A stretch of 64,000 nucleotides of DNA. It comes from Octopus sinensis. Lineage: Eukaryota. Below the pieces are notes generated by a model. The model did no database searches. It was not told where the DNA came from and was given only the letters and a program-made list of their open reading frames with translations. Below, piece by piece: positions 1-64,000 of this stretch (its first letter is position 1; the number at the start of each line of letters is the position of its first letter). Location: the NCBI RefSeq assembly GCF_006345805.1, contig NC_043002.1:496001-560000 (forward strand), written 5' to 3'. Both the position numbers and the translations under genes were made by a program.

Positions 1-2
1 TG

Positions 3-482
3 GGAAGATCAAGCTGCAGCATCCGTTGTCCGACGTCTATGGTGCTGTTCCTCATTCTCCTCTGCAGGTGTGGCTGAGATGCACATGGCATTAGCGGCTT
101 GGCAACATTTCCGCTGGGGACTTGTTTCAGAATCTCTTGCAGCAGCTGTAGATGTGGCGTTAGCAGGTCAGCGGCTTCTTCACTGGTCCTCTGTCTCTGA
201 AGCTTGAGCAACTGCCATTGAAGGAGCATTTGCGGTTTGGCGAGTTCTACATTGGTCTTCAGTTTTTGCAGCATCAGCAGCAGTCACAGATCAGATGGCA
301 ATAGGGGTCAAGCGAGCATTTCGCTGGTCATCTGTTTTGAGAGCTCTTCTGGCAGTTGCACGTTCAGCAGCTTGTAACCAATGGATGGTAGTCTCCAACA
401 ACGATTCTGAAGCTCCATTTCGTCTTGATTCTTCTGCTTTAGCAGTATTTCGGCCAATAGTGAACTTCTTCCATCATGGCAT
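3..482 (-). pseudogene. Decayed Helitron RepHel N-terminal coding region (160 codons, 5 TGA stops, no frameshift)
   Basis: Manual translation gives five imperfect repeats of xETxxQRxxR; every stop is TGA at a position where Arg is expected. Confidence 0.7.
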
Positions 483-866
483 GACCTAAAAAGAGAGGTT
501 GCGGAACACTTAGACCCAGTCAGAAGGATAAAAGCAAGCGGCTGACTGGATATGTAAGTTTTTATGAAATAGGTAGGCAGGTATGAAGCCATAAGCATGT
601 CTTAATGGAGAGGTATCCATAAGGTGGTTTAGTAGCTGTACGGTAAGCTGTGTTGCAATGGGAGCCGGCAACGAATCAAATCATTTCTCAAACGGGCGAT
701 TAACATGTTTTCCACTATCTGCATTCGTAAGTGGATGTCAATCATATTTTGTTCTACACTGGAATAAATATGTGAATGTGAATTGTCGACAGATAATGTC
801 TAGCAGCCGTACTGTGAAGCCTGAGATAATGTTGCTTATCGATTTGTGAGGTAGAGGCGTTTGTCG

Positions 867-947
867 AAAGTCCCTCTGCCTATTTTTCTCAATGAGAGGT
901 GGTACTTTATGACTGTGTTCCAACAGCGTGAGGTGAAATGGCAAGGA
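867..947. repeat. 81-bp inverted repeat, arm 1 (partner 2141-2221)
   Basis: The reverse complement of 2141-2221 matches 867-947 with 4 mismatches. Confidence 0.9.
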
Positions 948-2724
948 ACAAGAGGAGATGTAATAACAATTTTGTGGCTTACCAACTGCAGCTGGATTAA
1001 AGGAGGGAGGGATAGCTTTTAGAGGAGAGGTTGCGGTGAAAACGTTGGATCAGGATTGTGACTAGTGTTAGTGAAACCAAAAGGGGTTTTTAAGTAAGAT
1101 GCAGTCATCGCTCACGAAAACACGAGAATAAACGTATGATGCAACACTATCCCATTGTAAGAGGATGAAAGTGGGAAGAGGTAAGCGGAACTGTTGGTGT
1201 GTTAGTAAGGAATGGCACCTAGTTGTTGCTTTGCAAGTAATGGTCAAGTACTTACCAAGTGTCCAAACACTATGGAGAAGAGTTGCCTTGAGCTGAGGCA
1301 GAAGAATAGGTGGTTCCCTTGGAGCGGGGTTGTGGTAGGAGACAGACAATGCGTGGAAGTAATTCAAGATGTCTGACGTCTAGTGGGGGTCTGATAGCGA
1401 TTTGAAGCATGATTGCAAAACCTGTGTCAGTGCGGAAAATCGGCATAGGCTATTGTGTGTAAGTCGGAGGGGATGGGTTAAATTTAGGTCTCGACGTGAG
1501 GGGTAAAAAGGCACGGTTACAAATGGCAGCAGGAAGTGGGGGTGTAGGGTGTCGGAGCACAAATAAGGGGCGACAAACTGTAAAAATGAAGGATTTCCGG
1601 GGCTGGTGGAAATTGGAACTTACGTTGAGTGCAAAATAGAGCAGGGTATTTATGGTTGAAGATGATGGTTTGATGGCTGTGTCAATCCACCTAAGAGACC
1701 CACAAGAAGATATGACTGATTGTAAGTCCACGTCAGCAGGAAGTGAGCTTATGTAGGAGAGTGAGGACTTTTCAAGCAAACATTATGAGGTCATAAAAGC
1801 AAGTTTACAAGAACAGAGTGGCAATGGCAAAGTCAAAGTGAGGTTGCAGGTAGGTACTGACAAAGTATGAGAATAAAAAATGGTGATCATAACAAAGTCA
1901 AGTGTCCGTCATTGTGTGTGTGAGCAGGTGATATGCGTATGAGTAAAGAAATTGTTGTTATAGTGGATCCCTAGCATAAATAAATCTGAATAATCAGGTG
2001 TCACATCAAATGTTGGACCAATGAATACACTGATTAAGTGGTAAGCTGCTTCATTGTGCTTCTGTAGTTCAGTTTCAGTCTTCCGGTCATCCGCTGAGTA
2101 CCATGACACCATGAAACTCTTTGGGTCAAACTGGAAATGCTCCTTCCCATTTCACCTCATGCCGTTGGAACACATTCATAAAGTACCACCTCTCATTGAG
2201 AAAAATAGGCAGAGGGACTTTTGACTGAGTTTGGTTGAAATCGGACAACTTTTTGAAAAAAATCGATAATTATTGACTGAATTTTTACAAAAACCGAACA
2301 TTGATCGAAGCAGTTGTTATGACTAAAACATTCCTCGGAACATACCAAATGCATGTCTGAAATTTCAGTTGAATTAGTTGGGTGGAACTCGAGTTATAAA
2401 CTTTCAAACTTGCACACACACACAGAGTTCCTGTTTTATATATATAGATTGTCTCTGCAAAGAGCAGCGATGTCAGGAGTCTGATATTCTCCACTGCCAG
2501 ATACCTCTTAAAACTTGTTCACAACTTCAATTCCTTAAGGCTACTCTCTCTTTTATTTTATTGTCTGTGATTTTCTGATCTATGACGCAGTTTTCACTGT
2601 CACATGCCAGTTACTTTTATAATTTTCATTTTTGCCATTAATTTTGTATGATTTCTGGAAAAACACATTTTTGTTTCTCAGTCAACTTTTTCTCTTTCTC
2701 TGCAGAAAAAGCAAATCACCTGAA

Positions 2725-2800
2725 ATGTTATCTCTTTTCCTCCATGTTATCTCTTTTCCTCCATGTTATCTCTTTTTCTCCATGTTATCTCTTTTCATAC
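2725..2800 (+). repeat. 19-bp tandem repeat x4 (ATGTTATCTCTTTTCCTCC)
   Basis: Directly visible; the last two units are slightly degenerate. Confidence 0.9.
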
Positions 2801-3169
2801 TTGTGCTTTTTCATTTTTTAAAAAATATTCTTTAATTTTTTTCACTCTTAATTTTCTTCTAAAATTCTGAAAGTCTAGTTTTATACTATTATGGAGAAAG
2901 CTGCTTTTTAAGTAGTTGGAATTATGCATCTTCTACTAAAAGAATGCAATTATTTAAGCCTAGACTGTCTGAAAACCTTTTACAAATTCCAATTTTAATA
3001 TTAGGGTATTTGGAAAGTAATAGCGATTTTTCACCACTATGAAATATGAATCAACCAGACATGTCAAAGTAATGGTTGAATGAGCAGGAACTGTCTAGAA
3101 ATAGTACATCATCTCTTCTATCCAGCAGTGTCTTTCATAGTTATTTTGGTAACTAACCTCATGCTTACT

Positions 3170-3900
3170 GTCATTGCTTACTGTATGAGTTTTGAAAGAA
3201 AAGTATTGCTAGAGAAGCAGGGAAAAACATTTGTGAAGTGTATTTGGATGCTTTGAAAGTTTGTACATATCAGATGTAGTTTAAAAGGTTTAAAGATGGC
3301 AATTGTGACATACCTGACAAGCCTTGCTCCCGAAGACAGCCCATTGTGAATGATGAGACTTGTATCAGATCTACATCAAAGTATCTGAGATTTGGTGCAA
3401 ATATATTTAATGTATCATGTTCAACTATCAACAAAGCATGTCAAGCAAATTGGGAAAACATGCAATGGGGGAATTTGGGTTCTACATAAGCTTATACTGA
3501 ACATTATCTTCCACCATTTGCAGCAGTCTTTTAACCAGGAATAACAACCTGTCATTTTTTATGGGTTTTGCATCACAACAGAAAATAAAAAAGACAATGA
3601 TTATCATGTAATGAGAGGCCAGTGCCAGTAAGAAAACCAGAACTCCATCCACAAAAACCCTTGCTTTATATTTGGTGGAACATGAAGAGTATTGTCCATT
3701 ATGAGCTACCAGAACATGGAAAGAACAACAATGCAGATGTCTGTTGCCAACAACTTGATCGTGTAAATGAAAAATTGTGTTGAAAGTGGCCAGAAAAGGT
3801 GTTATTCTCCAGCTTGTCAATGCATGGCCTCACTCTTGAAAACAAACTAAAGAAAAAAAATCCACATCCTCTATACTCACCTGACTATCCTATACATGAT
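3170..3900 (+). mobile_element. Heavily decayed mariner transposase fragment
   Basis: Broken frames resemble the mariner HTH region (AREAGKNICEVY...FKRFKDG...) and the catalytic LDNAWPH (HDNARPH) motif near 3815. Confidence 0.6.
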
Positions 3901-4139
3901 CATTTAGTATGCTAGAAATAACAGCGATCACATGGGTTTCAAAAGTAATTTCTTTTCAGTATAGTTATAATTGAATCATAAAAACAAGGAAACAAAATTA
4001 AGATGCATGAAATATGTTTCCCACCATATTTCTTACACATTAAATTTCTATTTATATAGGAACCTGAAAATTATATATAGAAAATTTCCATAAAAAATAC
4101 TCGTTTTTCTGAAAGCTATGAGGAAACAAAATTGAGATG

Positions 4140-4665
4140 TGTAAATTATCTGAAATTTCTGGCTGCTGGGGGTGTGTACTCCATATCAAAGCCCTTCTGG
4201 CATCACTGCATCTACAATGCATTGGTCCTCTCCATTCTCCTCTATGGCGCAGAAGACCCTGGCAAAGAGGATTGAATGCTTCAATAGGGGCGGGGTGGGG
4301 ACTGAGAATCATCAAGGACATCAGATGGTACCACTATATTTCCAATAAAGAACTGCATGTGCGCACACACCATCCTGCAGCCTCCCACCTCATAGCTGTC
4401 CATTGCACGTGCCAGTATGGATATGTTCTTTATCTCCTGGTAGATCATCCTACCAGAACTTTACAATTTCAGGCAGGAAGAGGCTTCATGGCAGACCCTG
4501 CCCCAGATGGCTGGATGTGATTGGAGAAGATATCCAGAGGCTCAAAGTCACCTTGGAGGATGCAGACGGGCTGGCACAAGGCTTCTAGCAATGGAAAGCA
4601 TTGGTGGACCTGGTTGGCTCAACATATGATGACACCTCTCGAACCACTAACTTGGAATGACCCAA
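4140..4665 (+). mobile_element. Old RTE-type LINE 3' coding fragment
   Basis: Overlapping ORFs give LRIIKDIRWYHYISNKEL and GRKRLHGRPCPRWLDVI, resembling the RTE ORF C-terminus. Confidence 0.55.
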
Positions 4666-4962
4666 GAACCATCAAGCAAGAGCATAAAGCCAGCCAAGCC
4701 AGTCTCTTCCAAAATGGTTTCACCACATATTCTCATATAATAGTGATCTACATCATCTGAAATATATTTGTAAAAACTATCATAAATAAATATCTATTTT
4801 TCAGAAAGTTATGAGGAAAGAACTTTTTGGAGGCACAATTCTGTAGTTATGCCCTAAATTTACTGAACAAGTGAGCACTATTAGACAAGTAAAGGATTCA
4901 AAAGAAAATTAGATGTAACATACTGAAAAATTACACACATCAGGAATTAAATTTGCAAATAT

Positions 4963-6279
4963 TGGAAAGCAGAAGCAGAAACTGACGACATCTTGTCTTC
5001 TCTAATACACAGAGATATGGTGGGAGCAACGCAGAACCATCGGAAAGGATTTGGTTTTGGCGCAGATCAGTTCAGACCGTTTGCAAGCATGATGCCGTGT
5101 GAACGCAGATCTGTTGTTAGCAACAGCGTCAAAACAAGAGAAGCAGAGAGAAGAGAGCTTCATTTGATCCGATGTGTTCATCAAGGTCAGATGACGAGAT
5201 GGGAAGAACATGTTGTTGAGAGGAAGATAAGTTGGGATGAGATGTGGAAGTGGACGACATCTCGGCTGAGTTTCCTGATTCGTTCATCTCATGATGTTTT
5301 GCCATCACCTACGAATCTAGTAAGATGGAACGTCTTAGAGAATGACATTTGCAAATGTGGAAAGGTCGGTACACTAAAACATATTCTTTCCAACTGTTCA
5401 TTAGCATTGAACAGGTACACATGGAGGCACAACTTGGTTCTTAAGGTTATCTTCAATGCTATAAAGAACCAAATTCATCCCAACAACACTGAAAAATCGT
5501 TGAAAGTACCATCAAGAGATTTCATTACCTTCGTGCGACCAGGTCAGCGGATCCGTTTCAAGAAGAAGATCAAGAAACTTCCTGAGAAAAATGAAAAGTG
5601 GAACGGCTATTGGGAGGTAACTGCAGATTTACCTGGGTGCCAGGTTTTCTTTCCCATCCCAGTTTCGAAAAAACCAGATATTTTGATGTGGTGTGAAAGA
5701 AAGAAAGTTGTAAATATAGTCGAGCTAACGGTTCCTCACGAAGATAATATGGACGCCGCTCGAGCTCAAAAATTAAACCGTTATGAAAACCTCCTCGAGG
5801 AATGTGAAGACGCAGGCTGGAAAGCGGAACATTTTCCTATCGAAGTCGGATGTAGAGGGTTTGTAGGACACAGCGTGAGACGACTGTTGTTATCGTTAGG
5901 CCTAACTCATCGTAAAGTCAATACCACCATGACTGATATCCAATCTACAGTGGAGAAGGCTAGCCACTGGATTTGGTTAAAAAGAGACGATGAACGATGG
6001 CTAGAAGTATATTGAGTTCTTCATAACCAGCTGATCTAGCAAGCGGGGCCTCATATCAGTGAGGGGGGCCGGTGTGCATTGATGCCATCGAGAGGTAGGC
6101 CCCTAAACGGCGCGCATTCTCTCCTGATGAGCCCATACACTTGCTAGCTTCCGGTATACGAAGCTTTTAACTGGTAGCACTTGCATGTGCAAATTGTTTG
6201 CAAGACATGATAAAATTAGCAACCAGCTGGGCAGTTTTTTCTGCTGGTTTTATGTAAATTAATGTATTAAAAAAAAAAA
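4963..6279 (+). mobile_element. 5'-truncated HERO-like non-LTR retrotransposon (restriction-like endonuclease clade) with 3'UTR and A tail
   Basis: Uninterrupted frame from about 4963 (WKAEAET...) to the stop at 6013-6015; GC-richer 3'UTR; A-run at about 6269-6279. No clear TSD. Confidence 0.8.
4993..6015 (+). CDS. C-terminal part of HERO-like ORF: CCHC zinc knuckle plus PD-(D/E)xK-type endonuclease (no RT domain present)
   Basis: CKCGKVGTLKHILSNC, RYTWRHN, KPDI...ELTVPHE and FPIEVGCRGF motifs; 340 codons with no stop. Confidence 0.85.
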   Translation: MSSLIHRDMVGATQNHRKGFGFGADQFRPFASMMPCERRSVVSNSVKTREAERRELHLIRCVHQGQMTRWEEHVVERKISWDEMWKWTTSRLSFLIRSSHDVLPSPTNLVRWNVLENDICKCGKVGTLKHILSNCSLALNRYTWRHNLVLKVIFNAIKNQIHPNNTEKSLKVPSRDFITFVRPGQRIRFKKKIKKLPEKNEKWNGYWEVTADLPGCQVFFPIPVSKKPDILMWCERKKVVNIVELTVPHEDNMDAARAQKLNRYENLLEECEDAGWKAEHFPIEVGCRGFVGHSVRRLLLSLGLTHRKVNTTMTDIQSTVEKASHWIWLKRDDERWLEVY

Positions 6280-6381
6280 GTCATACGAGAGTTCACAAAC
6301 TTCTTGATCTCTTGTAAGACCAAGTTAAAACAAAAAATTATTTTAATATCATTACATGTAAGTTTTTTTCTTTTTTCATAG

Positions 6382-6452
6382 TTCCGTGCATTAGGAGAAT
6401 ATGGTGTTGCCGTCCTTCACATTTCACAAATTCAAAAGAAAGAACAGCAAGG
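6382..6452 (+). CDS. Internal exon of unidentified plus-strand gene (FRALGEYGVAVLHISQIQKKEQQG)
   Basis: Strong acceptor TTTTTTTCTTTTTTCATAG and donor GTAATA. Phase 0 in, phase 2 out, matching exon 14968. A phase-1 reading (PCIRRIWCC...) is also open. Confidence 0.55.
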
Positions 6453-6951
6453 GTAATATTTTTTCATTTTATGGAAAATGTATATCAATAGCTGAAAGGA
6501 TAAATGAAAAGTTGAAGCAAAGAATAATTTGATTGTTGAGATTTTCTTTTGCTGGAAAGAAAATTTGCTGAGGCAAAGAATGCTTGTTATTTTGAACTTT
6601 AGAAACGAAAAAAAGATATTGTTTTTATTCTTGGGGAGATGAGGCAGTAACATTAACCAAAATTATATTGATTCTGGCAGATTCTGGCACCTCTTCATGC
6701 AAATGTTAATTACTCTTCCCTCTAACTTTTTTTTTATTATGCCTTAGAAAACAAAAACTCATTAAAACCTGGTCTTTGGATTTTGTTCTGAACATCAGAG
6801 GCTCATAATCAGCATGGTGGAGATGGGGAACTACTCAGGAATAGCTGTATTCACTTTCAAGATAAAGTAATTTGTATTCAGAAGTCAAAGCAGTACTATT
6901 GTACTTTCACATTGGGAAAATTTCAAATGCTCTTGGGTTAGTTTATTAAGG

Positions 6952-6985
6952 ACTAGCAAAGATACCCAGTTTTACTTGGGGTTAA
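6952..6985 (-). mobile_element. Degenerate Helitron 3' terminus
   Basis: ACTAGCAAAGATACCCAGTTTTACTTGGG resembles the reverse complement of the hairpin+CTAG end at 9461-9488. Confidence 0.35.
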
Positions 6986-6999
6986 AATGGTATAGTTTG

Positions 7000-7000
<1 letters not shown>

Positions 7001-7043
<43 letters not shown>

Positions 7044-7051
7044 GTATATAT
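7001..7051. repeat. (TA)n microsatellite; another at 7348-7381
   Basis: Directly visible. Confidence 0.95.
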
Positions 7052-7347
7052 ATTACAATGCTGCACTTTCCCATATCACCTGTTTCACCATAACTGTAAT
7101 ATATAACTGTAGCTTCTAAGCTGAAGTGAAGACAGCATGTTCTTTGTCTATCTCCTTACCTTCTTGGAGATTGGAGGTAAAATTATACTAATGTGTCCAT
7201 CTGTTTTAATTTAATTAAATTCTGTCTTTATGCAGCTGAGGATTGCTCTACATTTAAATTGACGTAATGATTGCATTGTTCAATTAAATGGAGTTGCTTG
7301 AAACGATCGTACTGCATTACCTTTGGATATCCTTATTGCTTATTTTG

Positions 7348-7384
<37 letters not shown>

Positions 7385-8409
7385 TCTGAGCACATGATCA
7401 AGATCTCAGATCAAGTCACTTGCTATGCAAGTACATCTCTGTAAATTGAAAGATTATCTCTATGAAATGTTATATTGTTTTAATCGAAATGAAACTAAAA
7501 TTTCATATTGACACTGACCAGCCCTCACGTATAGTGCATTTAATAATGTATTCAACACAGAAAGACACATACTGTGAGATATATTCACACTCATACACTC
7601 ACACACATACATTCCCATACAGATACAGTCATATACAAAATATGAAGACATCGTTGTGGTTTGAAGTAAAAGTATAAAAGTGAAACAGAGTTGTGGTGGT
7701 GGTTAGAATTAAAAGTTAAAAAGTGAGACAATATCTCACATTACAATATATATGTTATTGTTTCACTTTTACTTTTTGTGTTTTGACGTAATAAGGAACC
7801 AGTGCCAATGTTGCATTGTTTTAATCCCCAAAAATTACATGTTGACATTCATAGGGCTTTGTAGTATTACCATGTAAAATTTCATTTGGTTTGGTTGAGC
7901 TGTTTGAGAATGTATTGGGGACAGACAGAGATACAATGGATTTCATATATATCTCTTATTATAAAAGGCAGATTTTATCTGCCTCCCTTTGTCAGTTATA
8001 GAAATCTACAATATAGGATTTCTTCAATTACAATTTACCTAGCATTTTTAAGAGTAGAATGCATCGGGTTTTGCCAAGTCCAGTTTTTAAAATTTAAACT
8101 CCAATTAAGCAAAATTTACAGAAAACTCACATTCTGGTGTGTATGTCAAATGCTTTTCTTAGTCTGGTTTACAGCACACGCAAACGCACACACACAGTGT
8201 GCAACGAATAAAGTGAAACTAGATGTAATATTTGTTTCTGTCTATCACGCTGATAGATACATGAGTAAAATGTATGGCAAGCTAACAGATAAGAGTGAGT
8301 GAAAATGTTCTTGGAAGAGAGTAAATAGTGACAGAGTGATTTGAGGAAGACTAAACTGAAAGTATGAAACAGTGTTTATGTATAAACAAACCGCCCGAAT
8401 TTACCTATT

Positions 8410-8815
8410 CAGGCACCCATGCCAACCCCCTTTGCTTGTGAAGACATGTTGGGGCAAGCGAAATCGAAATCGAATTGAACCAGCCAGGATCCCTGGTCTG
8501 GTGGTACGTAAAAAGTACTATCCGACTCGTGGCCGATGCCAGCACCGCCTCGACTGGCTTCCGTGCCGGTGGCACATAAAATACACCAATCCGACCGTGG
8601 CCGTTGCCAGCCTCGCCTGGCACCTGTGCAGGTGACACGTAAAAAGCACCCACTACACTCACGGAGTGGTTGGCATTAGGAAGGGCATCCAGCTGTAGAA
8701 ACATTGCCAGATTAGACTGGAGCCTGGTGCAGCCTTCTGGCTTCCCAGAACCCCGGTCGAACCGTCCAACCCATGCTAGCATGGAGAACGGACGTTAAAC
8801 GATGATGATGATGAT
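8410..8815 (+). mobile_element. RTE LINE 3'UTR copy, young subfamily, with (GAT)n tail
   Basis: Homologous to the 3'UTR of the RT-bearing copy at 31043-34119; about 98% identical to 39979-40382. Confidence 0.9.
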
Positions 8816-8849
8816 ATTTAAATGAGAATATCAGAGTAAATCTCTTTAG

Positions 8850-9215
8850 TACATTCGTGAAAACACGTATTATACTTCGTAAACACTTCAAATACAGTTT
8901 TGTACAAAAATCGAAGTGTAATTTTAATTCCGTGAATTATGGGAGATTTTTTTCCGAAATTTGTTCCTATTGTGTTTTCAAAATTTGTAATTCTGACAAA
9001 AAATGGATACGAATTTCATTATATCAAGCAGCGAGTCAGAATTCGAAGGATTTTCTACTGAAGACCTTCATAAATCTAACTCTATGACTGAAAAAAAAAA
9101 GCATCTTTATATAAGAGTGAAGTTGTGTGTGTGTCTCCTACGATTTAGATTTGTAACTACTCCCACATTTTGCGGTGCAGTTTAACCAAAAGCGGGTATC
9201 TTATAGTCGTGATTC
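8850..9215 (+). mobile_element. Possible pogo/Tigger-like DNA transposon 3' remnant
   Basis: SSSESEFEGF acidic tail motif and a terminal TCTTATAGTCG resembling Tigger-type TIRs; weak. Confidence 0.3.
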
Positions 9216-9488
9216 ATATCGAGCCCTTCTGGGTATTAGCGCGCGTCTATGATTTAAAAAAAATTTACCATCATATTTTTCCATTTTAATGCATTTTTTT
9301 CGCTTTTATATAAGGGAAGTAACTCTCTAAAAATATCTACGATGTGTCAACGATTTAAAAAAAAAATTTACCTTAATTTTTTTTCAATTTTTAATGCATT
9401 TTTTTGCTATTTTTTGGCTATAACTCTCTACAAATGCTTATATAGTTATTTCCCTTACAACCCGAGCAACGCCGGGCAATACTGCTAG
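9216..9488 (+). mobile_element. Non-autonomous Helitron 3' end
   Basis: CCCG-AGCAACGC-CGGG hairpin (9461-9476) followed by CTAG (9485-9488) then T, the canonical Helitron 3' terminus. The 5' boundary is uncertain. Confidence 0.65.
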
Positions 9489-9959
9489 TATATAATATAG
9501 ATGATAATGTAATTACCAATGCAAGCAAAATATATATTTTTACTCTAAATATCTAAATATACATGAAATGTGTTTATATATCAATAAATATATTTTTTAT
9601 ATTTATAAATCCACATTAAAGAATATAGCAGCTGTAAATCTAATGCTAATGTGGTTCTGGTTTTAAAGAAATAAGATTAAAAAAGAAACATGTTGATTGT
9701 TTCTTATCATTAATAAATAGCAAAAGTTAATTATTAATCTCTAATGTTCAAAGCATAAAAATCCAAAGACTGATTTTAAAAATTTCAAAAGCAGGATTAA
9801 AAAGACCCTACACTTATATGAATAAGTGCTTTGATATATATTTTTTTATGGAAGACAAAATCAATTTTAAAAATAGAAGAATATCAGTGATTAAATCAAC
9901 TTCCCAAAAATGTAAAGAAGAGACCTCCCAAAAGGCATTTATTGGGATTGATACCACCA

Positions 9960-10330
9960 CCATCATCATCATCATTATCATTTAACAGCTGTTTTCCATG
10001 CTGGCATTGGTTGCATGTTTTGATAGGAGCTGGAGAGCTGCACCAGGCTGCAACTGTCTGTTTTGGCATGGTTTCTACGGGTGGATGTCCTTCCTAACAC
10101 CAGCCATTTTACAGAATGTACTGGGTGCCTTCCCATGTGGTACTGGCATGGGTGCTTTCCCATGTGGTACTGGCATGGGTGTTTTTTACATGGTATCAGC
10201 ACTTGTGAGCTCACAAGACAAGGACTTTTCAGCTGAGAGATGGAGCAGGAGGGCATAGCTGTAAAGGACATACCTGTATGTATGTACAGATAGCCACAAT
10301 TTTACTTAGCTTGATGTCTTCTCAAACACA
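9960..10330 (-). mobile_element. Diverged RTE 3'UTR copy
   Basis: (CAT)n tail followed by the TTTCCATGCTGGCA...GGATGTCCTTCCTAAC core. Confidence 0.75.
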
Positions 10331-10444
10331 TCGAATTACTAGAAGTCTTGATTGAGAAAGACAATAATTGAAAAGGAGCTGCAAATGTTATTCATGTTTG
10401 TCTTCTGTTTCCTAGCAAGAAACAAATCATTGACCTGCACAAAA

Positions 10445-12150
10445 TAATAAGCCATTATTCAAAAAGCCTCAAAATAGTAATCATCATCTTAGGTATATCC
10501 TCTAGCTCATTGGGTATTTTGTTGTATACCCAGGCCAGAATAATTTTGAAAAGCACTCTAGAATCATGTAAAGTAGAAGAAAAGTCCAGTGAACTAGGTA
10601 CAGTACACTTGTCAGCTCTAGTGCATTCATTAAGGTGATATTCACCATAGGACCACCAGCCACCTGAAGATTGCCTTGGGACCATATGATGGGGTGAGGG
10701 CTGATTGATGCTGGATGCATGAACTTTGTCCAGTTCCATGCTTGAACTTAACTTTTCAATCTTAGCATATTGATGAGTTAGTCAGTGAGGTTTAAAAGAA
10801 AAGTAGTGGTCCAGAGTGAGTGACTGGATGATTCTTAAACGCAGGGCAAGTGATATCCTGAGGATATTTGTGCAAAGAGCATTGTATCTGCTTGAGCTAG
10901 AGGAGTTCAAGAAAACGGCTGATGGAAGGGATTCTGGTACTGACACTTTGGATGTTGTGGAATCTACTAATCTGTTGTGTTTGACATCAATTAAGAGGCT
11001 GAAATGATGGAAGAAATCACTTCCAAGAATTGGAGTTGACAATTTAGCAACTGTAAAATCCCAGTTGAAAACTCTTCTGAGATTGAGATGCAGGGTAATC
11101 CATTTTTCTCCAAAGATTACATTCAGAGAATGGCTAATAGCCTGGAGAAAAATTGGAGTGATGGTTTTTTGTTGCCTTGTACCAATTACTGTAGTGTTCA
11201 GGATGCTAATCTCTGCCCCAGTGTCTACAAGAAAATTGATATCAGTTGATTTGTTGCTGATGTGGAGGTGACTGACTTGGGAAGTGAGCCACATACAACT
11301 GCTGCCATCAGTTCCTGGCCACACTGATTCCCAAAGGAGAAAATGGAAATGAACATGGTGGAGAACACTTGTGAGCATTATTGTTGAATGCACAGTGATA
11401 CCAACACAGAGGCCAAACAGCTAAGTGGTACTTGGACTATGTGAATGCTGGACTTCTGCACTCCATGAGCAACTCCTGTTGTCACTTGGTTGAATCTTCA
11501 TCATATTAAATTACCTGTCTCTGTCTGAAAGTTGATTAAAGGGCTGCTATCAAAGTTAGCGGAAAAAGATGAACAGCAAGATCTTTATGGTTGTTGGGGT
11601 GGTGCTACTTGCATGGCAGTTGGCAGGGGGGATGAAACTTCTGTGATGTTATCTGCCAACTCCTCTATTTACATTGATTGTTTGGTAGCAGTGAGGAAAT
11701 GTTGGATTGCAGTTGCTTGATAAACAACTGTGAAATTGACTGGGTCCAAGGTGTTGTCTCTGAGCAACTGCTTTATTTGTTGGAGAAGTTGGCAAGGTCT
11801 TTTGTTTCCCAGTCCCTCTCTGATGAATAGTTGGTGCAACCATTGCTGCTGTGTATTTAATCAACTCTCACATGAGCGCCTTGTATGACACAATGCTAGC
11901 CCAGAGTTGTTACCAAATACTGGATCTCTGGTAGGAAGGTGTTGATCATGTCATTTAATGTACAGGGATGAAAAATTGCGCCTCCAGATAAAGAAATCAA
12001 ACTGTAGATCATGAGTCGAAAATGTTGGGGACTCACAAAGACAGAAGTTCTGGTCTGTATTAATAATGTTGCAACTGGCATTTCGAAAGGCATCTCAGCA
12101 TTGTTTTCCCAGCGGTGTTTTTCAAAGTATTTATCTTTTGGGGGTCACCA
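10445..12150 (-). mobile_element. Decayed Ty3/Gypsy LTR retrotransposon: PBS-like site, gag, protease and RT start
   Basis: TGGTGACCCCC PBS-like motif at 12150-12140; aspartic protease FLVDTGAEISIL; RT start PSPHHMVPRQSSGGW...DIPKMMITILRLFE (compare SPLHMVPK...DIPKTAITTPFGLFE); truncated before YxDD. Confidence 0.85.
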
Positions 12151-12396
12151 GTTCTAACAATATGAATATTTCTTTGTGTATTACTTGTGGAACAATTCAG
12201 TGTCAAGCTCATGTTGACTGAAAAAAGCACAAATTCTGTTGAGATTTTGAATGCAAAAATATTTATTTTAAAAAACTTTAACTGTGTGATGTTACTACAA
12301 ATGACAGAAAAGGTATTTAGACGGGTAAACAGTTCAACAGCTAATACGTGAAAGGAGTGAAAGGGATACTGTCTAGCAGCATATGTCCTACTGATT

Positions 12397-13366
12397 CATC
12401 ATCATCATCATTTAACATCCGCTTTCCATGCTGGCATGTGTTGGATGGTTTGACTGAGGACTGGTGAGCCAGAGGCTGCACCAGGCTCAATCTGATCTGG
12501 CAAAGTTTCTACAGCTGGATGCCCTTCCTAATGCCTCTATTTATAGTTTGTCTGTCCAAGAAAAAAGGTGCCCCCCAAAAAACCTACTGATAATATCTTG
12601 TTTACAAGATGTCTGAGAGGTCAGTTTTTTGATGACATCAATATTTGGGCAAAGGGTGTTCATGTTGATATAATGATTTCTACCTGAGTAGATTGGCCAG
12701 TTGACTGCTGACATCATCAACCTCTAGCAAATCCTGAATGTTGAAACAGCAATCTGGTTTTGATTCCTAGATGTTCTGGAACTGCCACATATTTCTGCTA
12801 AAGACTACAAATGCAGTATGTGCATTGTGTCATGTTAGCACATTTGATTGTGTGGAGGTGCAGTGTAGCAAAAGTAGGCCACTTACATCTATATAGGTAA
12901 AAACTTATTTAATGATTATCATCATCATCATCATCGTTTAACGTCTGATTTCCATGCTAGCATGGGTTGGACGGTTCAACTGGGGTCTGGGGAGCCCGAA
13001 GGCTGCACCGGGCCAGTCAGATCTGGCAGTGTTTCTACAGCTGGATGCCCTTCCTAACGCCAACCACTCCGAGAGTGTAGTGGGTGATTTTATGTGCCAC
13101 CGACACAGGTGCCAGACGAGGCTGGTGAACGGCCACGCTCGGATGGTGTTTTTTATGTGCCACCGATCAAAATACCTGAATATTAGGTTTTCATGGTTAG
13201 GTACAGAAGATACCCATAAATGCATTTCTCTATTGTGAACTTGTTTTTAAACGTGCAGCTTCAAAGTATTAGAGAACAAATCACTAAGTGAAGAGTTTTA
13301 TTCGACTTCATCATCATCATCATCATCATCGTTTAGCGTCCGTTTTCCATGCTAGCATGGGTTGGA
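12397..13366 (-). mobile_element. Three separate RTE 3'UTR pieces (12397-12537, 12917-13172, 13310-13366)
   Basis: Each begins with (CAT)n followed by the conserved TTTAAC/GCGTC...CCATGCTAGCATGGGTTGGA core or a close variant. Confidence 0.85.
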
Positions 13367-13759
13367 CTTAATTGTTGAAATACTGTTTATGACTTTGAAT
13401 AATGGAAAAAGACAAATGAAAATGCATTAAGTGAGCTTGACTAGAAGAGTGGAAACAATACAAGTTGGTCTTTGTCAGTGAGCTGCACAGCTCATATATG
13501 CAGGCTAAGATATCTGTGTGCAGCCACAATGCCATCTTAAAACAGAGAGCTGTTCTTTAGGGTTGTTGTTAAACCCCAAATTAGTTTTGAGTAAACCTAT
13601 GATCAGAGATAATTACCTGCCTTGTTTTTCCTTGATATTGAGCAAAAGAAAGGGGCTGTGTCCATGGGTTTTGCAGGCTCTCTGATACTTCTAAGATTTA
13701 GTTAATTTTAAAATGTTGCAAGTTGATGGGTGAAGAAAAACATGCTGGGAGCAATTTCT

Positions 13760-14700
13760 AGAGGGTCAACATTCTTAGAAGAATTGAGTAGTTTGAAAGG
13801 AGACTACAATATGAGTAAAAAGAGGAGAGATAGCATGTAGGTAAGATGGTTAAAGTGAGTTGAAGGAGAACTTCAGGTTGCCTGTCAGTTAGGTAGTCTT
13901 ACTTTAGTTGTGGTCTTGGCTGTTAAGAGCGTACAATATGGTTTTCTTGATATACATTGTAATTTGTGTGTTTATGCTGCTGAAGGCAACTAGAGTTGCA
14001 TGACATCATGGAAGAATGCTTTTCAGCCACTTTTTGTTCATAGAACTAAGTATATCTAGGACTAAATGATTCAGTGTATCTTCTCTTATATTTAAGACAA
14101 TAGCTTGTGATTTGTCAGGATTTGGCTGCATTGTCCTTCAGGTTGAGCAACTTTACAAAGGCTCTTTTGCAAACGTGGGTTTATTAGTTCAACCTTATGG
14201 TGCACTTTGTGGTTTAAAGATTCAGAATTAATTAGGGCTGAAGTATTATCTTGCTTTGATGAGGAAGTCTTTGTGCTCCAGTTTTGGTTTCGTTCATGAA
14301 AGAACAAGAAATTGTGAGGGGTCTAGGATTTGACAGCGGTTAGCCAGAAGGTATATTGAAAGAAAGCTTGCTTAATGTATAGTGACTTGTAATGACTGTT
14401 AACTTGGTCATCATTTTTTTGTTTCCATTGAAGAATATTTTCATGATCTCTAATGGAGGCAGTACAAGTGTTGTGTAATATAGCCGTTGCATATAGCGAA
14501 TGCATGTGCGCAGAAGATTGAGGGGTGAAGAGGTTATTGGTATAAGAGTGTAAATGATTAGAAAGCTTCTTAGGTTTTCTTTAGTGTACAGTAGTATAGA
14601 ACCCTTGGTTTCCACAATGCTTTCAAGACATACTGCAAAAGGAACTGTCTGGCTGGAAATTTTTGATCAAGAGATTAGATAAATGGAGTCTATAAGCAAA
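13760..14700 (-). other. Decayed ORF-like segment of unknown class, probably TE-derived
   Basis: Several abutting 60-90 codon minus-strand ORFs and a composition shift, with no recognisable motif. Confidence 0.25.
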
Positions 14701-14967
14701 CAACCAGATATATAAAATGGGGCCCTTTCTAATTACAACTCAATGAAAATACTCAGAAACCACTTCAGTTTAGGATGATTGTTCTTAGAGATTACAGATC
14801 TGTAATATAGTTAGATGTGCATCTCATAGGTTAAACTTTTTTTTACCTGAAATATCTGTCTTTTATCTTGACTAAAATGTAAAAAATCTCCAGTGATTCA
14901 TAAAACTAAGATGTAATTTTCTTTTACATAATGACTTTGTCTTATTAAATAATTTATTCTTTTTCAG

Positions 14968-15025
14968 ACATGATCTAAAATCAGGTCACCTGCAGCACGT
15001 TGTTTCTCCCACTCCTCGTGGAACG
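14968..15025 (+). CDS. Internal exon of unidentified plus-strand gene (HDLKSGHLQHVVSPTPRGT)
   Basis: Acceptor ATTCTTTTTCAG, donor GTTTGT; 58 nt, phase 2 in and phase 0 out, fitting both neighbouring exons. Confidence 0.7.
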
Positions 15026-15269
15026 GTTTGTATAATTTATTGTCTCATTAAAATGTTTTTTGAAATATAATTTTATGCTTATTTTCAAATTACTTAAACA
15101 TCAGTATATACAATTTTTATTTGTTTCTAATAGGCATTTTTTTTTTTTTTTTTGCAATAGTTTGTTTATGCAAGTTCAAACAAAGTTCAGGCTATTATCA
15201 TTTCACCTTTTTTTTTTTTTCTTGTCATATTTTGGAAAGTAGGATGAAGTTTGAAGGAGATGCAGTTGC

Positions 15270-15485
15270 GAAATAGCAGCCAACACCCTCGTCCATAGAC
15301 TTGTCTCTTTCTACCACTACAATGTTGTCTGCTCTCTCATCCAATGTCACCTCCACTTAGAGACATAGATTTCTGACTCACTCGTCTCTCTTTGTCATTA
15401 ATATTGTATTCACCATCCTAGGCACCACATTAACCACCCCTTCCTTCCCTGAACATTGGTCCTCTGGAATTCCTTTCCTGTTGTT
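15270..15485 (+). mobile_element. Old CR1/Jockey-type LINE 3' fragment
   Basis: Ends in LWNSFP, resembling the conserved LWNSLP of CR1/Jockey C-termini. Confidence 0.35.
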
Positions 15486-16299
15486 ACCAACTTTCAACTG
15501 CTTGTGAGGAACATTGTGTTCATCTCAGTAAACTCACCAAAAAGCCAATCCAGACAGGCCTACCCTGTTTATCTAATTGGTGTTTCTAATTTTGGGATGA
15601 GGAATTGGAAACTGTTTTCTTTCAACTATCATATTAGCTTACTGAAAGTCTCAAACCTGCAGAGTGCCATTTTTTTTTTTTTTTGTTGGGTGTTGTATCT
15701 ATTAGTAAAATTAAAATTGCTGGAACCAGTTACTACCTCACATCTAGCAACAGTAAATTATTCATTTACTCTTTACATGAGCAGAAAACTGCTCAAAGGG
15801 CAGTTTTCTGTAGTCTTAACCTCTCTTCTACACAAACTCAAAAGAGTCCATCTATGTGGTAGTTTAATTTGTTAGAAATAGCAGGGATTGCAATATATTC
15901 TAAGGCCTGTGGCATATCAAACAGCCATACTAACAAGTTGGCCCTTGGTAGTTTTGTAAATCAGGAAAATTTCATTTTATTAAAAACATTTTCATTTCAC
16001 AAATTCCTGAAGAGTGAATTACAGCTAAATGTTATTTACACATTTGCTTCTTAATTTGTGTACATTTTTCTTATTTGTTACAAATTTTCTTGTGAATCCT
16101 TAATTCGTCCAATAGCATGCACTCACTCAATAAATAAATTTAGAATAGCAAGCACTAACAGACAGTGTTTGAATTTATGAAGAATTACATTGGCATTATG
16201 TTGACCTCACTTATCCTCATAAAAGTCCTCAGTTTATTGTCTATGTACATATCAGAAGATTCTGTAACTTTATATGACAGTGAATTGGAATGCACTAGT

Positions 16300-16760
16300 C
16301 ATGATCATCATCATCATCGTTTAACGTCCACTTTCCATGCTAGCATGGGTTGGACGATTTGACTGAGGTCTGCACTAGACTCCAATCTGATCTGGCAGAG
16401 TTTTTACAGCTGGATGCCCTTCCCTAATGCCAACCACTCCGAGAGTATAGTGGGTGCTTTTATGTGTCACAGGCATGAGGGCCAGTCAGGCGATACTGGC
16501 AATGGCCACGCTCAAATGGTGCTTTTTATGTGCCACCTGCACAGGAGCTAGTCTACTGGCAACGACCTCGCTGAATGTTTTTTCACGTGACACCAGCACA
16601 AGTGCTAGTAAGGCGACGCAGGTAACGATCACGCTCGAATGGTGTTTTTAATGTGCCATCAGCTCAGAGGCCAGCTTGTTGCTCTGGCCCTAATCTCACT
16701 TGTATGGTACTCTTAGTGCTCCTCTAGCACAGATGCCAGTCATTGAATTTGATTTTGTCT
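16300..16760 (-). mobile_element. RTE 3'UTR copy with several internal modules
   Basis: (CAT)n tail, core, and repeated GGTGCTTTTTATGTGCC modules. Confidence 0.85.
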
Positions 16761-18513
16761 TTTATCCAATAAATAGAAGAAAAAAGTTTCATGACTTTTG
16801 CAATTCCTCAGACTTGTGAGACTGATGCTGCTGATGTTCAGCTTGACACCTGCAGTTCAATGTCTACAGGAAAAACATGGAGAGAGAACTAGAGGTCTTG
16901 TCTGAATGTTTATAACAGACAAGACTCTGCAAAAGGTACTCAAAAACTAGATGACGGTGGTTAATCCAGATTAGGAATACCACAGAAAAGTCATAAATAA
17001 AATTTCAACTCAGGACAATTTTTCTTCTGTCTGCAAAGTTTAGTTTGTACTAGTATGAACTGGAAAAAAAATCATATTGAAAAATTACTGGGGTTTCTTT
17101 TCCATTGATATATATTTGTATATTTTAGTATTAATAATGTATACACAGTTGAACAAAGGCAGGGGAGAGAGAGATAGATTTTCTACAAAAAAAAAAAAAA
17201 AAAAATGAAAATAACTGTGCAAGGAAAAAATGAAAATTATGTATTGAACTGAAAATAATTGTGCAAAGAAAACAGAAATGAAAATTATATGCTGAATTGA
17301 AAAAAAATATTTTGATTAAAATGGAACAAAATTTGAATTTTTAAGAATTTTGTAGACAATGGAACTTTAGTAATTGCTTTCTTTTAGTATAAGTTACACA
17401 ATTCCAATCCAAATAATTGAAAAGCAGTTTTCTCCATTGTAGTATAAAATGGCCATTTACCATATTGGGATAACATTCTTGATTTTGTTTGCTCTTAGAT
17501 GAAAATTTTTCAGCTTCTCATGCTCCGAGAATATTTCTTCAGCTATCATTTATGACATCCTTTCAACAGCAAATTATTTGATGATATATTTCTGGCTAAT
17601 GATTTTTCTAGTATACCTCATGTTTAAATTTTGTTACAAAATATTTAGTTTCTTACATGTCATGGTTGAATGTAAAATAGCTAATAATTCAGTGTTACAT
17701 GAAGTCATAGCTATAGATTTTTGTTTGTAATTATTAAATTTTGAATTTGAATATGAATTTTTCATTTTGTTAAGTATGTCCATCAGTAATGTTAAGTTAT
17801 TCCCCAAATCTACTTTAAAGCAGATTTTGAGCCTCCATACACAAAAGTACTTTCCATTGAATATTGGAATAGAACATTTCTTGTCATTATTTTCACCAAT
17901 CATCTGGATATTAATGTAGCTATTTAAAAAAAAAAATTATTTCATGCACTCAGAATCAAATTCCTTGTATTGAAGCCTACATTTTGATTATTTTCTTTCA
18001 TAGGGCAATTTTGCTCTCTTATATGACTTATTCCCAACTCTATGTAGTCTGTTATTCTCAATGAATTTGTTGCTTTTCAAATTGTCATTTTCATGGAATG
18101 TTTTATGTATCGGTCTTACTAGCTCTCAAATATTACCTTTTATTGTTTCTCTTTTGTGATGTTTGTTGCTTAAAATGTTTTCCCTATCTTGTATTGTTGT
18201 GTTTAAGGAAAGGCATTGTTAGTTATTTGGAGCTGTAGGGGTTCTAAACCTAGCATTTATGTATTTTCGAACAATATGATATTGATAATTGCTGCTTACT
18301 GGTAATCTGTTGTGCCCTGACAACATAATTTCAAAATAGTAATCTTTTACACTAATCCATGAGAAATAGTTGAACATGAGGTAAACCAATTAACAAGTAA
18401 TGTCTGGACCTTCTGGACAAGTATTTTATAGACAAATAAAATGAGTTTAATTTAAATTTATGTAATATTCAATTAATTTCTAATATATTTTTTATTCTTG
18501 TGTTTTAATGCAG

Positions 18514-19061
18514 TCAAGACACAACCTTGGGTCTCTGGGGGATGTTAGTAGACAGAGTTACAGATCTGAAAAGTCACGAGCATCTTCCCAAGATTCTATC
18601 GACAAACCAACTGGCAGAAGTGTGAGAGGTCGAAGGGATCCACATTTTCAAGCCAGAGTCCAAGATTCTGACTTTGATGACAAAAGTGACAGTTCCAGGA
18701 GTCGAGATACCAGAGACGGCCATATTCACCCTGATGAGAGGCTTCAAAGTGCACCTAGAGGTGCACCGAGGGGAATGCCAAGGGGAATGCCTAGAGGTAT
18801 GCCTAGGGGTATGCCTAGAGGTATGCCGAGAGGTATGCCAAGAGGTATGCCAAGAGGAATGCCTAGAGGCATGCCCAGAGGAGCACCTAGAGGGGCACCA
18901 AGGGGTATGCATCCGCCACCATTTGATCATGGTTATCAACCTCAAGGAAATAGAGGTGGTCAAATGCGATTTCATTCTCCGCCTGGAAATCAGTCTCATC
19001 ACAGAGAAAGAATTGAATATGACCCTCGAGGACGCCATGTTGAAACCCATCAGAGTTCAAG
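18514..19061 (+). CDS. Large low-complexity exon with PRG[M/A] x13 of unidentified plus-strand gene
   Basis: Acceptor TTTTAATGCAG, donor AG|GTTTGT; 548 nt, phase 0 in, phase 2 out; GC-rich island in AT-rich flanks. Confidence 0.85.
18754..18909 (+). repeat. Coding 12-bp tandem repeat, 13 units (10 PRGM, 3 PRGA)
   Basis: Pro uses all four codons, Gly all four, Arg AGA/AGG; the only amino-acid variation is Met/Ala. Confidence 0.95.
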
Positions 19062-19784
19062 GTTTGTGAAATGGTTTTTGTTTTTTCATTTGAACAAATT
19101 AACAATGTCAATTAAGTTTGGGTCTACTGAATTAGAATTATGTAACCCAAGATAAAGTTATTTTTCATAATAAATCAGGACTCAAATTCATTTACATTTA
19201 CAAACTTTCAATGTTTTGAAGACTACTTTGTTGAAAGTCTGTATTTCAGACTTTCCTCCTCATAATCGTGTAACATCTGTTTCCCATCCTGGCCTGGATC
19301 GGGTTGCTTGACAGGGTCCGATCGGTCAGACGACCGCGTTGTGTTCCAGTGTCTGCTTTGGCTGGATTTCTGTGGCTGGATTCTTTTCTAATGCCAACGG
19401 CTTAACAGAAAGTGCTTTTTCTTTTTTGTGGAACCTACATTCGTGATGTTGCCATGTAACTCACTAAATTCTTTTCTCCTTCTACTGCAATAGGGAAGGA
19501 GGCAACTTTATGCTGGGAGAAAAATGTTAAAGTATAGAAGAAGGGTCCAGAACAGATTTCATGTTGTAGAGGAGATATATGGCTACACATTTATATAAGA
19601 GTGGGAGTAATTGGTGGGGGACTGGAAAGAAAAAAATGTTGGTGATGAAGTGTTATGGTGGATGCTCAAAGTATGATGATGATGATGATGATGATGAATA
19701 GAAGTGTGTGTGTGTGGGGGGGTAGAAGAGGGAGTAGGGGTAGGTAGATTGGTGGGAGGGGATGAGTTGATTACACTGACCCAA

Positions 19785-19925
19785 GTGTTTTGCTGGTACT
19801 TAGTTTAACAACTCTGAAAGGATGAAAGCAAAGTTGACCCCAGCAGAACCTGAACTCAGAATGTGAAGACAGAGACCAAATGCTTAGTTGCATTTTGTCC
19901 AGCATGATCCTGCCAGCTGAGGAGA
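19785..19925 (-). mobile_element. Diverged tRNA-derived SINE, family A
   Basis: Homologous to 62231-62437 in reverse orientation. Confidence 0.6.
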
Positions 19926-20476
19926 AGGATGAGAATAAAGGGGATGGTGGGTGTGAGTGCAGAGTCAGACATAATGTGTGGTGAGTGAGAGATGTGTGGT
20001 GATAGGGACCTTGGAGAGGAAACAAAAACCTTAGTAAATAGTCTTGTATAAATATATCTGGTTTTTTGTTAAAAAATATTTGAAGATTAAAATCTCTTAG
20101 AAGGGATGTATCATCATTTAACATCTTTTTTCCATGCTGGCAAGTTGGGCCCAAATGTCAAAATCATAAAGTAAAATATAATTTGTAAAACAAAGTATTA
20201 GAATTTTAAAATGGTTTTTGTTGATCCACACATAGATTCAAGAGATTGCGTAAATCCAGGATTAATAATTGACAAAAATTTGATGTGTATGTTTTATTAA
20301 TTCTGCCTTAAATAAAATATATTGTGATCTGAAAACCAAAGTGTGTTGATTACAACCTGACTGCTGTACTTTCAGCCTTTAGCATTCTGATTATTCTGTC
20401 AAATGTAGTGCTTATTTATTCAAATAGGTTTGAGATTTTGATGGTGTGACTATTTCGAAAATGATGTTGTTGACTA

Positions 20477-20601
20477 GGCCAATTTGGACATAAAATGGGT
20501 AGAATGTGGAAAGTTTAAATGTTGAAGGTGATTAAATCTAATGAACCTCTTTCTAGGGAGTTTTAAAGCCAAAACTATTTTAGAGTCTAATTAATGATAA
20601 C
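20477..20601. repeat. 125-bp inverted repeat arm (partner 22609-22733); a second 35-bp pair at 20346-20380 / 21232-21266
   Basis: Manual reverse-complement alignment: 4 mismatches in 125 bp and 1 mismatch in 35 bp. Confidence 0.9.
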
Positions 20602-21269
20602 TAAATTTTAATCCTTCTACTTTTTATTTATAGTCTTCATCTCGTGCAAGACTGAATCTTTCACCATCTTAAGTGATAACAAGCTAAAAATAGACAAAAA
20701 ATATTTGTATTAACACAGCAGTCCTCTTTCTTCAGGATATCCTCCATACCAAATTATTTAGGAGTACCAAAGAAAAGCCAGTACAGACCAGTGTTGAGGA
20801 AGGGGAACTTGGATCTTAGTATATCTAATCTAAAGAGATCTACAATGACACAAATACCAGCTCTGTCTTCTGGTCCCATCAGACCATGAAACAATTTGTC
20901 TGCTCCACCTGTTTTGATCCTTAACTAAAGAGGAGGGGTTTTCATACCTGCATGATAAAGTCAAGGTTCACTTGGTTAATAGTGACATTTTCTGGCAAAC
21001 TCAGTTGGCTTATCCAGTTGGGGGTCTCACTAGTAAGGGATAAAAATCTATATCAAATTGTGTATATCTAGCTTTGGACCTGTCATTTATATTCTTAAGC
21101 AAGTTTATAACAGTGTTGCTATTGACTCAGTACCACAGTTTAGTAGTTTCCATAATTCTATTAAGAGAGAAGACTATGCTGGTATGGTCATGAAATGGCT
21201 TCTGCATGAAGATGGCTACTCAAAGAAAGTTAAAGGCTGAATGTACAGCAGTCAGGTTGTAATCAAGGC

Positions 21270-21693
21270 ACTTGGGAAGCTGTGGAAGGGGTAGACCCAG
21301 GAAGACATGGCATGAGGTGGTGAGAAAAGGTCTTTAGATGCTGGGCCTCACTGAAGAGATGACAAGGGACCAGGACTTGTAATTGGGAAGACACATAAAG
21401 CTAAGTAAAATTGAGGCTATCCATACATACAGGCATGTCCCTTTTTGGCCATGCTCCCCCACTCCCTCTCCCAGCTGAGAGTTCGTCTTGTAGGTACCAG
21501 TGCCATGTAAAATGCACTTGTGCTGATGGCACATAAACTGTACCAGTACACTGTGAAGTGGTTGGTATTAGGAAGGGGACCTAGCATTAAAGATGCCAAA
21601 ACAGACAATTGGAGTCTGGACAGCTCTTCAGCTCCTGTCAAACCATCCGATGCATGCCAGCATAGAAAACAGATATTAAATGATGATGATGAG
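21270..21693 (+). mobile_element. Diverged RTE 3' end (ORF tail plus UTR)
   Basis: GRPRKTWxEVV-like ORF end followed by the UTR core and GATGATGAT tail. Confidence 0.7.
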
Positions 21694-21744
21694 TATTTTT
21701 TTTTGTTTGGCTATTAAACCTATTTCAGTTCTTGCTGGGTTCAC

Positions 21745-22140
21745 AGGTGGGCTTATTGCTAAAATTAGGTTTGTGATCTTTTTAAAGTTATAAAAGCTTC
21801 CCTTTTAGGTAAGCATTCTAACCTATCTTCAATTTGACTTCTTTTAGCAAAGAATTTAGTGTCATCATTAATGCTTTTATAGCTATCTATATTGGCTTTC
21901 TTATATTTAGTGGAGGTACTATTACGTAGATCATTATTGATTTCATACAAGTTATTAGTTTTAGAGTTTTTTAAAGTTTCTAATCTCAAATTTTTAGTTA
22001 AACTTGGAAAGGGTTATAGTGCTTACCAAATTTAATGTCTAAGTCTAAGATTGCTTCCAAAATGGGGCTAAATCTTTCAATGTAGGTGTGTATTTATAGG
22101 TCTTTAAGCCATGAGTTTTTTTGTGTGCCAGTTGGTGATA
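21745..22140 (-). mobile_element. Penelope-like element RT N-terminal fragment
   Basis: ORF 21765-21989 ends in LECLPKREAFITLK, resembling the AFITLKDHK motif I associate with invertebrate Penelope-like RTs. Confidence 0.5.
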
Positions 22141-23166
22141 CAAGCTTGCCCGTCTGTTGTACTACCAGAAGCAAAAAAGACTTATAGTAGTTTATATTTT
22201 AAATCCTGTCTTTATTAAATATTTATTTCTCACTGGATGGAGGAGGACTTTTGTTGTTCCCACTAATAATGGAACAGTACACACACACACAGTTATAATA
22301 CATTGGTTTAATTGCTGATGAAAGCATTCAAATTCGTTATTAAATGGTTCTATTTGCTTACCTGTTTTAGTGACAAAAGTACCTTGTGATATTTAGTTAC
22401 ATCCCTTCTCAGGTCAAATCCTGTCCAAAATTACTTCCAAGTGTTGAGGCCAATATAATGAACCAAGTTCTTGAAGGTAGTGTGCCCCTCCCCCCAATGT
22501 CTGTTGTGCAAATGATTGAAATCAGTTTTTGGTGACTTACAATTATGACTTTAAATTGTGAAAGCTGACACGAGATGAAGACTATAAAAAGTAGTATGAT
22601 TAAAAGTTTGTTATCATTAATTAGACTCTAAAATAATTTTGGCTTTAAAACCTCCTAGAAAGAGGTTCATTAGATTTAATCACCTTTAACATTTAAACTT
22701 TCCACATTCTACCCATTTTATGTCCAAATTGGCCAGAGCCAGCCTCTCACACCTTTCAACTCTAATATCTACGAACCTAAATAAAAGGTGAAGTAGTATA
22801 TTTTCAGTTCCATCAGTTTCTACCATGAGTTTTAAATAACTCAGAAACAGCTCACGTTGATTCTATTGTTTCCATTTTTTTTGTAATTCTAGTTTCAGGA
22901 TGTTGGACACCTGTTTTAGTTATTAGAAAATTGCTGTGTAAATGAATTAACGAGATGGTTCATGAATGAAATTGATTAAAAATTATTTGAAAGTTGTTTG
23001 TTTTTTTCTTTGGTATTGGGATGTTTCCATTCTTTAGCTCTGATAACAAATTCAAATCGATGGTTACTAAATGATAACATTTTCAAACTAAAAGACATTA
23101 TGAGAAGCTTATTGCATTATGATTTGAGTGATTTTATTTTTGAAAACTTTTTTCTTTAATTTGCAG

Positions 23167-23233
23167 GCAACCTACTTCTTCAGACGATTCCAGAGACATA
23201 AAAGTTGATACATCCTCTGAGTCAGAAATTTGA
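23167..23233 (+). CDS. Terminal coding exon of unidentified plus-strand gene (R QPTSSDDSRDIKVDTSSESEI*)
   Basis: Acceptor TTTTTCTTTAATTTGCAG; phase 2 completes AGG; TGA at 23231-23233 followed by AT-rich UTR-like sequence with ATTAAA hexamers. Confidence 0.7.
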
Positions 23234-24049
23234 AAGAATCACAAGACAATGTTTTTATTAAATTTTATTATTTAGTTTCATACTCTTTAATGGGAATTTA
23301 AATACATTACCCACCACCATATTAAACACCCCCCCTCCAAAAAACAAAATACATATTGACCATTGTGTAATGCAGATATTTTATATAATCAAATAGAAAA
23401 GCAGTGTAAATATTTTTTTTTTTTTTTTTTTTCAATATTTTAAGCAACTTTTCCTTCAAACACTTTCCTAAAACCTGAAAAATGTTATATTCAAGTTGGA
23501 TATTTGGAAATTTTTGCTGTGAATTTATATAATTTGAGAACATTTTTTCCCCAAAAATTGTCTTCAAACAAAAACATTTAAGTGTGTGTGTGTGTGTATA
23601 TATACACACACAAAGTTCTTCATGCAACCATATATTACATAACAATGTGAACAATTTTTGATCACATGACACTTGAATTTATTAAAAACAGTTGTAAGAA
23701 TATTACTGGAAGATTCTGTGAAACAGTATGTAGACATATCTTTATATTTTCATGACAATTTATATTTTTATAACTTCATCTTAAAATAATCATCAAATTC
23801 AAAATGCATTAAATTTTCTTTTTAAATATCTGTCCTGGTTATATTTCCTGTGTAAATACTTAAATACAATTTTAAAGAATTATAAATTGAAATTTGAATT
23901 TCCAGAATCTTGGCTGAAAACTCAATGTTATATATACTATTTTTCCTCCACCCTCTACGAAATCAAGATAAAAATTAGGGGTGTGTATAAAACAAAGTTG
24001 TGAAGTTTTCCCCCACTTTTATTAGGAAAACAATGTACTAAATCTGTTT

Positions 24050-24714
24050 TATCATTTAATGTCTGTTGTCCATGATAGCATGGGTTGGACAATTTGGCAT
24101 GGTTTCTATGGCTTGATGCACTTTCTAATGCCAACCACCCCAAGATTGTAATGGGTGTTTTTATGTGCCGCTGGCATGGGTGCCATTTGCATGACACCAG
24201 TATCTGCCATGACTGCAATTTTACTTGGCTTGGTGGGTCTTCTTCTCAAGCACGACAATACTTGGCTTGGTGGGTCTTCTTCTCAAGCATGACAATACTA
24301 AAGGTCTCAGTTGTTGCCTCTGTGAGGCTCAACACTTGAAAGGAGCTTTTCACGGACCACCGACACCAGCCACTTTGCCTCCATGAGGCCCAATGCTTGA
24401 AATGGAGGCAAAGCAGCTAATGCCAGTATCCTAGTTCATCCACCCTTGTAGCAGTTGTACAATTTATGGCCCAGCATTTGGAATTACACATTTTGCATTT
24501 TGGAAAATATTGCTTTAAAGGTTGCTGTGCAGGTGGCACGTAAAAAGCACCCACTACACTCATGGAGTGGTTGGCGTTAGGAAGGGCATCCAGCTGTAGA
24601 AACATTGCCAGATTAGACTGGAGCCTGGTGCAGCCTTCTGGCTTCCCAGAACCCCAGTCGAACCGTCCAACCCATGCTAGCATGGAGAACGGACGTTAAA
24701 CGACGATGATGATG
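24050..24714. mobile_element. Head-to-head pair of RTE 3'UTR copies (24050-24400 minus, 24520-24714 plus)
   Basis: Core sequence in both orientations with tails pointing outward. Confidence 0.8.
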
Positions 24715-25864
24715 TTTGAAGAAATAAAAGGTAAAATATTAGGATTTATATTATAGGACTTAATTTCTCTTACAAGTCTAACTTTTTGAATCTAATCAAA
24801 GCAGGCCATTTCTTCAGTCATTTAACTTCTTTAGAAAAGAAAGAAAAATATTTTTTTTTTCAGCAAAATAATTATTTCTTGGAAAAAGAAAGCAAACTTT
24901 TAAAGTAGGTGTTGGGATTGTGGAGTGATTAGAACAGAGATAATCAACTTACACCAATCCGAACAACTTGATTTCCAGTAGCTGCTATTTTCTGTTACTT
25001 CTACAGATTTTAATTTATGTCTTGTTGTTAGGATGTGAATGAGCTGGAAGAAGTTGGTTTCCTTTATTTTAAGGAAAAAGCAGGCTATGAGCCTAAATGA
25101 GATGACTTGTTTAAAGATTCTTTGACAGGTAGAAACGAATTCAGGATAAATTAGTAAAGTGTTCAATGCAGGGAAATGGAAAATGTAGATGTTGTATGCA
25201 GTATTTCAGAAGCCGTTGCCTTTGGTGTGTGAAACTATCAATAAATTAAACACTTAAAAATGGCAACAATCTAGGCTGTGTGTGTATGAAATCATTTTGT
25301 TGTGGGTTGCACTTGAGTTTTGTAAGAGAATGTGACATTATCTTGTCAAGCTTAGTATTTGTAACAACTTAAAAGAAGTTAGCTGTGTTATTAAATGTGA
25401 CAGCAAATTCATTAATTCACTAACAAATATGGAAATATACTTACATATACACCCTTGCATTAACTTTTTTCTGCATTGGACTATTAACATAACTTAAAAT
25501 GTGACAGAAAAAAATCTATTTTAATGGTCTTCAAATTAATCTCAGCTACATGAAAAACATTAATAGTCTAAAAAATTTTATGCTAGAAAAATAGAATCTT
25601 AATGTACATAGGACTTTGATAAACTAGCAATTTTGAACAGGGAATTGTAAAAAATAGGACTGTATTAATTGTAACTGGAGAAGGACAGTTAAATTTTTGA
25701 AATTAGTTTAGTAACTTAATTATAAGACACTGCCTTGGAAAATTAATAAGAAAAAAAATGGAAGGATGTTGTCATTGGTGCAGGACAAAATGTGATTAGA
25801 AACAACAGAAAATAGGACTAACAGGAAGTGTGGAAGATAGAACAGATCTTTTGGCATACACTAG

Positions 25865-26075
25865 CTGATCGACTGTGAGAGAAATCTAGAAGATAATGGT
25901 GTGAGAAGAGATAATAGGTAGACGAGGTTCAGAACTGGGTGATGTAGTGAGAAATTTCTCATGGTGGACCTGGTTAAAGGTTTTGCTAATATCAAAGAAA
26001 ACGACATTGCTTTCAACAACACGTGGTACTCCGTCAGTCATGACAACACGGGTTCCAGTTGATCCGATCAACTGA
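25865..26075 (-). mobile_element. CR1/Jockey RT fragment
   Basis: VVFFDISKTFNQVHHEKFL resembles RT motif A (FLDISKAFDxVxH). Confidence 0.55.
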
Positions 26076-26097
26076 ACAACCTGCTCATGAAATTAAC

Positions 26098-26371
26098 GTG
26101 CAAGTGGCTGAGTACTCCACAGACAAGTGTACCTTTAACTTAGTTCTCAGGGAGATTCAGTGTGACAACGCTGGCCCTTCGAAATATGAGTACAACAGAA
26201 ACAGGAAGAAAGTTGAGAAAGAGTACAGCAGGGTTCACCACAACCCCCTGCTGGAGTGTCATGGAGATTTAGGTGTTTTTTCATTCAAATACAACGGCCG
26301 GTCTGGAAATCGAAACTGTGATCCTATGACCGCGAGTCTGTTGCCTTAACCACTGAGCCATTGCACCTCCA
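26098..26371 (-). mobile_element. tRNA-derived SINE, family C
   Basis: Minus strand starts GGAGGTGCAATGGCTCAGTGGTTAAGGC (A box) ... GTTTCGATTTCC (B box-like) and continues into a non-tRNA body. Confidence 0.7.
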
Positions 26372-26985
26372 CTTTTCAACAACAACATGAAACATTAAGA
26401 GAGCAAGTCTCTGATGGTCTTTGGGAAGAGACTTAAAGTAATTAGTCACCCCCCCCCCCTTAGGGCTGATTCATACAGAAAGGAAAACATTGAAATGGTT
26501 GGTAAGAACAAACTAGAAATGGTGATCAGAATCTGTTGTTTTGTTTGGTTGATGTTTGAGACAAGTTTGTAGAGGAGTTGGGGTTGAATATGGAATTACT
26601 TTATAGGCCAGCATAATAATTACCAAAAAATTTAACAAGATCACTCAGTAATTAAATTTTAAAAGCAGCTTAAAATACTTAGGGCCAGCCATTACCTGTG
26701 AATGAGTATCACTTGGTACCATGCTTTTGCTATTCATTTAGTCACAAGCAACTATTAACTCTCTCAAGACTCCAGTTTTTTTGACCGAAAGGAATATCCA
26801 GGAGGTGACAGCCAAAAAGAGAGAAGCATACCAGTATGAAACTGGTACTTCATTTCCAGTTGAATGGAAACATGAAGTGCCTTGTCCAAGGATACACTGC
26901 CTAGCTGAGCAACTGAACCTACATCATTATGATCATGAGCCAAAGAGCTTAATCACTAGGCCATATGCTTTCAACTAAAATACTG

Positions 26986-26991
26986 TTTATT
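26986..26991 (-). promoter_or_regulatory. Candidate polyadenylation signal AATAAA for the tectonic gene
   Basis: TTTATT on the plus strand, 41-46 nt past the stop codon; the hexamer is common in this AT-rich DNA. Confidence 0.35.
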
Positions 26992-27031
26992 GGTGTCAAC
27001 TAAAGACTCTTTTACTGAGCTTTTATGAATT

Positions 27032-27212
27032 TTAGAAGTCCAATAGTAACCAAGATTGTGTTATGGTAAGGAATGAGATGAAGAGAAACGTGAGATATGT
27101 GACCAAATTATAAGCATACTCATCGAATGTTTTTTGAATTGTTAAAGGATAGAGGATTTCTTGCCAACAGCTGTTCATCCAGCACTGTTTTATTTTGTAG
27201 AAATCATAATTC
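27032..27212 (-). CDS. TCTN2: Tectonic (TCTN2-like) last coding exon with hydrophobic C-terminal segment
   Basis: R NYDFYKIKQCWMNSCWQEILYPLT...LVTYLTFLFISFLTITQSWLLLDF* resembles the TCTN2 CWPQLLYP motif plus TM tail; acceptor CTTTCAG; phase 2. Confidence 0.85.
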
Positions 27213-27939
27213 CTGAAAGTATAAGAAAAAACGTTGGAACACACAAACACACATATATATTTGTAATGTATGAAAAAATAAGTTTTTTGTTAGCAAATAC
27301 AAATCATCCTTGTCGTTTAATGTCTCTTTTCAATGCTGGCATGTGTTGGCCAGTTTGATAGATCACCATGATATTATTGTTACACCAACAACTCTAAACA
27401 TACAAAATTCACTATATATTTACAATGTATGAAAGGCTCTAATTATATGGGAAAATATAAGCAAGCTAGAGTTACCACAAAAAAATTTATTATTTGGATT
27501 TTTGTTATATTTCTCTTGTTTACTTACAGAGAATAGAGTAATAATCCAAACAGGTGTGTTGTCTGTGGTTCAATATACTTTTCTTGTTTACTCACAAAGA
27601 AGAGAACACAGTGGTACTCCAGATTGGTGTGAAGTCTGTTTATTCCAACTGTAAAACTCAAGACTGTAATAATAATATAAACCAAATAGCAAAGATGCCT
27701 TGTGAACATTCTTGCAAATTCCAGAACTTTGAATTCTATTGGTTAACGATCTCCATAACAACTTCCTACACAGTACCTGACTGTGATGTAAAATGATAGC
27801 CAATGCCAGATGGGGAGCTTATTGTGAGAGCTGCAGGATTCTCTGAATCCATATTTTATTTTATTCTTCCACACACACACACACACACATATTAAATAAA
27901 AATGCAAATCACTTCCTTAGAAAGTTGTTACTGGCTTAC

Positions 27940-28107
27940 CTTATTGTTGGTTTAGGTGGTATGGGTGGAACATGAATAAAATTAACTGCAACGGACAGGG
28001 TAAACAGTTGGGAATCTTCTTTGGTTTCTGCTTTGATATTTGGTTTGATAAAACAGGACACTAACTGCAAGTCATTGCAATGAAAAGTCCAGTTTTTATA
28101 AAAATAG
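27940..28107 (-). CDS. TCTN2: Tectonic (TCTN2-like) exon
   Basis: YFYKNWTFHC...FTLSVAVNFIHVPPIPPKPTI (compare TCTN2 ISASVQFIKIP); CCTCCTAG acceptor, GTAAGC donor; phase 2/2. Confidence 0.85.
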
Positions 28108-28248
28108 CTAGGAGGAAAATGAGAAAACATTTATATCAATTTTCATTTATTGTTAATTGATGATGTTTAATAATGCAGATACAACTTCATACAAGATACT
28201 CTAAAAGTGGTTTTAAAATATGATGTGGAAATCACTAAGTTTAGTAAT

Positions 28249-28850
28249 GTTAGTTAGTTAGTTAGTTAATTTGGCTCAAAAGCAAATAGCAAGGCCATGT
28301 AGGGGGACATGGAGTTAAGTACAGGGTGGTGTTCATGTAAAGAGTTCAGGCCACTTGAGGTCCAAGGAGGCTTTGAACAAAGCGGTCGTCGGCATCTTCA
28401 CCATCTCGTCTGGCAGCTTGTTCCACGGATCCGCAACCCGGACGGAGAAAGCTCCTCTCCTTCGATTGAGATGAAATCGTCGCAGGTAGAGCTTTTCGGA
28501 ATGACCCCGCAGCCGACGCTCTAGAGCAGGAGTGAAGAACAGCTCTTTCGAGAGGTTACACTTCCCGCTTATGATGTTGTGGGCGAGAATGAGATCACCA
28601 CGGCGGCGGCGTTTTTCAAGAGAATAAAGGTCGAGCGTCCTCAGCCTTTCTTCGTAGGACAAATTTTTGAGACCATGAACCATGCGGGTAGCCAGCCTCT
28701 GGACACTTTCGAGATGCTGTATGTCTTTGAGGAGATAAGGAGAAGAGGCTTGAATCCCATACTCCAATATGGGTCTCACCAGCGTGACATAGAGTGGCAG
28801 GAATATGGCTGCTGTGAGCATTCCGAATGACCGTCGAATCAAAGTGTGAA
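28249..28850 (-). mobile_element. Young 5'-truncated CR1-type LINE 3' end with (AACT)n tail
   Basis: Intact 177-codon frame LYVTLVRPILEYG...LEKRRRRGDLI...RGHSEKL...WNKLP; GTTA repeats at 28249-28268. Confidence 0.9.
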
Positions 28851-29225
28851 GGTAGAGTGTGATCAAAGTTCAGGCCTTAGTTCCCACCTATAGGGAATCA
28901 AAAAGGAGTTCAAGGCCAGCTGTCCATCAGAACTGTGATTATCTAGCTCTTATAGTTGAATCTACTGTAGAATTAAAGATGTGCAAACAGAACCTAGAAT
29001 TGAGAGGCCCCAAACTAAAATTTAGTGACAATAAAGGTATAAGGAAAAGGGCCTTGTTTGGTATACAAAAAAGGAGTAGCAAGGAACTTAATGTATGCTA
29101 GGAACACACAAGAGATGTGGAATCAAAGGTAAATCAAAAGAAATCAGGCTTCTTATGCCCTGGGGTATCTGTCACATAAGAGCATATTGGAAATAGACTC
29201 TTAAACGTCAGGCTAACTCACTTGA

Positions 29226-29408
29226 AGTAGTCATAAAATTTTGTACTACACTCTCGGAGTGGTTGGCGTTAGGAAGGGCATCCAGCTGTAGAAACACTGC
29301 CAGATCTGACTGGCCTGGTGCAGCCTTCGGGCTCCCCAGACCCCAGTTGAACCGTCCAACCCATGCTAGCATGGAAAGCGGACGTTAAACGATGATGATG
29401 ATGATGAC
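29226..29408 (+). mobile_element. Short young RTE 3'UTR copy
   Basis: Core plus (GAT)n tail. Confidence 0.9.
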
Positions 29409-29453
29409 GATAGGGTGATATAATAAGCAGAGGTGGTGGTTCTACTGAAAATA

Positions 29454-30664
29454 TTAGGTTGTTTCACATGAAATGCCATATTTGAAAGGTAACACAAAAA
29501 TGTTTCAGAAGTGTTAGAGAACTGATTTATTTAATCAAAGTTTGATCCATGTTCATTTATGACATTTACCCAACGTTTCTCTATGTCATATATTCCATCT
29601 TTAAAAAAAAAATTCATCTTTTTCCTATGATAAACTGTCCGAATGTTTCAATTATCTCTTCTCTATATAAGAATGCTTTATTGCTTATGAAAAGCTCAAA
29701 ATGCTTAAATAAGGGATGATTAGTAGGAGAGATATTGGGGAAATAGGGAGGATGTTGCAAAATCTCATAATTCAGGCTTTGCAACTTTTGGACCGTAGCC
29801 TGAGGAGTGTGAGGACGGGCATTGTCGTGGAGCAAAATTGGACCATCTCTATTCACTTAGTCTGGGTTGCTTCTTTTTCAAATTCTCATGCAATACAATC
29901 AATTTCATGGCAATACGATGTTGCTGTTACCATTTCCCTTGTTACAAAAATGAATAATGAATAGCTGATCACCATACAGTGACCACAAACTTTTTAGGGT
30001 GCAATGGTGGGTTTGGGTAGTGTTTAGGTGACTCCCCTGCATCTAATCACTGTTCAGTTCTCATGCTATTGTCAAAGAGTATCCATTTCTCATAACATGA
30101 TATGATGCAAAAATGGTCTTTTTCCAGTCAAGACAGCAATAAGGAGCACACTTCGAGGCATCTGTTTCTTTGAATCTTGTTCAGTTGATGTGGAACAAAC
30201 CTATCCGTTTTCTTGACTTTTCCAATTTTTCACAGGTGTTTTGATGAAAGTTTTTGAACCGTTGTTCTTGGATTTTGTTCAACCAAAGTATTTAATCCAT
30301 GCCGAATAACTGATTTTGGCCTACCCTTCCTTGGTTTATTTCCAAGGTTATCATCTCCTGAACAAGAGCTTTGGAACAATCTTTGAACAGTTCTGATGTC
30401 AACAAAACCATTACCAAAGGCCCGCTTGATATTCCGTAGAGCTTCTGCAGCAAAGCGACCCAGTTTGTACTCATATGAGAAAATCATTCAATATAGTTTG
30501 GTTGCTCTCATTTTTATAAGGGTCTGTGGGTACAAATTTTGTATACCAATATTGGTGGGAAAGAAAAAGTGTCAAGATTAAATGCAAGGTAAACACAATT
30601 GAGTTTTTGAATGACTGAAATAACAAGTAATTAAAAATGCAACATTTCATGTGAAATAACGTTG
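29454..30664 (-). mobile_element. Full-length but decayed mariner (about 1.2 kb)
   Basis: TA|TTAGGTTGTTTCACATGAAATG left TIR and CATTTCATGTGAAATAAC right TIR; ORF pieces with the HTH (RTVQRLF...KGRP), HDNARPH and HPPYFPNISP motifs. Confidence 0.85.
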
Positions 30665-31042
30665 GATAAAGTTTAGGAAGATCTCTGCTGGTAACAAAGA
30701 TCTTGCCCTTCAGAAGTGAGAGCAAATTGTATGATGCTTATACTTGAACGGTAGTGAAATGTGGTATCTGAATACAGAAGACTTGTAAAGGCTAGTGAAA
30801 AATGAAGCAACCACACCCTAATGGATATATTAATATGCATGAACACCAGAGTAGAAATGAGCTGAGAGAATAAATTCATTGTTTATCTTCTTTTATTCGA
30901 TGTATTTAGAGAACAAAGAAATATCTAGTTTTAAATGAAGTTGGGGATATCTTATGTCACCTAGGTAGTGGAACTTAGTTATATTTAACAGCAAACCTAA
31001 CAACAATTCTAGTACATTTAAAGTTTAGTGTAATTCACATCA

Positions 31043-34000
31043 ATGGACATGTTGGACGGCATGTCGGGGGCTTCCATGGCATACACGGGGGCTACGGTTT
31101 TGGTTCTCGCAATGAGGTGGGAACCAGGCTGCTGGAGTTCTGCGATGCAAATGACCTTATGATTTGCAATACCAACTTCAGGAAACCCACCTCTCACCTA
31201 CCGTTCTGGCAGACACACAAGCCAGATCGACTACATCCTCGCCAGAAAGAGGGAAAGAGGGCTGCTTATAAATGCCAAAACCTTCCCAGGCGAGGAATGT
31301 ACTCCTCAACATAGATTAGTAGTTAGCGACTTCAGGATCAGGGCCAAATGGCTGCCCAGAAGAAGACCAGCTCGGAGGAGAAGGGTCTGGAAACTTAAAG
31401 ATCCTGTAAATGGATGGAGATTTAGAGAAGTCCTACTCGAAGCTTTCGACGAAATAGAAGGGGATATGGCATCACATAATGTGGAAACCAGCTGGAGGTT
31501 TCTACGGGACAATCTGCTGAGGGCCACTGACCAGATCTGTGGATGGAGCAAAGTCCCATCTCATCCCAGGGTGGTGGAACAATGTTGTAGACAGGGCTAT
31601 TAGAGACAAGAGACAGGCTTGGAAGGACTGGAGGAAAGGCGGTAGTAGGGAATTGTATCAGACTGCGAAAAGAGAAGCTAGGAGACAGGTATATTTAGCT
31701 AGAGGGGAAGCAGATAAGAAAAAATTTGCCAATATTCTGTGCCGTGAGGACCAAAGGCTTGAGGTGTTTCGTGTTGCAAGACAGTGTGTGAGAGAGAAAT
31801 GTGATGTGGTAGGAGAGAAATATGTTCGCATGGATGATGGTTCACTTGCACTAAATGAGGATGCAAAGAGAGAGGTTTGGAGATGCCACTATGAAAGGTT
31901 GCCCAACAAAGAGAATGAATGGGATAAAGAGAGTCTGCCGAATATCAACCCAATAGATGGACCAGCTATCTGAGTTGACAGTTCCATGGTAGTTAAGGCA
32001 ATTAGAAGCATGAAGACAGGGAAAGCCCCAGGCCCATCAGGAATTACTGCTGAGATGCTCAAAATATCTGGCAGTGTCGGCTATAGCCTAGTCACCCGTA
32101 TAGTTAACCAGGTGATACACGAAGGAGTCATATCCAATGACTGGTGTAGTAGCATAATAGTCAACTGCTACAAAGGTAAAGGTGACGCCCTAGATACAAA
32201 TAATTACAGAGGTATCAAGCTGCTGGATCAGGTAATGAAGGTTACAGAAAGGGTCATAGCCCAACTGATTAGAGAGAGAGTCAACCTGGACAAGATGCAG
32301 TTTAGTTTCGTGCCAGGGAAAAGCACCACCGATGCCATATTTCTGGTGAGACAGCTGCAGGAGAAATACCTAGCCAAAGATAAAACTCTGTTCCTGGCTT
32401 TCGTTGACTTGGAGAAAGCCTTTGACAGGGTCCCCAGTTCCCTTATCTGGTGGTCAATGAGGAAACTAGGGATAGATGAATGGTTAGTGAGAGCTGTGCA
32501 TGCCATGTACAGGGACGCTGTTAGTAAGGTGAGAGTTGGCAACATGTACAGAGAGTTGGCAACGTGTACAGTGGGGTCCACCAAGGCTCAGTCCTCAGCC
32601 CCCTCCTATTTATCATAGTCTTCCAAGCAATAACGGAGGAATTCAAGACAGGATGCCCCTGGGAGCTCCTCTATGCTGATGACCTTGCTCTAATTGCTGA
32701 ATCACTATCAGAACACGAGGTGAAGTTTGAGGCGTGGAAGCAAGGATTAGAATCGAAGGGCCTCAGAGTCAATCTAGCTAAAACCAAAGTCCTAATAAGT
32801 AGGAAGGTAGACAAATCTCAAACGCCTTCAGGTAGATGGCCCTGCTCGATCTGTAGAAAAGGCATAGGTAGGAAGTCTAAGATGCACCAAGTGTAAGCTA
32901 TGGACACATAAGAGGTGCAGCAATGTCAAAGGAAAGCTAACTAGGAATATAGTTTTTGTATGTGGCAGATGCTCTGGTGCAATAAACACTGAAAGTGCGC
33001 AGAGACCATCTTCCGCCACATTCCAGGGAGAAAAACTAGAAATAGTTGATAGTTTCCGTTACCTAGGTGATCAAGTCAGTAGTGGGGGTGGGGGTGCCGA
33101 AAGTGTAACTGCTAGAGTAAGAATAGCCTGGGCAAAGTTCAGAGAGCTCTTACCTCTGCTGGTGACAAAAGGCCTCTCGCTCAGAGTAAAAGGCAGACTG
33201 TATGACGCATCTGTACGAACAGCCATGCTACATGGCAGTGAAACATGGGCTGTGACTGCTGAGGATATGCGTAAGCTCGCAAGAAATGAAGCCAGTATGC
33301 TCTGATGGATGTGTAATGTCAGTGTTCATACCCGACAGAGTGTAAGTGCCTTGAGAGAAAAGTTGGACCTAAGAAGCATCAGTTGTGGTATGCAAGAGAG
33401 ACGTCTACGCTGGTATGGACACGTGGTAAAAATGGATGAAGATACTTGTGTGAAAAAGTGCCACACCCTAGCAGTTGAGGGAACCTGTGGAAGAGGTAGA
33501 CCCAGGAAAACCTGGGATGAGGTGGTGAAACACGACCTCTGCTCTTTAGGTCTCACCGAGGAAATGACCAGAGACTGAGACCTTTGGAAGTATGCTGTGC
33601 GAGAGAAGACCTGGCAGGACAAGTGAGGCCATAACCCGTGGCCCCTACCTGGGATGTAGTCAGTCCACCTGTGTATACCTTCCTTCTTGGGACACATAAC
33701 TCTACTTGTGAAGACCTGTTGAGACAAGTGAGAATCAAAATCGAAGAATCAAATCAAATCGAAATCGATCCACAATGGAATTTGTAGTTTTGTGGTACCA
33801 GTGCCGGTGGCACATAAGAGAACCATCCAAACATGGCCGTAGCCAGCACCGCATCGACTGGCCTCCATGCTGGTGGCACATAACAAACACCATCCGATCG
33901 TGGCCGTGCCAGCCCTGCCTGGCCTCCGTGCCAGTGGCACGTAAAAAACACCCACTACACTCACGGAGTGGTTGGCGTTAGGAAGGGCATCCAGCTGTAG

Positions 34001-34119
34001 AAACACTGCCAGATCTGACTGGCCTGGTACAGCCTTCGGGCTTCCCAGACCCCAGTTAAACCGTCCAACCCATGCTAGCATGGAAAGCGGACGTTAAACG
34101 ATGATGATGATGATGATGA
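31043..34119 (+). mobile_element. 5'-truncated RTE-clade LINE (3.1 kb): APE endonuclease C-terminus, RT, 3'UTR, (GAT)n tail; disabled by stops and frameshifts
   Basis: GYGFGSRNEVGTRLLEF, NYRGIKLL, FVDLEKAFDRVP, HQGSVLSPLLF, LYADDL, RLRWYGHV, GRGRPRKTW; antisense within a tectonic intron. Confidence 0.95.
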
Positions 34120-34172
34120 CTTAATTGTAAAAGTTGATTTGATTAAATATAATGGAAAAATTTGACCTTTAC

Positions 34173-34430
34173 CTCATTTTTGCTCCAATAATTTCGTTGA
34201 TCACTGTGCCATGAACATACCCAGTATGTGCATACATTATGTCCAGTTTAATACCAACTGGCATTAAATCACAAGAACTGGCTTGAATCTCTGAGTTTGG
34301 TGTGGCATTTGATGTTGTTACTGGCATTAAAATGTTGTGAAAAATATTGGTTTGGTTAGAATTATTATTGATATTTCTAGAAGAATTACTACTGTTTGAT
34401 GTATCAGGAAATATTTCAGAGATATTTGGC
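34173..34430 (-). CDS. TCTN2: Tectonic (TCTN2-like) exon with N/S/T-rich insertion
   Basis: SSCDLMPVGIKLDIMYAHTGYVHGTVINEIIGAKM (compare TCTN2 CLDIPAHLSIRIL...QQEILG); TTTTTTCTGTTGCAG acceptor, GTAAAG donor; phase 2/2. Confidence 0.85.
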
Positions 34431-34883
34431 CTGCAACAGAAAAAAATACTCTTATTGGTCATACATAGAAAGAAATTAGAATGGTTCCTCAGCAAGATAA
34501 AATTACAGCAATTTTCTGTTACCATTTTATAGCTATTGTTTCCAAAGTGTTATAGTAATTTAGACAGAAACCTGTTAAATACGATCAAACTTGCTTAACC
34601 AAAGGTCCACATGTACAAGTTTTAGAGTCACAACGTAGAGAATTGTCAGAAAGATGTTCCATATTATTAAAAATCATACATAAATATTATTAAGAAATAA
34701 ATGCACACAAGCATTATTATTACTAGCAGAAAGACTGCATCCCCCCCACCCCGGGTGGTTTTCTGCTAGCCATTCGATAATATTTCCACATTTGATTCCC
34801 AATTCTAATAATTTTTATGATATTTTAGTCTAATTATTTCTCACTTGCTTGGTAAATATTGCTTTCATTATTTTATCAGTCAT

Positions 34884-35312
34884 AATCATACATGTTTTTC
34901 TATCTGTTGTTATTTATCTATCTAACTATTGTATCTAATTTCTCCTCTATTAATTCTGCCCGACCAAGTCTCGCACTATCATCTATTTTCAACCCTCGCG
35001 TATTTGTCTATCGATCTTCGCCATCTTTGAAGCCTGTTCCCTTAATACATTTCCGCCTTGTCCAAAAATTCCTGTTCCGGTCAATTTCTTTACTTAAGGC
35101 AGCAACATGTGCTCTCTCATTCATTCACCTAGCAGCTATAATCTCGAGCACAGATAAGTTTGAATGCTTATTTTCACTTCACTTCTCGACCAATCATACA
35201 TGTTTTTCTATCTGTTGTTATTTATCTATCTAACTATTGTATCTAATTTCTCCTCTATTAATTCTGCCCGACCAAGTCTCGCTCTATCATCTATTTTCAA
35301 CCTTCGCGTATT
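34884..35312. repeat. 121-bp direct repeat (34884-35004 and 35192-35312)
   Basis: Two mismatches between the copies; 308-bp period. Confidence 0.9.
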
Positions 35313-35554
35313 CGCGGTGCACCCACCACCAATACCGGATATCTCTATATTTTTGCTCCATCTATACCGGATGTTGTTTCTCCCACCACCATTATAGGTG
35401 TCTACTCTTCGAACCCCCCTCCTCAATACGCTATTTCACCATGCATTACCCTCTTGATATCCTACGTTCTACTTGCCTAAGAACCTGTCATCATTTCTCT
35501 GAACCACCCCTCCCCACTGGTGCTCCCCTATATTTCTGCCCCCCCCCACATAAA

Positions 35555-35792
35555 AAGCACCATCCGAACGTGGCCGATGCCAGACCCCTCTGGCACCTGT
35601 GCAGGTGGCACGTAAAAAACACCCACTACACTCGCGGAGTGGTTGGCGTTAGGAAGGGCATCCAGCTGTAGAAACACTGCCAGACTAGACTGGAGCCTGG
35701 GGCAGTCCCTAGCTCCCCAGACCCCGGTCGAAACCGTCCAACCCGTGCTAGCACGGAAAACGGACGTTAAACGATGATGATGATGATGATGA
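35555..35792 (+). mobile_element. Young RTE 3'UTR copy
   Basis: Modules, core and (GAT)n tail. Confidence 0.9.
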
Positions 35793-36157
35793 ATCTCTCT
35801 TTTTTAAAGAGTCAGTCTGTTATATATATTTACCATTAATAATTGGTAGAACTTAAATAGCTAGCTAGATAGATAAATAGATGGATGGATAGATACAGAC
35901 ACACAAAAGTCTGGTGCTCTGAGAAGACATGGGAAAGATGTTTCCTTACTTTTTCAAATATACCCAAATTTAAAAGAGGATCTAATATAACGATATCATT
36001 CATTCGGCATGTGTTGAAATATGCCAAAACAATTTAATTCCACACAAATATATATTCCTTTACACATGGTTTATCTGTTAATTCTATTTACTGAAACTTG
36101 CTAAAAAGCATATTTTGCTTTAAAGTAGAATCTCCTTGGAGACACAATTGTCGGTAA

Positions 36158-37559
36158 CCATCATCGTTTAATGTCTGCTTTCCATGGGTTGGATGATTTT
36201 GACTGAGGGCTGGCGAACCAGATGGCTGCACCAGGCTCCAATCTTGATCTGGCAGAGTTTCTACAGCTGGATGCCCTTCCTAATGCCAACCACTCTGAGA
36301 ATGTAGTGGGTGCATTTTATGTGCCACCGGCACGGGCGCCAGTCAGGTACTGGCAACGACCTCGCTCAAATCTTTTTACATGTGCCAGTGAAGTGATGTT
36401 GGTAACAATCATGCTTGAATGGTGCCCTTTTACATGCCACGGGTTCGGTAGCCAGTTGGCTGCTCTGGCAACGATCACGCTCGGATTGGCACCCTACTAG
36501 CACATGCTCAAGTGCCAGTATAGGCGACACTGGTAACGATCATACTCGAATGGTGCCCTTTTATGTGCCACTAGCATGGAAGCCGGTTAGCCACTCTGTC
36601 GATGATCACACTTGTATGGTGTTCTTTGCACCCTGCTAGCACGGATGCCAGTCATCTAATTGACTTTGGTTTTGATTTCACTTGCTTCAACAGGTCTTCG
36701 CAAGCAGAGTTTAGTGACCAAAGAAGGAAAAGGTCTGCATAAGCGGGCTGGTTACGCTCCTGGCATAGGCCACAGGTTATGGTCTCATTTGGCTTGCCGG
36801 GTCTTCTCAAACACAGAATATTTCCAAAAGTCTCGATCGCTAGTCATTTCCTTGGTGAGGCCTAATGTTCGAAGGTCATGCTTCACCACTTCATCCCAGG
36901 TCTTCCTGGGTCTACCTCTTCCACAGGTTCCCTCAACTGCTAGGGTGTGGCACTTTTTCACACAGCTATCCTCATCCATTCTTGCCACATGACCATACCA
37001 GTGCAGTCATCTCTTTTGCACACCACATCTGATGCTTCTTAGGTCCAAATTTTCTCTCAAAGTACTTACACTCTGTCGAGTATGCACACTGACATTACAC
37101 ATCCATCGGATCATACTGGCTTCATTCCTTGTGAGCTTATGCATGTCCTCAGCAGTCACAGCCCATGTTTTACTGCCATGTAGCACGGCTGTTCATACAC
37201 ATGCATCATACAGTCTACCTTTTACTCTGAGCGAGAGGCCCTTTATCACCAGCAGAGGTAAGAGCTCTCTGAACTTTGCCCAAGCCCTTCTTATTCTAGC
37301 AGCTACACTTTCAGTGCACCCTCCTCTGCTACTGACTTGGTTACCTAGGTAACGGAAGCAATCAATTACTTCTAGTTTTTCTCCCTGGAACGTGGCGGAA
37401 GTTGGTCTCTGCACATTTTCGGTGTTTATCCCTCCCGAGCAGCTGCCACATACAAAAACTATCTTCCCAGTTAGCTTTCCTTTGATATTACTGCACCTCT
37501 TATGTGTTCATAGCTTACATTTGGTGCATCTTATAGAGTTTCTACCTACGCCTCTACTA
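36158..37559 (-). mobile_element. 5'-truncated RTE LINE (1.4 kb) with 15-bp TSD, inserted in the Helitron helicase gene
   Basis: TSD CACAATTGTCGGTAA at 36143-36157 and 37560-37574; ORF remnants IDCFRYLG and GRGRPRKTWDEVV. Confidence 0.93.
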
Positions 37560-37574
37560 CACAATTGTCGGTAA

Positions 37575-38450
37575 TCATACTGTTTCCATTTCTCTCAGCC
37601 AATATTTTTACTTTGGCCTTCATTTGAACTCTTGAGAATGCAACATACAACTTGACCATTGAGAAGAATTGTGTTGGAAGATATATTCAAATTTGTTCAA
37701 ATGTCAGTCCCTGTGCCTTGTTGCATGCCAAGGCAAGAGCTGGCTTGACAGGAAATTGTTTGTGTGTAAATGGAAATGGAAATTCCATTTCTTGAGATAC
37801 ATGTAGCATTCTTGGGATTAGCAGAGTTGATCCTGCATAAGGACCAGAAGCAACCTCAGCCTTAATAACATGATCATGTAAACTGACAAAGACGTAGTGT
37901 GTGCCACTGCAATGTCCATTAGTAGCATCTAAACTTCTCAGAAGCATTATGCATCAGTTTTTCTTCATTTTGAGAATGTAGTAGAAACCCTGATGGTGTA
38001 AGTCTTGATGAACTCAATTGGCTACAGAGTTTCATTTTCAAGTGTATCTGAGCTTCTGTATATTTTTAGCTCACCAGGGATCCTGGCCAACAGAAAATCA
38101 TTCACAAATTGTGCTGCTTCATTTGTTGAAGTAACAATGGTTCTAAATGCAAGCCACACAGGGTTTGTGAAATTATTTTTGAGGTCAGCATATACAAAAT
38201 CACATAGATCTGAAAGAGTACAAGTTTCAAGGCAAGGGCTATTGAGTAATTTGATTTTGAATTCACCTAGGCTTTGTTCAACAGAAATGTTACCATTTCC
38301 TGCATCAAGAAGGTAATTAGCAAACTCTCATCAGAATGACCTTCTGTAAGAAGTCTTAGATTGGTTGTCAACTCCACTACTTCCACATGATCGCAAAGAA
38401 AAGGTCTCTTTAGTGTTGCATCAACAATTTGTGATCTGACACCATTATTT
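37575..38450 (-). pseudogene. Helitron PIF1-like helicase C-terminal region
   Basis: ANYLLDAGNG, *PIEFI, MLLRSLD...GHCSGT, QFPVKPALALACNKAQGLTF and LYVAFSRV motifs; after removing the RTE it ends ...ITDNCVSKEILL* near 36120. Confidence 0.9.
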
Positions 38451-39819
38451 TGAAGTAGAATATTCTCCTCTCAAGATACTCTCCAACCAGTCTGTCATGT
38501 GTAGTGGAAGCAGAATCATATCCATGTCTCCGTGCATATTCAGGCATTTGTTTCAGTCGCTTTGCCCTGGTTTCATCTGATTCGGTTGCCGGTCTTTCTC
38601 TCTGCCGTTGTGCCTTTGCTGCTAAATTTTCTTTTTCAGTCGCATATTATATATAAATGAAAGCTCGTTAAAAACTATCTTGTTTACCATGCAAGAAATA
38701 GCAGCAATCACATAGTTATTATTGTAAGGTTTATAGTGTTCCAAGAAGCCAAACCAACAAAATCACTTCTTAATAAAAAAAATAAAAAATTATATCGGTA
38801 TATTAAAAAATTTTCATTTAACAAACTCTGGAAATTGTGTCTCGTATCAAAAATATAGAGCTATTATTAAATTATCATTAATGAAAGTGAGAATGAGACT
38901 GTTGCAGATAAAAAGAGTAAAATGTTGCCTGCAACAAATTAAGTGTTTATTACCAAACATTAAAATCTACTCTGCAGTGAATGCAATGAATATTTAAATT
39001 CATGAAGAACTGAACGCAGTGAATGCAATGAATATTTATATTTGCGAGAATTTGGAGTTTAAAAAATTCAATAAACTTCAGAAATTGAAATTATATTCTT
39101 AGAACATGAATTTATAAAAATATTTCCAGATGGTCAAGCTTTTAATACTTTTAGTAATTGTTACCTACCTAATTAATAAGCAGCTTTTCCCATTGTATTA
39201 TAGATATCTAGTCATTACTTAGCAGCAGAGTGACAAGTACAACCAAGTCGAGATGAAAAAGATCCTTCAGCAGAAGCCTGCTATAATAATGTTCATATTG
39301 GTTGGCTCAGCAACAACCTTTTTCCCTTCTTTCTTGAACAAACTTTAATTCTATCTTCCACACTCAATCTCTCTCTCTCTCTCTCTCTCTCTCACACTCT
39401 CTGTATTTCTTAACAACAACAACAAAAACCTGTCAGTAAGGGAAAGTCTTTTTTTTTAGTCAGTGTTGCATTGTTTATATGTTGAAAACATACAGAAACA
39501 CACACAACCAAAACAATAATCATGTTTTTAACACACACACACACACATATATAGATATACACACACACACATATAATTATTTCTTTGAAGTCTGTTGCAT
39601 TGTGTTGACAGACCTGCACTAAAAATTTCTGCGTTTGTAATCAAAACTTGTTAGTTAAAATGGTGACAATACCACAAATCTATCTTTCACATTCTCTCTC
39701 TTAACAACTTTTTCTACTCCCCTTCTAAAAATACATTGTGATAGAGGTTATTGCCCCTTTTGATTTTCCTTCCCTCCCTCTGATTGATGTTGTCATGAAC
39801 AAAGATCAGTTCCTCTTTT

Positions 39820-40382
39820 AGGCACCCATGCCAACCCCCTTTGCTTGTGAAGACATGTTGGGGCAAGCGAAATCGAAATCGAATTGAACCAGCCAGGATC
39901 CCTGGTCTGGTGGTACGTAAAAAGCACTATCCGACTCGTGGCCGTGGCACGTAAAATACTCCAATGCGACCGTACGACAGGCACCCTTGCCAACCCCCTT
40001 TGCTTGTGAAGACATGTTGGGGCAAGCGAAATCGAAATCGAATTGAACCAGCCAGGATCCCTGGTCTGGTGGTACGTAAAAAGCACTATCCGACTCGTGG
40101 CCGATGCCAGCACTGCCTCGACTGGCTTCCGTGCCGGTGGCACATAAAATACACCAATCTGACCGTGGCCGTTGCCAGCCCCGCCTGGCACCTGTGCAGG
40201 TGGCACGTAAAAAGCACCCACTACACTCACGGAGTGGTTGGCGTTAGGAAGGGCATCCAGCTGTAGAAACATTGCCAAATTAGACTGGAGCCTGGTGCAG
40301 CCTTCTGGCTTCCCAGAACCCCGGTCGAACCGTCCAACCCATGCTAGCATGGAGAACGGACGTTAAACGACGATGATGATGA
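39820..40382 (+). mobile_element. Young RTE 3'UTR copy with a duplicated 5' part of about 160 bp
   Basis: AGGCACCC...CTCGTGGCC occurs at about 39820 and again at about 39979. Confidence 0.9.
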
Positions 40383-40393
40383 TTATTTTTAAG

Positions 40394-40580
40394 GTGGCAA
40401 GCTGGCAAAATCACTAGCACACTGGACAAGTTCTGAGTTCAAATTCCATTGTGGTTGACTTTACTTTCCATCCTTTGGGGTTGAGAAATTAAATACCAGT
40501 CAAGTAGGTGGGACAATGTGATTGACTATCCCAATTCCCCAGAATTTCAGGCCTTCTGCTTCCAGTAGAAAGGACTATTA
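40394..40580 (+). mobile_element. tRNA-derived SINE, family A (deleted, diverged)
   Basis: GGTGGCAAGCTGGCAAAATC head, GAGTTCAAATTCC B box, (ATT)n tail. Confidence 0.7.
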
Positions 40581-40876
40581 TTATTATTATTATTATTATT
40601 TCCAAACTGGAATTTTATTAATGTTTTTAGTTTACTGTTTAGTATGATAAGTATTGAGCCATGGTAACGTTAAAATTAGGAAAAATTGTTAATAATGAAG
40701 AATTATATTTATTCAATTAATAAACTAGACATTTAAATTAGATCTAAAATTAAGCATGCTGCTTTTTAGTCTGATTTTGATTGCTAAGGAGTTCTGGTAG
40801 TGGCCATAGTAGAGGTATGTAAGATGGACATGGTTCATTCGCACTTACTGTTACTGTTGAGCATCTTGGCACAATC

Positions 40877-41755
40877 ACCATCATCATCATTTAATGTCTG
40901 TTTTTCCATGTTGGCATGGGTTGGACGGTTTGACTGAGGACTGCAAAGCCAGTAGGCTGATTCGGCAAGGTTTCTACAGCTGGATGATCTTCCTAATGCC
41001 AACCACTCTGAGAGTGTAGCGGGTGCTTTTTACGTGCCACTGGCATCGACCATGTTTGGATGATGCATTTTACATGCCACCGACACAGGGAGCCAGTCAG
41101 GTGGCACTGGCATCGGCTACAACTACGCTACTGAGAGATAATGAAACTGCAAAAATTTTTGTGGGTTTCTTTTTTGTGTCTGGATTCAGAAGAAAAATGA
41201 TTTTAAGATGAAAGTATCTGGATGAGTCTTGAGTATTTGAGGTTGACTGTTCACACAAAGATAGGGGCCGCAAGGTTCAGAGCTTGATGTTGTTTTAAAC
41301 TGAATTCTTTACATGTCTAGGTGGTTTATGGTATTTAGTATTTCGGTTTCATTGTCTGTGAACAATTTCTGATGAGACAAAGTATTCTGTTGTTGATTTC
41401 CATTTACTGTGGAGAGAATGCAGGTGGGATCAACCAGGCCTGGACAAAATTGATGATGAATCTGATATCATCACCATTGTTTAGCATTCGCTTTTCATGC
41501 CGGAATGGACTGGATGCTTTGATTGAGAACTGGCAAGCCAGTAGGCTGCACCAGGCTTCATTCTGATCTGACAAAGTTTCTATAGCTGGATGCTTTTCCT
41601 AACACCAACCACTCTGAGAGTATAGTGGGTGCTTTTTACATGCCACTAGCACAGTGGCCAGTCAAGCTGAACTGGCATCAACCACGCTCAAATGGTGCTT
41701 TTTACATACCACCGGCATGGGACCAGTCAGGTGGCACTGGCATTGACCATGCTCA
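40877..41755 (-). mobile_element. Two diverged RTE 3'UTR copies (40877-41125, 41480-41755)
   Basis: Core and module sequences. Confidence 0.75.
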
Positions 41756-41774
41756 TATATATATATATATATAC

Positions 41775-43432
41775 CATCATCATCATCATTATTTAATGTC
41801 CGTTTTCCATGCTAGCATGGGTTGGACGGTTCGACTGGGGTCTGGTAAGCCATGGAGGCTGCACCAGGCTCTAGTCCGATTTGGCAGTGTTTCTACAGCT
41901 GGATGCTGTTCCTAACGCCAACCACTCCATGAGTGTAGCGATTGCTTTTTACATGCCACCAGCACAGAGGCCAGGGGAGGCTGGCAAACGGCCACGATCG
42001 GTTGGTGCTTTTACATGTCACCGACATGGATGCCAGTCAGGCAGCGCTGGCATCTGTCACGTTCGGATGGTGCTTTTTACATGTCACCAGCACGGGTGTC
42101 TTAACTACAATTTCTATTTGATTTTTATTTTGATGCTGATGAACTTGACACAATAAGTCTCCTCAAGCGCAGCAGGGCGTCCTGGAAACCATGAACTCAC
42201 TTCATTTGTCGAGTCTTCGAAGTCACAGCATATCTCCAGAGGTCTCGGTCTTTCGTCATAGCCTCTGTGAGGCTCAACGTATGAAGGTCCTGCTTGACCA
42301 CCTCATCCCATGTCTATCTCTACCCCGGATTCCTTCAATAGTTTGGGAGTGGCACTTCTTCACACATCTCTCCTCGTCCATCCTTAGTACATGACCGTAC
42401 CAATCGTCTCTCCTGCACGCTGCATCCAATGCTTCTTATGCCCAACATTTCTCTCAGGACGCTTACACTCTGTCATGCATGGACACTGACATTACACATC
42501 CAGCGGATCATGCTAGCTTCATTTCTTTCAAGCCTACACATGTCCTCCGCAGTCACAGCCCATGTTTCACTGCCGTGAAGTATGGCAGTTCGCACACATG
42601 CATCGTACAACCTACCTTTCACTCTGAGCAAGAGACCCTTTGTCGCCCGTAGGGGAAGAAGCTTCCTAAACTTTGCCCAGGCTATTTGTGTTCTAGTGGT
42701 GATATTCTCTGAGCATCTATCCCCGTTACTAACTTGGTCACCTAGGTAGCAGAAACTATCAACTACTTCTAGTTTCTCCCCCAGGAGTGTAATGGAATCT
42801 GTTTTCTGAGTATCTGTGGTGTCTATTGTCCCTGTGCATCTGCCGCACATGAAAGCTATCTTCCTGGTTAATCTTCCTTTGATGTTGCTGCACCTCTTAT
42901 GTGTTCATAGCTTACACTGGGTACATCTTATGGAGTTTCTACCTACACCTTTTCTACAGATCGAGCAGCGCCACCTACCTGAAGTGGTGTGTGGTGTGTT
43001 TGCCTTCCTACTTACTAGAACTTTGGTCTTTGCTACATTGACTCTATGGCCTTTTGATTCTAAACCTAGCTTCCACACCTGAAATTTCTTCTATAGTTCC
43101 GGTAGTGATTCTGCTATAACGGCTAGGTCATCAGCATAGAGGAGCTCCCAGGGACAACCCGTCTTGAATTCCTCTGTTATTGCCTGGAGGACTAAGATGA
43201 ATAGAAGGGGACTGAGGGCTGAGCCTTGGTGGACGCTTACTTCTACCCGGAATTCTTCACTATTTATATATATACATATACGTACATACATACATACAAA
43301 CACAACTTGCATCTGTATACCTATTTGGCTCCGCCAGCCATATCCAGTTCCACCCATATGTAGTATTAGGTCGGTAATGTCTTGATGTGTGTGTGTGTGT
43401 GTGTATATGCATATATATATATACACACATAT

Positions 43433-43494
<62 letters not shown>

Positions 43495-44289
43495 ATATAC
43501 ATATGCATATATATATATATATACACATATGCATACACACACACACACACACATATATATCTGCAAGGAGAGAAACTTGAAAGGTTGCTAAATGAAGAGA
43601 ATGAATGGGGGAAAGAGAGTCTGCCGAATGTCGACCCAACAGTGGGACCAGCTATCTGAATTGACAGTATCTTGGGAAATAAAGCAATTAAGAGTATGAA
43701 GACAGGGAAAGCCCCCCCCCCCCGCCCATCAGGAATCACTGCAGAGATGATCAAAATATCTGGTGGTATTAGCTATATTCTACTCACCTGTACAGTCAAT
43801 CAGGTGATACATGAATGAATCATACCCAATGACTGGTGTAGCAGCACCATAGTCAACTGCTACAAAGGTAAAGGTGATGCATTAGATACGAATAATTACA
43901 GAGGTATCAAGTTGCTGGATCAAGTAATGAAGGTTACGGAGAGGGTCATAGCCCAACTGATTAGGAAGAGAATCAGTCTAGACGAGATGCAGTATGGGTT
44001 TGGACCAGGGAACAGCATCACTGATGCTATATTTCTGGTAAGACAGCTGCAGGAGAAATACATAGCCAAAGATAAGCCCTTGTACCTGGCTTTTGTTGAC
44101 ATGGAGAAAGCCTCTGACAAGGTCCCCCAATCCCTTATCTGGTGGTCAATGAGGAAACTAGGGATAAATGAATGGTTAGTGAGAACTGTGCAAGCCATGT
44201 ACAGGGATGCTGTCAGTAAGGTGAGGGTTGGCAACGAGTATAGTGAAGAATTCCAGGAAGTAGTAGGGGGCCACCAAGGATCAGTCCTC
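41775..44289. mobile_element. Rearranged RTE: minus-strand 3' half (41775-43263), microsatellite spacer, plus-strand RT N-terminal part (43562-44289)
   Basis: The minus part starts at EEFRVEVSVHQGS and runs through LYADDL to the tail; the plus part runs NEENEW...EEFQEVVGGHQGSVL and stops. Confidence 0.85.
43264..43561. repeat. Compound (TA)n/(CA)n/(TG)n microsatellite block
   Basis: Directly visible. Confidence 0.9.
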
Positions 44290-44301
44290 AAAAAATCTTA
44301 T

Positions 44302-44555
44302 ATCATCATCATCATCATCATCGTTTAGCGTCCGTTTTCCATGCTAGCATGGGTTGGACGGTTCAACTGGGGTCTGTGAAGCCAGAAGGCTTCATCAGGC
44401 CCAGTCAAATCTGGCAGTGTTTCTACGGCTGGATGCCCTTCCTAATGCCAACCACTCCGTGAGTGTAGTGGGTGCTTTTTACGTGCCACCCGCACAGGTG
44501 CCAGACAGAGCTGGCAAACGGCCACTAACGGATGGTGCTTTTTATGTGCCACTGG
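44302..44555 (-). mobile_element. RTE 3'UTR copy
   Basis: (CAT)n tail plus core. Confidence 0.9.
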
Positions 44556-44594
44556 CATATATATATATATGTGTGTGTGTGTTGTGTGTGTGTA

Positions 44595-44628
<34 letters not shown>

Positions 44629-44642
44629 ATGATATATATATA

Positions 44643-46217
44643 TAGTTGCGGCCAAAATGTTCAGAATGGCATTGTTTTCGTCAGAAAAGTAGGTATAAGT
44701 TTTTATTAAAGTTGTTTTAGTTTCTATAATTTTCACAGACTATAAATATGAGATTTTGATGTAATTTGAGTGGATAATACAAAAGTTATGGATGATTTAG
44801 TGATTTACTGCAAAACCCATGGTGGCCAAAATGATCAGAACAGTTGAAAAAATAACAAAATAATCAAAAAGTGACAGAGAATGCTGGAATTATTTCATAT
44901 TTAGTGTGAAGCCCTTTAGCTTCAATCACACTTTGACATTTTCGACTGCATGAGGAAATTAAATTTTCAATTTCTTGCTGGGTGATCTTATTCCATTCTT
45001 CCCGAATGGCATTGCTCGGTTGTTTTAGGATTTCTGGCTTTCGAACGTTCTCCTAGAATATTCCACACATTTTCAATAGGATTGAGATCTGGGCTTTGAG
45101 CAGGCCAATCCATAACAATAACCTTTTCAGCCTTGAGGAAGTTCATGACCACCTTAGCCTTGTGACATGGGGCATTGTCCTGCATGAATATGGGTGGTCG
45201 CTTAGTTGAATTTCTCAGCACAGGCAAGACATGATCTTTTACAAGTTGTTTATAAACTCCTGCATTTACCTTTCCATGTAATCGCACCAAAGGGCCCACA
45301 CCATCTCCAGATATCATCTCCCAAACCATGACACTTCCTCCACCGAATTTAACACTAGTCTTAAGGCATTTAGGCGACAATTTTTCACCTACTTTTCTAC
45401 GAACGTACCCATCTGAGCCAAATAACATAAACTTAGATTCATCACGGAAATGCACCGTTTGCCATTTTTCTTGAGACCACAACACATGTTCGGTTGCAAA
45501 GGTAAGACGACACTTTTTATTCTTGGAGCTGATCAGTGGCTTCGCTGCAGGTGCTCTTGCTTGTAGGTCATGTTCAACTAAACGACGAGACACAGTTTTT
45601 CGAAATAAAGTTTTCTTCAGTACAATGCTCATGTCCCGAGAAACAGCAGCAGCAGTTTTAAATCTGTCCTTTTTAACCAACTTTACCATAGCACGATCTT
45701 CTCTCTTGGTCGTTTTTCTTGGCCTACCTTTAAACTTTCTTGCTTCACACAAAGCACAATCATCGTAGACCTTAAGAATATTGTGAACAACACTTTTTCA
45801 CTTGTTAACAATCTTTGCAATAGATCCATTACTTAAATTATCCTTCTTTTGAAGCTTAATAATCTGCTGACGAATTGGTAACGGAGTAAGTGGCATTATA
45901 TGAACAAAGTACACTGCAGATATTCTTACTAACGTTTAGTAAACGAACCGTCAGGTAAACAAATTCAAAACATTAGAGTTCACTGGTTAAATATACTAAA
46001 ACACGGAGTAAAAGCAACCGTTCTGATCATTTTGGCCGCCATGGGTTTTGCAGTAAATCATCCATAACTTTTGTATTATCCTCTCAAATTACACCAAAAC
46101 CTCAGACAATAACAATTAATATCGTGAAAATTATAGAAACTAAAACAACTTTGATAGAAACTTATACCTACTTTTCTGACAAAAACAATGCCGTTCTGAA
46201 CATTTTGGCCGCAACTG
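44643..46217 (-). mobile_element. Near-intact Tc1-family transposon (1575 bp) with long IR/DR-type TIRs in a (TA)n tract
   Basis: TIRs of about 200 bp, each with outer GGCCAAAATGTTCAGAA and inner GGCCAAAATGATCAGAA repeats; TA flanks. Confidence 0.93.
44897..45896 (-). pseudogene. Tc1 DD34E transposase (one premature TGA, one late frameshift)
   Basis: MPLTPLPIRQQII... HTH, GRPRKTT, FRDESKF, QDNAPCH-(34)-NPIENVW, and C-terminal IEAKGLHTKY in a shifted frame. Confidence 0.9.
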
Positions 46218-46227
46218 TATATATATG

Positions 46228-46331
46228 CATAAGAGCTGTACAAGCCCAGTATAGGGAAGCTGTTAGTAAGGTGAGGGTTGACAACTAGTGAAGTATTCCG
46301 GGTAGAAGGGGCTCACCAAGGATCAGTCCTC
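46228..46331 (+). mobile_element. Short RTE RT fragment ending at CACCAAGGATCAGTCCTC
   Basis: Homologous to about 44190-44289 and ending at the same base. Confidence 0.75.
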
Positions 46332-46637
46332 ATATATTGTAGCTAAACTGATGATGATGATGATAAACCATTTGAACTGAAATCAAACGTCATCAGTATC
46401 TACCCACATTATAAAGACTAAACCATTCAGGTGTGGTTCAATTCCCCTTGCGTATAACAACTGTCTGTACAAGATTGTTCTGGTTTGTTTAATAACGAGA
46501 TTTCTAATTACTGTAGGCTTTATATTCGACAGCTTAATCATACTGGTTTTGTATTATTGTTCTAAAGTAAAAACATTTGTTCATTGAAAGGAAACTAACA
46601 ACACTCCTAACATAAAAATATTGTAAACAGAACTTAC

Positions 46638-46742
46638 CTAAGTATATTAATCCAGTGGGATTCAATGCTTCCATCATTATGTTGAAAACGTCCAATTCTA
46701 TCAGCTGGGATTAGTTGGTTCAGCAAATAGAGAACTTCTTTT
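46638..46742 (-). CDS. TCTN2: Tectonic (TCTN2-like) exon
   Basis: R KEVLYLLNQLIPADRIGRFQHNDGSIESHWINIL; TCTTCTATTTATTAG acceptor, GTAAGT donor; phase 2/2. Confidence 0.85.
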
Positions 46743-49037
46743 CTAATAAATAGAAGATGCAAAACGAGAAACTGTGCAATTATTTTTCAGGAAGTAAAAT
46801 TCCTCAATGTCTGTTGTCTTCATATTTATTCCAGCAGGAAATTAAGAAACAAAACAAAAACTATTTTTATTCTATGGAAACTGACATATTCCATCATCAT
46901 CATCGTTTGGGAGATAAAACATTTGTGGGTGATGGGAAAGTTTGAAGTGGTCCCAGTTATTATTGGGGTGCTTCGTACTGTGAGCACCTGGGGACAACAT
47001 CAGGATGAGGCATTTACAGGAAACAACTCTTTAGAACTGCTAGAATACTTAGAAAAGTGAGAACTGAACATGTCACCTCAAGGCACAGCTTGTGGGCAGC
47101 TGGCACTGGTATCACAGCAGCAACAACAAATGCTGTGCAACAAACAGAATAATAACAAACATCATCATTTAACATCTGCTTTCCATTCTGGCATGGGTTG
47201 GATGGTTTCACTGGAAATAGGAAGCCAGAGAGCTTCCCCAGGTTCCACACTGATTTGGCATGGTTTCTACAACTGGATGCTGTAGAGCAGTAGTAATAAT
47301 CATATTGCTGGCATGGATTGGATGGTTTGACTGAGGACTGGAAAGCCAGAAGGCTGCACCAGACTCCAATCTGATCTGGCAAGATTTCTACAGCTGGATG
47401 CCCTTCCTAATGCCAACCACTCCAACAGTGTAGTGGGTGCCAGTGAGGCGGTACTGGCATGAGCCATGACTATGATTGGTGCTTTTTATGTGCCACCGAC
47501 ATGGGAGCCAGTCAAATGGAACTAGCACAGGCCATGCTCGAATGGTGCTTTTTACATGCCACTGGTATGGATGCCAGTCAGGAGGGATCGACCTCCACCA
47601 TAACTATGATTTCACTTAACAGGTCTTCTCAAGCACAGCATATTGCCTGATGATTGAAGGGTACTTTTAGATGGGCCGGTTATGTGACCCTGCCATTGGC
47701 CACGGCTGCGATCTCACTTGACTTGCCAGGTCTTCTCAATCACAGCATATCTCCAAGGGTCATGGTTGCTTGTCATTGGCTCCCTGAGGCCCAACATTTG
47801 AAGGTTATGCTTCACCACCTCATCCTATGTCTTCCTGGGTCTACCTCTTCAACAGGTTCCCTCCACTGTTAGGGTGTAACACTTCTTCATACAGCTGTCC
47901 TCATCTATACGCAACACATGACCATACCAGCACTGCCATGTCGCTTGCGCACCACATTTGATGCTTCTTATGTCCAACTTTTCTCTCAGGTCGTTAACAC
48001 TCAGTTGTGTATATGTCAGGGGCGTGCACTCTCAGGTATGCAAGGTATGCGTTGCATGCCCTGTGATTTTTTTATTCATATGATCGAAAAATTAGATAAA
48101 ATAATTGCTTTGTTTCAAAGAAAATCCGTCCAGTTGTATTTTTCTCCCCTTCTCTCTGAGTGACTCTACTTCTGCTTTTAGAAGTCATGCATTGACAAGA
48201 TCAGCATGTTAGACACTCCCTCTCTGTCTCAGTTTGTCCTTCCTTCCTCTCTCTCTCACTCTTAGCGACTTGTTTAAAAGACATGCTAAGAGGATAGGGC
48301 ATTTGAAATATTTTTACCCCCTTCCTCTTTCTCTTAGTGGCTATGCTGTGGGAAGACCCGCATGACCTCCCTCTCTGTCTCTTAGTTTGTCCCTCCTTCC
48401 TCTCTCTCTCTTAGTGAATTGATAAAACAGATGCTAGGAGGAAAGGTCGTTCATAATATTTTGTACCCCCTTCCACTTTCTCTCAGTGGCATGTCATGCT
48501 ATGAGCTGACCGCATGATACCCACTTTCTGTATCTTTCTGTTTTGTTGAAATTGACTTACAATTTACGCCGGTGCTTCCAGCCTTTTACGAAATGAGTGA
48601 AATGTGTGTTATAAACGATATTTTGAGAAATAGTTTTTCAAAAGGAGAATTCGATGGAAAATAATTAATTATATCGGTGGGAGACCAACACCGAAAAGGG
48701 CTAATGCATTAGATAACATTGTTAAAAAAAAGATTTCCGAAGGCAACAGCCTCACGGCTTATTACCACAAAGGAAAATTATCATTTCATAATCAGCCTTT
48801 TTGAGCACATCATTGAAAATCCTGAAGCATGGGATGATACTACCATAAATTCAGCAATTCGATTCTTACACACTTTAAAAGCTCCTGATTTCTTATTTTT
48901 GTTAGAAGTATTCAGTAAGATTTTTTCTTTTTTCATATTTAACATCCTCCAGAGTAAAAGTCATGACATAGTGTATTGTAAAGATCAAATAGATAAAACT
49001 AGAACTGTACTCGAAAACAAACTTGATAATTTTTCAA

Positions 49038-49358
49038 TCTCTTTTACTTGTTTCAGTCATTTGACTGCGGCCATGCTCGAGCACCGCCTTTAATCAAGCA
49101 ACTCGACCCCGGGACTTATTCTATCGGTCTATTTTGCCGAACCACTAAGTAACGGGACATAAACACACCAGCATCGGTTGCCAAGCAATGCTAGGGGGAC
49201 AAACACAGACGCACAAACACACACACGCATATATATACATATATACCACGGGCTTCTTTCAGTTTCCGTCTACCAAATCCACTCACAAGGCTTTGGTCGG
49301 CCCGAGACTATAGTAGAAGACCCTTGCCCAAGGTGCCACGCAGTGGAACTGAACCCGG
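49038..49358 (-). mobile_element. Young tRNA-derived SINE, family B, nested in the hAT
   Basis: GGGTTCAGTTCCACTGCGTGGCACCTTGGGCAAG head region and ...GACTGAAACAAGTAAAAG tail. Confidence 0.85.
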
Positions 49359-49574
49359 GGGGAAAATATGGAGTCGATGCAGGAATCGGAATTCAGAGAT
49401 CCAAGAATATATCTATTGAGCCCCAACGACATTATAAAATGCTTTATAACAAAATTATCAGTACAATAGTTGACCAAATAAAAGCACGAAATTCATCCTT
49501 AGAAGAGTTTAAATTCATGGAACTTTCGAATTTCAACAAATTTGATGAGTATTGCAAACAATTTAAAAATCATG

Positions 49575-49816
49575 GGTACTATTTAAGAAGAGTGGTCCCG
49601 GTGCGCGCATCCGAGCATCCACGCCAGCTAGTCGTGACTAGTCGATCCTTACTTTGTGTTTTATTTACTTTATTTAAAACATTATTTACTTTGTGTTTTT
49701 GTGTTTTATATATTTTGTTTAAAAAATTTATTTACTTTGCTAGATAGTCGTAGGATCGACTAGTCAGCGCGGATGCGCGAGCGCGCGCAACGGGACCACT
49801 CTTCTTAAATAGTACC
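49575..49816. mobile_element. 242-bp foldback element / MITE nested in the hAT
   Basis: Perfect 25-bp TIR GGTACTATTTAAGAAGAGTGGTCCC, a second 14-bp perfect inverted pair GACTAGTCGATCCT / AGGATCGACTAGTC, and a T-rich core. Confidence 0.85.
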
Positions 49817-50257
49817 AGGGCGACGTTTTTTTTTTATTCTAGGTCATACGGGGTTGTTGCATATTCAGAATCTCCCATATGTAAATCGTAGGAATTCGAA
49901 AAATTTTTTTACTGAAAAATTGCCCGGGAAGAGGGGGGGGGGGCAAAGAAATTCATTGCATGCCCAGCCCCGGAAGTCACCGCACGCCACTGGTATATAT
50001 ACTGACATTAAACATCCTGCAAAGCATACTAGCTTCATTTCTTTCAAGCTTACGCATGTCCTCAGCAGTTACAGCCCAGGTTTCACTGCCGTGTAGCATG
50101 GCTGTTCGCACACACGCATCATACAGTCTACTTTTCACTCTGACAAGAGGCTCTTTGTCACCAGGAGAGGTAGGAGCCCTCTGAACTTTGCCCAGGCTAT
50201 TCTTATTCTAGCAGCTATGCTCTCAGAGCATCCACCCCTACCTATTGACTAATAATA

Positions 50258-50476
50258 ATCCTTTTTACTATAGGTACAAGGCCTAAAATTTCAGAGGAGG
50301 GAATAAGTCGATTACATCGACCCCAGTGTTCCACTGGTACTTAATTTATCAGTCCTGAAAGGATGAAAGGTAAAGTTGACCTCAGTGACATTTGAACTCA
50401 GACTGTAAAGATGGATGAAATACCACCACTAAGCATTTTACCCAGCGGGTTAACGATTCTGCCAGCTCGCCGCCTT
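50258..50476 (-). mobile_element. tRNA-derived SINE, family A
   Basis: Reverse complement begins GGCGGCGAGCTGGCAGAATCG and contains GAGTTCAAATG. Confidence 0.8.
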
Positions 50477-50499
50477 AATAATAATAATGATGATGATGA

Positions 50500-50890
50500 T
50501 ATATGGTAAGAAGCTTGCTTTCTAACTACAGGGTTCTGGGTTCAATCCCACTGCATGGCACCTTGGTCAAGAGTTTGTGCTTATAATTTCAGGCTGAAGA
50601 AGCCTTGTGAGTGGATTTAGTAGACGGAAACTGAAAGAAGCCCATCATGTATGTGTGCACACACATGCCCTTGTGTCTGTCTCCCACTACTGCTTCACAA
50701 CCTATGCTGGTGTGTTTACATCACCATAACTTAGCAGTTTGGCAAAAGGAACTGATCAAATAAGTACCAAGCTTTAAAAAAATATGTACTGGAGTTGATT
50801 CATTTGACTAAAAATTCTCCAAGGTGGTGCCCCAGCATGGTCACAGTCTGATGACTGAAACAGGTAAAAATAAAATAAAATAAAATAAAA
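50500..50890 (+). mobile_element. tRNA-derived SINE, family B (other copies at 55785-55960 and 60135-60420)
   Basis: TGGTAAGAAGCTTGCTT...GGGTTCAATCCCACTG head and (AAAAT)n tail. Confidence 0.8.
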
Positions 50891-51167
50891 GCTCTTATAA
50901 TTTAAAACTTCAAGAATTTGGAACATGAAAACTGTTTAAGTTGTGCCTAAAATAATTGGTGCATTGGGAACTGTAAGCAAAGATATAGAGAAATGGTTGA
51001 AAGAGATTGTCCTGTAGAGCTTCCACAGAAAGTTTATCTCTTAGGGGCACGAAAGATTACCAGGAAGGTTCTAAGCACTTGAAAAACTATTGGAAGCATG
51101 TGGATACCTAAGGTTACAGGTAGTAACCTGCTACCCACATAAATCCTACAAGGAATAAGAATGAACA

Positions 51168-51618
51168 AAAGTTATTATCATCATCGCTTAACATCTGCTT
51201 TCCATGCTGGCGTGGGTGGGATGGTTTGAGAGGAGCCGGCCAGGCAGGAGCCTGCACCAGACTTTTGAGTCTGTTTTGGCAGGTTTTTACAGCTGGATGC
51301 CCTTCTTAACACCAAACACCCAGCAGAGTGAATTTAGTGCTTTTTATGTGGCACGAGCACAAGTGAAGTCAGTTTTGGCAAGGTTTGTACAGCTGGGTGC
51401 CCTTCCAAAAACACCAACCACTTTACAGTGTGGACTGAATGCTTTTTAAGTGGCACCTGCACTGACAGGGTCACCAAGTACCTTGCAAGACGAATATCTT
51501 TTGAGAGGAGAGGGGGGTGCATTGGCAGAGGTGATCTTGTGTCAGATGGTGAAAGGTTATAGTAAGACCAAAAGACAAAAACAGGTGTCTTCTTGTAGAG
51601 GAGGTACATGGTTACCTG

Positions 51619-51658
<40 letters not shown>

Positions 51659-51820
51659 TCAGGAATGAGGACAGAAACAGGTGTGCTGCCACAAAGGAGA
51701 TACATGGTTACCCAACCAGGAGGAGAGAGAGAGAGTGGGAGACAGCAGGATAAAGATGGTGGCAAAGTGCTGGACATGCTCACAAGGGACAGGGCTCAGA
51801 GCATAAATGGGATGATCAAG

Positions 51821-51854
<34 letters not shown>

Positions 51855-51855
51855 T
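51168..51855 (-). mobile_element. Diverged RTE-related 3'UTR variant with (GA)n expansions
   Basis: Core at 51170-51440 followed by GA-rich, internally duplicated sequence. Confidence 0.55.
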
Positions 51856-52732
51856 AAATGGTGGCAAGTAATCAGGGCATTCTCTTGAGGTTTGAATGTT
51901 ATAATATAAATGGCAGGATATTGCCCAAAGAAGCATGATTAGAGAGTGGGGTAGGGAAAACATGTAGTGAAAACATGGGTATATAGAGCGGGGGGGGGGG
52001 ACTACCAGATTGCAATGATAAAGAGAAGCAGGGTTGTGGGGACAGGATTGGGGAGTGAGGGGTAGGTAAAGTGCATGAAAGAGGAAATGTGAGGAAGAGA
52101 AGCGATGTAGTTTGGTTTGTTGGAGTATTTGTGTGAAAAGTTTTGTTACATGTGGGTGAAACGCACAGCGCTTCTAGAACTCTGTTTCACTGACGTGGAC
52201 AGGTGTTCTCAAGAACCTCATATCATAAGACATCTCAGTCCATTGTCATTTCCTCCATGAAGCCCAACACCTGAGATCAGTCCTCACCACTTGATCCCAT
52301 TTCTTCTTTTGGGTCTCCCTCTTCCACAGGTACAGTCCACCCACAAAATCACAGGTTACAGTAACGTTTTATGAAAGGTCATAAACATCACAAATTTACA
52401 CATCTTCTTAAAACTTAGATTTTCATTATTACTTTAAAATTCTCCTTATGAATGATATTAGTGTTATTACGTCGTCATACACTTTGGGTTGTATATTTGT
52501 TAAAAACTCCCAAAAGAGCTCTTTAAAAGTAGTTTTGTTGAAGATTTTGCAAAGGATTTTCAGGCAAAATATGAAAACCAAGTACATTTCATTATGCAAT
52601 TAGCTACATTAAGCCATTTCTTCCTTTATATTTCTAATCATTTATGAATGCAAATAATAAAACAAATGATGTGTTTGATTATTTTGAACAAAAAATAAAA
52701 ATAAATTTTATGTGGTTTTGTTTACTTCTCAC

Positions 52733-52844
52733 CTTAATGTTTCACAATTACCAACTTGTTTCAAAGGAACAAAACAACTGGAATAAATATCTTCACCAAA
52801 CATAATCCATCTCTTGCCAGCAAGAGCACAAAAGCCAGAAGGAT
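52733..52844 (-). CDS. TCTN2: Tectonic (TCTN2-like) exon
   Basis: D PSGFCALAGKRWIMFGEDIYSSCFVPLKQVGNCETL (compare [23 protein letters not shown]...NCTQL); phase 1/2; GTGAGA donor. Confidence 0.9.
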
Positions 52845-53044
52845 CTGGAATAACCAAAACAAATGTTCAGCTATCATTAAAAGTTAAATTTATAATCTTT
52901 TAACAATGAAATAAAATGTCTCTAGAAGTTATAAAGGAATACAAAAACAAAATAATAGCTTACAAAATAAACAATTAGATGGAAACATTTCATGCAATTT
53001 GGATTAAATCACTCATCAATGAGTTTTCTTTTTACATCACAAAC

Positions 53045-54602
53045 CATCATTAGCATTTAATGTCCATTTTCCATGGTTTGACAGGAGCTGGCCAGACCCC
53101 AATTGTCTGTTTTGGCATGCTTTCCATGGCTGGACGGCCTTCCTAACGCCACCCACTTCACAGTGTGTGCTGGGTGCCTTTTATGTGCCACTGGTACAGG
53201 TGTGATTAGGAAACACGAGCAGGTGGGCATTCCACGTGGCACTGGCACTTGCAAAGGTGCATGCCCGGATGGATGGATGGATGGATGGAGGGAGGGCTGC
53301 AATTTTACTTAGCTTGGTGGGTCTTCTCAAGCACAGCTAATTTCCACAACAACTGGTCCCTTGTCCTCTCCCCATGAAGCCCAGCATCTAAAGACCCTTT
53401 TCCCACCATATTGTCCCACATCTTTCTGAGTCTACCCATTCCACAGGTTCCCTCTACAATTAGAGTCTGGCACTTCTTTAAGCAATTGTCTTCATCCATA
53501 AACATCACACGACCATACCAGCTTACTTTTACATAAGTCTAGACTGTCATATTTTACGCGGATCACTCTGTATCATCATCATCATCATTGTTTAACATCC
53601 ATTTTCCATGCTGGTATAGAACAGTTTGACTGAGATCTGGAGAGCCAACGGCTGCACCAGGCTCCAATCTGATCTGGCAATGTTTCTACAGCTGGATGAA
53701 CTTCATAATGCCAACCACTACGAGAGTGTAGTGGGTGCTTTTTATGTGCCGTCGGCACAGGAGCCAGTCAGGTGGGCCTGGCATCGATCACATTCAGATA
53801 GAGCCAGTTGAGGGCACTGTCATCAGTCACATTCAGATGGTGCTTTTTACATGCCACTGGCATGGGAGCCAGTCAGTGGATACTGGCATTGACCACATTC
53901 TGCATGCATAAATTATATCAATTTGTGAAGCTAGTATGCCCTGCTGGATGTTTAATGTCAGTGTGCATACACAACAGGGTGTAAGCACCCTGAGAGAAAA
54001 GTTGGACATTAGAAACATCAGATGTGGTGTGCAAGAGAGACGACTGTACTGGTATGGTCATGTGGTGAGAATGGATGAGGACGGCTGTGTGAAGAAGAGT
54101 CACACCCTAACAGTGGAGGGAACCTGCGGAAGAGGTTGACACAGGAAGACATGGGATGAGGTGGTGAAGCATGACCTTCGAATGTTGGGCCTCACAGAGG
54201 CAATGACAAGTGACCAAGACCTTTAGAGAATCAATGTCATTGAGAAGATCTGGTAAGCCAAGTGAGATCGTAGCCATGGCTGATGCCAATGTCACATAAC
54301 TGGTCATTTTAAATAACCTTCAATCATCAGGCAATATGCCATGCCTGAGAAGACCTGCTGCGGCAAGTGAAATCATAGTTGTGGCTGATGCCAGTGCTAC
54401 CATTCAAGTGTGGTTGATTCCAGTGCCATAAAAAGCACCCACTACCCTCTCTGAGTGGTTGGCATTAGGAAGGGCATCCAGCTGTAGAAATCTTGCCAGA
54501 TCAGATTGGAGCTTGGTGCAGCCTCCTGGCTTACCAGCCCTCAGTCAAACCGTCCAACCCATGCCAGCATGGAAAGCAGACGTTAAATGATGATGATGAT
54601 GA
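53045..54602. mobile_element. RTE cluster: 53045-53522 minus, 53572-53905 minus, 53920-54602 plus
   Basis: Cores, ORF tails (RRLYWYGHVVRMDED) and CAT/GAT tails. Confidence 0.8.
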
Positions 54603-55376
54603 TCCCAATCTTTCAAGTTCTGTAAGAGAGACTACTTATAAAATTCTGTAGTACAATGGTACAATAAAGTTAGTAATTTTTCGTAAAAGATGTTTTCTAT
54701 ATTAAAAACCAAGACTATTATCAAACAAAATTAAACATTCTGAAGCATAACACTAAGGTTAACTCTAATAAAAATATTACCAATCAATATGAAATAAGTT
54801 TACTTTTCTGTCAGATATTGAAATAAATAAAATTTGTCCTAATTTTGTGGTTGTTGTTGTAGCTTTGGTGTGTTCTGACAGATCCCTGATTGGGGTAATT
54901 AGTACTGACTTGAAGTTCCAGTGTTTCTGCTACTTGAAAATGACGCTATAGATATTGTACTCTCTCTATTCTATAGCTTGTTCCTGCTAGAATTGGCAGC
55001 CAAATATCCCTTAAACCATTACCCACCAAAAGAGAAACATACATTGGAAAACAAAGTTGCAGTTTGATAATTTAGAATCTGGGGAAAATAGTTTTGGATG
55101 ATAGCTTTGGTACATATTCTAGGAATTGTTGAGAACTGTTCTAAATGATTTGATATTATTAAGTATTATATATCACACATGCAAAATATTACAGTTTTAA
55201 AGCGAGTTCAAATAAATTTTTCAATGAAATATAATGAAATAATAAATTTGTGATAAAACCTTATGTATAAAAAATTAATAAATTTGCTAATTATATATTA
55301 ATAAGTCAAAATAAAGTGAGGTGCTCCAGCATGACCACAGCCGCATGGCTGAAATTAGTAAAAGAATAAAAGATAC

Positions 55377-55484
55377 CTGGATTCCAAACAAATATTTGTT
55401 GAGTTATGTTTTGGTCAATAAAAAAGGATTTTGTGTTGTTGACAATATTGATTCCACTCTGAATTGGTCGGCCAGGAAGATAAC
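55377..55484 (-). CDS. TCTN2: Tectonic (TCTN2-like) exon
   Basis: G YLPGRPIQSG...QQIFVWNP completes the conserved NPGYxxGxP motif across the intron; phase 1/1. Confidence 0.9.
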
Positions 55485-56504
55485 CTGAGACATGGAACAT
55501 TAAATGGTTTTACTTCTCTCATTGATTCTAGTAAAATGAACGAGGAGTGACAACGAAAAGAAGAAATTTACAAAACAACAACTGGTGATGATATACTTTT
55601 AAAGAATGATGCAAACTTTTGGAGAAAAGACAATGTTAGTCAAGTGAATTCCACCAAATCTGTCAACAAATATAAAGTCTACTGCAAAATGTAACAAAAA
55701 TATATCAATGGAAATTTCATAGAATGCATTTTAGAAGGAATGTTTTCAATTGTTTAATTTAAATCAGTTTCTTCTTTACCACAATATGGCTGGCAGTGCT
55801 TAGGGAGCTTGCTTCCTAGCTACATGGTTTCGGGTTCAGTCCCACTGCGTGGCACTTTGGGTAGGTGTCTTCCGCTATAGCCCCGAGCCGACCGAAGCTT
55901 TGTGATTGAATTCGGCAGGCTGAAGTTACTGCCGTGTGTGTATATGTGCGTGTAGGTGCTTGTGCCTCTCCGAAAGAGAGAGAGAGAGGATGGAACCTGG
56001 TGCAGCCCCTGGCTCTGACAGCTTCCGTCAAGGCATCCAACCCATGCCAGCATAGAAAACAAACGTTAAATGACGATCCCTTATTAAACTGTACAACTAA
56101 GAGGGGAAGTGTGTGTTGGTTTAGTTGAAGTTATTGATACTACAAGTTAATAATATAAGCATATGTGGTACTGAAAATATAAACAACAATGGCAGTGCCC
56201 CAGCATGGCCACAGCTCATGAGCTGAAACTATATGAAAAAAAAAAACAAAAAAACATAGCTAAAATATGTCAACTAGTTACAAAACTATCGAAAGTCCTG
56301 TAAATGTCATATTTTTGTAATCTTTTAGTCATATAGTCAGTGTGGATACATTTGCAAAAAATGGTGGACAGAAAAGTGGATATAGTGATCCAGTCATGTG
56401 TAAAATTAATAATAATACTAATGGTGGTTATAATTATTAAAACAATTAAGAGAAATGGAAAGTCAGAATAAAATGTAATTGCTGCTCATGAAGCATTTTA
56501 AGAA

Positions 56505-57962
56505 ATCATCCTTGAACAGCCACTCTCCATGTTGGCAAGGATCAGATGGTTTGACTGGAGCTGATGAGGAAGAGAGCTGCACTAGATTCCAGTCATATGT
56601 GGCACAGGTGCCATTTACAGGACACCAGTAACAACCATGATTATGATTCATGCCATTAAGATAGCACCAGCAACAGCCACGACTACGGTGCACGGGTGCC
56701 ATTTATATGGTACTGACAGTAACCATGATTACGAGTAATGAATGCCATTTACAATGGTACCAGCAACGGTCACGACAACAATTCATAGGTACCATTTACA
56801 ATGGTACCCTCAATGACCATGACTATGATTGATGAGTGGTGCTATTTACATGGTACCAGCAATGGCCACGACTACAGCTTCACTTGGTCTGACGAGTCTT
56901 CTCATGCACATCACCAGAGGTCTCAGTCATCACCTCCGTGAGGCCCAACAGTCAAAGATCATGGTTCACCACTTTGCCCCAGGTCTTCCTGGGTCTATCT
57001 CTTTCACAAGTTCCCTCCACAGTAGAGGTTAGCATTTCTTTACACAGCTGTCTCCATCCATCCATGGCCATACCAGTGCACTTGTCTCTCTTGCACATCA
57101 CATTTGATGTTTCTTATGCCCAACTTTTCTCTCAAGACACTCACACTCTTTGTACATGCACACTGACATTGCACATTCAGTGAAGCATACTAGCTTCATT
57201 TCTTTCAAGAAACTTTGCCAGATCAGATTGGAGCCTGGTGCAGCCGTCTGGCTTGCCAGCCTTCAGTCAAACTATCCAACCCATGCCAGCATGGAAAGTG
57301 GATGTTAAATGGCAATGATGAAGAACTAGGTACAAAATGCTTTGGCATCCCTGAGCTGATGCAGACTCATCTGACATCAGGCATTTTAAAGTTTCTCTCG
57401 TTCTCTTCTGTATGTGTAATGTCTTTGATTCGATGACTGGCATCCGTGCTAGCGGAGTGCAAAGAGTAACATACAAGTGTGATCATTGACGGAGCGGCTA
57501 ACCGGCTTCTGTGCCAGTGTCACATAAAAGGGCACCATTCGAGTGTGATCGTTACCAGCGTCGCCTTACTGGCACTTGTGCCTGTGCTAGTAGGGTGCCA
57601 AGAGCACCATCTGAGCGTGATCTTTGTCAGCCTACTGGCTCTGTGCCAGTGGCACATACAAGGACACCATTCGAGTGTGATCATTACCAACGTCGCCTTA
57701 CTGGCACCTGTGCCAGTGGCATGTGTAAAAAGATTCGAGTGAGGTCATTGCCAGTACCGCCTGACTGGCCCCCGTGCTGTGGCATGTAAAAATCACCCAC
57801 TACACTCTCGGAGTGGTTGGCATTAGGAAGGGCATCCAGCTGTAGAAACTCTGCCAGATCAAGATTGGGGCCTGGTGCAGCCATCTGGTTTGCCAGCCCT
57901 CAGTCAAAATCGTCCAACCCATGCTAGCATGGAAAGTGGAAGTTAAACGATGCTGATGATGA
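56505..57962. mobile_element. RTE cluster: 56505-57210 minus (degenerate module array 56620-56880), 57213-57320 plus, 57400-57962 plus
   Basis: Cores and module arrays. Confidence 0.75.
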
Positions 57963-58195
57963 TTGACTGCAGGACCCAAATGTCCAGTCAGCAATGCCAA
58001 ATCATCCACATCCAAACAACCGCACCTACTTATCTCATGCCTTTGCCTTTACTTTCCAAAGTGTTAAACTTATACTTTTAAGTCATAATCAAAATCAGGT
58101 GCAAAATTCCTGCATCCAGTCATTCCAACCCACACACCTGGCTCAAGCACAGAATATGGATGCTAAAATGCTTTAATGAATTAAATCTAACTTAC

Positions 58196-58941
58196 CTGGA
58201 TTTTCTGATTCACTGTTTTCAGGTTTACTCTCAGATTGGTTATAATCGTTAATGTAAGACACTTTAAAATGCTGTGTTAAATGAGTGATGCTTTCATTTA
58301 GGCAGGTGTTATTATTATTTGATCCGGTTTTAGATACATTTCTTTCTTCCATGCTTTGATTAATTTTGGATATAGAAACATTTCCGAGAATAATTGATAC
58401 ATTTAAGAAAGTAATTCCTGTTTTGTTCCATGTAAACTGATAATTAACGTGAAGGACAACATTATCACAAAATACTTCATTTTGCCTTTTTCTAACAGTA
58501 GGAACAGGGGGTTTTGTATAACTGTCATCCCAAGAACAACGGGTTTCAAAAAGTTTGTTTTTATTTACAGATTTATTGAAGTCTTCTTTCCAATCATTGA
58601 CTGCAGTGTTATCGGTTTTTACATAGAAATTTACATTTTTAGCACAGAAGTAATTAACATCAGTAAGAACATTATTCGAAGGTGTAACACAATTTGAGTC
58701 AATTAGTGAGGTTGGCAGAACATAAGACGTAGCACTCAATACCAAACTTTTTGAACAGATGTCATTGTCTATGTAAGAAGTGCAATCAGAAGTTATATTT
58801 ACAAGGAAAGGGAGAGGAGCTGATGTAATGCATTGACCACTAAATATCTTTTGAGGCAAATAATTAGTTGCTGAGGGATGACCATTAGTTATCAGATTTC
58901 CATTTCCTTCATTCAAAGAACTTTGAGGAGTATTTTTTTCT
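58196..58941 (-). CDS. TCTN2: Tectonic (TCTN2-like) large exon (746 nt)
   Basis: YLPQKIFSGQCITSAPLPFL (compare TCTN2 IPQVSLAGQCMQNAPVAFL), CDNVVLHVNYQFTW, LTQHFKVSY...ENP; TTCCTTTGTCTGTTTACAG acceptor, GTAAGT donor; phase 2/1. Confidence 0.92.
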
Positions 58942-59055
58942 CTGTAAACAGACAAAGGAAGACAATTATACAAGCCAGCAAAAATGCAATGCTTTATAAC
59001 TCAGTTTTTGTTTAATGCATATTTCCAAAATATAAACTTGGTTTATAAGTCAGCA

Positions 59056-59099
59056 GAGAGAGGGGGGGAGAGAGGGAGGGAGAGAGAGGGGGAGGGAGG

Positions 59100-59141
<42 letters not shown>
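59056..59141. repeat. (GA)n / GGGA purine tract
   Basis: Directly visible. Confidence 0.9.
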
Positions 59142-59144
<3 letters not shown>

Positions 59145-61309
59145 CCATAAGGAAAAATTTGTTCAACATGTTAAAGGTTGCATCAAAATGCCTCAGCTAG
59201 ACAAATTGTGTTTTCACTCCATTAGAATTTAGAGTTTCAGTCTCAGTAATGCATCAACATGTAAGAATTGAGATTGTCCATCAATTTCCAAATGTAAGGA
59301 AGTGAATTCTACCTTTCCATAAAAGAAGGAAGGAACTGTATATATGTTTCGTTCTCAATGTCCTCCAGCAGATATTCATTTAGTTCTGTATGTAAGCACA
59401 TTTCTGAGAGAGCTACCATGAAGTGAGGCAAAACATTTTGAGACTGAAATAACATTCTGCCAGTTGGGTTGATGGAATGCTTCCATGTCTACAACACGGA
59501 TCACGTTTCAAGCTATTCTTATTGAAAAGTTCATAATATTTGTGTTGCAAGAGACTTTTCTCATGAAGGATGGGAAATCTTTTTAGCTAGCCACATTCTA
59601 TGCTATTCTCTTGCTGTACGTGTGGGGAGTGTTAAACTAGAAGAAATATTTTTTCCGAGTTCTCTTGTATTGAGATTTGGGCTTCTTTCATGTATCTTAG
59701 TTTTTCTTTGAAACCACGTATCATGCATCAATATGGGTTAGATACTTTCCTCCTGTTAAGAACTAAATATTTTATGATTGTGGAGAGATAGTTGGACCTT
59801 TAATTTAAATTTATTACACTTTCTTTTAGTATTTTGTAGATGTAGTGCTTGCCCATAAGTTATGGCATAATATTCATGGTTCTTAGGCTGATGGTCATCT
59901 TTGATCCCTTAATATTGTGTATGACAAATTTGCATGACACTGTATTTGTCAGTCCTGTACTAGCTGGCCATACATGAACCATTCTTCTTTATGATCATTT
60001 TAAAGAAGTTATGAGCTCTCGATCCTAACGCAGAATTTTTCATCTCTTATTTACTTTGTTAACATCAACCCATGTCTCTGGATTTATGTTGATTTTTCCT
60101 GGAGTTGTCTTTATTGAAACTTTCAAGTGTAGCTGTGTGAGTAAGAAGCTTGCTTCCCAATCATGTGGTTTTGGGTTCAGTCCCACTACACAGCATCTTG
60201 GGCAAATAACTTCTACTACAACTCTGGGCTGACCAAAGTCTTGTCAGTGGATGGAAAGTGAAAGAAGCCTGTCATATGTATCTGTGTCTGTGCTTGTCTC
60301 CCATCAGCACCACTTGACAACCAGTGCTAGTTTGTTCATGTGCCCATAACTTAGAAGTTCAACAAAAGAGACCAATAGAAAAAATACCAGGCTTAAAAAT
60401 TAGTACCAGGGGTGAGTTGTTAAACTAAACTCTTTACAATATGGCTGAAGTCCAATGAGTGAAACAAGGATAGAAATAAATCATTCTTTGAGCGACAACT
60501 TGTGCAATGATTCCATTGATACATTAATGGCAGATATAGCTTTTGGAATAATAGCCGAAGCAATATAACTGTTTCTTCAGTGCAAACTTTGATGTCTGAT
60601 ATATATATATATATATATATATCTGTCTGATTATACATCAAGTGACTTGGATGAAATAATACTTGAAGACTGGTCAGACACTGCTGCTGGTCCAAAAATA
60701 CCTTTTGGACTTGTGAAGGTATTTTTTCCCCCACCATTTCCCACTGAGTTTTAATCAATGCAATTACTCAACAAATTAATTTGTTTTGACACGCATTAAA
60801 ATCCATGAAGACCTGCATCTGTTGTTTTGCAACGAAGTAACTCAACTTGCTTAGAACAAACTGCAAAAAGTTCAGAAAAAACTTTTTTTGTGATTTTTGT
60901 TTCTTACGAATTACATTTATTACCAACATATTTTAATCTTTTTTGAGTGTAGCTGATTTTAATTATTATGTAATTAACAAACACGCATGCACACCATTAT
61001 TTTTGGCACAAATGTCTATCTACATTAAAAAACAAAGCAAAAACAACTAAACCTGTCCAATTTTCACAATAATCTGACCACAAGTAAATACACAATCAGC
61101 ATTTAAATAAACCATTTCTCAGGTATTTTCTGCTCTGTCAATACAGGACTGAGCTTTTCACCTAAATTCTCAACAAGGAGCTAGAAGCCAAAGCTTTCCT
61201 AAATGTGTACAAACTAAGGCCATTCAGGCAGAGTAAGATTGTCAGTTCATCCCTCCTATATAATCCTCTGCTGGGAGCAATTTTTGGTCTCTTTTAAGAT
61301 TATCTCGAG

Positions 61310-61630
61310 CGGCTAACTGGCTTCCATGCCGGTGGCACATAAAAGGCACCATTCGAGCGTGATCGTTACCAGCATCGCCTTACTGGCACATGAAAAAACA
61401 TTCGAGCGAGGTCGTTGCCAGTACTGCCTGACTGGCCCCCATGCTGGTGGCACGTAAAAGCACCCACTACACTCTCGGAGTGGTTGGTGTTAGGAAGGGC
61501 ATCCAGCTGTAGAAACTCTGCCAGATCAAGATTGGAGCCTGGTGCAGCCATCTGGTTCACCAGTCCTCAGTCAAATCGTCCAACCCATGCTAGCATGGAA
61601 AGCAGATGTTAAACGATGATGATGATGATA
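61310..61630 (+). mobile_element. RTE 3'UTR copy (another diverged copy at 62845-63213)
   Basis: Modules, core and tail. Confidence 0.85.
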
Positions 61631-62230
61631 TGAATCATCTAGTTTAAAGATTTCAGCCCCTTAAAGCTAACAATAGGAAAGTTAAAGTTTCTCACCTTTT
61701 TTCCCATCTAGGAAGAGATGTTATAAACGAAGAGCAACTGACTGTAGTTCATTATTTTGCTGGTGTCACTAATAATAGTGAACGCTTTAGCAAATTCCAA
61801 AATTTTTTGGAGGAAGAGATATAGAAATTTTGGAGTAAAATTCCACTGTGTTGAACTTGCCTTCTTTTCTATGCCATCAAATCGTAACAATTTTGTGTAA
61901 GCTTAGTTCATTTTTGGCCCTTTAAGGTAATATATGGCTTATGTATTGCTAGGCATTCAACCCTAATACAATATATATTTAGGAGGCTGGAAATTATGCC
62001 TTGTTGTTAGTTATATTGCAAGAGTTGGACTTGTATTTTTGGAAGTTTTAGTAGTTGTCTGACAGGAATTTGGAGTGGGTTGTACTATATGTTGTCATGT
62101 AGATTTATTATTTTGTTGACAAATGTGACTGTCATAAATGGATATCTGATCCTTTAGAAGGTTTTCAAAGCTACTGGTGTGATGGCTAAATGAATCAACT
62201 TGTTTTGTGCTTAATCTTTCTGAATGCCCA

Positions 62231-62437
62231 AGGCGGTGAGCTGGCAGAAACGTTAGCATGCCGGGCAAAATGCTCAGTGGTATTTTGTCTGTCATTACGT
62301 TCTGAGTTCAAATTCCACTGAGGTTAACTTTGCCTTTCATCCTTTCGGGGGTCGATAAATTAAGTACCAGTTGCATACTGAGGTCGATTTAATTGACTAG
62401 TCCCCTCTCAGAAATTTTGGTCCTTCTGCCTAGAGTA
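62231..62437 (+). mobile_element. tRNA-derived SINE, family A
   Basis: GGCGGTGAGCTGGCAGAAACG A-box region and GAGTTCAAATTCC B box followed by a non-tRNA body. Confidence 0.85.
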
Positions 62438-63236
62438 GAAAAGAATATTTCTGAATGGCCTAACCAAATTATTCCATTCAGCTTCTTGTCGGCTGAAAGA
62501 CTGTACACATTGAGAGCAGCAAGAGATTGAATCACCAAATTCAACTGCATAAGCTCTAGTGAGGGGAGAGATGAATCAGGTATGATGAGCAGAGACCCTT
62601 GCAGTAGTGGGAAAAGGGTAGATAGAAGAGGTAGCATGTGCTCACACACACACACAGAGGGAGTAAGAAGTTGACCTTGCTGCTTTTTAGCCCTAGGTCA
62701 ATTCTGATGAGGAGAATCATATCTGATGTGTCCTTTCCTTCCTTTAATTAGAATTTTATGTAACAGCAGCAAGAATAAGGCATTGTAAAATTTAGTGGAT
62801 ATCAAAAATAATATCAAAATTTACATGAATTATTTCCCTCACTTGAAGTGAAGGGAAGAGGGAGACTGAGGAAGACATGGGATGAAGTTTTGAAGACCAA
62901 TCTGAAAACACTGAACCCTATGAAAGGGGTCACAGGGAACTGAGACATGTGATGCATTGCTGTACTTGAGAAGGCCCATCCACCACAACAGAATTGAGGT
63001 CCTAAAACCAAGGTGCCATGTAAAAAAGCATCTGTGATGGTGTCATATAAAATGTACCCAGTACACTCTGTGGAGTGGTTGGCATTAGGAAGGGCATCCA
63101 GCTGTAAAAACTAAGCCAAAACAAACTATGGAACTTGGGGCCCTGGCCTTACCAGTTCCTGTCAAGCCAACCAATCCATGTCAGCATGGAAAATGGATGT
63201 TAAATGATGATGATTTGACAATGAAGGAATAGGTAC

Positions 63237-63475
63237 CTGTAAGAATAAGTCTCAGACCATATTTCTCTGAAAGATGTGGGATTAAGAATAACCGGATGGT
63301 TGCTGTAGTATATACCAAGGAAAGCATTATCTTTCCTCTCAACACAGAACCAAGAATTTAAATCAAAACCTATGTTCAAGGACATTTGTGTTTCACATAA
63401 GTGAGCCAAGAGAATTTTCTCCATATCTTCTTTAGGACACTGATTAAAGTTTAATTCTTGGAAATCTTGGCAATC
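63237..63475 (-). CDS. TCTN2: Tectonic (TCTN2-like) most upstream exon in the window
   Basis: DCQDFQEL...WFCVERKDNAFLGIYY (compare FLCVQSPLANTPFLGYFY); starts with the DC expected after the CCCD motif; phase 0/2, joining 58941 as AG+A. Confidence 0.88.
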
Positions 63476-64000
63476 CTTTAAAAGAAAACAAAAAAACCAT
63501 TAAAATATTCGTATTGTTTGTTGTTAATGAAAAAAATTTACATTTTCAATACATATTTTATATCAATAAGTGAAATCTGTATCACTAAATCTCCCATGTC
63601 TCCTTAGCTTCCCTGCCTGCTGTTTCTACTAAACATCTCTTTCCTGCGCCTTCAGCCATTGTTCTCTCTCCTCTACTGCACTCCATCTTTAACTCCATTT
63701 GTCTGCTGTCACTCTCAATGCCTTTTACCATAATCAACACTGCACGGCCGCACCTATTTCCCTCACCATCCATCTTGTCATCACACTCTTATGAAACTCC
63801 CCCCTATACATCCCCCACCCCTGGCCCACTCACCCAATCCAATCCTCCAAGGCATGACTAACACCTCAGACGTAGGAAAACACTCCTGAATTGGAGATGC
63901 TCTCACTCAGGGGGAACAAAACCCAGGCAAACCAAATATGGCATACATCAAGAACACTGTTAGTTCTATCTAAAGACATAATATTCACATTTCCACATTA

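What the first reader, a model, noticed from the sequence alone, without database searches (positions are those of the whole stretch)
6382..23233. Unidentified gene ending in a selected (PRGM)n arginine-rich repeat
Seen: four exons splice in phase to give FRALGEY...QQG-HDLKSG...RGT-SRHNLG...(PRG[M/A])13-HPPP...SSR-QPTSS...SEI*. Apart from Met/Ala, all repeat variation is synonymous, so the peptide rather than the DNA repeat appears to be conserved. Known: Pro/Gly/Met-rich arginine motifs in splicing factors such as SmB are CARM1 substrates, and RG-rich disordered tails bind RNA and Tudor domains. Inference: a lineage-specific methyl-arginine or condensate module on a protein I cannot name.
Basis: partly seen in the sequence, partly recalled or inferred. 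Interest (0 to 1): 0.7.

Follow-up and report, generated by a model that had tools for sequence, protein, structure and literature searches.

The report
Membrane protein tail with PRGM repeats
The window holds the last four exons of an unstudied two-pass membrane protein known only from molluscs and related invertebrates; its floppy arginine-rich tail carries, in octopods only, thirteen Pro-Arg-Gly-Met units kept by selection, and what they do is untested.

Summary
Four exons (6382-6452, 14968-15025, 18514-19061, 23167-23233) have canonical AG/GT borders and join in phase to give 247 aa ending in TGA. The array at 18754-18909 is 13 x PRG[M/A], and every difference within the P, R and G codons is a synonymous third-position change.

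The gene can now be placed. It is the octopod orthologue of the Argonauta hians protein labelled 'uncharacterized protein LOC115213486'. Exon lengths match (71/58/.../67 nt), and so does the convergent tectonic neighbour. It belongs to an undescribed family, with no Pfam or PDB match, found in molluscs and more distantly in other spiralians. The family has:
- a two-helix membrane core, whose exon lies upstream of the window;
- a juxtamembrane beta-hairpin and helix;
- a long disordered Arg/Pro/Gly-rich tail that differs in each lineage;
- a C-terminus that always fits S-x-hydrophobic (usually E-S-x-hydrophobic; here SSESEI).

PRGM units occur only in the window and in Argonauta. Between these two, synonymous sites are saturated (pS 0.77) while pN is 0.13, so the peptide is under purifying selection.

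The host is a membrane protein, not a splicing factor. The best reading is a membrane-tethered array that presents many arginines.

The parts
6382..6452 (+). Coding exon, 71 nt (second coding exon by comparison with Argonauta). It encodes FRALGEYGVAVLHISQIQKKEQQG, the juxtamembrane beta-hairpin and the start of a helix.
   Evidence: AG/GT borders and phase. The tblastn match to P0001 aa 110-132 is 91% identical and ends at the exon edges. The Argonauta exon is also 71 nt. The AF2 model puts strands at 108-113 and 117-122 and a helix at 123-137.
14968..15025 (+). Coding exon, 58 nt. It encodes HDLKSGHLQHVVSPTPRGT and holds the family-wide L-K-S-G motif.
   Evidence: The Argonauta exon is also 58 nt. 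In the transcript contigs L002-L004 the sequence matching this exon directly follows the sequence matching the previous exon (L002 477-545 then 546-602).
18514..19061 (+). Large coding exon, 548 nt. It encodes the Ser-rich and acidic region, the PRGM array and the region after the array, all predicted to be disordered.
   Evidence: It is the only frame without stops in both species. The equivalent P0001 residues ~150-396 have pLDDT below 50.
18625..18657 (+). Motif [11 protein letters not shown]. Eight of its eleven residues are invariant across the three aligned cephalopod sequences, and the motif is duplicated in Argonauta.
   Evidence: Alignments.
18754..18909 (+). Array of 13 x 12 nt encoding (PRG[M/A])13. 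It carries +13 charge and no acidic residue.
23167..23233 (+). Last coding exon, 67 nt including the TGA stop at 23231-23233.
   Evidence: The Argonauta exon is also 67 nt.
23213..23230 (+). C-terminal SSESEI. The family-wide C-terminus always has Ser at -2 and L/I/F at 0, usually with Glu at -3, which is the pattern of a class I PDZ ligand.
   Evidence: C-termini of 23 family members.

Best explanation
SHOWN. The finding is the 3' four-fifths of a real protein-coding gene. It is the octopod orthologue of the protein labelled 'uncharacterized protein LOC115213486' in Argonauta hians. The first coding exon (about 109 aa, carrying both membrane helices) lies upstream of the window. The protein belongs to an undescribed family that is well conserved across Mollusca and detectable in nemerteans, annelids, brachiopods and flatworms. 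The family has a two-helix membrane hairpin, a juxtamembrane beta-hairpin plus helix, a disordered tail of about 200 aa, and a C-terminus that always fits S-x-hydrophobic (usually E-S-x-hydrophobic).

The tail keeps its composition in every mollusc (Arg 16-27%, plus Pro, Gly and Asp) but not its sequence. Each lineage has its own short repeat: RGPP, RRPPDD, DDRRRH or RGRG. The (PRGM)13 array is the version seen in the two octopod sequences. It arose by tandem duplication of a 12-nt unit before the lineages of the window and of Argonauta split. Purifying selection on the peptide has held it since.

INFERRED.
- The tail is cytosolic (positive-inside rule; no Cys).
- The array works as a membrane-tethered block that presents many arginines: 13 Arg at a fixed 4-residue spacing in a Pro/Gly context, flanked by Ser/Asp-rich segments.
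- It binds acidic or aromatic-cage partners through many weak contacts. Candidates are WW, Tudor or SH3-type domains, RNA, or acidic lipids.
- It is a plausible substrate for arginine methyltransferases.
- The C-terminal S-x-hydrophobic end docks to a PDZ-type scaffold.

Gene identity and selection: about 0.95. Cytosolic multivalent Arg-presenting module: about 0.5. Any particular partner class: 0.3 or less.
For: Gene model:
- Canonical splice sites and phase.
- The tblastn matches to P0001 end at the exon edges.
- Exon lengths are identical, 71/58/67 nt.
- Collinear tectonic exons lie downstream on the minus strand.
- Transcript contigs L002-L004 from a related cephalopod-like species join the homologous exon sequences.

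Family:
- 44 hits in the word-indexed search.
- 34 hits in the exhaustive HMMER search.
- Source names show Tubulanus, Calicophoron, Owenia, Lingula and Macrostomum.
- No Pfam family.
- No PDB relative by sequence or by fold.

Architecture: AF2 gives H34-63, H70-107, strands 108-122 and H123-137; nearly all of residues 154-396 have pLDDT below 50.

Topology: K+R counts in ten members are 1-3 in the N flank, 5-7 in the C flank and 2-3 in the loop.

Selection:
- Only synonymous changes occur in the P, R and G codons.
- Window versus Argonauta overall: pS 0.67, pN 0.16.
- Array only: pS 0.77, pN 0.13.

Lineage specificity and shared composition.

Charge layout.

Literature:
- PGM motifs are CARM1/PRMT5 substrates (PMC3575585).
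- CARM1 prefers Pro-flanked Arg, including 'PR' (PMC5458078).
- WW domains bind PGM, PPR and PR ligands (PMC8409303).
Against: - No RNA or protein data for the window's own species. An exact-sequence look-up of the exon ORF found nothing.
- Exon 1 is not in the window, so membership of the membrane core rests on orthology, not on sequence read here.
- Topology, PDZ binding, methylation and every partner are inferred.
- The Met position tolerates Ala and Gly, so the 'PGM' flavour may be incidental.
- The order G-M-P-R-G probably differs from that of SmB-type PGM motifs (recalled, not checked here), and no similarity to SmB was detected.
- 'Octopod-specific' rests on two octopod lineages only.
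- The taxon of the squid-like sequences P0002 and P0004 is not verified.
- Synonymous sites are saturated, so the size of dN/dS is unreliable.
- Which repeat unit in one species corresponds to which in the other is arbitrary.
Confidence: 0.5

Rival explanations
1. The array is a dedicated methyl-arginine module. CARM1 and/or PRMT5 methylate the 13 Arg, and Tudor-type readers or condensate partners then bind.
For: - Every Arg is preceded by Pro, the 'PR' context enriched at CARM1 sites (PMC5458078).
- The composition is Pro/Gly/Met, as in PGM motifs that CARM1 and PRMT5 methylate (PMC3575585).
- RG dipeptides are spaced 2 residues apart, which meets the poly-RG pattern.
- P, R and G are under strong purifying selection.
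Against: - Nothing was tested directly.
- The host is a two-pass membrane protein, unlike the known nuclear and RNA-processing PGM substrates.
- No sequence similarity to SmB or SF3B4 tails was found.
- Met is the least conserved position.
- PMC5458078 disputes a role for Gly and Met in CARM1 recognition.
- Other molluscs keep an Arg/Pro tail with no RG or PGM character, so methyl-RG reading cannot be the family's ancestral function.
Confidence: 0.3
2. An electrostatic switch against the membrane. The +13 block lies on acidic inner-leaflet lipids. Phosphorylation of the flanking Ser/Asp-rich segments releases it and exposes the C-terminal PDZ-type ligand, as described for TARP/stargazin tails.
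For: - A cationic block of +13 with no acidic residue sits between Ser-rich, acidic segments.
- It is tethered to a membrane hairpin.
- The C-terminus fits S-x-hydrophobic in all 23 members.
- The TARP precedent: an Arg-rich cytoplasmic domain binds acidic lipids and is released by phosphorylation (PMC10528344).
Against: - The array lies about 120 residues from the membrane.
- It has no hydrophobic or aromatic anchors other than Met.
- In most other molluscs the tail's Arg is balanced by Asp/Glu, which fits lipid binding poorly.
- No experiment supports it.
Confidence: 0.15
3. A structural spacer. The tetrapeptide repeat forms a semi-rigid polyproline-II or beta-turn rod that sets the distance between the juxtamembrane domain and the C-terminal motif, with no specific ligand.
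For: - Strict 4-residue period with Pro and Gly.
- The nearest PDB sequence matches are other period-4 repeats: PSGQ, NANP and NGMN.
- Unit number is similar in the two octopods, 13 versus about 12.
Against: - A mere spacer would not need Arg to be invariant in all 13 units.
- AF2 gives no confident structure there, with pLDDT about 40-45.
- Argonauta mixes 4- and 5-residue units (PRGM and PPRGM), which breaks strict periodicity.
Confidence: 0.15
4. A neutral replication-slippage product in a tolerant low-complexity tail, with no function of its own.
For: The tail's sequence turns over quickly across molluscs, and each lineage has a different short repeat.
Against: - The units differ at wobble positions only (P 2e-4 to 1e-9), so they are old rather than recently slipped.
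- The peptide has survived saturation of synonymous sites between the window and Argonauta.
Confidence: 0.05
5. Not this frame or strand: the repeat is non-coding, or is read antisense as PLG[I/M/A].
For: The antisense frame shares the wobble positions, and a 158-aa antisense ORF exists at 18574-19050.
Against: - The antisense frame has 3 stops within the window exon and 7 in Argonauta.
- The sense frame has none in either.
- The sense product is collinear with orthologues from end to end, including the last residues SSESEI.
Confidence: 0.01

Closest known systems
Argonauta hians protein labelled 'uncharacterized protein LOC115213486' (P0001, 396 aa; locus L001)
   Same: - Orthologue, 53% identical over all 247 window-encoded residues.
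- Same exon lengths and phases.
- Same convergent tectonic neighbour.
- Same RGRRDP.FQ.R motif, a PRGM/PRGA array, and an identical C-terminus DTSSESEI.
   Different: - Argonauta has about 12 RG units, several of them 5 residues long (PPRGM), plus PRGG units.
- It has a 42-aa internal duplication that the window lacks.
- Its introns are much shorter: the gene is 10.4 kb, against more than 23 kb in the window.
PGM (Pro/Gly/Met-rich) arginine motifs of SmB, CA150, SF3B4, U1C and PABP, which are CARM1 and PRMT5 substrates
   Same: Same amino-acid palette (P, G, M around R). Arg is flanked by Pro. The motif is repeated many times in a disordered region (PMC3575585, PMC5458078).
   Different: - The residue order probably differs: here G-M-P-R-G with a strict 4-residue period, whereas I recall G-M-R-P/G for SmB (from memory, not checked here).
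- No detectable sequence similarity.
- The host is a membrane protein with no Sm or other RNA-processing domain.
- Methylation is untested.
RG/RGG (GAR) motifs of RNA-binding proteins
   Same: Thirteen RG dipeptides 2 residues apart fit the spacing rule for poly-RG motifs (definition recalled from Thandapani et al. 2013, not read here). The squid-like relatives have true RGRGRGG stretches at the same place in the tail.
   Different: There is only one RGG in the window's tail. Pro and Met replace the usual Gly/Phe/Tyr neighbours. No RNA-binding domain accompanies it.
Cytoplasmic tails of TARPs (stargazin, gamma-8)
   Same: This is a functional analogy only. Both have a membrane-anchored, disordered, Arg-rich cytoplasmic tail with Ser-rich stretches and a C-terminal class I PDZ-type ending (PMC10528344).
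   Different: No homology. TARPs are four-pass claudin-like proteins, and the PMP22_Claudin match here is far below threshold. Their Arg-rich segment is not a tandem repeat. Here everything is inferred.

Membership tests
Spiralian two-pass membrane protein family, defined here (orthologues of LOC115213486) | N-terminal core with two membrane helices joined by the LRHRHVYL...F.GP loop | not testable with these tools
   The exon encoding it (327 nt in Argonauta) is not in the window. tblastn with P0001 and P0002 finds nothing credible for aa 1-109.
Spiralian two-pass membrane protein family, defined here (orthologues of LOC115213486) | Juxtamembrane F-R-x-x-G-x-Y-G-V-x-V hairpin followed by L-K-S-G | tested here: met
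   FRALGEYGVAV and DLKSG are encoded at 6382-6452 and 14968-15025. These columns are invariant in alignment A1 and conserved in the family alignments.
Spiralian two-pass membrane protein family, defined here (orthologues of LOC115213486) | Arg-rich (at least 16%) disordered tail ending in a C-terminus with Ser at -2 and L/I/F at 0 (usually Glu at -3) | tested here: met
   The window tail is 16% R, 12% P and 12% G and ends in SSESEI. All 23 members compared end in S-x-hydrophobic.
Spiralian two-pass membrane protein family, defined here (orthologues of LOC115213486) | Orthology: same exon structure and same neighbouring gene as the Argonauta locus | tested here: met
   Exons of 71/58/67 nt are identical in length. 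Tectonic exons are collinear on the minus strand.
PGM motif (CARM1/PRMT5 substrate class) | Arg embedded in Pro-, Gly- and Met-rich sequence | tested here: met
   The array consists only of P, R, G, M and A. Definition from PMC3575585.
PGM motif (CARM1/PRMT5 substrate class) | Arg is actually methylated by CARM1 and/or PRMT5 | not testable with these tools
   This needs mass spectrometry or an in vitro methylation assay.
PGM motif (CARM1/PRMT5 substrate class) | Sequence relationship to the known PGM tails (SmB, SF3B4, U1C) | tested here: not met
   phmmer of the array plus flanks against all PDB chain sequences at E<=10 returns only unrelated period-4 repeats, and no Sm or SF3B4 chains.
RG/RGG motif | Three or more RG or RGG within 0-4 residues of each other | tested here: met
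   13 consecutive RG with a spacing of 2 residues. The rule is recalled from the literature and was not read here.
Class I PDZ-binding C-terminus | [S/T]-x-hydrophobic at the free C-terminus | tested here: met
   The window ends in S-E-I-COOH. S-x-[L/I/F] holds in all 23 family members. The pattern alone is weak evidence.
Class I PDZ-binding C-terminus | Binding to a PDZ domain | not testable with these tools
   This needs a peptide or PDZ array, or a pull-down.
Collagen-like or other structural Gly-repeat proteins | Gly every third residue (G-X-Y) | tested here: not met
   The period is 4 residues or 12 nt.
Splicing-factor families used in public names of relatives (PRP38B-like, CWC22, CPSF6-like) | Presence of the catalytic or structural domain of those families | tested here: not met
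   No Pfam domain was found in the window product, P0001, P0002, P0016 or nine distant relatives. The precomputed Pfam column is '-' for all 44 hits. These names come from the low-complexity tails.

The most novel reading that the evidence does not exclude
An undescribed, spiralian-restricted family of small two-pass membrane proteins acts as membrane anchors for Arg-rich disordered tails. These tails would nucleate or recruit condensate-like assemblies at a membrane and dock to PDZ scaffolds through the conserved S-x-hydrophobic end. In octopods the tail would have been rebuilt into a 13-unit PGM/poly-RG array read through arginine methylation. That would be a membrane-bound counterpart of the methyl-arginine tails known from spliceosomal proteins.
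Probability: 0.12. Interest if true: 0.65.

Novelty: new variant of a known kind. Interest (0 to 1): 0.4.

Why it matters
1. It also shows that several public names for relatives ('pre-mRNA-splicing factor 38B-like', 'CWC22 homolog', 'CPSF6-like', 'circumsporozoite-like') are artefacts of low-complexity tails on a membrane protein.

2. The family is a clean natural experiment in how disordered regions evolve. Its membrane core and C-terminal motif are well conserved across molluscs. Between them lies a tail whose composition is kept while each lineage invents a different short repeat. The octopod PRGM array shows that such a lineage-specific repeat can then be held fixed by purifying selection.

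3. If the array is methylated, it would extend PGM and RG methyl-arginine signalling from nuclear RNA-processing proteins to a membrane protein.

None of this is surprising in kind. Arg-rich low-complexity tails and PDZ-type endings are common, so the interest is moderate.

Tried and rejected
- Pfam scans of the window product, P0001, P0002 and ten relatives gave only sub-threshold noise: Coat_X, DUF236, Sre, Atthog, Claudin, Tetraspanin.
- A PDB sequence search with the core profile gave one hit at E=0.11, an unrelated membrane subunit.
- A Foldseek search of the AF2 model against the PDB had a best E of 0.5. The hits were generic helical hairpins such as ExbB and pore-forming toxin helices, and I rejected them.
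- A third word-indexed search with a 17-sequence core profile added only one further Macrostomum protein (P0076) and no new taxon.
- I found no homologue outside Spiralia in any search.
- An exact-sequence look-up of the exon ORF (18508-19155) found no contig.
- Literature searches for LOC115213486, for six relatives' locus names and for PRGM repeat strings returned nothing.
- Rfam found no RNA family in the window.
- The SmB-like reading was checked by sequence and not supported.
- The collagen-like reading is rejected because the period is 4, not 3.
- The KDEL-type ER retrieval reading of the ...ESEI/ESEL ending is rejected. The -4 and -3 residues do not fit that signal as I recall it, and the tail is predicted to be cytosolic.
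- The antisense coding reading is rejected because of stops.

Full report
**1.

The four segments are 6382-6452, 14968-15025, 18514-19061 and 23167-23233. Each is preceded by a pyrimidine tract and AG, and each except the last is followed by GT. Their lengths are 71, 58, 548 and 67 nt, 744 nt in all. Joined in frame they give 247 codons and a TGA stop at 23231-23233. The product reads FRALGEY...QQG|HDLKSG...RGT|SRHNLG...SSR|QPTSS...SESEI*.

Tandem Repeats Finder reports a period-12 array. Read codon by codon it is exactly 13 units at 18754-18909: PRGA, nine [16 protein letters not shown]. The Pro codon appears as CCT, CCA, CCG and CCC. Arg appears as AGA and AGG. Gly appears as GGT, GGA, GGC and GGG. 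All 17 departures from the consensus are synonymous third-position changes. The only amino-acid difference is ATG versus GCA.

**2. The pattern is more than chance**

About 30% of single-base changes in CCT-AGA-GGT are synonymous. The chance that all changes are synonymous is 2e-4 for the minimum of seven independent events. It is about 1e-9 if all 17 are independent.

The antisense frame reads PLG[I/M/A] and uses the same wobble positions, so this pattern alone does not identify the strand. The strand is settled by other evidence:
- Only + frame 1 is free of stops across the whole exon, in the window (0 stops in 182 codons) and in the Argonauta orthologue (0 in 222).
- The antisense frame has 3 and 7 stops in the two species.

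**3. What the gene is**

A search with the 247-aa product found one full-length relative. This is a 396-aa Argonauta hians protein whose source name is 'uncharacterized protein LOC115213486' (P0001, E 4e-91). A 367-aa protein from transcriptome contigs also matched (P0002).

Several lines support the gene model and orthology:
- tblastn of P0001 against the window gives four matches whose ends coincide with the four exons: aa 110-132, 133-153, 153-375 and 375-396.
- In the Argonauta locus (L001) the gene has five coding exons of 327, 71, 58, 668 and 67 nt. The 71, 58 and 67 nt exons match the window exactly in length and phase.
- The first Argonauta exon encodes residues 1-109. Nothing in window 1-6381 matches it, so the window starts inside intron 1.
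- Downstream in Argonauta lies a tectonic (PF07773) gene on the opposite strand. The window has a tectonic first-exon ORF at 58173-58973(-). Collinear tblastx blocks lie at 34157-34309, 46619-46780, 52720-52839 and 58353-58913. The two loci are therefore syntenic and the genes orthologous.
- In the transcript contigs L002-L004, the sequence matching window exon 6382-6452 is directly followed by the sequence matching exon 14968-15025 (L002 477-545, then 546-602). This is cross-species mRNA support for that junction.

RNA data from the window's own species could not be obtained.

**4. The family**

A profile of the non-repetitive part found 44 proteins in the word-indexed database. It found 34 in an exhaustive HMMER scan of 1.84 billion representatives.

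The strong hits are molluscs: Ruditapes, Mya, Dreissena, Mizuhopecten, Pinctada, Crassostrea, Saccostrea, Solemya and Haliotis. Weaker hits (E 1e-8 to 1e-3) align convincingly over the core. By source name they are a nemertean (Tubulanus), a trematode (Calicophoron), an annelid (Owenia), a brachiopod (Lingula) and a flatworm (Macrostomum). All are labelled uncharacterised. I found nothing outside Spiralia.

The family has no known relative:
- No Pfam family matches (the precomputed Pfam column is '-').
- No PDB chain is related by sequence.
- The AF2 model has no significant structural neighbour.
- No paper mentions the locus names.

Several relatives carry names such as 'pre-mRNA-splicing factor 38B-like', 'CWC22 homolog', 'CPSF6-like', 'basic salivary proline-rich protein' or 'circumsporozoite protein-like'. 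Given the shared membrane core and the absence of the corresponding domains, these names come from the low-complexity tails.

**5. Architecture**

AlphaFold2 was run on P0001 with a 36-sequence alignment. It predicts:
- an N-terminal helix at 7-25;
- two long hydrophobic helices at 34-63 and 70-107, with pLDDT up to 97;
- a beta-hairpin at 108-122;
- a helix at 123-137;
- nothing confident afterwards, with nearly all of residues 154-396 below pLDDT 50.

The window therefore encodes the hairpin, the helix and the whole disordered tail.

I counted Lys and Arg in ten members. There are 1-3 in the 15 residues before helix 1, 5-7 in the 15 residues after helix 2, and 2-3 in the short loop. By the positive-inside rule both termini, and so the tail, face the cytosol. 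This is an inference. The window-encoded part has no Cys and one N-x-S sequon.

**6. The tail across the family**

All 23 members compared have tails with 16-27% Arg, 5-26% Pro, 5-14% Gly and 8-17% Asp. Their sequences are not alignable, and each lineage has its own dominant short repeat:
- RGPP, RRGP or PRGP in Solemya and in some other bivalve-like sequences (several from unnamed transcript contigs);
- PDDR and RRPP in other bivalves;
- DDRR and RRHD in Haliotis;
- RGRG and RGGP in the squid-like sequences;
- PRGM in the window (10 exact PRGM) and in Argonauta (8).

No other member has a single PRGM. Met is 4-5% of the two octopod tails and 2% or less elsewhere.

The first search also carried the array as part of the query, against 5.8 billion clusters. 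Apart from the Argonauta orthologue, it recovered only a DnaJ protein with an unrelated GMPxGMP stretch. Long PRGM arrays were therefore not found in any other sampled protein.

Every member ends with Ser at -2 and a hydrophobic residue at 0 (DESEL, DESDL, SESIL, DESSF, TESEF, EDSQI, SESEL, SESEI), and most have Glu at -3. This fits the class I PDZ-ligand pattern. The pattern is shown; binding is inferred.

**7. Selection on the array between species**

I codon-aligned the window and Argonauta coding sequences over 242 codons (Nei-Gojobori).

| Region | pS | pN |
|---|---|---|
| All 242 codons | 0.67 | 0.16 |
| Before the array | 0.63 | 0.12 |
| The 52 array codons | 0.77 | 0.13 |
| After the array | 0.65 | 0.25 |

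Synonymous sites are saturated, so the size of dN/dS (about 0.1-0.2) is only indicative. Which unit corresponds to which between species is also arbitrary. The qualitative result is still clear. The peptide repeat has been kept over a time in which silent sites were randomised.

Argonauta has about 12 RG units. Some are lengthened to PPRGM, and Ala or Gly sometimes replaces Met. The constrained core is therefore P-R-G, and the fourth position is the loosest.

**8. How it most likely works**

Shown:
- a real, conserved coding exon;
- a disordered, probably cytosolic tail on a two-pass membrane protein;
- a +13 block with no acidic residue, flanked by Ser/Asp-rich segments;
- Arg, Pro and Gly invariant in the array;
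- a conserved C-terminal S-x-hydrophobic ending.

Inferred: the array is a membrane-tethered block that presents many arginines and engages partners through many weak contacts. Three partner classes are compatible.

(a) Methyl-arginine writers and readers.
- PGM motifs are CARM1/PRMT5 substrates (PMC3575585).
- CARM1 sites are enriched in Pro, including a 'PR' motif. The same study disputes a role for Gly and Met (PMC5458078).
- WW domains bind PGM, PPR and PR ligands (PMC8409303).

(b) Acidic lipids, switched by phosphorylation, as in TARP tails (PMC10528344).

(c) No specific partner, that is, a PPII or turn-type spacer.

I give the general 'multivalent Arg module' reading about 0.5. I give the methyl-arginine version about 0.3, and the lipid-switch and spacer versions about 0.15 each. 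Neutral slippage (0.05) and a different frame or strand (0.01) are disfavoured.

**9. Comparison with what is known**

The closest relative is the uncharacterised Argonauta orthologue.

The closest known kinds of sequence module are PGM motifs and RG/RGG motifs. The array meets their compositional and spacing definitions. It has no detectable sequence relationship to SmB-type tails: a PDB sequence search with the array returned only unrelated period-4 repeats (OCM3 PSGQ, circumsporozoite NANP, RON2 NGMN). Its host also lacks any RNA-processing domain. It is not collagen-like, since its period is 4. The TARP comparison is a functional analogy only.

**10. Verdict**

I rate it a new variant of a known kind. 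It is an Arg-rich PGM/RG-type low-complexity array in an unusual host, an undescribed spiralian membrane-protein family. Interest is moderate (0.4).

Noticed in passing
window 24000-59000, minus strand (first coding exon ORF 58173-58973; further blocks at 34157-34309, 46619-46780, 52720-52839): A tectonic (TCTN, PF07773) gene lies convergent to the finding's gene, as in Argonauta. It spans roughly 25-35 kb here against 6.3 kb in Argonauta, and the extra length appears to be mostly repeats.
   Followed up: partly
window 10782-11393 (-), 31986-32618 (+), 43091-43639 (-), 44988-45752 (-), 4993-6015 (+): Transposable-element remnants are scattered through the window. A retroviral-type aspartyl protease ORF sits inside the 8.5-kb intron of the finding's gene. 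There are two reverse-transcriptase fragments and a Tc1/mariner-like transposase (HTH_Tnp_Tc3_2 + DDE_3). A 340-aa ORF in intron 1 has no Pfam match.
   Followed up: partly
window ~33100-33610, 36800-37340, 42515-42713, 47729-48028, 50031-50144, 53927-54244; L001 ~26900-27420: A dispersed element with protein-level similarity (44-57%) occurs at six or more places in the window and inside the Argonauta tectonic gene. It is a repeat family shared by both genomes.
   Followed up: no
L001 14064-14731 (Argonauta exon 4); P0001 aa ~187-270: The Argonauta orthologue carries an internal duplication of about 42 aa (RGRRD.NFQPR...DTRDGYRYHDDRPRGAPRG) that the window lacks. The tail therefore also evolves by larger segmental duplication.
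   Followed up: partly
window 18574-19050 (-): A 158-aa antisense ORF runs across the array and reads PLG[I/M/A]. Its wobble positions coincide with those of the sense frame, so 'only synonymous variation' is nearly true on both strands. Stops elsewhere in the exon, and more of them in Argonauta, rule it out as coding.
   Followed up: yes
family members P0012, P0020, P0023, P0024, P0027, P0028 (not in the window): Public names of relatives (CWC22 homolog, basic salivary proline-rich protein 2-like, PRP38B-like, circumsporozoite protein-like, CPSF6-like) look like annotation artefacts caused by the Arg/Pro/Asp-rich tails. All of them share the two-helix membrane core.
   Followed up: yes
P0001 aa 59-77 (exon 1, upstream of the window): A very strongly conserved stretch in molluscs is the end of helix 1, the short inter-helix loop and the start of helix 2 (T-L-R-x-R-H-V-Y-L ... 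F-x-G-P). Most of these residues are invariant in 36 sequences. This suggests a functional site on the non-cytosolic side or within the membrane.
   Followed up: no
L005/L006 (Logan SRR11869391 and SRR11869390), protein P0006: A 113-aa called ORF is 82% identical to Argonauta exon 1 and then runs on as '...VSNI', apparently reading past the splice donor. It is probably exon 1 of another octopod, possibly the window's species or a close relative. Species and linkage to the window were not established.
   Followed up: partly
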